From the NCBI GenBank assembly GCA_030390025.1, contig CM059426.1:184016001-184080000 (forward strand): a stretch of DNA of 64,000 nucleotides, given 5' to 3'. Origin of the DNA: Squalus acanthias (taxonomy: Eukaryota). Below are positions 1 through 64,000 of the stretch, one piece after another. Position numbers and translations under genes: made by a program. The notes under the pieces are model-generated. The model was not told the origin of the DNA. It did no database searches and saw nothing but the letters and a program-made list of their open reading frames with translations. Positions within the stretch are counted from its first letter, which is position 1, and each line of letters opens with the position of its first letter.

Positions 1-5
1 CTCCT

Positions 6-3000
6 CTACTTGAATCCTCTCGCTATGAAGGCCAACATACCATTTGCCTTCTTAACCACCTGCTGCACCTGCATGCTTACCTTCAGCGACTGGTGCACAA
101 GAACACCCAGGTCTCGTTGCGCTTCCCTTTCTCCCAATCTGTTGCCATTCAGATAATAATCTGCCTTCCTGTTTTTGCCACCAAAGTGGATAACCTCGCA
201 TTTATCCACATTATACTGCAACTGCCATGCATCTGCCCAATCACCCGCCCAATCACCCAACCTGTCCAAATCATACTGGAGTTTCTCTGCATCCTCCTCA
301 CAGCACACACGCCCACCCAGCTTTGTGTCATCTGCAAACTTGGAGATATTACATCTAGTTCCCTCGTCTAGATCATTAATATATATTGTGAATAGCTGGG
401 GTCTTAGCACCGATCCCAGCGTTACCCTACTAGTCACTGCCTGCCACTCGGAAAAAGACCCGTTTATTCCAACTCTTTGCTTTCTGTCTGCCAACCAGTT
501 CTCTATCCAAGTCAGTACCTTACCTCCAATCCCATGTGCTTTAGCTTTGCATGCTAATCTCTTATGCGGGACCTTATCGAAAGCCTTCTGAAAGTCCAAA
601 TACACCACATCCACTGGTTCTCCCTTATCTATTCTACCAGTTACCTCCTCAAAAAATTCCAGTAGATGAGTCAAGCATGATTTACCTTTTGTAAATCCAT
701 GTTGACTTTGTCCGATCCTGTCACTGTTTTCCAAGTGCTCTGCTATTACATCTTTTATAATGGACTCTAGCATTTTCCCCACTACCGATGTCAGGCTTAC
801 TGGTCTATAATTCCCTGTTTTCTCTCTACCACCTTTTTTAAATAGTGGGGTTACATTAGCTACCCTCCAATCCATGGGAACTGTGCCAGAGTCTATAGAA
901 TTTTGGAAGATGACCAGCAATGCATCTACTATTTCTAGGGCCACTTCCTTAAGTACCCTAGGATGCAGATTATCAGGCCCTGGGGATTTATCGGTCTTCA
1001 ATCCTGTCAATTTCCCTAACACCATTTCCCTACAAATACTGATTTCATTCAGTTCCTCCCTCTCATTAGACCCTATGGGGGAAAAATTAGGTCGCGCCCC
1101 ATTTGGGGCGCAAATATCGTCTGGACGCAAATATTAGCGCCTGGCGCTAATTATCGCCACTGACTGGAAACTTCACTTTTACCGCCCCGGGAGGTGAGTG
1201 GAGCGCTAAATCAGGCGCTGCACACCTGTCTTAAGGCGCAAAGGCCGAGCAGTGAGGCGCTAACTCAGCGCGCGAGCGCAGCGCAGGTGCTGCCAGTTAG
1301 CGAGGGAACAAAGACACACTGGCGCCAGCCAGTTCTTAAAGCGGGGGGGGGGGGGCAACTGTTAGGATCAGTAGGCAAAACTACCTCACAAAGCGTTGAG
1401 TCAATGCAGAAGTCTCTCTTTCTCTCCGAATCTCTCTCTCTCTCTCAGAACGAGTGGTGCAAAAATGTCAACCACAGAAAAAGACAGGAAGAGGCCCCCT
1501 TTAAATAGCGCCCCCCCCAGCCCCACAGCGATTGATAGCGTTCCAGTCTTCCGGTCGTTGGATGCGCCAGGCGGTAAGGCAGGGGGCGACACTCAATTTC
1601 CGCTCCGGGGCGCCACAAGGGCGTTGCACCATGGAATGACGTCACAATCTGTGCGCGCAGGTGGTCGCGGTGGTAAAGTTTAGCGCCGCCGCACAATCTC
1701 TAGTTAAGTTCCCGAGCGGCGCAAACATCGCTGCGCCCGGGCGTTAGCGGCTTTGCGCCCCATTAGCGCCCTCTTAAGGCGCTAACGGGAGGCGCAACCA
1801 ACTGAATTTTTACCCCTATGTTCCCTGACATCTCTGGGAGGTTATTTGTGTCCTCCTTTGTGAAGACAGAACCAAAGTATGTATTTAATTGGTCAACCAT
1901 TTCTTTGTTCTCCATTATAAATTCCCCTGATTCTGACTGCAAGGGACCTACGCTTGACTTCACCAATCTTTTTCTCTTCACATATCTATAGAAGCTTTTA
2001 CAGTCAGTTTTTATGTTCCCTGCAAGCTTTCTCTCATACTCTATTTTCCCCCTCTTAATTAATCCTTTTGTCCTCCTTTGCTGAATTCTAAACTGCTCCC
2101 AATCCTTAGGTTTGCTGCTTTTTCTGGCCAATTTATATGTCCTCTCCTTGGATCTTATGCTATCCCTAATTTCCCTTGTTAGCCACGGTTGCGCCACCTT
2201 TTTTGTTTTATTTTTATGCCAGATAGGGATGAACAAATTCTGTAGTTCATCCATGCGATCTTTAAATGTTTGCCATTGCCTATCCACCGTCAACCCTTTA
2301 AGTAACGTTCCCCAATCCATCCTAGCCAACTCGCGCCTCATACCATCGTGGTTTCCTTTATTTAAATTCAGGACCCTAGTCTCTGAGTCAACTACTTCAC
2401 TCTCCATCTTAATGACGAATTCGATCATATTATGATCGCTCCTCCCCAGGGGGCCTCGCACAACAAGATTGCTAATCAATCCTTTCTCATTACATAATAC
2501 CCAGTCTAAGATGGTCTGATCTCGAGTTGGTTCCTCGACATATTGGTCCAGGAAACCATCCCGTATACACTCTAGGAATTCCTCCTCCACACAATTGCTA
2601 CTAATTTGGTTAGCCCAATCTATATGTAGATTAAAGTCACCCATGATAACTGCTGTGCTCTTATTGCACGCATCTCTAATTTCCCGTTTAATGCCATCTC
2701 CAACCTCAGCATTACTGTTTGGGTGTCTGTATACAACTCCCACTAACGTTTTCTGCCCCTTGGTATTTCTCAGCTCTACCCATACAGATTCCACATCATC
2801 AGAGCTAATATCCTTCCTTACTATTGTGTTAATCTCTTTAACCAGCATTGCTACCCCACCTCCTTTTCCTTTTTGCCTGTCCTTCCTGAATATTGAATAC
2901 CCCTGGATGTTGAATTCCCAGCCTTGGTCACCGTGGAGTCATGTCTCCGTAATCCCAATTATATCATATCCATTTACATCTATTTGCGCAGCTAATTCAT

Positions 3001-3050
3001 CCACCTTATTATGAATGCTCCTCGCATTAAGAAACAAAGCCTTCAGGCTT
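6..3050 (-). pseudogene. CR1 ORF2 (endonuclease + reverse transcriptase), disrupted
   Basis: ORFs 1763-2848 and 6-1130 join in frame (...EMSGNIG-SNEREEL...) once the MITE plus one TSD (743 nt) is removed. Premature stops at ~2939-2941 (ETW>ET*) and 6-8. Start coordinate approximate. Confidence 0.9.
1077..1816 (-). mobile_element. Harbinger MITE (740 bp), internal-deletion derivative of the autonomous element at 49858-54057
   Basis: TIRs GGGGGAAAAATT / GGGGTAAAAATT (rc); TSD TAT at 1074-1076 and 1817-1819. Both arms match the reverse complement of the ends of 49858-54057 closely. Confidence 0.95.
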
Positions 3051-3222
3051 GTTTTTTTTACACTCTTAGTCCTTTTAGAATTATTATTTACTGTGGCCCT
3101 GTTTGATTTACACCCTTGATTTCTCTGCCTTCCACTTTTGCTTTTCTCCTTCCTGTCTTTTGCTTCTATCCTTACTTCCCTTTCCTCTGTTTCCCTGCAC
3201 AGGTTCCAAGCCCCCTGCCATT

Positions 3223-4152
3223 TTACTTTAAACCCTCCCCAACAGCACTAGCAAACACTCCCCCTAGGACATCAGTCCCGGTCCTGCCCAGGTGCAAACC
3301 GTCCAGTTTGTACTGGTCCCACCTCCCCCAGAACCGGTTCCAATGCCCCAGGAATTTGAATCCCTCCCCCTTGCACCATTCTTCTAGCCACGTATTCATC
3401 TGAAATATCCTTCTATTTCTACTCTGACTAGCACGTAGCACTGGCAGCAATCCTGAGATTACTACCTTTGAGGTCCTATTTTTTAATTTACCTCCTAACT
3501 CCCTATATTCAGCTTTTAGGACCTCATCCCATTTTTTACCTATATCGCTGGTACCTATATGCACCATGACAGCTGGCTGTTCACCCTCCCCCTCCAGAAT
3601 GCCCTGCAGCCGCTCTGAGACATCCTTGACCCTTGCACCAGGGAGGCAACATACCATCTTGGAGTCTCGTTTGCGGCCGTAGAAACGCCTATCTATTCCC
3701 CTTACAATAGAAACCCCTATCACTATAGCTCTCCCACTCTTTTTCCTCCCGTCCTGTGCAGCAGAACCACCCATGGTGCCAGGAAGTTGGCTACTGCTGC
3801 CTTCCCCCGATAAGCCATCTCCCCCAACAATATCCAAAGCGGTATATCTGTTTGAGAGGGGGATGGCCACAGGGGACCCCTGCACTACCTGCCTGCGCCT
3901 ACTACTCTGCCTGGTGCTCACCCATTCCCTTCCTGCCTGTGCAGCCTTTACCTGCGGTGTGACCAACTCCCTAAATGTGCTATCCACGATGTCCTCAGCA
4001 TTGTGAATGCTCCAGCATGTATCCATTCGCAGCTCCAGCGCCGCAATGCGGTCTGCCAGTAGCTGCAGCTGGATACACTTCCTGCACACATGGTCGTCAG
4101 GGACACAGGAAGTGTCTCTGATTTCCCACATAGTGCAGGAGGAGCATGCCAC
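3223..4152 (-). CDS. CR1 ORF1 protein (N-terminal zinc finger/coiled coil, C-terminal SGNH-like esterase), open 309 aa
   Basis: CxxC...CxxC (CSSC...CRKC), then IVIGxSIVR, CCLPGA, HIGT and DGLHL motifs typical of CR1 ORF1 esterase. Confidence 0.85.
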   Translation of the reverse strand: MACSSCTMWEIRDTSCVPDDHVCRKCIQLQLLADRIAALELRMDTCWSIHNAEDIVDSTFRELVTPQVKAAQAGREWVSTRQSSRRRQVVQGSPVAIPLSNRYTALDIVGGDGLSGEGSSSQLPGTMGGSAAQDGRKKSGRAIVIGVSIVRGIDRRFYGRKRDSKMVCCLPGARVKDVSERLQGILEGEGEQPAVMVHIGTSDIGKKWDEVLKAEYRELGGKLKNRTSKVVISGLLPVLRASQSRNRRIFQMNTWLEEWCKGEGFKFLGHWNRFWGRWDQYKLDGLHLGRTGTDVLGGVFASAVGEGLK

Positions 4153-4431
4153 GGGGCCGAGCTGTGCTGCCTTGACTTACCCTTTAATAATCCAAATTAA
4201 ATTAAATCAAATCAATACCACCAATTACACTACAATTAAATGATATACTCAAGGGCCCTTGTTTACTAGCACTCCCCGCTACACAACAGAGAACTTAAAA
4301 ACTATAACCACAAAAATTAAGTTTGGAAAAAAGCAAGAAAGAGAGAAATACTCACCAACCAATCACTTATCTGCTTTCTGGTGATGTCACACTTCGATTA
4401 CTTTTTTACACTCACCGGTCTGTTGTAGCTA

Positions 4432-4671
4432 GCTCACCTTTAAATCTCCCGAGGTTTGGCGCTCTCCAGCTGCTCTCGCTCACCTTTAAATCTCCCGAGG
4501 TTTGGTGCTCTCCAGCCGCTCTCGCTCCCCTTTAAATCTCCCGAGGTTTGGCGCTCTCCCGCCGCTCTCGCTCACCTTTGAAATCTCCCCAGGTTTGGCG
4601 CTCTCCAGCCGCTCTCGCTCACCTTTGAAATCTCCCCAGGTTTGGTGCTCTCCAGCCACTCTCGTTCACTT
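4432..4671. repeat. ~46-47-bp tandem repeat (~5 copies) forming the CR1 5' UTR
   Basis: Unit ~GCTCACCTTTAAATCTCCCGAGGTTTGGCGCTCTCCAGCCGCTCTC repeated directly upstream of ORF1. Confidence 0.9.
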
Positions 4672-4896
4672 CTTGAAAGTAATGCCATGGGATCTTTTGC
4701 ATCCACCTGAGAGAGCAGACGGGGCCTCGGTTTAACGTCTCATCTGAAAGATGGAACCTCCGACAGTGCAGCACTCCCTCGGTTCTGCATTGGAGTGTCA
4801 GCCGAGATTTTTGTGCTCAACTCTCTGGAGTGGGACTTGAACCCACAACCTTCTGACTCTAGAGGTGAGTGTGCTACCCACTGAGCCACGGCTGAC
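4672..4896 (-). mobile_element. tRNA-derived DeuSINE-like SINE, 5' half (truncated by the CR1)
   Basis: Reverse strand: A box GTGGCTCAGTGG and B box GGTTCAAGTCCC; body matches 37310-37755 and 18757-18908. Family name from recall (SacSINE1/AmnSINE-like). Confidence 0.75.
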
Positions 4897-5639
4897 ATAA
4901 AGGAGATCGAGAGAGATTACCTAATGAGCAACAAGCCTTTTCTTGTGTTCTGTGCAGGAGTATGATAGAAACAATAGAAAAGTCTTCCAAGTTATCAGAG
5001 AAGTATTGAAGTCTTGGATGGACTCTGACTTCATGGAGACTTAAGAATTGTTTAAGTGAAAAGAACAAGAAAAATGAGCTTCTTGGAAGCAGCTTTAGCA
5101 GTAGATGAGAGGTGGGAGTTTTATTTTAGGTCAGAGGAAATAATGAATGTCCACAGGTGAGGAAGGGCTAAGGGTGGAGATTTTGGAGAAACTTGTGAGA
5201 GATGTGAAGAATTTGTGTCTTTGAAGAGATGCAGTAACTAAACTTTACACTGTAAGGAGTTATGTGCACTCAGCATGCAATCTGAGTGAAGTTGATGAAT
5301 GTTGAGTGGAATCATCAGTAAACAATTGGATACAGTTTCTTTCTGGACTTTCTATCCATCTTCCATCCTGATATACAGTTACCAGCTCTCCTAAGGAAGT
5401 GGCTGTCCTTTTTGACTCAAGGTTATTCAGGATAGGAAAGGATTATGCATTAGTGGATGTGTAAAATAGAAATGGCGCCACTGCCTATAATAAATGGGGA
5501 TTTCAGCCGAAGAATGTTTGCCTCATAAAGTTGAGAAATTCCAAAGCATTACCAAGGGTGGGAGAGCTTCCTCAGGCCCTTTTGCTGCTTCTTAGCTTTC
5601 TGAGAGAGCTGATGTTTTCCTGAGTTAGTTTAGAAGCTG

Positions 5640-5920
5640 TGTAGTCTTGAAGGCAATTACTTATATGGGCTATGGTTCCAGGGGTGCTATCTATCCTCCA
5701 ATACCTCAACCAGATTCTCATTCTTCATGCCACAGTCTAAACTGAGTGTGTTAGCTGAGAATTCAGCTACAGGGCACATCAGAGAAGCTCAATCCTGTTC
5801 TCTGTATTGTGATCAACAGTAGAAGCCCTGTGTTTCTTTTCATCCTCAATCTGGGTGTGCTGAGGCCAACTGTAGCATCCGCACAGCTGCTCCAGTTGAG
5901 ATCAACAAACTCAGCACAAA
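5640..5920 (-). mobile_element. Old degenerate SINE-like repeat
   Basis: Reverse strand GTGCTGAGTTTGTTGATCTCAACTGG...GCTACAGTTGGCCTCAGC resembles a common elasmobranch SINE body (recall only). Confidence 0.35.
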
Positions 5921-6169
5921 TTATATCATGTTCTCACCCTGTTTGAAAGTGCATTTCTGAGTGCTGTGATGCACAAAATCTGTTTTGTTCAGTTGCATAA
6001 AGTGAAGGTTGGTACTGCAAATTTAATAGTAATTTTAATTCATGTATACTCCGAGTGTGCTTTGTTACAACACCTGGAGTAATGGCCATAGGCTAATCCT
6101 CGAGGCTAAGAAAGTGATAAACTTGTCTCACACTGCATTTTTATTTCTTTAAAATATTAATCAACTCCT

Positions 6170-6835
6170 AGAAAATGGGTGGGTTGGGGTTGAGTCAGAG
6201 GTTAAAATTCAAAAAATCTGAAACAGGAAACTAACCCGCCTCGAACTTGCCCACTTCCGGTTTTACCAGAGGCAGGACGAGGGGTGGGTGATCAATCCGC
6301 TCGCAGGAGGCGGTTTGTCATTTAAATATTATAATACGTGCCTTCATTTTAACAGTCATTCTATTTTTAACTCATGTCGGCCGGGTTTCCCAACCACCAT
6401 CTGCCTCCCCCCCGCCGACCACCATCGGACCTCCTCCCGAACACCATCGGACCCCAAACCACCATCGGACCCCCCGACCACCATCTGTCCCCACAACCAT
6501 CATCGAACCCCCTCACGCGTGACTGAACCAACCTCGCCATCGGACCCCCTCCCACCCCACGATCAGACACCCCCACCCGGCGATCTCCCCCACCCCCAGC
6601 CCCATTAGACCTTCCTGCTCTCAGGCCAGCTCGACTGTGGCCTTGTTCTGTAGGATTTCCCGCCTGACAGGCCACTAGCCTGCCAATCAGGCTGGCTGAC
6701 GGCGGGAAACCTACAGAAAAAAATTTAAAGACATCGTTCGGGAATCCCATACTCCTGGGTTTCCCGACCTCAAAACAACCCCCCTCACCACTTGGAACGT
6801 GCCTCCAAGCTAAACTCCAGGCCCGATTATCTGCC
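6170..6835. mobile_element. GC-rich Harbinger-type MITE remnant with C-rich internal repeats
   Basis: Same architecture as other MITEs here (GC-rich arms, TTTAAATAT core, CCCCC..CGA repeats); ends in AACTCCAGGCCC. Left terminus not resolved. Confidence 0.45.
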
Positions 6836-6869
6836 AGAATTTGTGTGCGACAAAACCTTGAGTGAGGCA

Positions 6870-8959
6870 TCACCTTATCCCATTCCCGCTAACACCAACT
6901 TTTCTTGTCTGACGGAGCTGGAGGTAGGCTGCTGGGGATGATATTGGGACCCTTGAGATGCTCATGACAGTGATCTTGAGCCTGTGAGGGCACAGCTGCA
7001 GGTTGGATCTCCTCGGCTGGCACCGGGGCTGTCTCGCCCAGCCGGCTATTGGGTACCATGGCGGGTATTGGTTCAGGGGTGGTGAGGGGGCAGACATCTT
7101 GATAGAGGGCAACACTTGCCTGTCTCACAGCGCTGTGGTCACTCCCATGGGGCTGTGGCTCATCGCTCCCTCTAATCTGAGTGAGAGCAGACTGCAGGAG
7201 CTTAGTGACACTTTGAAAGCCCCTGTTGATGTGGTCCATCAGTTTATCCATCTGGTGGACCAGTCTCTCTGAGGTGGAGTAAACATTGGAGCCCAGAGTC
7301 TGGTTGAAAGTCATCTGAGCTTCCATCAAAGCTGCAAAGGCTGATGAGACAGACTTCTGCTGTGAGGGCCCAGCTGTAGTGTCCCTGGAGGTGGCCAACA
7401 GATTTCAAAGTGGAAATGCCATACGACAGAACTCCACAATGACTGGAAACGAACTCCTCCATGCTTTCAGACATGATGCTGAAAGTATTTGGCAGGCTTT
7501 CCAATGCATCATATAATTGCTGATATTCCTCAATCATTTTTCTTTTAATGGACAGACCCCAGAGGTCCACCTCTCTGTCCTACCCAACGGAGCTAGGAGA
7601 GGAGTACCTACTCCTGCTGATGGTGCTGTGTGTTTCACCAGGTGCAGGCCCCTCTAACTCATTATCTATCCTACCCGAGGTGGTAATCTCTATGTTGGTG
7701 CTTGGGAGGGATAGAACACTGACGGGGCTTCCTCAGGAGCGATGTCCTCCTTTGAGGTGTCCTCTTCAGGAACCTCTTGAGGTTGTTGCTACTGAGAATA
7801 GCCTAGAGGAAAGGGACAAGAGTTAGGATAACAATGAGAGACTGGACATTTCCACATGAAAGGCTTGACTATGCTGGTTGAGGTTTTGAAGTTGGGTGAA
7901 GCTGTAATTGCTTGTGATACTTGACGTGGTACCTGAGGGAGAACAGGTAAAGACAAGCTTCATCATCTCCAATGCGAATTGCTGTGGATGTCCCACTTAT
8001 TTTCATAGTCTACTGCTCCACCTAAGTGAGAGCCATGATGTCGAAAGTTCCTCCGCTGGTTTTATTTCTCTCTCTTGTGCGCTGTCTTCTCCTACAGAAG
8101 TGTAAAGAGAGAGAGTTACAAGTTGCTACTGAGAAGGCAAGTGCATGTGTGTGGGCTTCTGCATGTAGTGCATAGGCTGGGATGGAGGTTTAAGTGTGAC
8201 TTGAGGAGGGAGTCATGGGAGGAGGTGCAGGTTCAGCAACTGACAGCAGATGAGAAGAGCGTGCCGTGGGCGGATGCAGTGAAGGCAGCAAGCAGCAGGT
8301 GAGTGTGCGTTAGGAGTGAGAATGAGAGGTGGTAGAGTGCGCCCTTGTGATTGGTGGTGAAGGATGTGATGCAGGGATGGTAATTGCTGTGAATGCTGAA
8401 GGATGGAGGGGAAGGACTGTGACCAGTTGCAGTGCAAGAGATGGTGAAGCGAGGAGTTGTGGGCCCCTTCGTTGATCTAGTGAAGTAATTGAACGTCTTC
8501 CTGCACTAGATCCAGATCCTTGGGCTGATGCTCCTGCTACTGATTTCCTCTGCCACCTCTAACCATGCTTTTGTTGAGAGGCTGTTGGGCATCTTCTTTG
8601 TGGGGAAATCACTTCCCTCCTGTCACTGACAGCTGCCAGTAACACCTCCAGTGAGGCTTCTGACAACCTGGGGGTGACCTTTCCCCTCCTTCCAGCCACA
8701 TTTACTGTCCAGCACAAGAAGAAATCCAAATATAAACAATGTTCAAATTCAGTGAATGCAACTTCCCTCTAAGAGGTGCATTCACCCTTTAAATATCCTG
8801 CCTTGTGACTGCCGCTGCCCTGTAATCGTGGATGGGTGGCCTGCTGCAATTGATATTATAATAAAACTCGCCAGTTAAAATCGGTCCGGTCATGCTCCCC
8901 CACCCCCCCCCCCCAACTCCCCGATTTTAACTGATCTTGCTCCGAGTTAAAATGACCCC
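6870..8959 (-). pseudogene. Decayed Harbinger Myb/SANT-like gene with one element end
   Basis: Minus strand 8470-8700 reads ..PRLSEASLEVLLAAV..AWLEVAEEISSRSISPRIWI*CRKTFN.. with frameshifts. 6889-7570 resembles the C-terminal exon of the intact Myb gene (QPAAVPS vs QSAAGPS). Candidate TIR AAAATGACCCC ends at 8959. Confidence 0.65.
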
Positions 8960-9826
8960 TGTTGTGTTGAAGAGGTCTTTCTGTATTTCATTTTCCCAAA
9001 ACATTTTTTATAATGCAATCTTCACTATATTGAATATTGTTTGAAATATAGAGAGCTGTTTGTACTTAATAATTTGAGACATAATCTATGTTTCCAAACA
9101 AGTGAAGACAAAATATCTTTTACTCTTTAGCAAGCCAGATGTTGTTTTCTGATTTCATTGATTGATGCAGTAGTTTGTAGAAATACGTTGTGTGTGTTAT
9201 TGACATTTCAAGAATTTATATTAAGGTGCATATTTAGTGCAGCCATTGTACATTTTGATGGCATGGCACTTGCAGGAGAGTACATTGCTACATTAGCTTT
9301 ATTGCCATAGCTGTTTATAAGTTTGGAGCAATGAGTATTGAAGGGTTGAAGCAATTAACTCAGTCTTGGTTCCTGGTGTTTGGGTGGGCCTGGGGATCAA
9401 GAGGTTCTCTCTAGCTAAAGATTGTATTGTTTGGGTTGAAGTCAGCTTTGGGTAGATCACTGATGCTGGCTTATTTCCCATCATGTGTACTGCTTTGCTT
9501 TTTATTCTCCTGGGAGCTGATTTGGACCTTGAGAGGGAGCAGGGGTGGCTGTGTTGAGCGAGGCTCCAGGAAATTGCCTCAGATTACCTGGAATTTCCCC
9601 AGTTCCTGAAATAATATTGAAAAGCTTCCCAAGTTGTAAGATATTTCAGAATTATCAGACTTCTCTATTTTGTGACACTGCTAGTCAGTGAGCATTATTC
9701 ATGTTAGGACAGTTCTATTCTGGAAAAATATACTGGGCTCACAATTATTTTGCTTGAAAATTGCATTTCCATATACACGGTGGTACTTGAAAGTTACTTC
9801 TGATTTGATTCTGAAAGATACACCTT

Positions 9827-10694
9827 GTCCCGATTTTAACTGCCCTCCACCTGGCGAAAACCGGGTTTGCGGGGGTGGGGTGGGTGGCAGATAAAATAAT
9901 GCAAGTCACTTAGCCACTCCCATCCCGTTGCCTTCACGCCGTGTTCCGATATTAACCTGCTCTTTTGAACAGGCGAGCAGGACACCTGCAGGAAGGAAGT
10001 GGGGACCAACTTTAAATATGCAGATTGGGTAAGATGATCTCATCAGGATCCGATCTGCAATTTCAACCCAAGGCTTGAGTCGGGGGCCAGTGTCGGCTGC
10101 CCCATCTGGCAAAGCCTGCTGGGAGCCAGATCCTGGGCCAGAAGAGACCCAGATGTTAAGCTTTAAAGTTTTATTTTAGCCATCCTTGTGGGCCAGGAGG
10201 GGCAAAAGTGCTCCTCCAGCCCTCACAAGGGAGCTTTGTGTCTCCCTTTCCCCAGTCTACCCCCCCTCCTGATCTTTGACAGATCCTTCTCCACCTTCCT
10301 GATCCTGCCCAGAGCCTTTTACCCCCCCTGATGGTGGCCAGAACCTTACCCCCTCCCGATCCCTTCAAACAGCCTCTCGCCCCTCCTGATGGCGGCCAGA
10401 TTCTTCCCCGCCCCCGTCCTGCCCAGAGCCTTCCACCCCCCACTGACAGCCGGGAACCGTTCACACGGGTCCCTGGCTGCGGCCTCTTGCCACTAGATGC
10501 ACACACCTGCCTGCCAGCCAGGTAGTTAATCTGGCCAGTTATGAGTCGAGACTCTGGATAGATTTATTTGAATGAGGCACTGCCGTTAAGATTGGCAGGG
10601 CCTCCACGTCCCCGGCCTTGCCAGGTTTGTCTCCTGCAACCGGGTTCCCTTGCACCCTTACCACCCCTCCCGCCACCCTGTGAAAATCAAGGGC
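9827..10694. mobile_element. Harbinger-type MITE
   Basis: Imperfect TIRs GTCCC-GATTTTAAC / GCCCTTGATTTTCAC (rc); 3-bp duplication CTT (or TTG); GC-rich arms in AT-rich flanks. Confidence 0.6.
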
Positions 10695-11334
10695 CTTGTG
10701 TTTCAATTGGGGGAATTCTTGTCCATTTTGCCTTGTGTTGCTTTTTTAAGAATGTTCTCACAAATGCCTGTCAGAGAGGAGACTTTCCTGATTTGTACCT
10801 TAATTATTGAGTACTGCTAAATTAGTTTTGCAAATTATTTAATGTTTTGCATGCTGAAAATAATTTGTTACATCGTAATTAACTATACTGCACGGTCACA
10901 TTTTTAAAAAAAGGTTGATTAATATTTTAACCTGTGTGCCTGGCTTGTTGAAAATGATTTACAGAACTGAAGCCAAGTTATCTTACTGTAATACATTATT
11001 ATGAGCTTTATCTTTTATTTAAAAAAGACTAACGTCTTGTTTTACATAAAATCACACAAGTTCCTGTTTCTCCTTCCCTGTGAGATGGGAAGCCAATGAA
11101 AAAACAGATGGTTTCTGCTGCAGTCACCAAATCTCTCAGCTGCAGGGTAAGAAGAGCCTTCTGGGGAGTTATCTGGCATTTAGCAGGCTGTCATATGTAC
11201 GCAGCTGCTGGCTGGAGCAGGAATTTTCTAATGATTTTCTTCTCTGACCTTTATTACTGATGCATCTTCTTTCAGAACCATCTTTCCTTCACCAGCAAAA
11301 TACCATTTTATTAATGTTTCATTTTCTCACGCAG

Positions 11335-11399
11335 AACTAACAGAAAGATGGTGCCGCCTGAAAGGAAACCTGCTCTTCTTAATGAAAAATAGAAGCAGT
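11335..11399 (+). CDS. Internal coding exon of a host gene, PH-domain beta2-beta3 segment: xLTERWCRLKGNLLFLMKNRSS
   Basis: Acceptor ttttctcacgcag|, donor |gtaagt; 65 nt, phase 1 to 0; RWxxLxGNxLF is a PH-domain motif; lies in non-repetitive DNA. Confidence 0.7.
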
Positions 11400-13309
11400 G
11401 TAAGTAATCACCATATCTATTTCACCCTAGGTTTTATTGTGCTTTCCATTTAATCTTTTCATTTTGCAATTGTAATATTATTTTCCTGGTGTCGTTCAAT
11501 GGTAATTTAATATAATGAAGAGTTCTGTGTTGAATTCAACTTTCTGATGAGATTTGGTTTGTAAACTATGTCGGCTGTTCCTTGAGATATTTTTGAACAG
11601 TAGAGATATGAAAAGCAGAGTGATGTGTTTTTTTTAAGTATGGATGAGGAGTATTAGTACTAATTGACAATTGTCAGGCTGGCTGAGTAAGCAGTTATGC
11701 GTGTCAGATATCAATTCAACAGTGCAAACATTTGTAAAAGCTACATGTAAATTGAATACAATCTGTGCACACGAAGAAAGTCCCCAAGGTGTGGTATAAA
11801 CAGCTTTAAAATTTAATTAGGTGATAAGTGTGCTGACAGAGGAGCTGCAAAATAAATATGTGTAATAAATACTCGAGATGGTTCTGGCACATAGTTGTAT
11901 AAAACCAAGAATCTATACATCAAAATACAAGCACGATGACATGCTCCTTCTAAAGGTCCTGAGGCAGCTTCGTGATTAATTATGCATCAAAGTTTTACCT
12001 TTTCATGTTGTAGTTTAATCATTTTCATCATTAGTAGAATCTGTATTTGGTGTCTTTATTCTGCTAGCCCAAGGTATGAAGGTATGCTTCTGGTAAATAT
12101 ACTCAGTGAAATGGAATCTTTCTAGAAGGGTTGGCAGTAGGTAGTAATGACACTCTAAGATGTGCATTTTGTGCCTATACTTGTAATAGTGAAATATAAT
12201 ACAGGTTTTTATTTTTTTTCAATCATTAAAAGTACAGTTGCTGGGGATAATAAGCAATTAGTTGCAGACTGTCCTTTAAAAGGTGTTTGCCATGTGCAGT
12301 GGTTTTTGCGTGATTTGTGCTTTCTTGATACTTACATTGAAAATAAATGTTGTCATAGTGCCTGTATTGGAAACCACTCTAAATTATGTGCTGTTGCCAT
12401 CACTTTCAGTTGCCTTTTTAACCCTTGAGATGATGCATGATTTCAACTGTGCTTACTTTTCAACCAAAATAATCTTGTTAATGTACCTAGCAAAACTATT
12501 CTTTTAAACAAATGATCTAATATAACTAAAAGTAATACAGCCATTTAAAAAAGAATGTGTTATCAAATGGTTCCTCACTTGACGTTTGTGTAGAGGCTAA
12601 ATCATTGTATAGACAGTGAGCTGCAACACTGCTTGCCTGCCTGTTATGTTGGTTTTAATAAAGTTTTCTGCAATGAAAACACTGTTTTCTTCTGGTCATT
12701 GGCACTGTCTTTTGGAAGTTGGAACAGGGGATCCCTGACAGTGTGGAAATACGGTTGAACTCCCCTTGGGACCGGCAGAAAAGATCATTATCGTAGAGTT
12801 TGGCGATTTGCTGCATCAGAAAAATGAAGATAGGACCAATTTGAATTGAAAATCATTTTATTCTGTTTAAAAAAAAACTATACAGTGTAGATTGCTTCAT
12901 ATTTGTTGTGGTTTTCTCAATGCACGTTGTTTCTAATTTGTTAACCAGTCCAAAAAGATCCTCAGTTCCAGGTAACGAGTGGCAAATTTTTCGGCCCTTG
13001 CGTGGGACACAACACCCGACAGTGGAATATTACTCTCATTGGCTGTCGCAAATCAGCAATAGACTGCTTCATCAAGATCTTCATGTGGCGCAGTACAAGT
13101 TTGTTTTCTCTGGTTCTGCGTTTTGTTTTCAGAGACAACTATGATCTCTTGCTTGCCATCGTCATGCATGTTGCCTGGCTGCAGTTGCCATGTGCCAGGT
13201 TCCACTACTATAGGTTATCTTTCAATTATCCACGGCTTGGATTCCATTGTTGTATCCGGGTGTTTATTGTAGTAGGGCTGATTTCCATTGAATAAAATGG
13301 GATCTTGAC

Positions 13310-13371
13310 GTTGGGATCATTGAAACCGGGGGTTCGTTATAAGCAGGGTTCATTATAGTGAGGCTATACTG
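13310..13371 (-). mobile_element. Possible Tigger/pogo-like DNA transposon end
   Basis: Reverse strand CAGTATAGCCTCACTATAATGAACCC with repeated GGTTCGTTATA/GGTTCATTATA subterminal motifs. Partner end and TA TSD not found. Confidence 0.35.
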
Positions 13372-13574
13372 TGTTTGTTGGAGGTCCCTGACAATGTGCC
13401 AATATTTGCCGGTGGTCATCAGAATGTGCTAGTATTTGCAAATGTTCCCCCACGCAGAAAAGTTTGAAAACCAATGCTGCATCACGACACTACGTTGATA
13501 ATTTTGTAGTTTAGTTGTCTGCTTGAACCTGCCATCTCCCATCCAACCAACAGGGATGACAATTACTTTCGTGG

Positions 13575-14292
13575 AATCATAGAATCTTATAGTACAGTAG
13601 GAGGCCATTCGGCCCATCGTTCCTATGTCAGCTCGTTGAAAAAGCTATCCAATTATTCCCAATCCACTGCTCTTTCCCCATAGCCCTGCAATTTTTTTAT
13701 TTTCAAGTATATATCCAATTCCCTTTTGAAAGTTACTATCGAATGTGCTTCCACCACCCTTTCAGGTAGTGCCTTTGAGATCATAACTACTCACTGCATA
13801 AAATAATTCTCCTCATCCCCCCTATGGTTATTCTGCCAAGTATCTTAAATCTGTGTCCTCTGGTTACCGACACACCCACCAGTGGTAGCACTTTCTCCTT
13901 TTTTTAAATATTCATTCACGGGACGTGGGCGTCGCTGGCAAGGCCAGCATTTATTGCCCATCCCTAATTGCCTTGAGAAGGTGGTGGTGAGCCGCATTTT
14001 TGATCCGCTGTAGTCTGTGTGGTGAAGGTACTCCCACAATGCTGTTAGCTGGGAAGTTCCAAGACTTTGACCCAATGACGATGAAGGAACAGCGATATAT
14101 TTCCAAGTCAGGATGGTGTGTGACTTGAAGGGGAATACTCTGTCAAAACCTCTCATAATTTTGAACACCTCTATTAAATTTCCCCTTACCCTTCTATGCT
14201 CCAAGGAGAACAATCCCAGCTTCTCTAGTCTCTCCACATAACTGACGTCCCTCATCCCTGGTACCATTCTAGTAAACCTCCTCTGACCCTCG
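13575..14292 (-). mobile_element. CR1 3' fragment, interrupted by a 3' fragment (~13900-14135) of the 57534-60670 LINE family
   Basis: GAATCATAGAATC tail and RRFTRMVPG...LEKLGLFSLE peptide. The insert matches 60430-60660. Confidence 0.85.
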
Positions 14293-15124
14293 GGAGTGCA
14301 GTGACCATGTTTACAGTTGTGGACTCTCATGACAAATGGCAGCGTAAAAGGGACAAGTGGATTGCAGGTTGGGTTGATTGCATTGTTTTAATCCTGGAAT
14401 CGGAGCTGGTAGCAGTTTAAATGAGACCTATATAAACTGAGCACCTTATCAAACCTTTTTACAATCTACTGATTCCAAAAATGATGGTGGACTTCATTTC
14501 ATGCCATTGAACCAGCCCAGCACATTTTTTTACTTGCCAGATATTTTCAAATGAACAAAAAATAAATGTTGTACTTCACAAATTTCACTCTGTCCTGACC
14601 AGACAAGCACTCTGCTGCAAACGATCTGGTCATGTCCCTGGTCCAAGCATTCTGAAAGGAACTCCTAAATCCTTTCCCAAGACCCAACCTCATGACTTTG
14701 GCCTGCTGCAAAAAGAGCAAAGGTAATTCATAGTCTCATGCAGTTCTCACTTCCAGCAGCATGAAGCTGAATTTCTCAAATGCTACTGCCCGTAATGAAT
14801 ATGCAGATTAAACACTTGTGGGACATTTATTAACTTGAGAGAATGATGTATGGAACAGCACCCTCTTTGTGCCTTCTTTATGCAGTGCAACGCACTCCTC
14901 TTATCCCCCACAGTTTCATGATCCTCCCAGCTGAAAAGATCCAGAGATCATCAGATTACTTGGAAGATTCAAGTTTCCTACCACCCAGACCAGCACACCC
15001 AGGAATTGCTCATGGCCCATATCTCACCTATACTCAGTGCCCAGTGATATCGCTGACCCACCCTTCTTTCTGGTCCTAAGTCCTCCTTCTGCCAAGGGCA
15101 GATGCTGGCCCTGTCAAATATGTA

Positions 15125-17580
15125 GAATCATAGAAACATAGAATGGTTACAGCACAGAAGGAGGCCATTTGGCCCGTCGAGCCCGTGCCGGCTCTCTGCA
15201 AGAGCACCTCAGCTAGTCCCACTGCCCCGCTCTTTCCCCGTAGCCCTGCAAATTTTTTTCCTTCAGGTACTTATCCAATTCCCTTTTGAAAGCCATGATT
15301 GAATCTGCCTCCACCACCCTTTCAGGCAGTGCATTCCAGATCCTAACCACTCACTGCATAAAAATGATTTTCCTCATGTCGGCTTTGGTTCTTCTGCTAA
15401 TCACCTTAAATCTGTGTCCTCTGGTTCTTGACCCTTCCGCCAATGGGAACAGTTTCTCTCTATCTACTCTGTCTAGGCCCCTCATGATTTTCAACACCTC
15501 GATCAAATCTCCTCTCAACCTTCTCTGCTCTAAGGAGAACAACCCCAGTTTCTCCAGTCTATCCATGTAACTGAAGTCCCTCATCCCTGGAACCATTCTT
15601 GTAAATCTTTTCTGCACCCTCTCTAAGACCTTCACATCCTTCCTAAAGTGCGGTGCCCAGAATGGGACACAATATTCCAATTGAGGCCGAACCAGTGTTT
15701 TATAAAGGTTCATCATAACTTCCTTGCTTTTGTACTCTATGCCTCTATTTATGAAGCCCAGGATCCTGTATGCTTTTTTAACCGCTTTCTCAACCTGCTC
15801 TGCCACCTACAACGATTTGTGCACATATACCCCCAGGTCTCTCTGTTCATGCACCCCCTTTAGGATTGTACCCTTTAGTTTATATTGCCTCTCCTCGTTC
15901 TTCCTACCAAAATGTATCACTTTGCACTTGTCTGCGTTAAATTTCATCTGCCACGTGTCCGCCCATTCCACCAACATGTCTATGTCCTCTTGAAGTCTAT
16001 CACTAATCCTCCTCACTGTTCACTATACTTCCAAGTTTTGTGTCCTCTGCAAATTTTGAAATTGTGCCCTGTACACCCAAGTCCAAGTCATTAATATATA
16101 TCAAGAAAAGCAGTGGTCCTAGTACCAATCCCTGGGGAACACCACTGTGTACCTTCCTCCAGTCTGAAAAACAACTGTTCACCAGTACTCTCTGTTTCCT
16201 GTCACTTTGCTAATTTCGTATTCATGCTGCCACTGTCCCTTTTATTCCATGGGCTTCAACTTTGCTGGCAAGCCTATTATGTGGCACGTTATCAAATGCC
16301 TTTTGGAAGTCCATGTACACCACATCAACTGCATTGCCCTCATCAAGCCTCTTTGTTACCTCATCAAAAAACTCAATCAAGTTAGCTAAACATGATTTAC
16401 TTTTAACAAATATGTGCTGGCTTTCCTTAATTAATCCATACTTGTCCAAGTAACTGTTAATTTTGTCCCAGATTATCATTTCTAAAAGCTTCCCCACTAC
16501 CGAGGTTAAACTGACTGGCCTGTAGTTGCTGGGTTTATCCTTACACCCTTTTTTGAACAAGGGTGTGTAACATTTGTAATGCTCCAGTCTTCTGGCACCA
16601 CCACCATATCTAAGGAGGATTGGAAGATTATAACCAGTACCTCCGCAATTTCAATTTTTACTTCCCTCAGCATCCTAGGATGCATCCCATCCGGTCCTGG
16701 TGACTTATCTACTTTAAGTACAGCCAGCCTTTCTAGTACCTCCTCTTTATCAATTTTTATCCCATCCAGTATCTGAACTACCTCCTCTTTCACTATGACT
16801 TTGGCAGCATCTTCTTCCTTGGTAAAGACAGATGCAAAGGATAGAAAGGACCTATTTCCCTTAGCAGAGGGGTCAAAAACCAGGGGACACAGATTTAAAG
16901 TAATTGATGGAAGGTTTAGAGGGAATTTAAGGGGAAATTTCTTCACCCAGAGGGTTGTGGGGGTCTGGAGCTCACTGCTTGAAAGGGTGGTAGAGGCAGA
17001 AACCCTAACCACATTAAAAAGTACTTGGATGTGCACTTGGGATGCTGTAACCTATAGGGCTACGGACCAAGAGCTGGGAAGTGGGATTAGGCTGGATAGC
17101 ACTTTGTTGGCCGGCGCGGACACGATGGGCCGAAATGGCCTCCTTCCATCCTGTAACTTTCTATGATTCTGAGTACTCATTTAGTACCTCAGCCATGCCC
17201 TCTGCCTCCATGTGTTGGTCTCCATTTTGGTCCCTAATCGGCCCCACCCCTCCTCTTACTACCCATTTATTATTTATATGCCTATAGAAGACTTTTGGAT
17301 TCCCTTTTATATTAGCTGCTACTCTATTCTCATACTCACTCTTTGCCCCTCTTATTTTGTTTTTCACTTCCCCACTGAACTTTCTATATTCAGCCTGGTT
17401 CTCATTTGTATTCTCAACCTGACATCTGCCATACACCCCCTTTTTCTGCTTCATCTTATTCTCTATCTCTTTCATCATCCAAGGAGCTCTGACTTTGGTT
17501 GCCCTACCTTTCCCCCTTGTGGGAATGTACCTCGACTGTACCCGAACCATCTCCTCTTTTTAAGGCAGCCCATTGTTCAT
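15125..17580 (-). mobile_element. 5'-truncated CR1 (same family as 24518-28365) with frameshifts
   Basis: RT peptide fragments in ORFs 16222-16560, 15351-15806 and 17161-17550; ATTCTATG-type tail. Confidence 0.9.
16840..17171 (+). mobile_element. Short CR1 3' end inserted antisense inside the CR1 above
   Basis: Host sequence GATGCAAAG|TACTCATTTAG is split. Insert encodes DRKDLFPLAEGSKTRGH..FFTQRVV and ends TTCTATGATTCT; related to 33565-34495. Confidence 0.85.
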
Positions 17581-18907
17581 ACTAAAATGTACAGAACTAT
17601 GTGAGATCGACTCTATATGCAGCTGTAAGTTAACCTGTAATGTTTCATAACCAATGAAACAAGTAAACACTGGAAAATGCAATAAATATCTAAAAAAAAA
17701 GATTTTGGAAGGGAATTAGAGCCCTTTAAATACAGTGCTGCAGTATTAAGAGCCATTAACACACGTGATGTGATGACTGCAGCAGCATTTCAACAGTCGG
17801 GTCATAAATTAGATTACAATTTTTTTAAATTTAGACCAAGAATACTGTGAATTACAAAATGCTCTGTTCTGCATTAGGAATGAGAAATCATCTTTGTGAA
17901 ATAGTATGGTAGAAAGAAATATATTATATGGGGCAAAGGCTTTCCAGGCACTCATAGAACTACCTGTACTAACAGGACTGTAAATAGTATGCTAAGAAAG
18001 CTGGCAATAACAGAAAACCTGTTCCCCTTTCTCCTGTTTGCCAGACTTGAATTCAATGGAAAATGACTTTTAGTTGCTAACACTAAATAACTATCATAAT
18101 AAAATTAGCATTGATCCAGTTTCACATTGTTGTGGTTGTAGGTCGTACTTGGAGTCCCAGCAGCAGCTGTCACTCTACCAGCTGCTTACGTAATGAGAAC
18201 CGGTGATGCTCATTCACACTGTGAGGAAGCAAACCATGTGGAAGTAAAGTGTGTATGTGTATGTTTTCTTTTCCCGTGCTGTCTTTTCATTTTTGTTTAT
18301 GTAGCAATTAAAGTCAATGTAAAAAAAAAAATCAATTTTCCATTTCCAATTTGACTTTAACTACTGCGCACATAAAATCTAAATTGCAGGATCAGAACAC
18401 AGTAACTGTGAAATTACAATTGGAATCTACATTGTTTCCTCATTATTCATTTGACCAAACAACCTTTACTCATAAAGGAGAACCTCACTGGTCAAAAATC
18501 ACATTTGTAAATAGGAATCCTGCTTCATTATGCTTTGACAAGCTTTGCAGCCAAATAGTACAGTAAGTGAGAAAAGATAGATCACTCCCTTGTGTAAGCA
18601 AGTAATGCTGATGTATTTTCCACTGTTAAAATAAGACAAAAAAAGAAGAAAAATAAGCCTAGAAATTCCTGCTGCGAAGAATACTTTTGCCGACAGGAAC
18701 TGAGTGAGCTATGCCAGGAACATGCCAGCTTCCCACCCACTTTGTGCATCGCTATGTCTCAGAAGGTTGTGGATTCAAGTGCCACTCCAGAGATACAAAA
18801 TCTAGGCTGACTCTCCAGTGTATTACTGAAGGAGCACTGCGTTGTCAGAGGTGCCGTCTTTCGGATGAGATGTTAAACCGAGGCCCCATCTGCCTTCCCA
18901 GGTGGAC

Positions 18908-20388
18908 CCTGGTTTTGACCGTCCAGAATTCCCTAGATTCTAGAATGGTCCCTGTGGATTGAAAGGTAGCAAATGTAACCCCGCTTTCAAGAAAGAAAGG
19001 AGGGAGAGAGAAAACAGGGAACTATAGATCAATTAGCCTGACATCAGTAGCCGGAAAAATGCGAGAATCTATTATTAAGTATGTGGTAACAGGGCACTTG
19101 GAAAATCACAATATGATTAGGCAGAGTCAACATGGTTTTATGAAAGGGAAATTCTGTTTGACAAATCTATTCGAGTTTTTTGAGGTTGTAACTAGCAGGG
19201 TAGATAAGGGGGAACCAGTGGATGTAGTGTATTTGGATTTTCAGAAGGCATTCAATAAGGTACCACACAATAGGTTGTTACATAAGATTCAGGCTCATGG
19301 ACTTGGGGGTAATATATTAACATGGATTGAGGACTGGTTAACGGACAGAAAACAGTGTTGGAATAAACGGATCATTTTCAGGATGGCGGGGTGTAACTAG
19401 TAGAGTGCCGCAAGGATAAGTGCTTGCACCTCAGCTATTTACAATCTATATCAATGACTTAGATGAGGGGACCGAGTGTAATATATCCAAGTTTGCTGAT
19501 GATACAAAGCTAGGTGGGAAAGTAAGCTGTGAGGAGAATGTAAAGAGACTGCAAAGGGATATAGACTGGTTAAGTGATTGGGCAAGAAGGCGGCAGATGG
19601 CGTATAATGTGGGGAAATGTGAAATTATCCACTTTGGTAGGAAGAATGGAAAAGTAGAATATTTTTAAAAAAGTGAGAGACGAGTAAATGTTGGGATTCA
19701 GAGGGATTTGGGTGTCCTTGGACATGAATCACGGTAAGTTAACAGCAGGTACAGCAAGCAATTAGGAAAGCAAATGGTATGTTGGCCTTTATTGCAAGAG
19801 GCTGGAGTATATGAGTAAGGAAGTCCTGCTGCAATTATATAGGGCTTTGGTGAGACCACACCTGGAGTACTGTGTATAGTTTTGGTCTCCTTACCTAAGG
19901 AGGGATATACTTGCCTTGGAGGCGGTGCAACAAAGACTCACTAGATTGATCCCTGGGGTGAGAGGGCTGTCCTATGAGGAGAGATTGAGTAGAATGGGCC
20001 TATACTCTCTGGAGTTTAGAAGAATGAGAGGTGATCTCATTGAAACGTATAAAATTCTTAGAGGACTTGACAGGGTAGATGCTGAGAGGCTGTTTCCCTT
20101 AGCTAGAGAATCTAGAACTAGGGGACATAGTCTCAGGATAAGGGGGCGGCCATTTTGTGATTGTGAATCTTTGAAATTCTCCACCCCAGAGGGCTGTGGA
20201 TGTTCAGGCGTTGAGTATATTCAAGACTGAGATCGATAGTTTTTTAGGCACTAAGGGAATCATGGGATATGGGGATAGGGTGGGAAAATGGAGTTGATGT
20301 AAAAGTTCAGCCATGATCTTATTGAATGGCGGAGCAGGCTCGAGGGGCCGTATGGCCTATTCCTGCTCCTATTCCTTATGTTCTTATG
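18908..20388 (+). mobile_element. 5'-truncated CR1 (RT to 3' tail)
   Basis: YLDFQKAF and KFADDTK motifs; tail TTCCTTATGTTCTTATG. Confidence 0.9.
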
Positions 20389-20470
20389 ACACAAAATATC
20401 CCATGGCACCATTTCAAAAAAGAGCAGGGGACCTCTCCCCAGTGCCATGGGCAATATTTATCCCTCAATC

Positions 20471-21195
20471 AACAACAACAACAACTTGTCTTTATATAGC
20501 GCCTTTAACACAGTAAAACGTCCCAAGGCACTTCACAGGAGTATTGTAAGACAAAATTTGATATCAAGCCACATAAGGAGAAATTAGGGAAGATTGGTCA
20601 AAGAGGTAGGTTTTAAGGAGCATCTTAAAGGAGGAAAGAGAGGCAGAGAGGTTTAGGCAGAGAATTCCAGAGCTTAGGGCCTGGGCAGCTGAAGGCACGG
20701 CTGCCAATGGTGGAGCAATTAAAATCAAGGACGCTCAGGAGGGCAGAATTAGAGGAGCGCAGATATCTCGGGGGCAGGGGGGGTGGGGGCGAGGTTTGTG
20801 GAGCTGGAGGAGATTACAGAGATAGGGAGGGGCGAGGCCATGGAGGGATTTGAAAACAAGGATGAGAATTTTAAAACCGAGGCTTAACTGGGAGCCAGTG
20901 TAGGTCAGCGAGCAGAGATGTGATGGGTGAACGGGACTTTGAGCAAGTTAGGACTCGGGCATCTGAGTTTTGGTTGACCTCAAGTTTACGTAGGGTAGAA
21001 CGTGGGAGGCCAGCTAGGAGTGCATTGGAATAGTCAAGTCTAGAGGTAACAAAGGCATGGATGAGGGTTTCAGCAGCAGATGAGCGGAGGTGAGGCGGAG
21101 ACGGGCGATGTTACAGAGGTGGAAATAGACGGTCTTAGTTATGGCGCAGATATGTGGTTGGAAGCTCATTTCAGGGTCAAATTTGACACCAACTT
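20471..21195 (-). mobile_element. L2 LINE 3' fragment
   Basis: Reverse strand ends GGCGCTATATAAAGACAAGTTGTTGTTGTT; homologous to 43507-43910. Confidence 0.8.
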
Positions 21196-21365
21196 GATGA
21201 TGCGAACATCATTAAAATACATTATCTTGTCATTATCACATTGCTGTTTGTGGGACCTTGCTGCGTGCGAATTGGTTGCCGCGTTTCCTACATTACAATA
21301 GTGACTACACTTCAAAAATACTTAATTGGCTGTAAAGCACCTTGGGTCGTCTCATGAAAGGCGCT

Positions 21366-21519
21366 NNNNNNNNNNNNNNNNNNNNNNNNNNNNNNNNNNN
21401 NNNNNNNNNNNNNNNNNNNNNNNNNNNNNNNNNNNNNNNNNNNNNNNNNNNNNNNNNNNNNNNNNNNNNNNNNNNNNNNNNNNNNNNNNNNNNNNNNNNN
21501 NNNNNNNNNNNNNNNNNNN
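21366..21519. other. Assembly gap (154 N)
   Basis: Run of N. Confidence 1.
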
Positions 21520-21544
21520 GCAGTTGCTGAAATTTCGGTGCTCT

Positions 21545-22448
21545 TGCCTCTTTTCCGCAGCGTGCTAAACTCCGCCACTTAAAATTGATGTTAAAGATTA
21601 ACAAGTTCTTCCCTGTCTGGAAGGAATCCCTTAAGGCTGCACAGTTCATTTTTTTTTGCTGCAATTCAGTTGCAAGCTACACCGATTGTTTTCAGTGCTC
21701 CCTCTAACTGGGGGATGAACAAGAACAAAGAAAAGATACCAGCGAGATCAGATAGCACCAGATAAGGGCTAGTTTCATCTGGCATTATGCTACCAACAGT
21801 ATCTACAGGCTCTCAGAGCAGTGATGTCGGAGAACTGCCTCCAAAGGCTGAGATTTAGGAGGTTAGCGGTTACAGAGCTGTGACATCTCCTTCAAGGAGA
21901 CCTGTAGCCAATCTCCAGCAACTGGCTGGCACTGCCAGTTGGTGATGAATGCCATCCTCTTTTATCCCTCCAGCTCCTTCCAGGTTAGCTCAGGAAAGAT
22001 CTGAAATATATCAGCCAATTTACCGTTCTGAGATGTATCAAAAGGTGACAAATGCATTGTTCAGCTTCACCAACACGTTCCCACTGAATACAGCAGTACC
22101 ATGAGGGTGCTGTCCAATTTTATCACATGTAGGATATCCCAAAGTAAAGGGGTCACTGGATGGCACATGAGGCCACCTGGGCTTTTAGGCACAATGAAGA
22201 GAAAGGGGCATCTTGGAGATCACGACCTTATCTGGTGCTATCTGATCTCGCTGGCATCTTTTCTTTGTTCTTGTTCATCCCCCAGTTAGAGGGAGCACTG
22301 AAAACAGTCGGCATAGCTTGCAATTGAATTGCAGCAAAAATAAATGAACTGTGCAGCCTTAAGGGATCCCTTCCAGACATGGAAGAACTTGTTAACCTTT
22401 AACATCAATTTTAAGTGGTGGAGTTTAGCACGCTGCGGAAAAGAGGCA
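21545..22448. repeat. ~223-bp inverted repeat (21545-21767 / 22226-22448) around a 458-bp spacer
   Basis: The arms are reverse complements with scattered mismatches. Confidence 0.9.
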
Positions 22449-22700
22449 GAAAAAGCACAAACACAAGGAGCCTTATGCAGCTATCAGGATCATTATAGAG
22501 CTACTATAAGCATCATGACATCGCTATACAGATCAGGGGGTGTTTTATAGTACAGGATGCCCAAAATCATAATTGCTGCATGATGCACAACTTTGCAACA
22601 CAAACAGGGCTAACTGAGGGAGAGGAAGCCAACTGCAATCAAGGACAGAGGAAGAAACAGTACCGAGTGAGGATGATGCTGCAGAAACACCAGTGCAGCC
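21770..22700 (+). pseudogene. Decayed Harbinger transposase fragments
   Basis: Reads ..CLQRLRFRRLAVTEL*HLLQGDL*P.., ..FYPSSSFQ.., ..ISQFTVLRCIK.., ..GYPKVKGSLDGT.., ..CCMMHNFA..; collinear with the intact transposase at 50369. Confidence 0.7.
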
Positions 22701-23111
22701 ATAAAGCCTGGTGATTAAGGTGCTCCTCCAAAAGACATTGTCCTAGAAATTGGAGATCGCTAAAAACCTGCCGATATCACCGCGGGCCGGAGTTAGCGGC
22801 CGCGAAAATGATGGCACTGGCAGGACCTGGGTATTGGCACTGGTGGCTAAGTAACATTAGCCCAGCACTAAACTCACTGTGCAAGGCCGTTTTCGTGGCG
22901 TTAGTCCCGGCGGGGGCCCAATGTCGCGTGGCCGTAGCGTAATTGCAGCAAGAACAGCCTGCTCTTAAAGCAAGGCTGTCATTTCAGAAAGCAGTGTGGT
23001 CCCTTAAAAGGGGAACTGCCTTCTAACATGAAAAAAATAAAAATCATTTAAAAATAGGCAGTTTTTAGCCTTTCCAGCTCAACTGCCTTCTGAAAAAATA
23101 TTTAGTATGCT

Positions 23112-23148
23112 TCACCTGACGAAGGAGCAGCGCTCCGAAAGCTTGTGA
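23112..23148 (+). ncRNA. Minimal type I hammerhead ribozyme (Penelope pLTR fragment ~23099-23200)
   Basis: TCAC-CTGACGA-A-GGAGC-AGC-GCTCC-GAAAGCTT-GTGA: stem I, CUGANGA core, 5-bp stem II, GAAA, palindromic AGCT stem III. Candidate TSD TGAAAAAA (23091-23098 / 23201-23208). Confidence 0.8.
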
Positions 23149-24473
23149 TTTCAAATAAAGCTGTTGGACTATAACCTGGTGTTGTGCGACTTCTCACATT
23201 TGAAAAAAAATTAACCTTAAAAAGAAGTCCCAAGTGGGAGTCTTCAGCTCTTAAAGCTGAATTGCCTTCCACACCCAGAAAAATGGGAAAAGTGCTTCAG
23301 CACTAACACAAATGGCTCAGCAACCCAGGGAAGGGACACCCAGGATCTCACACACAGCACTCCAGCTTTGTGTAGGGGGTCAACACTGCAAGAGAAGTCC
23401 TTTACTCACAGGAGGCCCTCCAGAAAGATCGATGTGGGACCACATCACTGAGGCCGTCACTGCCAGCAGTGTCGCCCACACGACCTGGCTTCAGTGCCCA
23501 AAGAAGCTTCATGTCCTCTGACCAGTGGTCAAGGTCAGTGAATGTATCTTCAAAAGCTGCCTCCTACCAACTGCACCACTAGCCTCACACACTGCTCAAT
23601 GCACAACACCCCCCCATGCCCAACATCCCCCCCACGCCCCCCACCCCCGGCCAATCACTCACCTACCAACAATCTGTACCTAACACGAGGTACACCTCCC
23701 ATTCCTAGCTTCACCTCACCCCCTTGGAGGGGAAGGTGCTGGCCATTCTTGACAGGGGCATGCCCAAGCCCTTGGCCAGCGGCAGGGCTGAAAAGATACA
23801 AGATGCTGGTATCCTCATACGTTATCCTCCTTCTCGCATGCACCACTTGCTTTCCCGCCCTCCCATCACCACAACTCCACCCTTATACCTTGCTCATTTC
23901 ACACACCCAAGAAAAACAACCTTCCCAGCCAGTGGTTGACCAAGAAGAGGGAGAGGAGATCGAAGAAGAAGAAACGCCGTCACTCAATCTCACACTCCCA
24001 GCCACCAGCTCCTTAAGGTCGACCAGCAAGGCCATTTGCAGTGCACTGAAAGTCAGCAGCCTTCCACCAGCCATGCTGCAGCCACTGGGGTAGCACTGCG
24101 TGACATCAGTAAGATAGGGAAAGGCACACTCAAGGCAGTCACTAAGGGAATGCATAAGGGTGATTAGTTGATTTCTTGATGCCATATTGGATGGATAGAT
24201 GTATAAAGTTGGATTGGAAAGTTTGCTTTGTGGTGGCTTTTATTTCAGCATTGTGGCCAAGAGGACGCTGTAAGAGAGGGAAGGGAAGGTGTGGGACAAA
24301 TGTTGAAAGGGGAATTGGGGTTGTGGTCACTGGTACCACAGCTGGATGATTCCATCCTGGATGTCCCAGCCAGAAAGGGGCTGTCTGGGTTGCATCCTTC
24401 CTTCTGTTTCTTTCTGTTCTGCTTCCTCCTCTTCTGTGACTTCCTCTTCTGCGTATTCCTCTTCCCTCTGCTC

Positions 24474-27400
24474 GCGGATGCTGTAAATCTGAAATAAAAG
24501 CATAAAATGCTGGAAATGTCGTTAACTGGAGGAGCTCGAGCTCCAGGTTTCAGAGCTTGAGCAGCAGTGGCGTCACTGTGGTGCATCTGTGAGGCTGAGA
24601 GCTACGTGGATAGCACATTACAGGAGGTGGTAACCCCGCAGCTTAAGAGTGTGCAGGCAGAGAGTGAATGGGTGACCGCCAGGCAGACAAGGAGGACCAG
24701 GCAGGTAGTGCAGGAGTCCCCTGAGTGCATCTCACTCTCTAAATCAGTTCTAAATACTGGTGAGGGCGATGGTTCCTCTGGGGAGTGCAGCCAGAGCCAA
24801 GTCCACGGCACCATGGGTGGCTCAGCTGTACGGGGGGGTGGGGAAGCAGTGAAGGAAGATCAGGAAAGCAATAATGATAGAGGATTCAATAGTTAGGGGA
24901 ACAGACAGGCGTTTCTGTGGCCGCAGACGTGATTCCAGGATGGTATGTTGCCTCCCCGATGCCAGGGTCAAGGATGTCACTGAGTGGCTGCAGAACATTC
25001 CGAGGGCGGAGGGTGAACAGCCAGAGGCCGTGGTCCATATCGGTATCAATGACAGGTAAAAAGAGGGATGAGGTCCTGCAGGCAGATTTTAGGGAGCTAG
25101 GAAAGAGATTAATAAGCAGGACCTCAAAGGTAGTAATCTCTGGCTTGCTCCTGGTGCCACGAGCTAGTGAGTATAGAAATAGAAGGATAGAGTAGATGAA
25201 TGCGTGGCTGGAGAGATGGTGCAGGAGGGAGGGCTTTAGATTCCTGCGACATTGGCACCGGTTCTGGGGAAGGTGGGACCTGTACAGGCCGAATGGGTTG
25301 CACCTCAACAGAGCCGGGACCAATGTCCTCCTGACGGGGTAGAGGGGGGCATTTGCTAGTGATGGGGAGGGTTTAAACTAATTTGGCAGAGGGATGGACA
25401 CCAGGTTGTAGCATTAGAAAGGAGAAACAAGGTGCACAAAGGATTGGGAGAGACAGATAGCACTAGAGTAAGAAATGGTATGGGATGAGGTGGGGTCAGA
25501 CTAAGAGAGAATACAAGAAGGTCTAAGATAGGTTTACAGTGCATGTGTGTAAACGCACAAAGCGTGGTAAATAAGGTTGGTGAGCTGCAGGCGCAAATAG
25601 CCACATGGGAATATGATGTTGTGGCGATAACGGAGACCTGGCTCAAAAAAAGGCGGGATTGCGTACTAGATATTCCTGGATATAAGGTGTTCAGGAAAGA
25701 AAGGAGGTGGGGTGGCAGTATTAATTAAGGAGAATATTACAGTGCTGGAGAGAGAGAGGATGTCCTGGAGGGGTCAAGGACAGAATCTATTTGTTCGAGT
25801 TAAGAAACAATAGAGGTGCCATTACACTACTAGGTGTATGCTATAGGCCACCAACTAGTGGGAAGGATAGAGGAGCAAATTTGCAGGGAAATTACAGAGA
25901 GATGCAAGAACTATAGAGTAGTGAGAATGGGAGACTTCAATTATCCTAATATAGACTGGGATAGTAATAGTGTAAAGGGCAGAGAGGGAGAAGAATTTCT
26001 GAATAGTGTTCAGGAGAACTTCCTTGATCAGTTGTTTCCGGCCCAATGAGGAAGGAGATATTGCTGGATCTGGTTCTGGGGACTGAGGAAGGTCAAGTGG
26101 AGCAAGTGTCAGTAGGGGAACATTTAGCGAACACTGATCACAGTATCATAAGGTTTAGATGAGCTATGGAAAAGGACAGGGAGCAATCTAGAGTAAAAAT
26201 ACTTAATTGGAGGAGGGCCAATTTCAGTGGGTTGAGAACGGATCTGGTCCGGGTAAATTGGAATCAAAGATTGGCAGGCAAAACTGTAATCGAACAATGG
26301 GCTGCCTTTAAAGAGGAGATGGTTCGGGTGCAGTTGAGGTACATTCCCACGAGGGGGAAATGTAAGGCAACCAAAGCAGAGCTCCCTGGATGACGAAAGA
26401 GATAGAGAGTAAGATGAAGCAGAAAAAGGGGGCGTATGACAGATGTCAGGTTGAGAATACAAGTGAGAACCAGGTTGAATATAGAAAGTTCAGAGGCGAA
26501 GTGAAAAAGGAAATAAGAGGGGCAAAGAGTGAGTATGAGAATAGACTGGCAGCTAATATAAAAGGGAATCCAAAAGTCTTCTATTGGCATATAAATAGTA
26601 AACAGGTAGTAAGAGGAGGGGTGTGGCTGATTAGGGACCAAAATGGAGACCTACACATGGAGGCAGAGGGCATGGCTGAGGTACTAAATGAGTACTTTGC
26701 ATCTGTCTTTACCAAGGAAGTAGATGCTGCCAATGTCATAGTGAAAGAGGAGGTAGTTGAGATACTGGATGGGCTACAAATTGATAAAGAGGAGGTACTA
26801 GAAAGGCTGGCTGTACTTAAAGTAGACAAGTCACCAGGCCGGGATGGGATGCATCCTAGGATGCTGATGGAAGTAAAGGTGGAAATTGTGGAGGTACTGG
26901 CCAGGCCATGATCTTCCAATCCTCCTTAGATACGGGGCTGGTGCCAGAGGACTGGAGAATTGCAAATGTTTCACCTTTGTTCAAAAAAGGGTGCAAGGAT
27001 AAACCCAGCAACTACAGGCCAGTCAGTTTAACCTCGGTGGTGGGGAAGCTTTTAGAAACGGTAATCCGGAACAAAATTAGCAGTCACTTGGACAAGTGTG
27101 GATTAATTAAGGAAAGCCAGCACGGATTCGTTAAAGGTAAATTGTGTTTAACTAACTTGATTGAGTTTTTTGATGAGGTAACAGAGAGGGTTGTTGAGGG
27201 CAATGCAGTTGATGTGGTGTACATGGACTTCCAAAAGGCGTTTGATAAAGTGCCACATAATAGGCTTTGCAGCAAAGTTGAAGCCTATGGAATAAAAGGG
27301 ACAGTGGCAGCATGGATACGAAATTGGCTAAGTGACAGGAAACAGAGAGTACTGGTGAACAGTTGTTTTTCGGACTGGAGGAAGGTATACAGTTGTGTTC

Positions 27401-28467
27401 CCCAGGGGTCGGTACTAGGACCACTGCTTTTCGTGATATATATTAATGACTTGGACTTGGGTGTTTCGGGCACAATTTCAAAGTTTGCAGGTGACAAAAC
27501 TTGGAAGTATAGTGAACAGTGAGGAGGATAGTGATAGACATCAAGAGGACATAGATAGGCTGGTGGAATGGGCGGACACATGGCAGAAATTTAATGCAGA
27601 AAAGTGCGAAGTGATACATTTTGATTGGACGAACGAGGAGAGGCAATATAAACTAAAGGGTACAATTCTTAAGGGGGTGCATGAACAGTGACACCTGGGA
27701 GTATATGTGCACAAATTATTGAAGGTGGCAGGGCAAGTTGAGAAAGCGGTTAAAAAAGCATACAGGATCCTGGGCTTTATAAATAGAGGCATAGAGTACA
27801 AAAGCAAGGAAGTTATGATGAACCTTTATAAAACACTGGTTTGACCTCAACTGGAGTATTGCGTCCAATTCTGGGCATCGCACTTTAGGAAGGATGTGAA
27901 GGTCTTAGAGAGAGTGCAGACAAGATTTACAAGAATGGTTCCAGGGATGAGGGACTTTAGTTACATGGATAGAGCAGAGAAGGTTGAGAAGAGATTTAAT
28001 CGAGGTGTTGAAAATCATGGGCCTAGACAGAGTAGATAGAGAGAAACTGTTCCCATTGGCAGAAGGGTTGAGAACCAGAGGACACAGATTTAAGGTGATT
28101 GGCAGAAGAACCAAAGGCGAGATGAGGAAAACTATTTTACGTAGTGAGTGGTTATGATCTGGAATGCAGTGCCCGAAAGGGTGGTGGAGGCAGATTCAAT
28201 TGTGGCTTCCAAAAGGGAATTGGATAAGTACCTGAAGGAAAAAAATTTGCAGGGCTACGGGGAAAGGACGGGGGAGTGGGACTAGCTGAAGTGCTCTTGC
28301 AGAGAGCCAGCACGGGCTCAATGGGCTGAATGGCCTCCTGTATTGTAACCATTCTATGATTCTATGAAATACTCAGCAGGTCAGGCAGCATCTTGACCTG
28401 AGACGTGAACTCTGTTTCTCTCTCCATGGATGCTGCCGGACCTGCTGAGTATTTCCAGCATTTTCTG
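24474..28467. mobile_element. Penelope-like inverted pLTR fragment (24474-24517 + 28366-28467) split by the CR1
   Basis: Rejoined, AAAATGCTGGAAATACTCAGCAGGTCAGGCAGCATC pairs with GATGCTGCCGGACCTGCTGAGTATTTCCAGCATTTT; related to 49580-49630. Confidence 0.65.
24518..28365 (+). mobile_element. Near full-length CR1 (partial ORF1 + ORF2, multiple frameshifts/stops)
   Basis: Esterase ORF1, EN (CVNAQSVVNK, GDFN) and RT motifs; ATTCTATGATTCTAT tail; TSD GAAAT at 24513-24517 and 28366-28370. Confidence 0.95.
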
Positions 28468-29441
28468 TCTTCTCAGAGGCCTTCCTTTATCATCTGAGGA
28501 CTTGCAAGCGTCCAGCAGCACTTACTGCACACTTAAAACACTTTTAACATGCATTGCACCAAGCCACTACTTCAATACAATATAAAAAATCGCGTCCAGA
28601 AGCTTAACTACAAACTTACCTGAAAGATGTGTGTGTCCCTTTAAGAAGCGCTGACAGTGTCTCTGACAGTCTGTTGCATGCTCGTTTTTCAGAACGAGCT
28701 TAGGACCTAACGCTAAACTCAGTGCTCAGGTCCAAGTGACGTTACACTTTCCATATTTGCATCTCCAGGCCCAGTGCTGCTATCGGCTGTGCCAAGGCGC
28801 TCACCAAAATGGCGGCCGCCGAGTCCCGCGCCAGAGAAGGGCGTTAGAGTGGTGGCCGCCATTTTTTCCAGGATTGCGGCGGTAACACGTGGTGGTAAGT
28901 AGCGCAATTTCTGGGCCATTCAGTTAAATGCCTGAGCTGACCCAGCTGTCCACATGACACTGAGAATGTGGCTCCAAGTGCTTTCTGCAACACTATATTT
29001 TGCACCTTCCTCAGTTGACATCAATTGCTTTGCTGCTTCCACTTTTTAAATGATCAGAAAAAAACTTTCTGCACAAAGTTCAAATAAAAATGTATTCACC
29101 TGCATTGTGTCACATGTCAGTGATAATGCCTTTTCCCACAGTGCCTCCCCTTATTATTAATGTATTGTGTACGACTTCTAATTCTTAACCTACAAAGCCT
29201 TCTAAATGAATCCCTAGTAGAAGGAGTAAGTTTGTGGGCTACTTTCAAGACTTCAGTGGGGTTTGATTGGGATTAGGTACCCTAAACCTGTTTGTTTCGG
29301 TTCCTGAAATGGCACTGAAACTGATCCCCCGTGTAGGCTGCTGCTGTGGCTGGCTTATTTTGCCCATCTGCTAGCACATCTACAACAGTCAATTTGGTAA
29401 GGGGAGCGAGATTGGCTGAATGTGTTGTCGGCTTAAGAGAT

Positions 29442-29556
29442 CATGATGCGGAGATGCCGGTGTTGGACTGGGGTGGACAAAAATGAGAAGTCGCACAACA
29501 CCAGGTTATAGTCCAACAGTTTTATTTAAAATTATGAGCTTTCGGAGCTCCGCTCC
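29442..29556 (-). mobile_element. Solo Penelope pLTR fragment with half a hammerhead (stem II + GAAAGCT)
   Basis: Matches 23125-23200 and 54061-54132; 11-bp TSD GCTTAAGAGAT at 29431-29441 and 29557-29567. Confidence 0.85.
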
Positions 29557-31340
29557 GCTTAAGAGATAGTAGCCTCGTCCATCCTTTCTCTAGCCACATG
29601 GTAAATGGAATGTTCCGCCCTGACTGCACAGATGTGGCTCGCGGGCTCCTCCTCCACACTCCCAGCCAGATCCTGCAGGGTATTTTGGTCTGACTCAAGT
29701 GACTCCTGTGGACAATCTTGCTCTGACAGCAATGTATTTTTTGAAGAAGGTCCTGATGTCCAAATACCTAGGCCCGGCAGCTGTGGATGGAAGAAAGCTT
29801 GCTGTTTGGCCAGCGCTTCCTGCTGTTTAACTGGCACCACCACTTGTTCTTCCATGTGCAATGGGACTGACCTGGTGTGACTTCCTCAAGCTCGCTATCT
29901 GCTTTCTCTGGAGTGGGTGTCGTTGTGCTTACGCTTGTGATAGTTGCCGATAATGACATGGTGATGTGACGTGTTGCTGGCATTGCTGCTAGGCTGTGAA
30001 TAGAGGGGAAAGTTTTAACAAGTAGGATAGTACTTGTCCTGAGTTTGGAGAAGGCCTCCAACTTTACGCTCTCCTGCTCTCTCTCTCCTTGCACAGCTTG
30101 TGATGTCCTGTGTGGTCTCTTTTAAAGGAAGTCAAGAGTTCTGACATATATGGGGCCTTACCCATTTGGGTCTGCTCCTTTCTGTTATGTACCACCTTAA
30201 TTCTGCAAATGGAGAATTAGGCTTGAGAGTTGCAAGTTTAAAGAGCAAATACAGTGGCACACATGACTATCCTGTAGCCCATTCTTTCTGTGATTAAATG
30301 AGCATGCATCATGCCAATTGGGTGTGTGCACCCTCTAACATATCAGTGTAATAACAGTTTCAGTTGTAAATTGCAGGTTGAATTTGTGCTGTGCTGCAGT
30401 GTGCTGTGCATGGGAAGCATTAAGTGTTGAGGTTGTATGAGTGTTTACCACAAGGCCAGAATAAGATAAACAGTTTATGAGGAAAGAGTTTGTTTCATGC
30501 TTGCTTGGGGGCAGCTATAGGAAACTGTAGAGTAACCTTACTTGGCAGCTTTCCTTCGGCCTGTCAGCTTCCTCAGTAACAGCCAGGTTGACTAGGTGTT
30601 GCTGTCAGCCAAGTATTTTGGATCACCTTTTTTCAGTGTGAAGAAGGCAGTCTTTCTTAGCCTCACTTCAGGCAGTAAGATTTAAAGGGCAACATCTGTG
30701 AAGCTGGGCATGAACCCTGGATTTCACAGGAATTATGCAGCTTTAATCCCCTTCCTTAGCCCTTTAAAGTTTGTATCAGTTTTGCGAGCACGCCCTCAGA
30801 AAGCAGGCAGGAGGTCAGATTTCAGGCAGAAGCATCACTGTAAAAAAAAAAGTCTGTTGGATCTCTTGCATCCACCTGAATTGAGCCTCGATAAGGATTG
30901 TAATGAAGCGAGGAGCTGGAGAATGGAGAATCTAGAAATGCTGCCTTTTGAAAGATATTGATGTCTAACACAATAGACTTTTAATGGAAAAAGAAAGTGA
31001 CGTTTTGATTTTTAACAGAACCAGTCATCACTTCTCCAAAAGTTTCCTTAGTAGTCACTCTCCCACATCCAAATCCTTCGCTCCCAAATCCCAGTTCAAA
31101 GATGCACTCTACCCTTTCTGGACCTAGGGCATAAAGATACTGCAACCCTCCCAGTTTATCCGGCACTCTTCTCCCTCCCACTCAGTTCAAGTTGACACTC
31201 TTCTTCCACAATCCCATTCAACCTGGCACTATTCTTCCCCTCTTTCAAACTGGCATTGTTTTTTTGTTCATGTTGTCACGCTTTCCCTCCCTCAGATCAA
31301 GGTTCATAATGGCATTCTTCTCTCTTCCTTCCTCCCCCCT

Positions 31341-32168
31341 CAGTTAATGCTGGCCATCTCCCCTCTCAGCTCCCTTTCAGTTAATGCTGACCATCTCCCC
31401 TCTCAGCTCCCTTTCAGTTAATGGTGACCATCTCCCCTCTCAGCTCCCTCTCAGTTAATGCTGGCCATCTCCCCTCTCAGCTCCCTTTCAGTTAATGGTG
31501 ACCATCTCCCCTCTCAGCTCCCTTTCAGTTAATGCTGGCCATCTCCCCTCTCAGCTCCCTCTCAGTTAATGCTGGCCATCTCCCCTCTCAGCTCCCTTTC
31601 AGTTAATGGTGACCATCTCCCCTCTCAGCTCCCTTTCAGTTAATGCTGGCCATCTCCCCTCTCAGCTTCCTTTCAGTTAATGCTGGCCATCTCCCCTCTC
31701 AGCTCCCTTTCAGTTAATGCTGGCCATCTCCCCTCTCAGCTCCCTCTCAGTTAATGCTGGCCATCTCCCCTCTCAGCTCCCTTTCAGTTAATGGTGACCA
31801 TCTCCCCTCTCAGCTCCCTCTCAGTTAATGCTGGCCATCTCCCCTCTCAGCTCCCTTTCAGTTAATGCTGACCATCTCCCCTCTCAGCTCCCTCTCAGTT
31901 AATGCTGGCCATCTCCCCTCTCAGCTCCCTTTCAGTTAATGCTGGCCATCTCCCCTCTCAGCTCCCTTTCAGTTAATGCTGACCATCTCCCCTCTCCGCT
32001 CCCTCTCAGTTAATGCTGGCCATCTCCCCTCTCAGCTCCCTTTCAGTTAATGCTGACCATCTCCCCTCTCAGCTCCCTTTCAGTTAATGCTGGCCATCTC
32101 CCCTCTCAGCTCCCTTTCAGTTAATGCTGGCCATCTCCCGTCTCCGTTCCCTTTCAGTTAATGGTGAC
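31341..32168. repeat. 37-bp minisatellite, ~22 copies
   Basis: Unit CAGTTAATGCTGGCCATCTCCCCTCTCAGCTCCCTTT; contiguous, no spacers. Confidence 0.97.
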
Positions 32169-32208
32169 ACACTACTACTTCCCTCGAAATGCCTCTTCCA
32201 GGTTTGGC

Positions 32209-32600
32209 TTTTTTTTATTGTGGGCATCGCTGGCAAGGCCAGCATTTATTGCCCATCCCTAATTGCCCTCGAGAAGGTGGTGGTGAGCCACCTTCTTGAA
32301 CCGCAGAGGGCAGTTAAGAGTCAACCACATTGCTGTGGGTCTGGAGTCACATATAGGCCAGAACGGGTAAGGACGGCAGATTTCCTTCCCGAAAGGACAT
32401 TAGTGAACCAGATGGGTTTTTATGATGGTAGATTCATGGTCACCATTACTGATGCTAGCTTTTTATTCCAAATTTATTTAATTAACTGAATTTAAATTCC
32501 CCAGCTGCCGTGGTGGGATTTGAACTCATGTCTCCAGATCATTAGTCCAGGGCCTCTGGATTACTAGTCGAGTAACATAACTACTATGCTACCGTGCCCC
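32209..32600 (-). mobile_element. tRNA-headed SINE whose body and tail match both ends of the LINE at 57534-60670
   Basis: Reverse strand: A box TAGCATAGTAG, B box GAGTTCAAATCC. Body matches 57534-57690; tail matches ~60565-60665. Confidence 0.85.
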
Positions 32601-33564
32601 TTCTCACATACCCAAAGTACTGCTTCCAGGTTCTGCCCCCTCTCATCTCCTCTTCATTGCCATCCATTCCTCCTTCCCTCTTTCCTTCTTTATCATCAAT
32701 TTTCCACCCTTCCTTCTCCCCTGAGCAGAAGAGATTTTGCCTGCTCCATACTGTAAGTGGGAATTCCTGTTCTCATGAGAATTCCTGTCTATTTCTGGAA
32801 ATTCTTCCATGGGCAGTAGGACTCCAAGTGTGGCACTGAGGGAAAAAGGGCCCGGTTTGCACTGATTGCATACAGACCAGGCGCCCAAAACACTGTCAGT
32901 GTGAAATAATGATTGTTGGCATGGATGAAGTTAAGGCACCTGTGGATTACTGGTTGAACTGAATCTGCTGATGCAATTTAGCTCTCTTGCACTGTCAGAT
33001 TGAGTAACTCTTCTAAGCTAGTTCCCAGATGATGTGTACTCAAATGCTCATCCGCACTCACTGTTTTAAACTAAAAATATTGGGGAAAAAATGGCAAAAG
33101 ACAGAGAAGGATGTTAATCATCATTCTTTTGAATGGTTTTATTTTCAGAAAGGTGCTATTTAAATAGCAATTTAATGACTTCTTTATCTACAAATGTTAA
33201 TTGGTTAATTGTTCACACAGAATTCATTTAAATGGGTCATGTTATTAAAAGGAGAAATCTTGTCTGTACATCTGTATTTTAGATAGATAAACAATTGCTT
33301 ATTCTTGCTCTAGCTGAAATTTTTACAACAGGGTTTTTGTTTTATGGGGTTGGGCGGGCACGGTATATTGAAATTGACCACTCCTAGCATGCTTAGTCAT
33401 TGATCAAAATTAGAGGGATATAGTGAAGAAACAGACACATTCTTTATAGGACTATTCCAAATATACTAATGGAGTGACACTGTGATGTGTAATTTAATTT
33501 TCCACCAAGAGGAGGGCACCACTAAAATAACTGATGCACCCAAACTAAAATTGTAATGTATCAT

Positions 33565-34495
33565 CGAATCATAGAAATTTACGGCACAGAAGGAGGCCAT
33601 CCGGCCCATCTTGTCCACGCTGGCCGACAAAGAGCTGTCCACCCTAATCCCACTTTCCAGCACTTGGTCCGTAGTCTTGTAGGTTACGGCACTTCAAGTG
33701 TATATTCAAGTACTTTTTAAATGTGGTGAGGGTTTCTGCCTCTACCACCCTTTCAGGCAGTGAGTTCCAGACCCCCACCACCCTCTGGGTGAAAAAATTT
33801 CTCCTCAACTCTCCTCTAAACCTCTGACCAATTACTTTAAATCTATGGCCCCTGGTTATTGACCCTTCTGCTAAGGGAAATAGATCCTTCCTATCCACTC
33901 TATCTAGGCCCCTCATAATTTTATACACCTCCATTAGGTCTCCCCTCAGCCTCCTCTGTTCCAAAGAAATCAACCCCAGCCTATCCAATCTTTCCAGCCC
34001 AGGCAACATCCTCATAAATCTCCACTGCACCCCCTCTAGTGCAATCACATCCTTCCTGTAATGTGGTACCCGAAATTGCACGCAGTATTCTAGCTGCGGC
34101 CTAACCAGTGTTCTATACAGTTCAAGCATATCCTCCCTGCTCCTATATTCTGTGCTTCGGCTAATAAAGGCCAGTATCCCGTATGCCTTCTTAACTACCT
34201 TATCTACCTGTCCTGCTACCTTCAGGGATCTGTGGACATGCACTCCAAGGTCCCTCTGACCTTCTGCACTTCTCAGTGTCCTACCATTTATTGTGTATTC
34301 CCTTGCATTACCTCAAATGTATTACCTAACACTCCTCCAGATTGATTTCCAGTTGCCACTGTTCTGCCCACCTGACTAATCCATTGATATCTTCCTGCAG
34401 TCTGCAGCCGCCTTCTTCATTATCAATTTTTGTATCATCTGCAAACTTCTTAATCATACTTCCTACATTCAAGTCCAAATCATTGATATATACCA
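33565..34495 (-). mobile_element. CR1 3' fragment with internal deletions
   Basis: ORFs 33644-34243 and 34326-34583 (KFADDTK, RPQLEYCVQF); GAATCATAGAA tail. Confidence 0.9.
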
Positions 34496-35299
34496 CACTA
34501 GGCAAGTTGTTGTGTGTTTTATTTTTATTTTTGGGGTGATGGTAACAATGGAGCCTGGCTGGGATTGCTCCTCCAACATTCAATTATTCAGCTTCTGGTC
34601 GACATAACCACTGATTGACTCTTGCCAGTGAGATGTATTTTTGATAATGGGGTGGTTAAACAACATTTAAACAACTTGGATATGACTTTCAAATCAAGTG
34701 GTTTAAACGTTATCATTTGTAAGTGTAATAAAATTGTGTTTTAATTACTTTTGCACTGCAGCATACACAATGGAAAATTATTTATTGTTTCTGTCCAATT
34801 ATTTTCCTATGTTTGGCTAGTATTATAGATTGGTATGACTTGCGGGCGGTATCAAGGCTAGCAACAACTAATTTTTGGAAAACAGTTATCACCAAAGCTC
34901 AGCTCTTTGTCTTGAGGTTGGGTTCCTGTTGAGTCCAGTTAAAGCAGTACATTTGGGAACCTCAACACTTTCCAATGGACAGTATTGTCGAATGTTTAGC
35001 CTCACTGCATATATTTTATCCCCTCTGACCCAAGCAGAAACACAATTAAGGAACAGAGCTGGGCATTATCTTTGTTGGTCAGCCAGTTGTCTGGCATGTG
35101 CAGAAACCCATCACCATCTATTTACCTTAAGTGGAAGTTCGAAAGAGGCAAGGTTTAGGTACCCCATGTGTTCAGAGATGCTGCTGGAATATAACTGGCT
35201 AAAACAGTGGAGCATTCCAGCACAAGGCACTACTTTCTGTTGCTTTAAAAGCCAGGACTACCATAGCCGTTGAGCCATTGGCTTTCAGGGTTATCTGGC

Positions 35300-36030
35300 G
35301 CTGAACGGGATGGCTGGTAAATCATTAGTCATGTCCTGGAGTATGGTGGATGCACATGGTTCAGCTATCAGATTACAGAGTATACCTTGATCTTTTTGAT
35401 CTTTCAATGCAAGACATGTCATTTGGAGACCTCAGTCGCAAGGGAGCTGTTTACATTCCCCTCCGAGGAGGATAGTTGTGTGTTGGTCATTAGACAACTG
35501 ATGAGCACAGATTTGAACCCTCACTAAGCAGACAGCAGGTATCGGGCACTCGTAAGCAGTATGATGACCAGCACAACACACCATAACATGAATGCATCAC
35601 CACCACTCGCCTGACTACAGCATGGATACACACCAAATACCATTGAAAGCTAGTTTCACAGTTGGAGGTGTGGAAGCATCTGCATGCGTCTCTGCAACCC
35701 ACTCACCAAACCCTGAATATTTGATGGCTTATTTTTATTCCTGGCCTCCAGATGCCTTCCAGTTGCTGTTGTCGCAAGTCTAAATTCCCTCATGAGCTAT
35801 AGAAAGGACACCTACCTTCAGCATGGAAGTACCTACACTTGGCAGTTTCTGATGGACCTGCCACCTTGATTTTCCAGATGTTCAAGTTCAATGCTGTGTA
35901 TCAGACTTACCTGTTACCAACTACTTAATCCAGGTCCTCAACTGAGGTCTATATTGTTGATATCCTCTTCATGGTACTTGGGTGAGTGTAGGAGAGACCT
36001 GTCCCTCTCTGCAACTGTTTTCTCCTTTTG
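35300..36030 (-). mobile_element. Highly decayed LINE fragment, possibly RTE-type
   Basis: Minus-strand peptide VLCWSSYCLRVPDT resembles the RTE C-terminal LRWxGHxxRMPD motif; weak. Confidence 0.3.
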
Positions 36031-37309
36031 TCATAAATCCGTCTTGCAGCCAATGTCCCCCGTAAGCTGCACCGCCTCCTGTGCAGCCTGCCTCCCCCAA
36101 TGCGCGGCCCATTCAAGTTTTTGCGTCTTCGCGGTACCTACAATGTAAAAGCCGGTGAGCGGCCTGCGCGGGACCTTGCAGATGACTGCACGGCTGTGCA
36201 GCTTAGCAGGAACATTGCTTGCAGCTTGGTCCTAGATCTTGCACGTGGGCCTAAGGTAGACTTTCCATTGAATCCCCAGGAGTTCTGATTCACGAAGAAC
36301 TGTTTGGACATATGGCTTATATACCACCAGCTTAACCTCCACTGGGACTTTTCTATCATTGAAAAAGGCCAAATAGCCTGCATATCTTTTCACTTGTAGA
36401 ATTGTGTCCAGGCTAAAGTTAGTGTCCAGCAGGGCCAATCTATATCTCTGAAATACCCTCCTGGGCCAAAGCCATAATTCGCAAAGTTGAGCACTTGGCC
36501 CCAGAGGGAGATAATTTAAGGGAAGGGGAATATCTAGTAGAATTGTCATTTTTTTCCTTGGATAATTAAGGGTGTTTTGCTTAGTACATAATTAATTGTG
36601 ATGAATGAACTGGCCCAGTTTAAGTCCATTAGTGTCAAGTTTATTAGAAGACCAAACATTGAATACTAGGGCAGATTTAGTAGCTAGAAATCCACCAGAG
36701 GTAATTAGTAATTTGGAAATGAATTAGCACTTGGAATCTGGTAATCATTGTACAGTTAGGTTTCAGATTGTAATTTAGGTTGAGCTCAGATTTAAAAGAG
36801 ATTGTCTAAGTCTTTGAGGAAAAGAGTTTGAAGCTATCACTGAAACCCTAATCCATACCTTTATCGCTGTAACAAATTCAGGTCTGTTGTAGTGTCCTTC
36901 TCGGGTACAGTGGTGTCAGTTACTCCCGTAAGTGGGCTGAATATCTTAGTTACTGGGGGTGGGTGTAATAATGAAACACACTTGTTATCTGGACTTGATC
37001 ACTGTGTCTCTCACATGTGTATTTCTTCAATCACTATGAAGGGGTAGACCAAGTTAACACTATGCTAACACTATGTTAACACAATGACGCCTGGTCCGAA
37101 TTCCTAAGTGGCTTTATTCCATATTAAGGTAAAACTGTAGAGCAACAGATATGATCGTATGCAGTTAGTTACAATTGATAAAAATGATCTTTGCTGCTAT
37201 GCTATACATCTGGAGCTTCCTCAATATCTTTACGTTGCTGCCTCCATCCGTGACTTCAAAAGCCTCCCGAAGACCCTTCTTTATGACTATGCTTTTGCCT
37301 CCTCTGGAG

Positions 37310-37755
37310 TCTCATTGCTTCGCCTCTGAGTCAGAAGATTGTGGGTTCAAGTCCCACTCCAGAGACTTGAGCACAAAAATCTAGACTGACAATCCAGTGC
37401 CATACCAAGGGAGAGCTACACTGTCAGAGGTGCCATCTTTCAGATGAGACATTAAACCGAGGTCCCTATCTGCTCTCTCAGGTGGACGTAAAAGATCCCA
37501 TGGCACTATTTCGAAGAAGAGCAGGTGAGTTATCCCCGGTGTCCTGGCCAATATTTATCCCTCAATCAACATAACAAAAACAGATTATCGGGTCATTATC
37601 ACATTGCTGTTCGTGGGAGCTTGCTGTGCGCATATTGGCTGCCGCGTTTCCTACATTACAACAGTGACTACACTCCAAAAAGTACTTAATTGGCTGTAAA
37701 GCGCTTTGGGACATTCTGAGGTCATGAAAGGCACTATATAAATGCAAGTCAGTCT
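37310..37755 (+). mobile_element. DeuSINE-like tRNA SINE with L2-like tail, nearly complete
   Basis: B box GGGTTCAAGTCCC; conserved body; tail GTAAAGCGCTTTGGGAC..TATATAAATGCAAGT. Confidence 0.8.
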
Positions 37756-37849
37756 TTCTTTCTCCACCCTGTAAAGCATTCTCAGACATCTCTGTGCATA
37801 ATGAGCCCTACAGAAATATAAGTTGTTCTATGGGGAGAGTAGGATTGAG

Positions 37850-40800
37850 TGGAACTAGAAATGAAAAGAATGGAAGAAAGAATATTTTTTTTAAGGCTAC
37901 TTGAAGAGATCTGGAAAGGATATATATTCCTGTGAGAAAAAATTGGAGAAATATAGTTAGTGCAACACGTACAGTGGCTGCACAAGGAGGTCAAGAATAA
38001 GCTTAAGGATAATAAGAATAATTTAAAAAGATATAAGGTATCAAAAAATCGTGAAGGCCAGGAGTCAAAAAGAAGTCAGTTGAGGATAAGTAAAATTATC
38101 CTATTAGGATTAGGAATTTATGGAAAATAGAAAGGATGAATTGCTGAAAGCTGTAAGAGAGATCAAAACATTTAAAAAAATCTCTGCACAATGTAGCTGG
38201 AGTATTAAAGACCGGATGGGTCCTTCGAGGGATAAGTTTAGTAGAAATACCATGGGAGGAATCAGGAGATGACACATGTTAAACTAATTCTTCACATCAG
38301 TCTTGACAAAGGAAGAGTGTGGACACATTGCAGATTCAGTTAAACTGACTCGTGAATTTATTAAATATGAGAGGCCAGTAAAGCATCTATTGTGAATAAA
38401 TTCAAAACATTAAATGTCTGCAGGGCACCTGGACCAGATGTGTGAGACCCTCGAATCCTCAAACAAAGAGTCAAGTGTCTGATTTGAAGTATGCTATAAA
38501 CGTTGCAGTTATGCATAAGGACAGCTCATGTAATCCCAATATTCAAAAACTGGCTGGGATATGATTTGGAAGGTCTAATATTAGTAATGGATAAACTACT
38601 TGAGAGCTTTACGGGTGCTATCAGTATTCAACTATAGGGCATATAGATCAAAAGGGGCAGTCAGCATGCGGTTTTAGAAGCAATCAGGTAAATTTTCATG
38701 CAAGTCAGTTCTAAATAGTTAAGAACTGGTAAAAATCTCGCCAGACTGGAATACGATAATAACTATTCTAATTTTGTGGGTCAGACTATTTGCATAATTA
38801 TTTACAACTCCAGGTACATTTGCACATCAGTGTATGGATCACAGTGAAATCAGAAGGAAAAATTGTGCATTGATGAAATTTAAAAGGAAGGATCTGGACT
38901 ATTAAAGGGGAGTCACAGAATAGGGAGACAAAAATGTTTGCAGCTTGTGAAAGGCTCGAAAGACATTTCCGCACATTGGCAGCCTTTGTCAAAGTGAGGA
39001 AAAGGGCTAAGCATTGATGAGCAAAAATAAAGGTTAAAAAAACAGGCGCTGATGATGGGAGATGGGGAGGGTACGGGGGAGGCTGGAAATGGCTGAGGAA
39101 CCCAGCAGGACCTGATTATCATTTTTTTCTTCCGTTTCCCTCTTGGCAGGCAGCCAAATTGACAGCCTGGCCAGCTGCTGGGTGGTAAAACCAGCAGCAG
39201 GAGGCCTCAGCCGGGGACCCTTGTGGACGGTCCCTGGCAATTGGGGGAGTGGGTTCAGCTGCGATTGCGGCACACAGAGAGAGGCACGGGGCTGGAGAGG
39301 GGGGGGATGTCAGCGATCACGGCAGGTGGGGAGGCCGAAGGCTTCCTTCCTGATCCTCCTGGTTCACATGGAGTGCTGTAAAAGGCACTTCCCTTGTGGC
39401 GTCGGCAGCTCCCACCTCCCCTTCACTGCTGGGTTTCCTAACCCCTGGGAAATCCGTGCAGAAAGTGCAAAATTTAAATTGGGCTCACAATTGCACTGTA
39501 GGAGCCTGATTTAAATATGTTACTGAAGCTTCCTGCCTCTCCACTGCATGACACTCGGACACCCCGCCATAAAAACGGTAACGGGCACGTATGTGGCGGG
39601 TTGGGGGACGCGTTCCCCTTTTTTACAATTTTAACCGCCCCCCACCCCCAGTCCGCCTTTCCCTCTTCCGCCTGTCGTGGGGAGGTTAATATCAAGGCCA
39701 CAATGTGCAGGTGTGAGTTGGCAGACATGTGATTGACCAGCCCAGCACTTGAACACTGTTTCAATGGCTTTGAAGTAGAAGTGGTTTTGCTTGAAGTGGT
39801 TGAGAGGAGAGTTTACCTCTCTGCCGCTTCATTGCACCAGCCCCATAAGTCAGCATTGCAGTATTGCCTGAAGGTGGATGCTGGGTTGAGTCCATCGCTG
39901 ACTGATACTGTCACTGGCTGTGCCAGCCCTATGCTGCATTTTAACTGCAGGTGTCCAGCAGATGACACAGTTCTGGATCTGGTTCTAAGCTGAACCATTA
40001 TGCACAGTTGGGATTTGCATGTGGCACTGACCCAATGTGATGGCCAGAAAATGAAGTGGAAGGCATAATTATGCCACTTCTGTGTCATTCTAATATTATT
40101 TTGTGGTCTGCCACTTTTTTGGCACTGTTATGCCCCAAGAGCTGGCACACATGGGATGCTGATGACATGAAAATCAGCCTCAATAGGTCATGCCTTGAGA
40201 ATCTGCTAGAAGTATTTAGGGAAGTAACTTAAATTGGTGACTGAAGTGGATATGATTCTCTTGGATTTCCATAAGATATTTTATTATTGGAAGTTTAAAA
40301 AAAATGTAAAGCAGCATGAAATTAATGGCAACTTAGCTACCTGGATTCAAAATAATCTTGGCAATAGACAATGTGGAAGGTTATGACAAATAGTAAAAGG
40401 GGCAGTGAAAAATAAAGTTCCATGACTACTCTTCGCATAATTTTATAAACGACAACAACAGCTTGCTTTTATATCGTAAAACGTCCCAAGGTGCTTTGAA
40501 CAAACAACATGAAGGAAAGTACTTTGAATAATCATAACATTTGCTGATGATACCGAACCAGGTAGCCGTGTAATCAGTGCAGGAGAAATTGATGGTATTC
40601 AAAAAGATCTAGACAAATTAAATTGGCAGGTTAACACTTGGCAGCAGGATTTTAATGCGAATAAATGTGAGGTAATGCCCATTAGCGCAAGAAATTTAAA
40701 ATGCATGCACATTATTTATCACTACTTGCTTTCTACTGCCAAGCCAGTTTTCAATTCAGTTTTACTGATGTTTTTTTAAATAAACCTTAGATAGGTATTC

Positions 40801-41340
40801 TTATCAAATGGCTTATCTCCACTGAATAGTCCCTATTGATAAATTGAGTTACTTTGTTACACAATTACAGATTGAGGTATGATTATTATTGCCTGTTCAC
40901 TTAAAGCAGCCAGTGAGTGTGAAACTGTTGTCAAAAAGGCTAATTGGTGTGTATATCAAGGGCATTCAATTGTAAGACATAATGGGTTATTTTAACTCTG
41001 TATAACAATTGGAATATGTGCAGCTTTCAGCACTCTCCCTTTAAAAATGACATTTTTGCCTTACAGAGAGTTCAGAAAGGAGTGCTGGAGATGATCCCTG
41101 GACTCTGAACTCTTGGTTTTAAGGAGAGACTGACATAATTGGACATGTTCTCATTGTTGAAAAGAAAATTGAGAGGAGGACCTTAAACTGCTAAAAGAAT
41201 GTGGTTAGTTAAATTAAACTGTAATTTCAGTAAAAGAAGACATGAGGATAAATTTGGTTTAAGAAAAGACTGTAGTGTTGAGGCTGCCGCGAAACACGAA
41301 TTAAGGCTGAATCCATTTGTGTTAAACAAGAGACTTTTTA
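37850..41340 (+). mobile_element. Very old, fragmented CR1 (pieces ~37850-38690, ~40190-40700, ~40890-41340) interleaved with other inserts
   Basis: Residual motifs: FFTSVLTKEE, APGPD, LDFHK, FADDT, VQK. Confidence 0.55.
39040..39699. mobile_element. Harbinger-type MITE remnant
   Basis: GC-rich, TTTAAATATG core, ends AATATCAAGGCC like 10694; left end unresolved. Confidence 0.5.
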
Positions 41341-41439
41341 ATCACAGCATGGCACAAAATGGCAGAACCGAAAAGCTCCCAGAATTCTCTGGGTAAAACC
41401 TGAGGCCCCGCCCCCTCCTGCCTTAAAGGTAAGGTGCCT

Positions 41440-42690
41440 TAAAGGGAAGGGGCTGGAAATTTGTCCACAGACGGAAGAGTGGATTATGCCCGTTTTAGGT
41501 GGCGATCCGCCACAGTAGATTAATAGGCAGAAAGTTGTTGTCAATGGATTTAGATCGGCTTGGAGACTTTTACATTCATGTCCTGCAGGGATCGGTGTTA
41601 GAATCTTTACTATGTTCATTAACAACCTCGACGTACGTGTTTGGGGGAATGATCCACAAGTTTGCGGATGACACCAGGATATGTGCGAGTGCAGATCTCG
41701 ATGTGTTGGGGGAATGGGCCCCTGTGTTTGGCAAATAATGTTTAACTTAGAAAAATGTAGTGTTAAGCATGTGGGCAGGTCTAATGCTATATATATATAT
41801 GTACACAAGGAACAGCATTGGAGCCAATGGTGAAAGAAACAGATCTGGCTGTTTTAGTACATCACCGTCTAAAGGTTCATGGCCAAGGCTGTAAGGCTAT
41901 AGCTAAAGCAAACAGTGTTCTAGGTTGTATTCACAAGACGATTCACCGCAAAGCATTCCATTTTGTCCTTGTACAAGATGTTGGCTAGGCCTAATTTTGA
42001 ACACTATCCAGTTTTTGTCTCCTCATATGGTGGGGGATACTAAGGCTTTGGAAAGGGTGCAGAGGAGTGCCACAAGATTGATTCCCAGTCTAAAGCACCT
42101 AAGTTACCCAGACAGGCCCAATGAGCTGGGTTTGCAAAGCATGGACTCGAGGGCGATTTGATCAAGGATTATAAAATAATGAAGGGGCTAGATTGTGTTA
42201 ATGTGGACCTATTATTTCAACTGGATAGGTTAGGGAGGCCCAGGGGTCACGTTTACAAGTTACGTAAGGGCAGGACTCGGTTAGATGTTAGCTGGCTCTT
42301 CTGTTCCCAGAGAATAGTGAACCTGTGGAACAGATTACCAGCTCGTGTGATGAATGCTGATTCACTGTATTTCTTCAAGAAAGAGCTGTATTTGTTTCTG
42401 GCTGTGGTGGAGATCACCTTGTACAAGCAGTAGGTATCCTGTAATATAAATCAGGCTCAATGTGATCTCCTGAACTAGTTTTGATCACCTAAAGGGGTCG
42501 GAGAGGAATTTTCCAGATATATTTCCTAATTAGCTTGGGTTTTTATCTGTTTTTTTGCCTCTCCCAGGAGATTACATAGCTCCGGAGGTGGGTAGGGAGT
42601 GTCTGTATTGTGATACATACGGCATCAAAACATTATGGGACAGGTTGAATGGACCAGTGGGTCTTTTTCTGTCCGTCATTTTCGTATATT
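41440..42690 (+). mobile_element. Older CR1 3' fragment with long 3' UTR
   Basis: QGSVL, KFADDT, ERVQRSATRLIP and SQRIVNLWNRLP motifs. Confidence 0.8.
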
Positions 42691-43506
42691 CAGAGAGCAG
42701 ATTTTCCCTCAGAATATTAGTTACCGTGGAATAGACTTGTATCAAAATTGGGAAAAGATCTGAATGAATATCTGTACAGTGTTATTGGTGATAGTACCAT
42801 AATAATCTGGCGATTTATTTTATCTACAGTATGTCTCATTAGTTGAGCAACAGGTCTGACTATGATCTGGTGCTTGTTTATTTTGGTTTATTTAACACGT
42901 AAGAAAGAGAGTCAAGTAACACATAAAAAATGAATTGGATGCTAATTGAATTACAGAGACATGAAGAAAATCAACATAAAATAGATAGTTTGTCAGCACA
43001 GGGTTTATGGGCCTTACACATACCCCATTAAAGCAATTGTTCTGTATCTACTTTTTCTGGTTTATGTAATTTTGAATTACAGATACAGCTGAGGATAGAT
43101 TCATATTTAATGTGTTTAATAAATAAAATGTATCACAACATGACGTTTATATTATCTCTTAAAATGTGCTTCTGTTCTGGAACTGTTACGAATATTGCAG
43201 GAATGGCAATATGCAAATCAACATTACTGTGCATAGATGTGGTAATCGACAATTGCCTGGCTGGATGAGCGCGTAACTGTGCGTGTCAGGGTTGACAACA
43301 GTGTACATATTCCTTGGCAAGCACTTGCAAATGTTGCATGCAAATTAAATGCAGTCCATCTGCTGAATATGACTATTTTCAAGGCATGATATAAATTGCT
43401 TTAAAATGAAGTTATCAGTGAATTGACAAAAATGTTGGAACTCAAGAGTACTGTAACATTTATGACAGACTTCCCTTTTGAATTATGTCAATGATGTGCA
43501 TTGTAC

Positions 43507-43910
43507 GCCGCGATTTTAAAATTCTCATCCTTGTTTTCAAAACCTTCCATGGCCTCGCCGCTCCCTACCTCCTCCAGCCCTAAACCCTCTGAAATCTCTC
43601 CGCTCCTCCAATTCTGGCCTCTTGCACATCCCCGATGTTCTTCACTCCACAATTGGCGGCCGTGCCTTCAGTTGCCTCGATTCTAAGCTCCGGAATTCCC
43701 TCTAAACCTGTCTGCCTCTCCATTTCTCTCTCCTCCTTTAAGACAGTCCTTAAAACCTACCTCTTTGACCAAGCTTTTGATCACCTGTCCAAATATCACT
43801 TTGTGGCTTGGCGTTGAATTTTGTTTGATTTGGCTCCTGTGAAGCGCCTTGGGACGTTTTACCATGTTAAGGACGCTATATAAATGCAAATTGTAGTTCT
43901 TGTTGTTGTA
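43507..43910 (+). mobile_element. L2 LINE 3' end
   Basis: FKILILVFK..FKTVLKTYLFDQAF peptide; tail ACGCTATATAAATGCAAATTGTAGTTCTTGTTGTTG. Confidence 0.85.
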
Positions 43911-44093
43911 TACAAGGCATGTCAATGGACATTCTTATAAGTTAAGCGAGTTCACTTGAGTGTTTTTATTCAACACAAATAACTTTAGGGGATTTGCTGC
44001 TCAGTTTTTGTCAAATTTCTTCACTAATTTTTACCTTTTTGTGCATTGCGTTTCTTAGTGTATTGAAGATTAGACATGAATTATCTTTTCATT

Positions 44094-44859
44094 GGGCCAA
44101 AAATTCGGCACTTGCCGGGTGAGTACGCACTGTGTACTCACCCGTAAGGCCCCCTGAAGTGCCGGTTTCCTGCATGCACTGCGCATGCGCGGGAAACCGG
44201 AACTTCCGGTCTCGTGAAGGGAGCGGTTCAGAGGTGAACCGCGTGCGCGGTAGAGGCTGCGCACACGCAGCAAACTTAGGGTTTTTTTCAGGTTTCTCCG
44301 GGAGAGTAAGTGTTGAAGAACCTGCGCTTTTAAAAAGGAGGCGCAGGACCTGTTTTCAACAAGGTAAGTGGTTAATTATTTATAATTTAAAAATTTTTTC
44401 AACAGGTTTATCTTTTTTAGATACTTTAAAGAAAGGTAAGTTTATTTTTTAGCACTGTTAAAAAGTATTTAAATTTTTTCAAAAATTAAAATTTTTGTTT
44501 AAAGTAGTTAATTTATTTAACTTATAGTTATTTTAAAATTGTGATTTTTAAAAAAAAAATTTATTTGAAGTTTAGCTGTTCTTTTGGGGCCGATTTCAAT
44601 TCATAGATTTGACAAGTCTTCCTGTCAAATCTATGAATGAAAGATGGTCTGCTGCCATTGGCTCTCCATGGCCCACGTGATCCCAGGGGACGCATCGCAC
44701 TAACTACGCCCCTGGAACACGCAAGCCCTGCGCGCCGGCAGTTGGAGCAGGCCCAGGAGCTGAAGTCCCCGTGGTACAGAAGCAGAACGGCAGATGCGGT
44801 AAGTAAGTGCGTGCGCGATCCTTACCCCCGCGACAATGGGAGAGGCGAATTTCTGGGCC
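44094..44859 (+). mobile_element. Harbinger-type MITE (766 bp), AT-rich core
   Basis: TIRs GGGCCAAAAATTC / GGCCCAGAAATTC (rc); TSD ATT at 44091-44093 and 44860-44862. Confidence 0.9.
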
Positions 44860-45029
44860 ATTATATTCCAGTCTTCAGTGCTAAATGCAAATTCTTCCAT
44901 AAAGTTTTTTGACTCATTGAGAGTAATTTTTGACTTCACTGCTTAGACGCCGTGGTGCTTGAATTTCTGCTTTGTGTCTTGGCGACCAGAACTGGGTGCA
45001 GCCTGACCAGTGCACTGTACAATTTGATC

Positions 45030-47020
45030 TTTTTTTAAATATTTATTTTTGGGTTGTGGGCGTCGCTGGCAAGGTCAGCATTTATTGCCCATCCCCAGTT
45101 GCCCTTGAGAAGGTGGTGGTGAGCCGCCTTCTTGAACCGCTGCAGTCCGTGTGGTGAAGGTACTCCCACAGTGCTGTTAGGGAGGGAGTTCCAGGATTTT
45201 GACCCAGCGACAATGAAGGAACGGCGATATACTTCTAAGTCAGGATGATGCGTGACTTGGAGGGGAATTTGGAGGTGGTGTTGTTCCCATGCGCCTGCTG
45301 CCCTTGTCCTTCGAGGTGGAAGAGGTCGCGGGTTTGGGAGGTGCTGCCGAAGAAGCCTTGGCGAGTTGCTGCAGTGCATCTTGTAGATGGTACACACTGC
45401 ATCCACGGTACGCCAGTGGTGGAGGGAGTGGATGTTTCAGGTGGACAATGGTAACCCCCAGGATATTGATGGTGGGAGATTCGACGATGGTAATGCCGTT
45501 GAATGTCAAGGGGTGGTGTTTAGACTCTCGCTTGTTGGAGATAGTCATTGTCTGGCATTTGTGTGGCGCGAATGTTACCTGCCACTTATCAGTCCAAGCC
45601 TGAATGTCGTCCAGGTCTTGCTGCATGCGGGCATGGACTGCTTCATTATCTGAGGAGTTGTGATTGGCACTGAACACTGTGCAGTCATCAGCGAACATCC
45701 CCACTTCTGATCTTATGATGGAGGGAAGGTCATTGATGAAGCAGCTGAAGATGGTTGGGCCTACGACACTGCCCTGAGGAACTCCTGCAGCGATGTCCTG
45801 GGGCTGTGATGATTGACCTCCAACCACCACAACCATCTTCCTTAATGCTAGGTATGACTCCAGCCAGTGGAGAGATTTCCCCCTGATTCCCATTGACTTC
45901 GGTTTTACTAGGGCTCCTTGATGCACTGTCGACGACACCTTCCATCACTTTGCTGATGATTGAGAGTAGACTGATGGGGCAGTAATTGCCAGATTTTTGT
46001 GGACAGGACATACCTGGGCAGTTTTCCACATTGTCGGATAGCTGCCAGTGTTATAGCTGTACTGGAACAGCTTGGCTAGAGGCGCGGCTAGTTCTGGAGC
46101 ACAAGTCTTCAGCACGACAACCGGGATGTTGTTAGATGATTGTGGGATCGCTTATCTCTGTCTATAGCACTTTGCTTCTGCTTTTTAGCATGCATGTAGT
46201 CCTGTGTTGCAGCTTCCCGAGGTTGGCGCCTCATTTTTAGGTACGCCTGGTGCTGCTCCTGGCATGCTCTTCTACACTTCTTATTGAACCAGGGTTGGTC
46301 CCCTGGCTTGATGGCAATGGTAGAGTGAGGGATATGCTGGGCCATGAGGTTACAGATTGTGGTGGAATACAATTCTTCTGCTGCTGATGGCCCATAGCGC
46401 CTCATGGATGCCCAGTTTTGAGCTGCTAGATCTGTTCTGAATCTATCCCATTTAGCACGGTGGTTGTGCCACACAACACGATGGAGGGTGTCCTCAGTGT
46501 GAAGACGGGACTTCGTCTCCACAATGACTGTGCGGTGGTCACTGCTACTAATGCTGTCATGGACTGATGCATCTGTGACAGGTAGATTGCTGAGGACGAG
46601 GTCAAGTATGTTTTTCCCTCGTGTTGGTTCTTTCACCACTTGTCACAGGCCCAGACTGGCAGCTATGTCCTTCAGGACTCGGCCAACTCGATCAGTAGTG
46701 GTGCTACCGAGCCACTCTTGGTGATGGACATTGAAGTCCCCACCCAGAGTACATTCTGTGTCCTTGCTGCTCTCAGTGCTTCTTCCAAGTGGTATTCAAC
46801 ATGGAGGAGAGCTGATTCATCAGCTGAGGGAGGGCGGTAGGTGGCAATCAGCAGGAGGTTTCCTTGCCCATGCTTGACTTGAAGCCATGAGACATCATGG
46901 CGTCCGGAGGCAATGTTGAGGACTCCCAGGGCCACTCCTTCCCGACTGTATACCACTGTGCCGCCACCCCTGGTAGGTCTGTCCTGCTGGTGGGACAGGA
47001 CATACCCAGGGATGGTGATA
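45030..47020 (-). mobile_element. Internally deleted copy of the 57534-60670 LINE family
   Basis: EN and RT peptides (VPQGSVVGP, MFADD) near-identical to the 58453-59958 ORF; same 3' tail. Confidence 0.9.
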
Positions 47021-47066
47021 GATATGTTCAAATGAAGATGGTGTGTGACTTCCTCTGATTTATATT

Positions 47067-47809
47067 GGCCCAGAAATTGATCTCGCTCTGTTCCCGCGGG
47101 GGTAAGGAGCAGGCGCGATCTCTCACTCCGCGTTGGCTTTTTCAGATCCAGCTCGCACGAACTTGATCTTCTAGACATCAGCTGGGCAGTGCTTGCGTAT
47201 CCCACCGGCGTAGTGAATTCGTGCGAGCTGTGGGATCACGTGACTCAGTTAGAGCCAATGGCAGCACACCATCTTCCATTCATAAGTTTCACATACGTGC
47301 TGTGAAAGCTATGAATCTTACACACCACCAAAATAACAGCTAAACCTCAATTAAATTTAAAAAAAAACCATCACATTAATAAAATAAGTATAGTTAAATA
47401 AATTAACCATTTTAAATAAAAAATTAAATTTTTGAAAAAATTTAAAATCTTTTAAAAAGTTATAAAAATAAACTTACCTGTCTTTAAAGTCTCTAAAAAA
47501 GATATACCTGTTAAAAAAAATTCAAAATAATACTTAATTCACTACTTACCTTGTTAAAAGAGGGTCTTACTCCTCCTTTTTTCATTTCTAAAATCTTCCG
47601 TACTTACCTGCGCGTCCAAAGCACGAAGTGCACAGCGTGCGCGCAGCCTGTAGCGCGCACGCGGTGCACCGAGGAACCGCCCCCTTTTCCAAAAACCAAG
47701 TGCCGGTTTTCAGCGCATGCGCAGGGCATGCAGAAAACCGGCAATTGGAGAGAGAATACGCGAGAGTACGCAGTGCGTACTCTCGCGTAGCGGCATCAAT
47801 TTTTGGCCC
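47067..47809 (-). mobile_element. Harbinger-type MITE (743 bp), diverged relative of 44094-44859 in opposite orientation
   Basis: TIRs GGCCCAGAAATTGA / GGGCCAAAAATTGA (rc); TSD ATT at 47064-47066 and 47810-47812. Confidence 0.9.
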
Positions 47810-47819
47810 ATTCTTTTTT

Positions 47820-48400
47820 AGCTACATAGTTTAACATTCTATTGGCTTTTTAATAGCTACTCTGCGTTGTTGGACATGTTTCGAGTTGAGTCTGTTGAGA
47901 CTCCTAGATCTCTCTCAGCTTCATCATTCATGGAGTACATGTTCTGCCTATTTTTCCTTCCTATTTGCAGTACTTTGTATTTGTCTGCTTTAAACGTCAT
48001 CTGTCATAATTATCCCTGCTTATGTATTTGCCCAACTCATTGTTATTTCTGAGCTACTTCCTTTGGTTCCATTGCCCCTCGTAGTTTAAATCATCTGCAA
48101 CTGATAACTAATTTGCATTGCGATTCTGAATCCAATATATTGAAGTCAATGAGAATCGGTCGTGGTCCCAACATTAAGCCCTGAAGCACCCCACTCAGAA
48201 CTCTCCCCACCCCCTCACCCCGCCAATAACTTCTCTAAATGCTCATTGTTTTCCCCTTCAGCTAATTTCTTGCCTATTCCCAAGATTTACCTAAATCCCC
48301 ACGGCTTTGAGTTTAACTTATCGCCTTTTGTGTGGAACTTTGTCAAATGTCAGAAGTCTAGGTCCAACACAATCTACTTGGGCTGTTCACTTGGATGTTA
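47820..48400 (-). mobile_element. Decayed CR1 RT fragment
   Basis: Reverse strand has LDF..FDKVP, GASGLNVGTT and LVISCR/ADD-like remnants. Confidence 0.55.
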
Positions 48401-49669
48401 ATCATTTTGCAGGCATATCCTTGACATCTATTTTTATTGTGTGGCATAAAATTAAAGGGAGATAATCATGAAAGAAGGACAAAGCTGTGTGTGAGGTTGT
48501 TAGCTAGACTCGCTATCGAGCACAATGTAAATTAATGCTTTGACTGATAGCCCACTTGGCTGGCTGGAAATCTGGATGGCTCTGGTGCATAAATCAGTTT
48601 CAACCCATAATGAAAACTGAGAATTAGCTCTTTTCTTTCCCCCTAAATTACCTCAGAAGTAGAAGTTTCAAATTAACATCTAATTAACATTTAATTGATT
48701 GGATTAAATTTACCCAGAACTATTCATGTTTAATCATATTTTGAGGTTCAAAATATATTTGGATCAGATGCTGTAAAATGTTCAGATGTCCCCTTTTTAA
48801 AACTGCCATTCTAAGGAAGATCTGAAATCGAAATTGATATCGTGAATAGCTTGTAGCATTTGATTGACTTCAGAAAATGATGACTTTCATTTGTTATTCA
48901 TGTAGCCCTTCAGGAGAATATGGTAATATCTTTTCTGTAGGCATGGCATTATAATAATCTTTCACTGAAATTACAGCCAAATAATCCACCAATTGATTTA
49001 TTTCCTTTTATCTGAATTGGTTTAAATGGGAAAATAATTTTAGCCATTCTTTTATCATTCTCTTTGTGAATGAGAATTTTTTTTTTTACAGCTTTTGTAG
49101 TTACATAGTTACGTAGTATTTACAACACAGAAACAGGCCATTCGGCCCAACAGGTCCATGCCTTCGAACCCATTTCATTGCAGTTTATTAACTGTATAAA
49201 GTCTGAGTAATTGTGTTGAATTCTTGTGTTCTAATGCTGCTGTGCCAAACCACAGGATGCATCTAAAAATGGTTCAATATCAGTTAACATTTTAATCATA
49301 GCACCACTGGTGAGATTATTACTCCTTCGTCAGGTGAAGTGAAGAGATGCATATAGACACAGCATATATAGTCAGAGAACACTGCCAGATGATTACAGTT
49401 AATCTTTCTAACTGCCCTTTATCACACCTCGGCAGAGAGATAATCACGGCAATCAAAGGTGTGGATGGTGTCCAAACAGGTCAGTCAGGAAAACATTACA
49501 TCAAAGACAATGAGGTGGGGTCACAAGGGGTCAAATGTGGCAGATGCTGGTGTCTGTATGGAAAACAAAAGACTTTTTTTGCTGGAAATCACAGCAGGTC
49601 CGGCCGCATCTGTGTAGAGAGAACAAGCCAACGACGACTCGAGTCTGCATGACTCTACGTCAGGTGGGG

Positions 49670-49837
49670 TTACATGTAGCGTGACATCAACCCAAGATCC
49701 CGGTTGAGGCCGTCCTCATGGGTACGAAACTTGGCTATCAGTTTCTGCTCGACGATTTTGCGTTGTCGTGTGTCTTGAAGGCCGCCTTGGAGAACGCTTA
49801 CCCGAAGATCGGAGGCTGAATGTCCTTGACTGCTGAA
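49670..49837 (-). pseudogene. Penelope GIY-YIG endonuclease C-terminal fragment
   Basis: FSSQGHSASDLRVSVLQGGLQDTRQRKIVEQKLIAKFRTHEDGLNRDLGLMSRYM* (E...I...GLN motif of PLE GIY-YIG). Confidence 0.8.
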
Positions 49838-50368
49838 GATTTCAAATAAAACTGTTGGGGGTAAAAATTCACTTGGTTGCGCCTCCCGTTAGCGCCTTAA
49901 GAGGGCGCTAATGGGGCGTTAAGCCGCTAACGCCCGGGCGCAGCGCTGTTTGCGCCGCTCGAGAACTTAACTTGAGATCGTGCGGCGGCGCTAAAACTTA
50001 CCGCTGCGACCACCTGCGCGCGCAGATTGTGACGTCATTCCATGGTGCAACGCCCTTGGGGCGCTCCGGAGCGGAAATTGAGTGACGCCCCCTGCCTTAC
50101 CGCCTGGCGCTTCCAACGACCGGAAGACTGGAACGTTATCAATCGGTGTGGGGCTGGGGGGGGCGCTATTTAAAGGGGGCCTCTTCCTGTCTTTTTCTGT
50201 GGTCGACATTTATGCACCACTCGTTCTGAGAGAGAGAGAGAGATTCGGAGAGAGAGAGAGAGAGACTTCTACATTGACTCAACGCTTTGTGAGGTAGTTT
50301 TGCCTATTCATCCTAACTTTGTTGCTACTTTAGTTGCTGTACCTCATTACTTTTCTGGCAAAGAGAAT

Positions 50369-51529
50369 ATGGGGGCTGCAATGATTGGGGGCGTCGTCCT
50401 GCTCCAGCTGAATCGGAGGATACAGAGACGCAGACAGAGAGTGGCAATGATGGCCAGACGGAGGAGGGCCATCAGGCGCATGTACAGGAGAGCTTACCCT
50501 CCCAGGGTATATCGTGAACAGCTCTCCTACATCCATATGTCCGAGGAGCTGTGTTTGCGGAGGCTGCGATTCAGCAAGGAGGTGGTCACTGAGCTCTGCC
50601 ACCTGCTGCAGCCAGATCTGCAGCCTCAGCTGAGGTCCAGGACGTCTCTGTCGGTGGCAGTGAAGGTCACAGTGGCTTTGAACTTCTATGCCACTGGCTC
50701 ATTCCAAGCTGCTGTTGGGGACCTCGCCAATATCTCCCAGTTTGCGGTGCATCGCTGCATCCGGCAGGTCACCAATGCCCTCTTCAGAAGGAGACGAGAC
50801 TTCATCTCTTTCCCTATGACCCCAGACAAGCAGCGTGACCGTGCTCTGGGCTTTGCGAGGGTAGCGGGCTTCCCCATGGTGCAGGGCGCCATTGACTGCA
50901 CGCATGTGGCTTTGCGTGCTCCGCGAGAGAATGCAGAGGAATTCAGGAACAGAAAGGGGTTCCATTCCTTGAATGTGCAGTTGGTCTGTGACCACAGACA
51001 GGTGATACTCGCTGTCAATGCCCACTATCCGGGCAGCTGCCACGATGCTTTCATCCTGCGCCAGACTACTGTGGCAGAAGTTTTCGAGGCACCGCATCAG
51101 CCAGTTGGTTGGCTTCTGGGGGACAAGGGGTACGCATTGAGCACCTGGCTGATGACACCGCTCCGTACGCCAAACACCCCTGCTGAGCTGCGGTACAATG
51201 AAAGCCATCAAGCAACCAGGAACATTATTGAGCGCACAATCGGCGTGCTGAAACAACGGTTCCGCTGTCTGGACCATTCCGGAGGAGCCCTGCAGTACTC
51301 GCCTGAGCAAGTTTCGAACTTCGTAGTCGTGTGCTGCATGTTGCACAACATGGCAATCCTCAGGACCCAGCCAATGCCACCAGGCCTTGTAGCACCACCA
51401 GAGGAGGAGGAGGAAGAGGAGGAAGAGGACGAGGACGATGATCATCAGCAGCACCAAGGCAGGAGGGCGGCCCACAATGGTCAAACTGCAAGGGCCGTCC
51501 GTCAACGACTAATAGCAAGCCGCTTCTAG
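50369..51529 (+). CDS. Harbinger DDE transposase (HARBI1-like), 386 aa, single exon
   Basis: First ATG at 50369. Motifs GAIDCTH, NRKGFHSLNVQLVCD, PGSCHDAFIL, LGDKGY, RNIIERTIGVLKQRFRCL, CCMLHN; acidic tail. Confidence 0.95.
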   Translation: MGAAMIGGVVLLQLNRRIQRRRQRVAMMARRRRAIRRMYRRAYPPRVYREQLSYIHMSEELCLRRLRFSKEVVTELCHLLQPDLQPQLRSRTSLSVAVKVTVALNFYATGSFQAAVGDLANISQFAVHRCIRQVTNALFRRRRDFISFPMTPDKQRDRALGFARVAGFPMVQGAIDCTHVALRAPRENAEEFRNRKGFHSLNVQLVCDHRQVILAVNAHYPGSCHDAFILRQTTVAEVFEAPHQPVGWLLGDKGYALSTWLMTPLRTPNTPAELRYNESHQATRNIIERTIGVLKQRFRCLDHSGGALQYSPEQVSNFVVVCCMLHNMAILRTQPMPPGLVAPPEEEEEEEEEDEDDDHQQHQGRRAAHNGQTARAVRQRLIASRF

Positions 51530-51823
51530 GGCCCCTGCCATTGCTACAAACACTAATCAACCCAGCACGCAACCCCTAAGCCGGCCAAGGCACCAATAAT
51601 TCCAACCACCAGCCATGTATATTTTGAATACAGAAACTTATTTATTTTACAAACTCTGTGTGTGTCAATTCCTCATGACAAACTCATAGAAATAAACACA
51701 AAAAAACAGTCAATAACATAACTGGTTCTCACAACCTGGAGATAATGTCCAAAACACTAAACAAAAGTTGGACCATGAACCTCGACCTTTAATAAAAAAA
51801 TGACCAGCATTTTGTCACACCTC

Positions 51824-53700
51824 CTACTTTTTGCCCTTCGAGGGTGATCTCCTTCCCTTGCGCACTTCCCCCCTTCTAACCCTACTGCTCCTCCGTAATG
51901 GGACCTCAGTGGCTGCAGCAAGGCTGGTGGAAGGCTGCTGCTCGTCAGACCCTGACACTGCAGATGCCCCTGAAGGACGGCCTCGACCACTTCTGGGCCT
52001 GGAGGGCCCGGCTGCAGACTGCACCAACTCTGCATGGGCGGCAGCAGTCTGTCCTACAGGCGGTGGCAAGTGCAGTGGAGAAGTGACAGTGTTGGCAGCA
52101 GGAATGCTGTCATCGTGAGAGAGGACAGCAACTCCCTGCTCGCCCGACACACTGGCACTCCCACGGGGCAGCACTTCAGCATCCGGAGCAATCTGCCGGA
52201 GAACAGATTGCTGGCCTGCTGCGGCGCGGTGACAGCCCCGGGGACATGTGCACGAACCATCGAGGTTGGCAGCAGTCTGTGCTCGCGTGGCCTCCATCTG
52301 AGTCTGTATGAGAGCAGTCAGAGGTGGGATCACGGCAGCCAGTGACTGAATTGCAGCACTAAGCGTTAGTGTGGCATCCGCCTGTGCTACAGCGAAGTGC
52401 TCCACACTCCTTGCCAGTGACTCAATGCAATCGGGCACCCTTCCCACTGCACCCATGAGCTCAGTGTGCATGCCCACCGCCTGGGTGTTCATTTCTGCAA
52501 TCAGCCGCTCCTCCTCTGCGTCCATTGCAGTAGGAGTGTCTGGCATACTCTCCCTCTGGGGAGAAGGCCCCCGTTCTTCCCTACCCCCCCCATGGCGTTG
52601 CTGCAGCCCGCTGGGTCCTGGAGCTTCACCATCATCAGCCCCTTCCCCCCTGCTCCCCTCCGGGGAAGGCGTGTTCCCAGTGTGGGCATGGGCTTCCTCG
52701 GGAGAGGGTGGCACTGATGCTCCGGCTTCCTCTTCCTCCTCAGCTGCAGCATCACTCCCAGTGGCAGCTTCAGGGCCCGTCTCCTCAGCTGGTGAATCAC
52801 CATCTGAAAGCAGGGAGGTACAAGAGTGGCTTTAGCGTGAGGACAGGGTGGCAGTAAGGGAGGAATAAGTGCAGCGAGTTAGCAAGTTGGATTGAAAGTG
52901 TCAAAGGCTGGTGTTGTGAGGGACAAGTGGAAGGACAGAGGACAAAAAGGTGATGACCTTACCATTGCTGTCCAGAACGGGGTCGGCGTCTCCAGTGGCG
53001 ACGGGACCGATCACCCGGCTTGTCACAATCCTGTGGACGCACTCCTCCAGATCGCTGAGGGGTTGCAGCTGAAGCCGCCCTCCACCTGTCCGTTGCTGCT
53101 GTCTCCTATTATGAGCCAACTTAGCCTGCAAGAAAAAGGACAGCATCTGAGTAAATATGCAGCCATGGTCTTGCCTGATGTGCCTCCCATAGGTGAATAG
53201 CCCTTACAATATACAGCCATGGTCTTGCCTGATGTGCCTCCCATAGGTGAATAGCCCTTACAATATACAGCCATGGTCTTGCCTGATGTGCCTCCCATAG
53301 GTGAATAGCCCTTACTGTATGCAAAGTGTGGAATGTGTGTGTGTGTTTGATGAAAGGGCCATAGGTGTTGGATGAGTGTTGTGCATTGGGGTTTTAAGAC
53401 CCTCTGGCCATAGAGTGAGGTTGAGATGGAGGGATGGAGAGGTATTGAGAAAAAGCCACTCACCCTGACGACCCGAGTGAGGTCGTTGAACTTTTTGCGG
53501 CATTGAGTATGGGTCCTGGGCACCATGCTCCTGGAGGAGACGCTCTGAGCCACCTCCCTCCACACTCTTCTGAACTCGCGTGGCAAAGGCCTCCTGCCAC
53601 TCTCAGGGAACAGCATACATCGTCTGCGCTCCACTGCGTCAACCAGAGCATCCAAGGCCCGCTCGGTGAAGCGATGAGCGCGTTCTCTCACCCTCTCCAT
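51824..53700 (-). CDS. Harbinger Myb/SANT-like DNA-binding protein, 3 exons (53700-53464, 53125-52963, 52803-51824), ~459 aa
   Basis: Exon 1 MERVRERAHRFTERALDALV..WREVAQSV..RTHTQCRKKFNDL. GT-AG junctions (gtgagt/cttgcag phase 0; gtaagg/ctttcag phase 1) join all three open exons in frame. Confidence 0.85.
53160..53315. repeat. 54-bp tandem repeat (~2.9 copies) in Myb intron 1
   Basis: CAGCCATGGTCTTGCCTGATGTGCCTCCCATAGGTGAATAGCCCTTACAATATA starts at 53160, 53214 and 53268. Confidence 0.95.
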
Positions 53701-56219
53701 ACTTGGCAGCAAAATGGATTACAGGTCTCTCCAGGCCGAGATTCAAGGCTGCAATGAGCAGGGTGTGGCTGGGGAGCAAGTGGCCCCCCCCGCTTTAAGA
53801 AGTGTCCGGCGCCAGTGTGTCTGTGTTCCCTCGCTAACTGGCAGCAGCTGCGCTGCGCTCGCGCGCTGAGTTAGCGCCTCACTCCTTGGCCTTTGCGCCT
53901 TAAGAGAGGTGTGCAGCGCCTGCTTTAGCGCTCCACTCACCTCCCGGGGCGGTAAAAGTGAAGTTTCCTGTCAGTGCCGATAATTAGCGCCAGGCGCTAA
54001 TATTTGCGTCCGGACGATATTTGCGCCCCAAATGGGGCGCGACCTAATTTCTACCCCTTGGACTATAACCTGGTGTTGTGCGACTTCTCACATTTGTCCA
54101 CCCCAGTCCAACACCGGCATCTCCACATCATCGAGATTATTACAGCATTGGTAATTCCCAAAACAACTGTCTTTTGCTAAGTGGAAGTTCATTTCTGTGG
54201 ATTTACACCCTTCAAAGTTGCTGGTTTCCTGTTTTCTTGGCGTTGTGCCAGTCTTCCAAAATAAAGAAAATAAGTAGTTTATAAAGTTGCCATGACTATT
54301 TGGCCCACAATGTCTCCACCAACTCTTTGATGAAGTGATCCAAAACTAATCCCATTGCCTTGCTCCCTCTTCTCTCCCCTCCCCCACCTTGGCCCTGTAA
54401 CTCCTTTGCTACAAATGCTCATCTACTCTTCTCTTACAAGCTGCATTGTCACTACCTCGACTACTCAAAATATAGCAAATGTATTGGCCAGGAATCAAAC
54501 CCAGGTCTCACATTGTTGAATTCTAATGCTTTCTCCAAGGAGCTCCTCGTAAATGTGTTTTGTTGCTAAAGAACCCTCTTGTGAAATACACATGCACTGC
54601 ACTGTAATACAGTGTTCTCAATCTGCAGCCTAATACTTACCATTCTAGATAGTCAAGTGCACTTCATCAAACAAAAGCACAAAAAAACGCTGTCGGAGAG
54701 GTTTTACAGCCCAAGTGCCAGAACGTAGAATAACCATCATACTTAATACTCTGTGCATTACTCTAGCATCAGTGCAAAGTGGTTTTGCTTCACACCTATG
54801 CTGCAGAATTTGTATAACTGCAGCTTAAATCTGTCATTAGGGCCCAATCTAACGTTGGAGCAAAACTGAGCTTTGAGCTTATACTAATATAAGTTTCGTG
54901 TCAATGTGAACCAAAAGCTACTTTGTGCCAATGCTCAACTTTTATTGTCGGTCAACCCCAAGTAACACAGTAGCATTCCGTATCTGTGTGCTGTTGTTCA
55001 AATGTTAATTACAGCACCATTATACATTTACCAGTGCTTGTAATCTAATAATGCACATTGCTTGAGCGGGAAGTTGATTGTAATTTTTAAGCCATTTCTT
55101 ACAGTTGCACTGTTTGTGGAATTACAAAGGCACCATAGCACGATGTCATTTGGTCATGAAACTCTGTGCATTGGCCTCAGGGATTAGGGTTTCTGGCTTT
55201 CGCTGTTTATTTTGGACATTTTCTGGTTGAAGTAAAAGTTGAATTTTTCAGTGCTTCTCATTTTTATTTTGTAAAAAAAAAATGTAGAATCCAAGCAAAA
55301 TCTTGGCACAAATTCTAAAGATTGGTTTGACAACACCTCTGCTTCAGCTGATAGGAGTTTTCACTGAAGAGAGAATTTAGCAGCAGTCTATCAGCAGGGA
55401 AAATAAGAGTGTGGGCGTGGGATCCAAAGCTGACCTTGTTATATCAAGAAAGAGCTAGTTCATGTCGTAAGCAATTAAAAAACAATTTAGGTTTTCAGTC
55501 GGTGCTGTGGCCAACGACCACCAATTACACTTTCTTTTTAAAATTGGGGGAGAAGAGCAAGGGCTTTATCGGGTTTCATTGGTTTAACCCAACAATTGGA
55601 AAGCCTGGTTGTAATAAAGGATCTACCAACTTAAAACATTTGAAAAGTATTTTGACAAGTTAGTGGTTTACTTTTAAAAGGAAATCTTTGATTTTTAAAC
55701 CAAGCTACTTAAAATACATAAAGGGCAAAGCAGATGGAAAGCAGCAGTGATTAACATACAAATAGAGTTGTACTGATGCAGCTGATATCAGAGAATCAAA
55801 GAATTTACAGCACAGAAGAATGCCATTTGACCCATCTTACATGTGTCAGGGTTGTCTACTCTAATCTTACTTCCATTTCAAATGCTTTCTTATTTAAAAG
55901 AGGACTGAATTATACTGTCTATGCTTCAATTGCCGCTTATGATAAAGCGTTCCATGTTCCAATATCCCTCTGAGGAAAACATTTCTTCTGACTTGCCTTT
56001 GTTCTTCTGGTGATGGTAAGAACATAAGAAATAGGAGCAGGATTAGGCCATTCAGTCCTCCGAGTCTGCTCCGCCATTAAATAAAATCATGGCTGACCTT
56101 CGACCTCAACTCCACCTTCTTGCAAAATCCCCATATCCCTTGGTTCCCATAGTATCCAAAAATCTATCGATCTCTGTCTTGAATATACTCGGGTTATAGT
56201 CCAACAGTTTTATTTGAAA

Positions 56220-56257
56220 TCACAAGCTTTCGGAGCGGCTGCTCCTTCGTCAGGTGA
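56220..56257 (-). ncRNA. Minimal type I hammerhead ribozyme in the Penelope fragment 56191-~56546
   Basis: Reverse strand TCAC-CTGACGA-A-GGAGC-AGCC-GCTCC-GAAAGCTT-GTGA; core intact. Confidence 0.8.
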
Positions 56258-57533
56258 AGTGAAGAAATACAAATGGGCACAGCATATATAGACAGAGAAC
56301 AATGCCTGTGCAGAGAACAATGCCAGACAACTACAGTTAATCTTTCTGACTGCCCTTTATCACACCTCGGCAGAGAGACAATCACGGCAATCAAATCCAA
56401 CCAGGTCAGTCAGGAAGACATTACATCAAAGACAATAGCAAAATACAACAAAGACAATGAGGTGGGGTCACAGGGGGTCCAATGTGGCAGAGGCTGCAGT
56501 CTGTATGGAAAACCAAAAACTTTAAACTTTTTACTTTTTTTACTGGACGACTGAGCATCCATAGCCCTCTGGGGTAGAGAATTCCAAAGATTCACCACCC
56601 TCTGAGTGAAGAAATTTCTCCTCATCTCAGTCCTAAATGGCCGACCCCTTATTCTGAGACTGTGACTCCTAGTTCTAAACTCCCCAGCCAGGGGAAACAT
56701 CCTCCCTGCATCTACCTTGTCAAGTCCTGAAGAATTTTATACATTTCAATGAGATTACCTCTCATTCTTCTAAACTCTAAGGAATATAGGCCTAGTCTAC
56801 TCAATCTCTCCTCACAGGACAATCCCCCCATCCCAGGAATCAGTCTAGTGAATCGTTGTTGCACTTCCTCTAAGGCAAGTATATCCTTCCTTAGGTAAGG
56901 AGACCAAAACTGTACACAATACTCCAGGTGTGGTCTCACCAAGGCCCTATATAATTGCAGTACGACTTCTTTACTCTTACACTCCAATCCTTTTGTAATA
57001 AATATTAACACACCATTTGCTTTCCTAATTGCTTGCTGTACCTGAATATTAACTTTCTGTGATTCATGTACAAGGACACCCAGGTCCCTCTGAATACCAA
57101 CATTTCCCAATCTCTCACCATTTAAAAAATATCCTGTTTTTCTATTTTTCCGACCAAAGTGGATTTCTCCACGTTATATTCCATCTGCCACCTTCTTGTC
57201 CACTCACTTATCCTGCCTTAATCCCTTTGCAGCCTCTCTGCATCCTTCTCACAACTTACTTTCCACCTAGCTATCATCAGAAAACTTGGATACATTACAC
57301 TTGGTTCCCTTTTCTAAGTCATTGATATAGTTTGTAAATAGCTGAGGCTCAAGCACAGATTATTGCGCTACCCCATTAGTTATAGCCTGCTAACCCAAAA
57401 ATGACCCATTTATTCCTACTCTCTGTATTCTGTCCGTTAACTAACCCCCAATCCCATGATCCCTAGATTTGTGTAATAACCTCTTGTGTGGCACCATCTC
57501 GAATGCCTTCTGAAAATCCAAGTACACTACATC

Positions 57534-60500
57534 AGTATCCGTCATGGTAACCATGAAACTATCGGATTGTTGTAAAAACCCATCTGGTTCACTAATGTCC
57601 TTTAGGGAAGGAAATCTGCTGTCCTTACCTGGTCTGGCCTATATGTGACTCCAGACCAAAGCAATGTGGTTGACTCTTAATTGCCCTCTGAAATGGCCTA
57701 GCAAGCCACTCAGTTGTAACAAACCGTTACAAAACAAAAGAATAATAAAAATGAAACCGGACGGACCACCCGGCATCGACCTCGGCATCGGCTACAGACA
57801 TGGCAACAGCACACCCAGCCCAGTCAACCCTGTAAAGTCCTCCTCACCAACATCTGGGGACTTGTGCCAAAATTGGGAGAGCTGTCCCACAGACTAGTCA
57901 AGCAACAGTCATACTCACAGAATCATACCTTTCAGCCAATGTCCCAAACTCCTCCATCACTAATCCTGGGTATGTCCTGTCCCACCGGCAGGACAGACCC
58001 ACCAGGGGTGGCGGCACAGTGGTATACAATCGGGAAGGAGTGGCCCTGGGAGTCCTCAATATTGACTCCGGACCCCATGAAGTCTCATGGTTCAGGTCAA
58101 GCATGGGCAAGGAAACCTCCTGCTGATTACCACCTACTGCCCTCCCTCAGCTGATGAATCAGTACTCCGCCATGTTGAACACCACTTGGAAGAAGCACTG
58201 AGAGTAGCAAGGACGCAGAATGTACTCTGGGTGGGGGACTTCAATGTCCATCACCAAGAGTGGCTCGGTAGCACCACTACTGACCGAGCTAGCCGAGTCC
58301 TGAAGGACATAGCTGCCAGTCTGGGCCTGCGACAGGTGGTGAGAGAAGCAACATGAGGGAAAAACCTACGTGACCTCGTCCTCAGCAATCTACCTGTCAC
58401 AGATGAATCAGTCCATGACAGAATTGATAGCAGTGACCACCGCACATTCCTTGTGGAGACGAAGACCCGTCTTCACACTGAGGACACCCTCCATCGTGTT
58501 GTGTGGCACTACCACCGTGCTAAATGGGATAGATTCAGAACAGATCTAGCAGCTCAAAACTGGGCATCCATGAGGTGCTATGGGCCATCAGCAGCAGCAG
58601 AATTGTACTCCACCACAATCTGTAACCTCATGGTCTGGCATATCCCTCACTCTACCATTACCACCAAGCCAGGGGACCAACCCTGGTTCAATAAGGAGTG
58701 TAGAAGAGCATGCCAGGAGCAGCACCAGGCGTACCTAAAAATGAGGCGCCAACCTGGGGAAGCTGCAACACAGGACAACATTCATGCTAAAAAGTGGAAG
58801 CAGCATGCTATAGACAGGGCTAAGCGATGCCACAATCAACGGATCAGATCAAAGCTCTGCAGTCCTGCCACATCCAGTCCTGAATGGTGGTGGACCATTA
58901 AACAACTAACGGGAGGAGGAGGCTCCATGAATATCCCCATCCTCAATGATGGTGGAGCCCAGCACATGAGTGCAAAAGACAAGGCTGAAGCGTTTGCAAC
59001 CATCTTCAGCCAGAAGTGCCGAGTGGATGATCCATATCAGCCTCCTCCTGAGGTCCCCACCATCACAGAAGCCAGTCTTCAGCCAATTCGATTCACTCCA
59101 CGTGATATCAAGAAACGGCTGAGCACACTGGATACAGCAAAGGCTATGGGCCCTGACAACATCCCAGCTATCATGCTGAAGACTTGTGCTCCAGAACTAG
59201 CTGCGCCTCTCGTCAAGCTGTTCCAGTACAGCTACAACACTGGCATCTATCCGACAATGTGGAAAACTGCCCAGGTGTGTCCTGTCCACAAAAAGCAGGA
59301 CAAATCCAATCTGGCCAATTACCGTCCCATCAGTCTTCTCTCAATCATCAGCAAAGTGATGGAAGGAGTCATCGACAGTGCTCTCAAGCGGCACTTACTC
59401 ACCAATAACCTGCTCACTGATGCTCAGTTTGGGTTCCGCCAAGACCACTCGGCTGCCGACCTCATTACAGCCTTGGTCCAAACATGGACAAAGGAGCTGA
59501 GTTCCAGCTGTGAGGTGAGAGTGACTGCCCTTGACATCAAGGCAGCATTTGACCGAGTGTGGCACGAAGGAGCCCTCGTAAAACTGAAGTCAATGGGAAT
59601 CGGGGGGAACATTCTCCACTGGCTGGAGTCATACCTAGCACAAAGGAGGATGGTTGTGGTGATTGAAGGTCAATCATCACAGCCCCAGGACATTGCTGCA
59701 GGAGTTCCTCAGGGCAGTGTCCTGGGCCCAACCATCTTCAGCTGCTTCATCAATTACCTTCCCTCCAACATAAGGTCAGAAATGGGGATGTTCGCTGATG
59801 ACTGCACAGTGTTCAGTGCCATTCACAACTCCTCAGCTAATGAAGCAGTCCATGCCCGCATCCAACAAGACCTGGATGACGTTCAGGCTTGGGCTGACAA
59901 GTGGCAGGTAACATTCGCACCACAGAAGTGCCAGGCAATGACTATCTCCAACAAGTGAGAGTCTAAGCACCTCCCCTTGACATTCAATGGCATTACCATC
60001 AACATCCTGGGGGTCACCATTGACCAGAAACTTAACTGGACCAGCCACATAAATACTGTGGCAACAAGAGCAGGTCAGAGGCTAGGTATTCTGCGGTGAG
60101 TGTCTCACCTCCTGACTCCCCAAAGCCTTTCTACCATCTACAAGGCACAAGTAAGGAGTGTGATGGAATACTCTCCACTTGCCTGGATGAGTGCAGCTCC
60201 AGCAACACTAAGAAGCTTGACACCATCCAGGACAAAGCAACTCGTTTGATTGGCACCCTCTCTACCACCTTAAACATCCACTCTGTCCACCACTGGCGTA
60301 CCGTGGCTGCAGTGTGTACCATCTACAAGATGCACTGCAGCAACTCGCCAAGGCTTCTTCGGCAGCACCTCCCGAACCCGCGACCTCTTCCACCTAGGAC
60401 AAGGGCAGCAGATGCATGGGAACAACACCACCTCCAAGTTCCCCTCCAAGTCACGCATCATCCTGACTTAGAAGTATATCACCGATCCTTCATTGTCGCT

Positions 60501-60670
60501 GGGTCAAAATCCTGGAACTCCTTCCCTAACAGCACTGTGGGAGTACCTTCACCACACGGACTGCAGCGGTTCAAGAAAGCGGCTCACCACCACCTTCTCA
60601 AGGGCAATTAGGGATGGGCAATAAATGCTGGCTTTGCCAGCAATGCCCACATCCCATAAACAAATAAAAA
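57534..60670 (+). mobile_element. CR1/L2-group LINE with a single EN+RT ORF (disrupted), SINE-like 5' leader and no visible ORF1
   Basis: TSD ACATC at 57529-57533 and 60671-60675. EN starts ~57830 (VLLTNIWGLVPK..GDFN..SDH). RT in the 501-aa ORF 58453-59958 (AMGPD, NYRPISLLS, LDIKAAFD, VPQGSVLGP, MFADD). Confidence 0.9.
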
Positions 60671-62209
60671 ACATCCACCCTGCTAGTTACAACCTCAAAA
60701 AAACGATTTTTCAAACACGATTTCCATTTCAGAAATCCATGTTGACTCTGCTAGTCATATTATGACTTTCTAAATGTCTTGTTACCACCTCCCTACTTAT
60801 ATATTTTAGCATTTTCCCTACTATTGATGTCAGGCTAATTGATCTATAGTTCCCTGTTTTCTCTCTCCCTCCTTTCTTGAATAGTGGGGTTACATTTGAT
60901 ACCTTCTAATCCGCGAGGACTGTTCTAGAATCTAGGGAATTCTTGAAAGCCAAAGCCAACGCATCCACTATCTCTGTAACCACCTCTTTTAAAACCTCAA
61001 GATGTAGGCCATCAGGTCATGGGGATTTTTGGCTTTTAGTCCCATTAACTTCTCCATTGCTATTTCTTTAAGTTCCTCATTCTCACTAGACCCTTGGTTC
61101 CCCGCTATTGCCAGAATGTTTTTGTGCCCTCTTCCGTGAAAACAGATACAAAGATTTTGTTTTAATGACTCTGCCATTTCCTTATTCCCCATTATAACTT
61201 CTCCTGTCTCAGCCTGTAAGGGACCCACGTTTACTTTCACAATCTCTTCCTTTTTACATACCGACAGAAACTTTACAATCTGTTTTATGTCTCTTGCTAG
61301 TTTAACTCATTTTCTATTTTCTCTCTCTTTATTAAGTACTTGGTCATCCTTTGCTGAATTCTAAAATCCTCTCATTCCTCAGGCTTACTACTCTTTTTGG
61401 CAACATTATAAGCCTCTTCCTTTAATCTAATGTTTTCTTTAACTTCTTTTGTTAGCTACGGTTATACCATTTTTCCTGTGGGTTTTTTATTCCTTAAGGG
61501 AATGTATATTCATTGCGAATTATTAATTATTTCTTTAAATGTTTGCCATTATTTATGTACCGTCATATCTTTTAATCTACTTTCCCAATCTACCTTCGCC
61601 AACTTGCCCCTCATATCTACATAGTTTGCTTTATTCAGATTTAAGACCCTAGTTTCAGACTTAACTAAATCACTCTCAATCTCAATATAAAATTATATGA
61701 TATTATGATCACTCTTCCCAGAGGCTCCTTTACCACAAGGCTATTAGTTAACCCTGTCTCATTGCACAATACTAGATCTAAAATAGCCGGTTCCCTAATT
61801 GGTTCCTCGACATACTGATCTAGAAAACTATCTCAAATACATTCCATGAACTTGTCCTCCACACTATTACTGCAAATTTGGTTGCCCAGTCTATATGAGA
61901 ATTGAATACCCCATGATTACTGTATTACCCTTGTTACATGCACCTCTAATTTGCTGATTTATATGGTGGTCGGCACTACAACTACCATTAGGGGACCTAT
62001 AAACTACTCCCACCAGTGTTTTCTGCCCTTTAATCATAAGTCCATAAGTCTGTGTCCCATTGCTACTGATTTTCGAACTAAAACCTTTCATAATTTTGAA
62101 ATCTTCTTTTTAACCTATTTTCTGGTGAAAAAAGCTCCAATTTTTAAGCCTTTTTTCATGATTAAAACTTTTCATTTCTAGCTTCATTTGCATCTACCTT
62201 AGCTGTATC

Positions 62210-62560
62210 ACAAGAGATTTACTGATGAGGAAGGCCATTTTTGCCATCTGGAAGCACTCTAATATCTCCCAATTACAGGATCAATTATTGCTTAAATGAT
62301 TTCAGGGTTTTTGCCAACACTATATCCATATATCGATTCCATGGATTGATGCGTTTTAGTGTAAAGAAGGATCTTCTGCTATTAGTCCTAAATTTCCCTT
62401 TTACTATTTTGCACTCGTGTCCTCTTCTCCTACTCTTGCAATTTGCTTAAAATTAATATTCAACATTTATCTTTTCGATACCTTTAACTGTCTTGGATAC
62501 TTCTGTAAGATTACCTCTTAAAAGTCTCCTATCCAGTCCAAGTTTCTCCAGTGTTTCCTC
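62210..62560 (-). mobile_element. Decayed CR1 3' end
   Basis: GGAAGGCCATT.. tail and LEKLGL..RR..RGNL remnants on the reverse strand. Confidence 0.5.
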
Positions 62561-62689
62561 ATGACTCAGACGTTTGACACTGGGAATCAGCCTCATGGCT
62601 CTTCCCTGCTCTGCCTCCAGCACTTGAATGTTGGGTGGGTAACTGCCTCAACAACCATAAGAAGAAGGACAAGGAGAAGTAGCACTTAT

Positions 62690-63870
62690 TTACAAATCCT
62701 GGTGGCAGATCTCCACCCCAGGGAGAGAGCCCAGGGGTTTTCCGATGAAGCTTTGGAGGCATTGGTTTTAGCGATGGAGAGAAGGCGGGCGATCCTGTAC
62801 CCGTCAACTGGCAGGAGGCCCTCGCCACAAGTCTGCCAGACTATGTGGAGGGAGGTGGCACACCACGTCACGGGCAGCACTGTGGTCCCCAGGTCCCACA
62901 CCCAGTGCAGGAGAAAGTTTAATGAGCTCACACGGGTGGTCAGGGTGAGTGAAGGCTTCAACAAATGCTACATCCCACTATCTGTACCACAAGCTTCACA
63001 CCCCCAGCACTCACCCACCAACAATCTCTACATAGCAACACTCACACCCACATCTCACACCTTGCACACAATGACAGCTATTCAACTATGGAAGGCACAA
63101 GGGTCATTAATTATTAGAATTCATGTAATATGTGTGATATGTTTATAGATAAATTTATTAATGGTCTTTGGAATATTTTGTGGCCTCTCGCATTTCACCT
63201 TTGCGCCCAGGAGGACGCTTTGATATAGCGTGAGACAGGGATTGTATGATGGGAATGTGGTGAGAAACGGGGATCTGGGGTTTCATTCATTCGAATCGCA
63301 GTCTGATGAGCCGGTCACGGACAGCCCGTCTGGAAGGCCGATTGTCTCGCTGCCTCCTCCCTCCCTCCTGTTCCCCCTCCTCCTGCTCATCCTCTTCCTC
63401 CTTGTCCTCCTCCTCCTCGTCCTCCTCTGACTTGTCCTCCTCCTGAGGTGGTCCTGCAATCCCTGCTGGCAAGGGCTGCGCCCTCATGATGGCCAAGTTG
63501 TGGAGCATGCAGCAGACCACCACGAAATGGGACACCCGCTCTGGCGAGTACTGGAGGACTGCTCCCGAGCGGTCAAGACAGCAGAACCTTTGGCGATGGT
63601 CTGCTCGATGATATTCCTGGTGGCAGCGTAGCTCTCATTATATGAGTGCTGGGCACGAGTGTTGGGGTTGCGGAGGGGAGTCATGAGCCAGGTGGAGAGC
63701 AGATAGCCCTTGTCTCCCAGCAGCCACCCTCGAGCTTAATGTGGTGGCAGGAAGAGTGCTGGCACACCGGTCTGGCACAGGATGAAGGCATTGTGGCTGC
63801 TGCCAGGATAGCGGGCATTGACATTGAGGAATTTGCTGTCTGTGGTCACACACCAACTGTACATTAAGTG
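62690..63870. pseudogene. Second, deleted and decayed Harbinger: Myb exon 1 (+, ~62710-62944) and transposase C-terminal half (-, 63287-63870)
   Basis: GFSDEALEALV..WREVAHHV..RSHTQCRRKFNELTRVVR|gtgagt; [33 protein letters not shown]; same convergent layout as 49858-54057. Confidence 0.85.
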
Positions 63871-64000
63871 AGTGAGTAATTTTTAGCAAGTGTTGTACTT
63901 TGAAGCCTTTCAAAAATAATGAGGGAGTTTTGTACTTGCCAGAACACTCCCTGATACCAAAAAACCTTGAAATGACTAAGGAAAACTCTTCCAGTAGCAG

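Follow-up and report, generated by a model that had tools for sequence, protein, structure and literature searches.

The window, that is, the whole 64-kb stretch of DNA analysed, contains a Harbinger element of 4,200 bp (49858..54057) with complete ends and two genes in open frames, flanked by the two halves of the repeat into which it was inserted and accompanied by a short non-autonomous derivative (MITE) of the same family. The features are as follows:

1077..1816, minus strand: MITE of 740 bp, made of the left 460 bp and the right 274 bp of the element
49838..54131, plus strand: interrupted host repeat (49838-49857 and 54058-54131), split by the Harbinger element
49855..49857, no strand: left target site duplication (TSD), TTG, checked on three empty-site paralogues
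49858..49869, plus strand: left terminal inverted repeat (TIR), 12 bp, 11/12 match to the right TIR
49889..49994 (starts 49889, 49904, 49987), no strand: three subterminal TTAGCGCC/GGCGCTAA motifs, candidate Myb binding sites
50167..50174, plus strand: predicted TATA-like box upstream of the transposase gene
50369..51529, plus strand: intronless DDE transposase CDS, 386 aa (PF13359, E 2.4e-39)
51641-51646, minus strand, and 51691-51696, plus strand: convergent poly(A)-signal-like hexamers, recognised from sequence
51824..52803, minus strand: Myb exon 3, with acidic linker, a stretch common to shark homologues, basic tail and TAG stop
52804..52962, minus strand: putative Myb intron 2, 159 bp, GT-AG; weak homology in a low-complexity region
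52963..53125, minus strand: Myb exon 2 (AKLAHNRR...TGGG...LSDLEE), from homologue alignment
53126..53463, minus strand: predicted Myb intron 1, 338 bp, GT-AG; homologue alignment across the junction
53464..53700, minus strand: Myb exon 1, Myb/SANT trihelix domain (PF13873, E 1.6e-9; 78 relatives)
53871..54000 (starts 53871, 53925, 53984, 53994), no strand: four subterminal TTAGCGC/GCGCTAA motifs, from a motif count
54046..54057, minus strand: right TIR, 12 bp, paired with the left TIR
54058..54060, no strand: right TSD, TTG, same three-paralogue check

Ends, insertion site and the related MITE

The two TIRs, GGGGTAAAAATT and GGGGTAGAAATT, are identical at 11 of 12 positions, and TTG borders the element at both ends. 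When the flanks were joined with one TTG, they aligned gap-free with the host repeat at three places where it is uninterrupted (23147-23202, 29443-29532 and 56192-56221), whereas joining them with two TTG required a 3-base gap against each of the three; the TTG is therefore a true duplication, and the TIRs and clean TTG duplication noted in the preliminary description are borne out. The insertion site matches the 15-mer target of zebrafish Harbinger3_DR at 10/15 positions, as do 199 of 63,985 window positions equally well. In the fuller host-repeat copies (about 23110 and 56259), a hammerhead-like core (CTGACGA...GAAA) is found upstream; a search of Rfam at gathering scores returned zero families in the window, this core included.

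The observed/expected CpG ratio is 1.12 in the left end and 0.82 in the right end, compared with 0.40 in the whole window, so that the CpG-rich ends have indeed been retained, a property that rules out great age and nothing more. Fourteen of the 15 TTAGCGC/GCGCTAA motifs in the window sit in the ends of the Harbinger element (seven) or of the MITE (seven), and the subterminal TTAGCGCC/GGCGCTAA motifs may be binding sites of the Myb protein. The convergent hexamers (51641..51696) predict overlapping 3' ends for the two genes.

The MITE shares 94% identity with the element over the left 460 bp and 95% over the right 274 bp, is bordered by a TAT duplication, and likewise has TIRs matching at 11/12 positions. 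It is an internal-deletion derivative of the Harbinger element, inserted in a CR1-like LINE open reading frame that is unbroken when one TAT is counted. Further Harbinger remnants are present elsewhere in the window.

The transposase and Myb genes

The transposase frame is open throughout its 386 codons, and the four motifs reported earlier were all located, AIDCTH starting at residue 174, HDA at 225, GDKGY at 251 and IERT at 287, with the acidic residues D176, D226, D252 and E288 all kept. From 3,935 candidates, 385 relatives were retained at E<=1e-20; the best 65 listed are, every one, from elasmobranchs, with a top identity of 66%, and the exact protein of the window is absent from the protein collection searched. 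All four acidic residues are kept in just 12 of 45 aligned homologues, at least one being missing in the other 33. The transposase agrees with 134 of 142 conserved columns, i.e., it shows 8 deviations, within a range of 6-43 among the 45 homologues; one residue, A256, is P in 33/45 homologues and A in 0/45. In the structure model, which is confident (pLDDT 88.9, pTM 0.83), D176 lies within a strand, D252 directly past one, and E288 belongs to a helix. Searching the PDB by sequence gave no chain match, and the fold search gave no match at E<=0.001, with DDE enzymes, TnsB and piggyBac among them, at the head of its weak hits.

The Myb/SANT gene, on the minus strand, comprises three exons whose predicted junctions give an open frame of 459 aa, separated by two GT-AG introns (338 and 159 bp), the first of which contains a minisatellite of three 54-bp units at 53154-53315. 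Junction 1 is spanned gap-free in 52 of the 60 homologues that cross it, and the protein aligns in one frame with the shark homologues P0124 (37% identity over residues 5-456) and P0125. The in-frame three-exon structure proposed earlier thus stands as far as the splice signals, the open frame and homology go, and it is from these that we infer splicing. Exon 3 alone yielded 0 relatives in a word-indexed search, and a HMMER search with exon 1 did find relatives. No Myb splice joints were found among the joints listed for X16, a DNA-like run in which a 458-bp piece reads on, unspliced, out of intron 1 and across exon 1; the runs listed as containing sequence of the element included no RNA run. 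Two residues deviate from the family: C108, where nearly all family read depth has R, in a column that is variable among homologues and holds C in one of them, and D258, where 94-99% of family read depth has E.

The preliminary description had named inactivating changes, such as compensated frameshifts near NLDGSCTCPRG, as a possible flaw of this copy. Among the variants listed from four read runs there is no indel near this motif, and a compensated-frameshift scan against 14 pooled homologues gave zero gain there; on these two grounds a compensated frameshift at NLDGSCTCPRG was rejected. The single pooled shifted-frame gain above 2 (13 points) falls in the Myb basic tail (446-453), where the long X8 and X16 contigs match the window gap-free. 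Pairwise comparison with P0124 and P0122 gave shifted-frame gains of 7-16 around residues 313-329, a blunt test, since equal or larger gains occur elsewhere. The sole coding indel at >=10% among the variants listed is an in-frame 3-bp change at 52584; the listing covers 35 of 194 variant rows, so that further private changes may exist in this copy. Judged from their sequences, both proteins are probably still functional, the catalytic competence of the transposase being suggested by its complete set of acidic residues.

Abundance, divergence and relation to known Harbingers

Public reads from four of 21 runs were placed on the stretch: X1 and X2 (both DNA, organism A), X8 (organism C) and X16. 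From the two organism A runs, 41,057 and 60,001 contigs were aligned, flanking repeats included, and the summed depth in the element reached 2.6e5-1.4e6, as against some 16-18 in unique flanking sequence. The family is thus very abundant, with, as a rough bound, at least several hundred copies, a figure that assumes a contig overlap, read depth not being equal to copy number. Contigs at least 99% alike number 10,856 in X1 and 16,349 in X2, again with flanking repeats included. Compared with long contigs, this copy shows 23 differences in 2,154 letters (X8) and 17 in 1,618 (X16), which places it about 1% (1.05-1.1%) from the family majority sequence, and several of its sites are near-private. 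Variants at 30-70% of depth within the family point to subfamilies, so that some of the 1% may be older than this insertion.

In the unique flank, haplotypes differ by 0.5-0.7%, and the family distance of about 1.1% is approximately 3.5 times the one-lineage depth that this implies. Converted with the epaulette shark mutation rate (7e-10 per base per generation), 1.05% corresponds to about 1.5e7 generations, an upper bound only, because the distance is partly subfamily difference and the interval of the rate is wide. As to the earlier view of a young element, the family is large and near-identical and this copy is little removed from its majority, and in slowly mutating sharks a divergence of 1% need not be recent. 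Among the read joints listed, those that skip the element (49858 to approximately 54064-54069) have a short side of 19-21 letters in high-copy-repeat flanks; such joints are expected from the host-repeat paralogues, and they were rejected as evidence of insertion polymorphism.

In the broad sense, the element carries four hallmarks of the PIF/Harbinger superfamily: a DDE ORF, a Myb/SANT ORF, short TIRs and a 3-bp TSD. Its 12-bp TIRs fall inside the 5-60 bp given in PMC4482050; PMC9179366 quotes 25-50 bp, a range that they do not reach. The TWA duplication of PIF/Harbinger in the narrow sense (Han et al. 2015) was seen at 0/2 sites (TTG and TAT), two being too few for a family consensus. The CWG duplication that defines the NuwaI group of the PHIS superfamily in PMC4482050 was likewise found at 0/2 sites, TTG agreeing at 2/3 letters; in its TIRs, ORFs, host and size the element is NuwaI-like as described there, with a TIR start of GGG (GGGG), a TIR length of 12 bp within the range 12-61, DDE and Myb/SANT ORFs, an animal host, and a size of 4,200 bp against a NuwaI mean of about 4.4 kb. 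Across eukaryotes, the same source counts the families in which both ORFs are intact, namely 88 in PIF/Harbinger and 11 in NuwaI.

Likened by its published description, zebrafish Harbinger3_DR shares the DDE and Myb-like genes and the 3-bp TSD, and its target consensus AAACACCWGGTCTTT is the 15-mer compared above; it was reconstructed (Sinzelle et al. 2008, as cited in PMC3016246, PMC9179366 and PMC9392472) and has a CWG duplication, whereas the present element occurs naturally with its frames open, and the two duplications seen here are TTG and TAT. Harbinger-Snek of sea kraits is similarly described in PMC8437027 as a vertebrate Harbinger with two ORFs that has amplified massively, with many copies still intact and with short non-autonomous derivatives: 269 fully intact copies are reported there for the Laticauda colubrina assembly, a number that does not support a rarity of intact copies among vertebrates, and RNA reads cover both ORFs in L. 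laticaudata. According to the same account, Harbinger-Snek was acquired horizontally from marine invertebrates, while the close relatives of the shark element span many sharks and rays, suggesting long residence in the lineage. These relatives are gene models (Pristiophorus, Heptranchias, Scyliorhinus, Mobula, Narcine and others) labelled as host genes, namely 'putative nuclease HARBI1' for the transposase, and 'myb-related transcription factor, partner of profilin-like' for the Myb protein, near full length in P0124; the element keeps all catalytic residues, of which most of the aligned HARBI1 models lack one or more. The literature search found no family description for these models.

Interpretation and significance

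We lean towards reading this locus as a full-length two-gene PIF/Harbinger from a very abundant, likely elasmobranch family, a copy that a past or fading burst left in good condition and whose proteins probably work. By analogy with Harbinger3_DR, both genes would be transcribed convergently from the CpG-rich ends, and the spliced Myb/SANT protein would bind both the TTAGCGCC-type motifs near the ends and the transposase, through the latter's N-terminal part, and would take this enzyme into the nucleus (roles of the two proteins in PMC9179366 and PMC9392472). The DDE domain would then cleave at the 12-bp TIRs and insert with a 3-base stagger into AAACAC-NWG-GTCTTT-like sites, and the same two proteins would mobilise in trans those derivatives that retain the ends only, the 1077-1816 MITE among them.

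That the family is transposing now, with this copy as the autonomous source element or its equal, appears unlikely, although the intact frames and catalytic residues, the many contigs at least 99% alike, the intact CpG-rich ends, and the subfamilies that may make part of the 1% older than the insertion all speak for it. The distance to the majority, at several times the one-lineage depth of the flank, the near-private sites of this copy and the slow mutation of sharks weigh the other way; neither an empty allele nor a transcript was seen among the joints listed, an observation that, given repeat flanks and DNA-like reads, is not decisive. Conversely, the copy might be functionally dead through missense or end mutations and still look intact, because too little time would have passed for stops and frameshifts to arise. 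A256 near D252, the Myb residues C108 and D258, the one TIR mismatch and a drift of about 1%, which over 2.5 kb of coding sequence would amount to roughly 25 changes, agree with such a loss; we nevertheless find it rather doubtful, as the deviations from conserved columns are among the fewest in the set, the column of C108 is variable, the TIRs of the MITE also match at 11/12, and the modelled transposase fold is confident.

Three other readings are far less credible, namely domestication as a host locus of the HARBI1/NAIF1 type, recent horizontal transfer shared by distant species, and an error of assembly, despite the HARBI1 names in the databases and the runs of organisms B-F that contain 0.48-0.70 of the sampled words. 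Domesticated HARBI1/NAIF1 genes are single-copy and without TIRs or TSD; here TIRs, TSD, MITE and very high abundance mark a mobile family, its best listed homologues come from elasmobranchs, and the window contains further Harbinger remnants. As for transfer to organism C, X8 also contains the unrelated neighbouring repeat 49322-49647 with 3 differences but nothing of the unique flank of the element, and the depth in X8 is about 1e-4 of that of organism A; a trace of shark DNA explains this better than transfer does, and this candidate was rejected.

Intact vertebrate Harbingers are already known, and this copy is an ordinary well-preserved case of a known kind of element. For cartilaginous fishes, PMC9179366 records no Harbinger in the elephant shark and calls for a check of other species, and the genome papers of the whale shark and grey reef shark list the superfamily only. 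With this locus there is now a complete Harbinger from an elasmobranch, together with a MITE to match as donor, and the element lends itself well to testing for transposition. Should its own proteins prove functional, they would offer a two-part, site-preferring vector that needs no reconstruction, as well as material for structure. It is improbable, in our estimate, that the native shark transposase and Myb protein move the element and the 740-bp MITE with a strong 15-bp target preference. Were it so, transposition would for the first time, as far as our literature search found, be demonstrated for a naturally occurring vertebrate Harbinger, the published vertebrate one having been reconstructed; the element would provide a ready two-component vector, and it would be evidence for the ongoing remodelling of a slowly mutating shark genome by a DNA transposon.

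Element boundaries and insertion site

Sequence inspection delimits an element of 4,200 bp (49858-54057), flanked on either side by a TTG triplet and ending in terminal inverted repeats of 12 bp, identical at 11 of 12 positions. It is inserted inside a common repeat and interrupts it, which made the duplication testable. The joined flanks, with either one or two TTG, were aligned to three uninterrupted repeat copies in the window; with one TTG they matched the copies at 23147-23202, 29443-29532 and 56192-56221 without gaps, whereas two TTG required a 3-base gap in each of the three alignments. CpG observed/expected ratios were 1.12 and 0.82 at the element ends versus 0.40 in the whole window. 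The inverted repeats, clean TTG duplication and CpG-rich ends reported in the preliminary description are thus borne out.

Features of the element and its host repeat
50369-51529, + strand: transposase, 386 aa (PF13359, E 2.4e-39)
53700-53464, 53125-52963 and 52803-51824, - strand: three exons of the Myb gene, with predicted GT-AG introns and an open 459-aa product
23110-23202, + strand: copy of the host repeat
29443-29556, - strand: copy of the host repeat
56192-56259, - strand: copy of the host repeat

The host repeat is the one in which the element's TTG site falls. Two of these three host-repeat copies contain a CTGACGA-stem-GAAA core, presumably the hammerhead of Penelope-like elements; an Rfam search of the window returned no match for this hammerhead-like core. 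Of the 15 occurrences of TTAGCGC/GCGCTAA in the window, 14 fall within the ends of the element or of its 740-bp non-autonomous derivative (MITE); these motifs are candidate Myb sites. The MITE (1077-1816) joins the element's left 460 bp (94% identity) and right 274 bp (95%) in reversed orientation and is inserted with a TAT duplication into a CR1-like ORF, the frame of which is unbroken when one TAT is counted. Compared with AAACACCWGGTCTTT, the target consensus given for the reconstructed zebrafish Harbinger3_DR in PMC3016246, the element's target site agrees at 10 of 15 positions, a level reached by 0.3% of window positions, and the MITE site at 7 of 15, a level reached by 12%.

Other Harbinger sequences lie nearby. 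At 62720-63883, a decayed member of a different family, 67-72% identical to the element in DNA sequence, has Myb exon 1 on the + strand (56% aa identity) and, facing it on the - strand, the C-terminal half of a transposase that is broken, the remaining Myb gene being deleted. A remnant at 6889-8571 (-) comprises a Myb exon-1 fragment (8467-8571) and an ORF (6889-7404) resembling exon 3 of shark homologues, while the remnant at 21824-22042 (+) derives from the N-terminal part of a transposase and that at 24016-24161 (+) from a Myb tail. Most other window sequence is CR1-like LINE debris, accompanied by a tandem array (31335-32168; 37-bp unit, 22 copies, 94% matches) and two copies, 92-94% alike, of a reverse transcriptase-bearing non-LTR element (45040-47235, -; 57953-60666, +), one of which stays open for 533 aa (58357-59958). 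No host gene was evident among window ORFs of at least 150 aa.

Coding capacity of the two genes

Homology searches with the transposase retained 385 relatives at E<=1e-20 among 3,935 candidates; 112 of the 120 relatives listed, including all of the best 65, carry shark or ray names, the best match listed being from Pristiophorus (66% identity). An elasmobranch is accordingly the most probable host. In an alignment of 45 homologues, picked by length from these 120, the transposase agrees with 134 of 142 columns of at least 70% conservation, the aligned homologues deviating at 6-43. The open frame and catalytic residues claimed earlier were recovered: D176, D226, D252 and E288 are all present, a full set kept in only 12 of the 45 homologues. 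AlphaFold models the protein with confidence (pLDDT 88.9, pTM 0.83); the model shows a long helix at the N-terminus and puts the acidic residues where descriptions of the superfamily have them. A PDB fold search gave weak matches only. The start codons of the transposase and of the Myb gene are both preceded by A at -3 and followed by G at +4. Sequence signals also suggest that the 5' UTR of the transposase may contain a 69-nt intron (50296-50364, +; GAG/GTAGTT ... CAAAG/AGAATATG).

Exon 1 of the Myb gene encodes a Myb/SANT domain (PF13873, E 1.6e-9) with 78 relatives in the full HMMER search. The spliced product aligns with 73 relatives, 60 of which span junction 1, gap-free in 52 of the 60, and a Pristiophorus homologue (P0124) is 37% identical over residues 5-456. 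Homology lends weak support to predicted junction 2, which lies in low-complexity sequence. The three-exon, in-frame gene model proposed earlier stands as a prediction; among the read runs compared below, none yielded spliced RNA. A suspected compensated frameshift near the Myb stretch NLDGSCTCPRG found no backing: single-homologue comparisons gave gains of 7-16 around it and also at other places, a scan against 14 pooled homologues gave no gain there, and a second shark homologue (P0125) is in frame across it, with G, RG and AAGQQSVL conserved. Intron 1 contains a 54-bp unit repeated three times (53154-53315), the units being 99% alike.

According to PMC9179366 and PMC9392472, citing Sinzelle et al. 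2008, Harbinger transposition requires both proteins. The Myb-like partner attaches to the N-terminus of the transposase, brings the enzyme into the nucleus and also binds the ends of the element; cutting and joining are the work of the DDE enzyme. The anatomy of the element would be compatible with each step, from Myb binding and nuclear import through end binding to DDE cutting and joining.

Family abundance, divergence and age

Element words were present in 20 of 21 read runs listed, reaching 0.89 of sampled words in organism A runs; four runs were compared in detail (X1 and X2, DNA runs of organism A; X8, labelled organism C; and X16). The two organism A DNA runs yielded 41,057 and 60,001 contigs fitting the stretch, flanking repeats counted, and summed depths, which are not copy numbers, of 2.6e5-1.4e6 within the element versus ~16-18 in unique sequence on the right flank. 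When the interior bin of least depth is divided by flank depth and by 31, the maximum overlap factor conceivable, ~320-800 copies are still left, an assumption-based bound. Near-identical family copies are abundant in organism A reads, and long contigs differ from the element at 23 of 2,154 letters (X8) and 17 of 1,618 (X16), ~1.1%.

Runs under labels B-F contain 0.48-0.70 of the element's words, one comprising only 9 million letters of contigs; they represent either relatives with the same Harbinger family or trace shark DNA. Horizontal transfer to organism C, one of these five foreign labels, was considered and rejected, as X8 carries the element and neighbouring repeat at ~99% and lacks the unique flank, fitting trace shark DNA better. 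In an X8 contig at 54058, the right end of one element is followed by 10 other letters ending in TAT and then directly by the left end of a second one, so that two family members lie nearly back to back.

Among variants listed at >=10% of depth, the transposase has no indel, and the single Myb-exon indel is an in-frame 3-bp change at 52584. The 35 rows listed of 194 include 17 coding variants (11 missense, 6 silent and 0 nonsense). The element copy itself has near-private Myb C108 (R in the family) and D258 (E in the family) and an unusual transposase A256 (P in 33 of 45 homologues, A in none); that point changes have killed this copy is improbable. Unique-flank differences are 4 of 596 letters against X1 and 3 of 576 against X2, which puts the element ~3.5 times the one-lineage allelic depth away from the family majority. 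Because the shark mutation rate is put at 7e-10 per generation (PMC10587355), 1% divergence need not be recent; because part of this 1% is subfamily difference, the insertion could be younger. Current mobility of the element is likewise doubtful. The somewhat favoured reading is a relic, still competent, of a burst that is past or tailing off, and all remaining readings together deserve very little credence.

Relation to known Harbingers

All four broad PIF/Harbinger features are found in the element. In its GGG ends, its size and its target it is similar to NuwaI and Harbinger3_DR, but both duplications, at the element and at the MITE, depart from the rules of narrow PIF/Harbinger (TWA) and NuwaI (CWG), as PMC4482050 defines these groups, so the element is left outside any subgroup. 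Intact vertebrate copies are already published: PMC8437027 reports 269 in Laticauda colubrina and, for L. laticaudata, RNA spanning the two ORFs, and PMC5741667 describes a burst in Pleurodeles that is recent and expressed. In the nematode C. inopinata, a spontaneously arising insertion is reported (PMC13668399). The whale shark and the grey reef shark have Harbingers in their published element lists (PMC8455134, PMC12498223). The largely open-access literature searched held no description of the element's family and no cell test of a natural vertebrate Harbinger; the family may already be named. The element is a real, well-preserved autonomous-type Harbinger of a shark-type genome and, its activity being putative, a reasonable candidate for a transposition assay.

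Follow-up and report, generated by a model that had tools for sequence, protein, structure and literature searches.

The LINE copy at 57534-60670 of the window (the whole 64,000-nt stretch of Squalus acanthias DNA analysed) raises the question of how a protein-coding retroelement comes to share its 5′ leader with a tRNA-headed SINE. In the textbook view, LINEs are RNA polymerase II (Pol II) units, and SINEs are RNA polymerase III (Pol III) units with a tail taken from a LINE. This division would be blurred by a LINE with a tRNA promoter of its own. The findings below make it probable that the copy is a dead, 5′-truncated member of a tRNA-headed Zenon family, that the intact element is transcribed end to end by Pol III, and that a 392-nt SINE in the same window arose from it by internal deletion.

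The window contains three Zenon copies, and the parts of the longest one are as follows.

57534..60670, plus strand: Zenon (CR1-group) LINE copy, dead, 5′-truncated (~144 nt shorter at that end than the headed family consensus)
57534..57690, plus strand: 5′ UTR block common to the LINE and the SINE 'body' (137/158 identical, E 1e-49)
57691..57833, plus strand: LINE-only portion of the leader
57834..60611, plus strand: single APE-endonuclease and reverse-transcriptase (RT) ORF, broken
60566..60670, plus strand: LINE 3′ end with a stem-loop, AATAAA at 60620 and an A-rich tail; 60566-60651 is common to the SINE
45030..47022, minus strand: second Zenon copy, 5′-truncated within the endonuclease and internally deleted, with AATAAA (45086) followed by TATTT (45041) and A7
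13899..14135, minus strand: third Zenon copy, 3′ end only, with AATAAA (13955) followed by TATTT (13910) and A7

The main copy is an ORF1-less, dead CR1-Zenon element of the shark type. Pfam families found in it were the APE endonuclease (E 2e-10) and RVT_1 (E 5e-38). Its ORF is disrupted by stops at 58354, 59956 and 60097 and by frameshifts near 57905, 58090-58117 and 60216-60243. As compared with the second Zenon copy, it also has an 18-nt gap near 59995. The initial annotation had placed the endonuclease only ~300 nt in, leaving no room for ORF1; this was borne out, as the endonuclease motif lies at 57834 and the frame ahead of it gave no Pfam family and no match in a protein search. The absence of ORF1 is not unusual in itself, since it is an ordinary Zenon trait (PMC13343379), and the unusual part of the LINE is the tRNA head. 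An ATG at 57751 in the leader opens a 48-codon uORF in a frame different from that of the endonuclease, and no ATG occurs in the endonuclease frame from 57720 up to the motif at 57834. The 3′ stem-loop has a fold z of -2.47 (3/200 shuffles equally good), and the leader folds no better than its shuffles (z -0.37). Rfam gave no match across the 64-kb window; the SINE head and LINE leader scored at chance level only, and no ribozyme or IRES family was found.

The single APE-RT ORF without ORF1 and the A-rich ends of all three copies agree with Zenon, in which poly(A) tails are general (PMC13343379). So does the length: 3137 nt, the 144-nt head and the 18-nt gap sum to 3299 nt, as compared with ~3.3-3.5 kb for Zenon; moth Zenon elements measure 3.06-3.74 kb in the reported data (PMC6740152). 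The RT clusters with beetle and butterfly matches (FastTree 0.995, quick tree 99) in quick trees that include no named Zenon protein, and is 33% identical to the CR1 elements of the window, falling outside canonical CR1. The name Zenon is therefore taken from the exact match of the leader to consensus sequences placed as Zenon in PMC13343379. The nearest intact relatives are APE-RT proteins of 935-1054 aa, and the PDB matches were distant L1 and R2 RTs only. A genome scan gave 80 LINE-like loci, two of them in the Zenon clade. Neither an A+B box pair nor a relaxed tRNA call was present at any of the 49 loci with enough upstream DNA; L001, the closest GC-rich relative, is without its 5′ end. 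The SINE, leader and tail showed no DNA similarity to the 80 loci.

The initial annotation had set the LINE within a 5-bp target-site duplication (TSD), ACATC.

57529..57533, plus strand: ACATC at the left edge, one copy of the possible 5-bp TSD and at the same time the final bases of the interrupted CR1 fragment
60671..60675, plus strand: ACATC at the right edge, the other copy of the possible TSD, ambiguous, the adjoining target bases being absent

ACATC is indeed present on both sides, but its status as a TSD is ambiguous, because target bases are missing at the site as compared with the paralogous CR1 at 19310-19083. The site has either a 5-bp TSD with an adjoining 18-bp deletion or a 15-bp target deletion without a TSD. 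Under both readings the insert begins at 57534, and the main copy is without the tRNA head. The host site is a CR1 fragment, and the flanks are CR1 and not SINE.

The SINE-like element lies elsewhere in the window, in a single copy.

32209..32600, minus strand: SINE-like element of 392 nt, consisting of the head (~144 nt), the LINE 5′ UTR block and the LINE 3′ end, with the junction at 32304
32506..32598, minus strand: tRNA-Thr(AGT)-like head with the A box from 32591, the B box from 32525 and a long extra arm

As the initial annotation had claimed, the first ~160 nt of the LINE correspond to the central body of this element (32456-32304, minus strand, against 57534-57690; 87% over the 158 columns), and the element ends in the LINE 3′ tail (32304-32219 against 60566-60651; 81/86 identical, 94%, E 2e-33). 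The two blocks adjoin inside the SINE, one base being common to both. The Zenon leader explains the entire body, and the element presumably has no V domain. It is made solely of LINE ends, as judged by BLAST for body and tail and by eye against consensus sequences for the head.

Only two A+B box pairs occur in the window, the SINE head being one. ARAGORN at a 90% threshold called tRNA-Thr(AGT) at 32598-32506, with four such calls in the window and none among 300 shuffled heads. The head is degenerate: ARAGORN gave no call at its default setting, and Rfam found no tRNA in it. An origin of the extra arm by duplication of the anticodon arm was considered and was not significant in the window copy (30/300 shuffles). 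The shape of the head bears on a further reading, in which the tRNA-like sequence is an RNA-processing signal, RNase P cleaving a host co-transcript at the 5′ edge of the head. An identical 5′ end is predicted, a cloverleaf can be drawn at the relaxed threshold, and LINE 5′ ends are known to be processed by ribozymes, HDV-like ones setting the RNA 5′ ends of R2 and RTE. The acceptor stem of the window copy is, however, poorly paired, the minimum-energy fold is not a cloverleaf (z -0.30), and the missing T runs described below would be left unexplained; we regard RNase P processing as very improbable.

Whether the head belongs to the LINE cannot be read from the window copies, of which one in three reaches the leader and none keeps the head. 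It was addressed with the supplementary consensus sequences of PMC13343379, compared over the first 400 nt of each. All seven elasmobranch Zenon consensus sequences, from five species (Carcharodon, Hypanus, Rhincodon, Scyliorhinus and three from Squalus), begin with the tRNA-Thr-like head of the window SINE, followed by the SINE 'body' and then the LINE. By eye, their A box starts at position 6-11, so that the 5′ ends lie 5-10 nt upstream of it in 7/7. The three Zenon consensus sequences of the set that come from hagfish and coelacanth start without it. Six B-box 10-mers searched against the first 400 nt of 1,003 consensus sequences gave six matches, all in shark Zenon; the B box of the Hypanus consensus is imperfect. 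The junction word of the window copy is exact in six of the seven sequences, and by eye its leader hardly differs from that of SquAca_Zenon-1.

Given the head in 7/7 consensus sequences, the window copy has lost ~144 nt at its 5′ end, and the SINE is likely a headed LINE with a simple internal deletion, its first ~297 nt being fused to its last ~86 nt. The leader, thought earlier to be a borrowed SINE body, is on these consensus sequences the LINE's own 5′ UTR. The two origins offered as alternatives, headed full-length LINEs and a SINE formed as a bipartite deletion derivative, are thus supported together. Nor do the consensus sequences show a different 5′ UTR, an ORF1 or a one-off junction. 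A chimera peculiar to this locus, in which the LINE copy either switched template to a SINE RNA or landed within a SINE, had in its favour that only one of the three window copies reaches the leader; the junction word refutes it, unless the consensus sequences are wrong at that point. The CR1 flanks and an unrelated database peptide spanning the endonuclease region and the leader (P0252) likewise speak against such a chimera, which appears extremely improbable.

The placement of the head on the LINE rests on consensus sequences and not on single genomic copies. The published consensus was built by rounds of BLAST, extension and extraction from RT-domain seeds, with an extra round of 5′ extension, and such iterative extension may have lent the head from SINE copies. 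The LINE would then begin in the leader, and the SINE would be of the Kojima type, with a tRNA head template-switched onto a bipartite Zenon derivative, a route documented for RTE and Vingi in the account of PMC5786205; the absence of a headed LINE among the three window copies is consistent with this. The tabulated lengths of genomic insertions argue otherwise. In three families, the three longest have means of 3299, 3299 and 3322 nt, as compared with consensus lengths of 3288, 3293 and 3314 nt (+6 to +11 nt), and in all seven elasmobranch families the longest insertions are at most 63 nt short of the consensus, or longer than it. The longest copies thus seem to span the head. Moreover, the seeds were RT domains, the B-box words occur in no other CR1-group consensus among the 1,003 (first 400 nt), and genomic copies themselves show the depletion of terminators all along the ORF. 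An artefactual head is therefore distinctly doubtful.

No stop-free frame spans the SINE head into LINE-only sequence, so that protein databases are unable to reveal a head on the LINE. A 26-nt leader word had no match in bacterial and archaeal genomes and was absent from the texts of the literature searched. The main text of PMC13343379 contains no match for tRNA, promoter or polymerase, and the preprint none for tRNA; neither the head nor the SINE-like derivatives nor the terminator pattern is described in that paper.

The published family consensus starting with a tRNA-like head suggests transcription of a protein-coding element by Pol III, for which TTTT and TVTTT are given as minimal terminators (PMC8466645). 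No TTTT occurs in the 3,137 nt of the main copy, a deficit with P 0.011 by mononucleotide shuffling, 0.18 by dinucleotide shuffling and 0.12 by synonymous-codon shuffling; one CR1 stretch of 2.4 kb is likewise without TTTT. The wider set (TTTT or TVTTT), adopted after the TTTT-only test, has no sense-strand occurrence in any of the four family members, and a count as low as in the main copy arose in 7/400 dinucleotide and 0/400 mononucleotide shuffles. At least three such words are present in each of seven CR1 segments, in the Harbinger gene and in each of the 80 relatives. On both strands of the window, the longest terminator-free stretch is a Zenon copy. The observed/expected ratio of TT is 0.71 and 0.63 in Zenon copies versus 1.01-1.19 in the seven CR1 segments, and is below that of all 80 relatives. 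AATAAA is found in 4/4 copies and a terminal TATTT-A7 in 2/4, the order of AATAAA, terminator and A tail being complete in 2/4; in the window at large, 16 of 272 A5 runs have a terminator-like word ahead of them. With its sense strand free of T-run terminators, the element would be read through by Pol III over 3.3 kb.

The same data can be read with the head truly on the LINE and the coding RNA made by Pol II, from a promoter in the leader or by read-through from a host gene, while the Pol III boxes serve only short derivatives or give a second, non-coding template RNA. In the accounts consulted (PMC10886601, PMC5786205), LINEs count as Pol II units and Pol III is said to make short products. 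AATAAA and an A tail are equally compatible with Pol II, and insect Zenon functions with a ~312-nt UTR (PMC1925062) and has a derivative without tRNA homology. L001 is T-run poor as well (one TTTT in 2,854 nt), and avoidance of T before T is stronger in it (odds ratio 0.13) than in the main copy (0.39) and not significant in the second copy. A Pol II unit does not account, however, for published consensus 5′ ends set 5-10 nt ahead of the A box in 7/7 families, for A and B boxes retained across five species, or for terminator-like words numbering 0 on the sense strand of the main copy versus 20 on the antisense strand. We consider Pol II transcription of the coding RNA unlikely.

More tentatively, the elasmobranch Zenon may be an autonomous single Pol III unit, with a promoter derived from tRNA-Thr, 3.3 kb from which terminators have been purged, polyadenylation of the T+ type and cap-independent non-AUG translation, whose deletions are born as SINEs. 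The parts for this are present: the A/B-box head, which lies ahead of the leader in the consensus sequences, a leader of ~300 nt, one endonuclease-RT frame, the 3′ stem-loop and an A tail. In the scheme regarded above as probable, TFIIIC and Pol III would initiate at the head, transcribe 3.3 kb and halt at the terminal TATTT, and the RNA would be polyadenylated via AATAAA, as in mammalian T+ SINEs. Pol III normally makes small non-coding RNAs, and uncapped RNA is poorly translated; here the uncapped RNA would be translated without an in-frame AUG, by a non-AUG start, reinitiation or frameshifting from the uORF. In line with established LINE biology, the protein would bind the 3′ stem-loop and carry out target-primed reverse transcription, with frequent 5′ truncation as in the window copy. 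Any deletion that spared both the 3′ stem-loop and the head with its promoter would make a ready-made SINE, presumably on more than one occasion.

Among 14 database protein matches, which are unnamed gene predictions, six have a tail-derived peptide joined to a 5′-derived one, with breakpoints that differ from that of the window SINE: near 60597|57714 (P0241, P0253 and P0254) and at 60601-60604|57687-57693 (P0245, P0249 and P0250). P0246, a seventh case, overlaps and is ambiguous. The junction of the window SINE itself is found in none of the 14, and P0252 extends without a break across the endonuclease region and the leader. Moth Zenon is described as yielding deletion derivatives repeatedly (PMC6740152).

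If Pol III use is confirmed, the family would provide a natural protein-coding Pol III transcript of several kilobases, in which translation of uncapped RNA and purging of terminators from coding sequence become testable, and a second, one-step route to SINEs that reverses the usual order of their origin. If Pol III is not used, a modest though useful annotation result remains. The family is not marginal, as Zenon-masked sequence, probably including short derivatives, covers ~6.8% of the genome in both the whale shark (195 Mb) and the white shark (290 Mb).

The window LINE belongs to the same family as the elasmobranch Zenon of PMC13343379, as described there, sharing with it the lack of ORF1, the A tail and the ~3.3-kb length. 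The known tRNA-headed SINEs of cartilaginous fishes include, in the reports consulted, SacSINE1 and CmiSINE, with Deu or CORE bodies and an L2 tail (PMC5499810), and the V-SINE HE1, with the partner HER1 (PMC3747384). The mammalian T+ SINEs B2, Dip and Ves, as characterised in PMC8466645, have AATAAA, the minimal terminator TATTT and a 3′ A tail, an order complete in two of the four Zenon copies, and their daughters often lose the terminator. They are short, non-coding and mobilised by L1, whereas Zenon is 3.3 kb long and coding, with putative polyadenylation.

The nearest precedent is RTE-1_DAn, a LINE of a different clade, in which, with its relatives, tRNA-like sequence matches SINE2 heads according to PMC5786205; this lowers the novelty of a headed LINE. 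No other mention of a LINE that carries a tRNA head or is driven by Pol III, nor any of this SINE, was found in the literature searched; Repbase, Dfam, SINEBase, Ogiwara 1999 or supplements may already have a name for the element or its head. The lepidopteran Zenon derivative Persaeus, a SIDE, comprises 5′ and 3′ deletion derivatives of 263-386 bp with several independent origins (PMC6740152), as probably in the shark. The shark derivative, like a SIDE, consists of LINE ends only; unlike Persaeus, reported to be without tRNA homology or a Pol III promoter, it has both boxes and is hence SINE-like, and its A/B-box tRNA-derived head and LINE-partner 3′ tail are those of SINE2 elements. Its layout of tRNA head, LINE 5′ UTR and LINE 3′ end is also that given for Bov-tA, SINE2_Gav and CoeSINE4 (PMC5786205). 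In the bipartite SINEs covered there (Kojima 2018), the donors are RTE or Vingi only, and the head, missing from the partner LINE, was added after the deletion. In the shark element, by contrast, the donor of the SINE body is of the CR1 group, and the head, on the evidence of the consensus sequences, was apparently carried by the LINE itself.

The LINE is a Zenon element, three copies of which, together with a short element (SINE), make up the four family members in the window.

57534..60670 (+): main Zenon copy
45030..47022 (-): copy 2
13899..14135 (-): copy 3
32209..32600 (-): SINE, 392 nt, with a tRNA-like head (~144 nt), a body and a LINE-type tail

The LINE is closest to proteins of the shark Heptranchias perlo (82% and 73%); those nearest to it among intact relatives are single APE-RT proteins, ~40% identical. 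In RT trees, which were built by quick methods from sequences including no named Zenon reference, it clustered with beetle and butterfly matches, separately from the canonical CR1s of the window. Pfam detected only APE and RT domains, and the endonuclease motif runs from 57834; thus, the endonuclease does lie soon after the 5' end with no ORF1 before it, as the initial annotation stated. The elasmobranch family is already published: in the available part of PMC13343379, the Zenon elements of five elasmobranchs all lack ORF1 and end in a poly(A) tail, and hence the absence of ORF1 here is ordinary.

A Heptranchias protein (P0124), predicted to be an aldo-keto reductase, contains ~250 aa of Zenon LINE, probably through a gene-model error. 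L001, the nearest GC-rich relative, has an intact Zenon-clade ORF and an A tail (40-2893), with few T runs, as in shark Zenon, and with the 5' end absent; its contig, filed under a bacterial MAG, is evidently animal DNA. Animal-type LINE ORFs (L002-L080) occur in many MAG records, mostly of invertebrate symbionts, a sign that the assemblies contain host DNA.

The middle of the SINE (minus strand) aligned with the first 157 nt of the LINE, 57534-57690 (137 of 158 columns, E 1e-49), and its end part with LINE positions 60566-60651 (81/86 identical, E 2e-33); within the SINE these blocks directly adjoin. The start of the LINE 5' leader is thus shared with the SINE body, and the LINE 3' end with the SINE tail, both as first annotated.

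Comparison with the 1,003 consensus entries in the supplement of PMC13343379 covered the first 400 nt of each. All seven shark and ray Zenon consensus sequences begin with the SINE head, followed by the shared block and then the LINE; three hagfish and coelacanth entries start without the head. The SINE-type junction word was absent from these 400 nt in all seven, and the body-to-LINE junction word of the window was exact in six, which argues against the alternative that other copies have a different 5' UTR and the junction is a one-off. Six B-box words gave 6 matches among the 1,003 entries, every one in shark Zenon, and the SINE head differs from SquAca_Zenon-1, by eye, at ~11 positions and one gap over 144 nt. 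An element without the head would be ~140 nt shorter; means of the three longest insertions and consensus lengths were 3299/3288, 3299/3293, 3322/3314, 3240/3096, 4347/3244, 3220/3283 and 2870/2886 nt for the seven families. These consensus sequences are the product of iterative extension, to which a further 5' round was added, and tRNA, promoter and polymerase are not mentioned in the text of PMC13343379. As judged by consensus sequences, rather than by a single locus with head and ORF, the head very probably sits on the full-length LINE, one of the two alternatives in the initial annotation.

The SINE head contains A and B boxes, 66 nt apart. At a relaxed threshold ARAGORN called it as tRNA-Thr(AGT) with a long extra arm (0/300 shuffles called; four calls in the whole window), and no tRNA was found in it by ARAGORN at default settings, Rfam or free folding. 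The best relaxed call of the window is the 5' part of another tRNA-headed SINE at ~4700-4897 (minus strand; A box 4888, B box 4842), which continues into a tandem repeat and which looks Deu-type, SacSINE1-like.

With the head on the LINE, the 392-nt repeat consists entirely of LINE sequence (LINE positions 1-297, the last ~86 nt and an A tail), in agreement with the other alternative of the initial annotation, a bipartite deletion derivative. The SINE with its own junction occurs once in the window. Searching for proteins that match its antisense frame returned 14, all unnamed predictions known as protein without DNA. In six of these, peptide from the tail is fused to peptide from the 5' part, with the breakpoint at one of two other places; a seventh is ambiguous, and none has the window SINE junction. 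These fusions suggest repeated deletion of the LINE, resembling that of Persaeus, derived from moth Zenon (PMC6740152, part available). In origin, the LINE may have gained a tRNA or may have captured a SINE 5' end.

Copy 2 has several internal deletions besides its 5' truncation, which fits a family that tends to lose internal sequence. A perfect 10-bp direct repeat (32195-32204 and 32623-32632), placed 22 nt past the SINE head and a few bases past the A tail, may be a TSD, with additional bases on the 5' side.

For a Pol III unit to extend over 3.3 kb, T-run terminators must be absent. TTTT does not occur in the 3,137 nt of the main copy (P 0.011, 0.18 and 0.12 with mononucleotide, dinucleotide and synonymous codon shuffles, respectively), nor in one 2.4-kb CR1 stretch; none of 80 related LINE segments from bacterial and archaeal records, most of them richer in T, lacks it. 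L001 has one TTTT, and its avoidance of T before T is stronger than that of the main copy. TT and TTT are specifically depleted in the window Zenon, with TT observed/expected ratios of 0.71 and 0.63 versus 1.01-1.19 in seven CR1 segments, and TTT counts of 8 versus 27 expected and 0 versus 16. With the minimal terminator set TTTT or TVTTT (PMC8466645, part available), adopted after the first, TTTT-only test, no internal terminator was present in any of the four family members, and the main-copy count was equalled by 7/400 dinucleotide and 0/400 mononucleotide shuffles. At least three such words occur in each of the CR1 segments, in the Harbinger gene and in every one of the 80 relatives (five in the whole L001 ORF), and the longest terminator-free stretch on either strand of the window is a Zenon copy.

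A canonical CR1 at 1482-4301 (minus), with an esterase-type ORF1 (3223-4176) and endonuclease, has no TTTT across 2.8 kb of its sense strand but three TVTTT. The Harbinger-like DNA transposon at 50174-53718 has a 451-aa open DDE_Tnp_4 frame (+) and, facing it, a Myb/SANT gene (-); ~62522-63634 seems to hold a second relative, in decayed form.

From the stop before 57720 to the motif at 57834, the endonuclease frame contains no ATG. The ATG at 57751 starts a 48-codon frame overlapping it out of frame, an arrangement seen by eye in the first 400 nt of three consensus sequences; in relatives P0001, P0002 and P0006 a Met start is predicted. Initiation that is non-AUG or cap-independent would fit an uncapped RNA. 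R2 elements translate uncapped RNA.

Copies 2 and 3 terminate in AATAAA, TATTT 45 nt further on and A7, the layout of T+ SINEs, and the terminal T's are missing from the main copy and the SINE, as often in T+ SINE daughters (both PMC8466645, part available). This end lends modest support to Pol III, because terminator-like words precede 16/272 A runs in the background and the copies share descent. The common LINE/SINE 3' end forms a stem-loop (z -2.47), likely the RT recognition site.

The main copy is truncated, and is dead because of three frameshifts, three premature stops and an 18-nt gap. It splits a CR1 fragment, and a paralogous CR1 at 19310-19083 reveals target bases lost there. The ACATC flanks noted initially are present on both sides; their status as a TSD is less secure, since a 15-bp target deletion fits as well as a 5-bp TSD with an adjoining 18-bp deletion. 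The 5' boundary at 57534 stands under either reading.

The best explanation, which we favour with some reserve, is a truncated Zenon of a tRNA-headed LINE family, likely transcribed by Pol III, with the SINE as its likely internal deletion. Just short of an even chance is the full Pol III reading, in which the coding RNA would be transcribed terminator-free from the head, polyadenylated as in T+ SINEs and translated cap-independently from a non-AUG start. In a search of published papers, as distinct from Repbase and Dfam, no description turned up in which such a head, a terminator-free ORF and a T+-like end occur together. Already known are the Zenon family, the deletion route to short elements, with its moth precedent (PMC6740152, part available), and tRNA-like sequence in a LINE, RTE-1_DAn being the earlier precedent (one sentence in the available part of PMC5786205).
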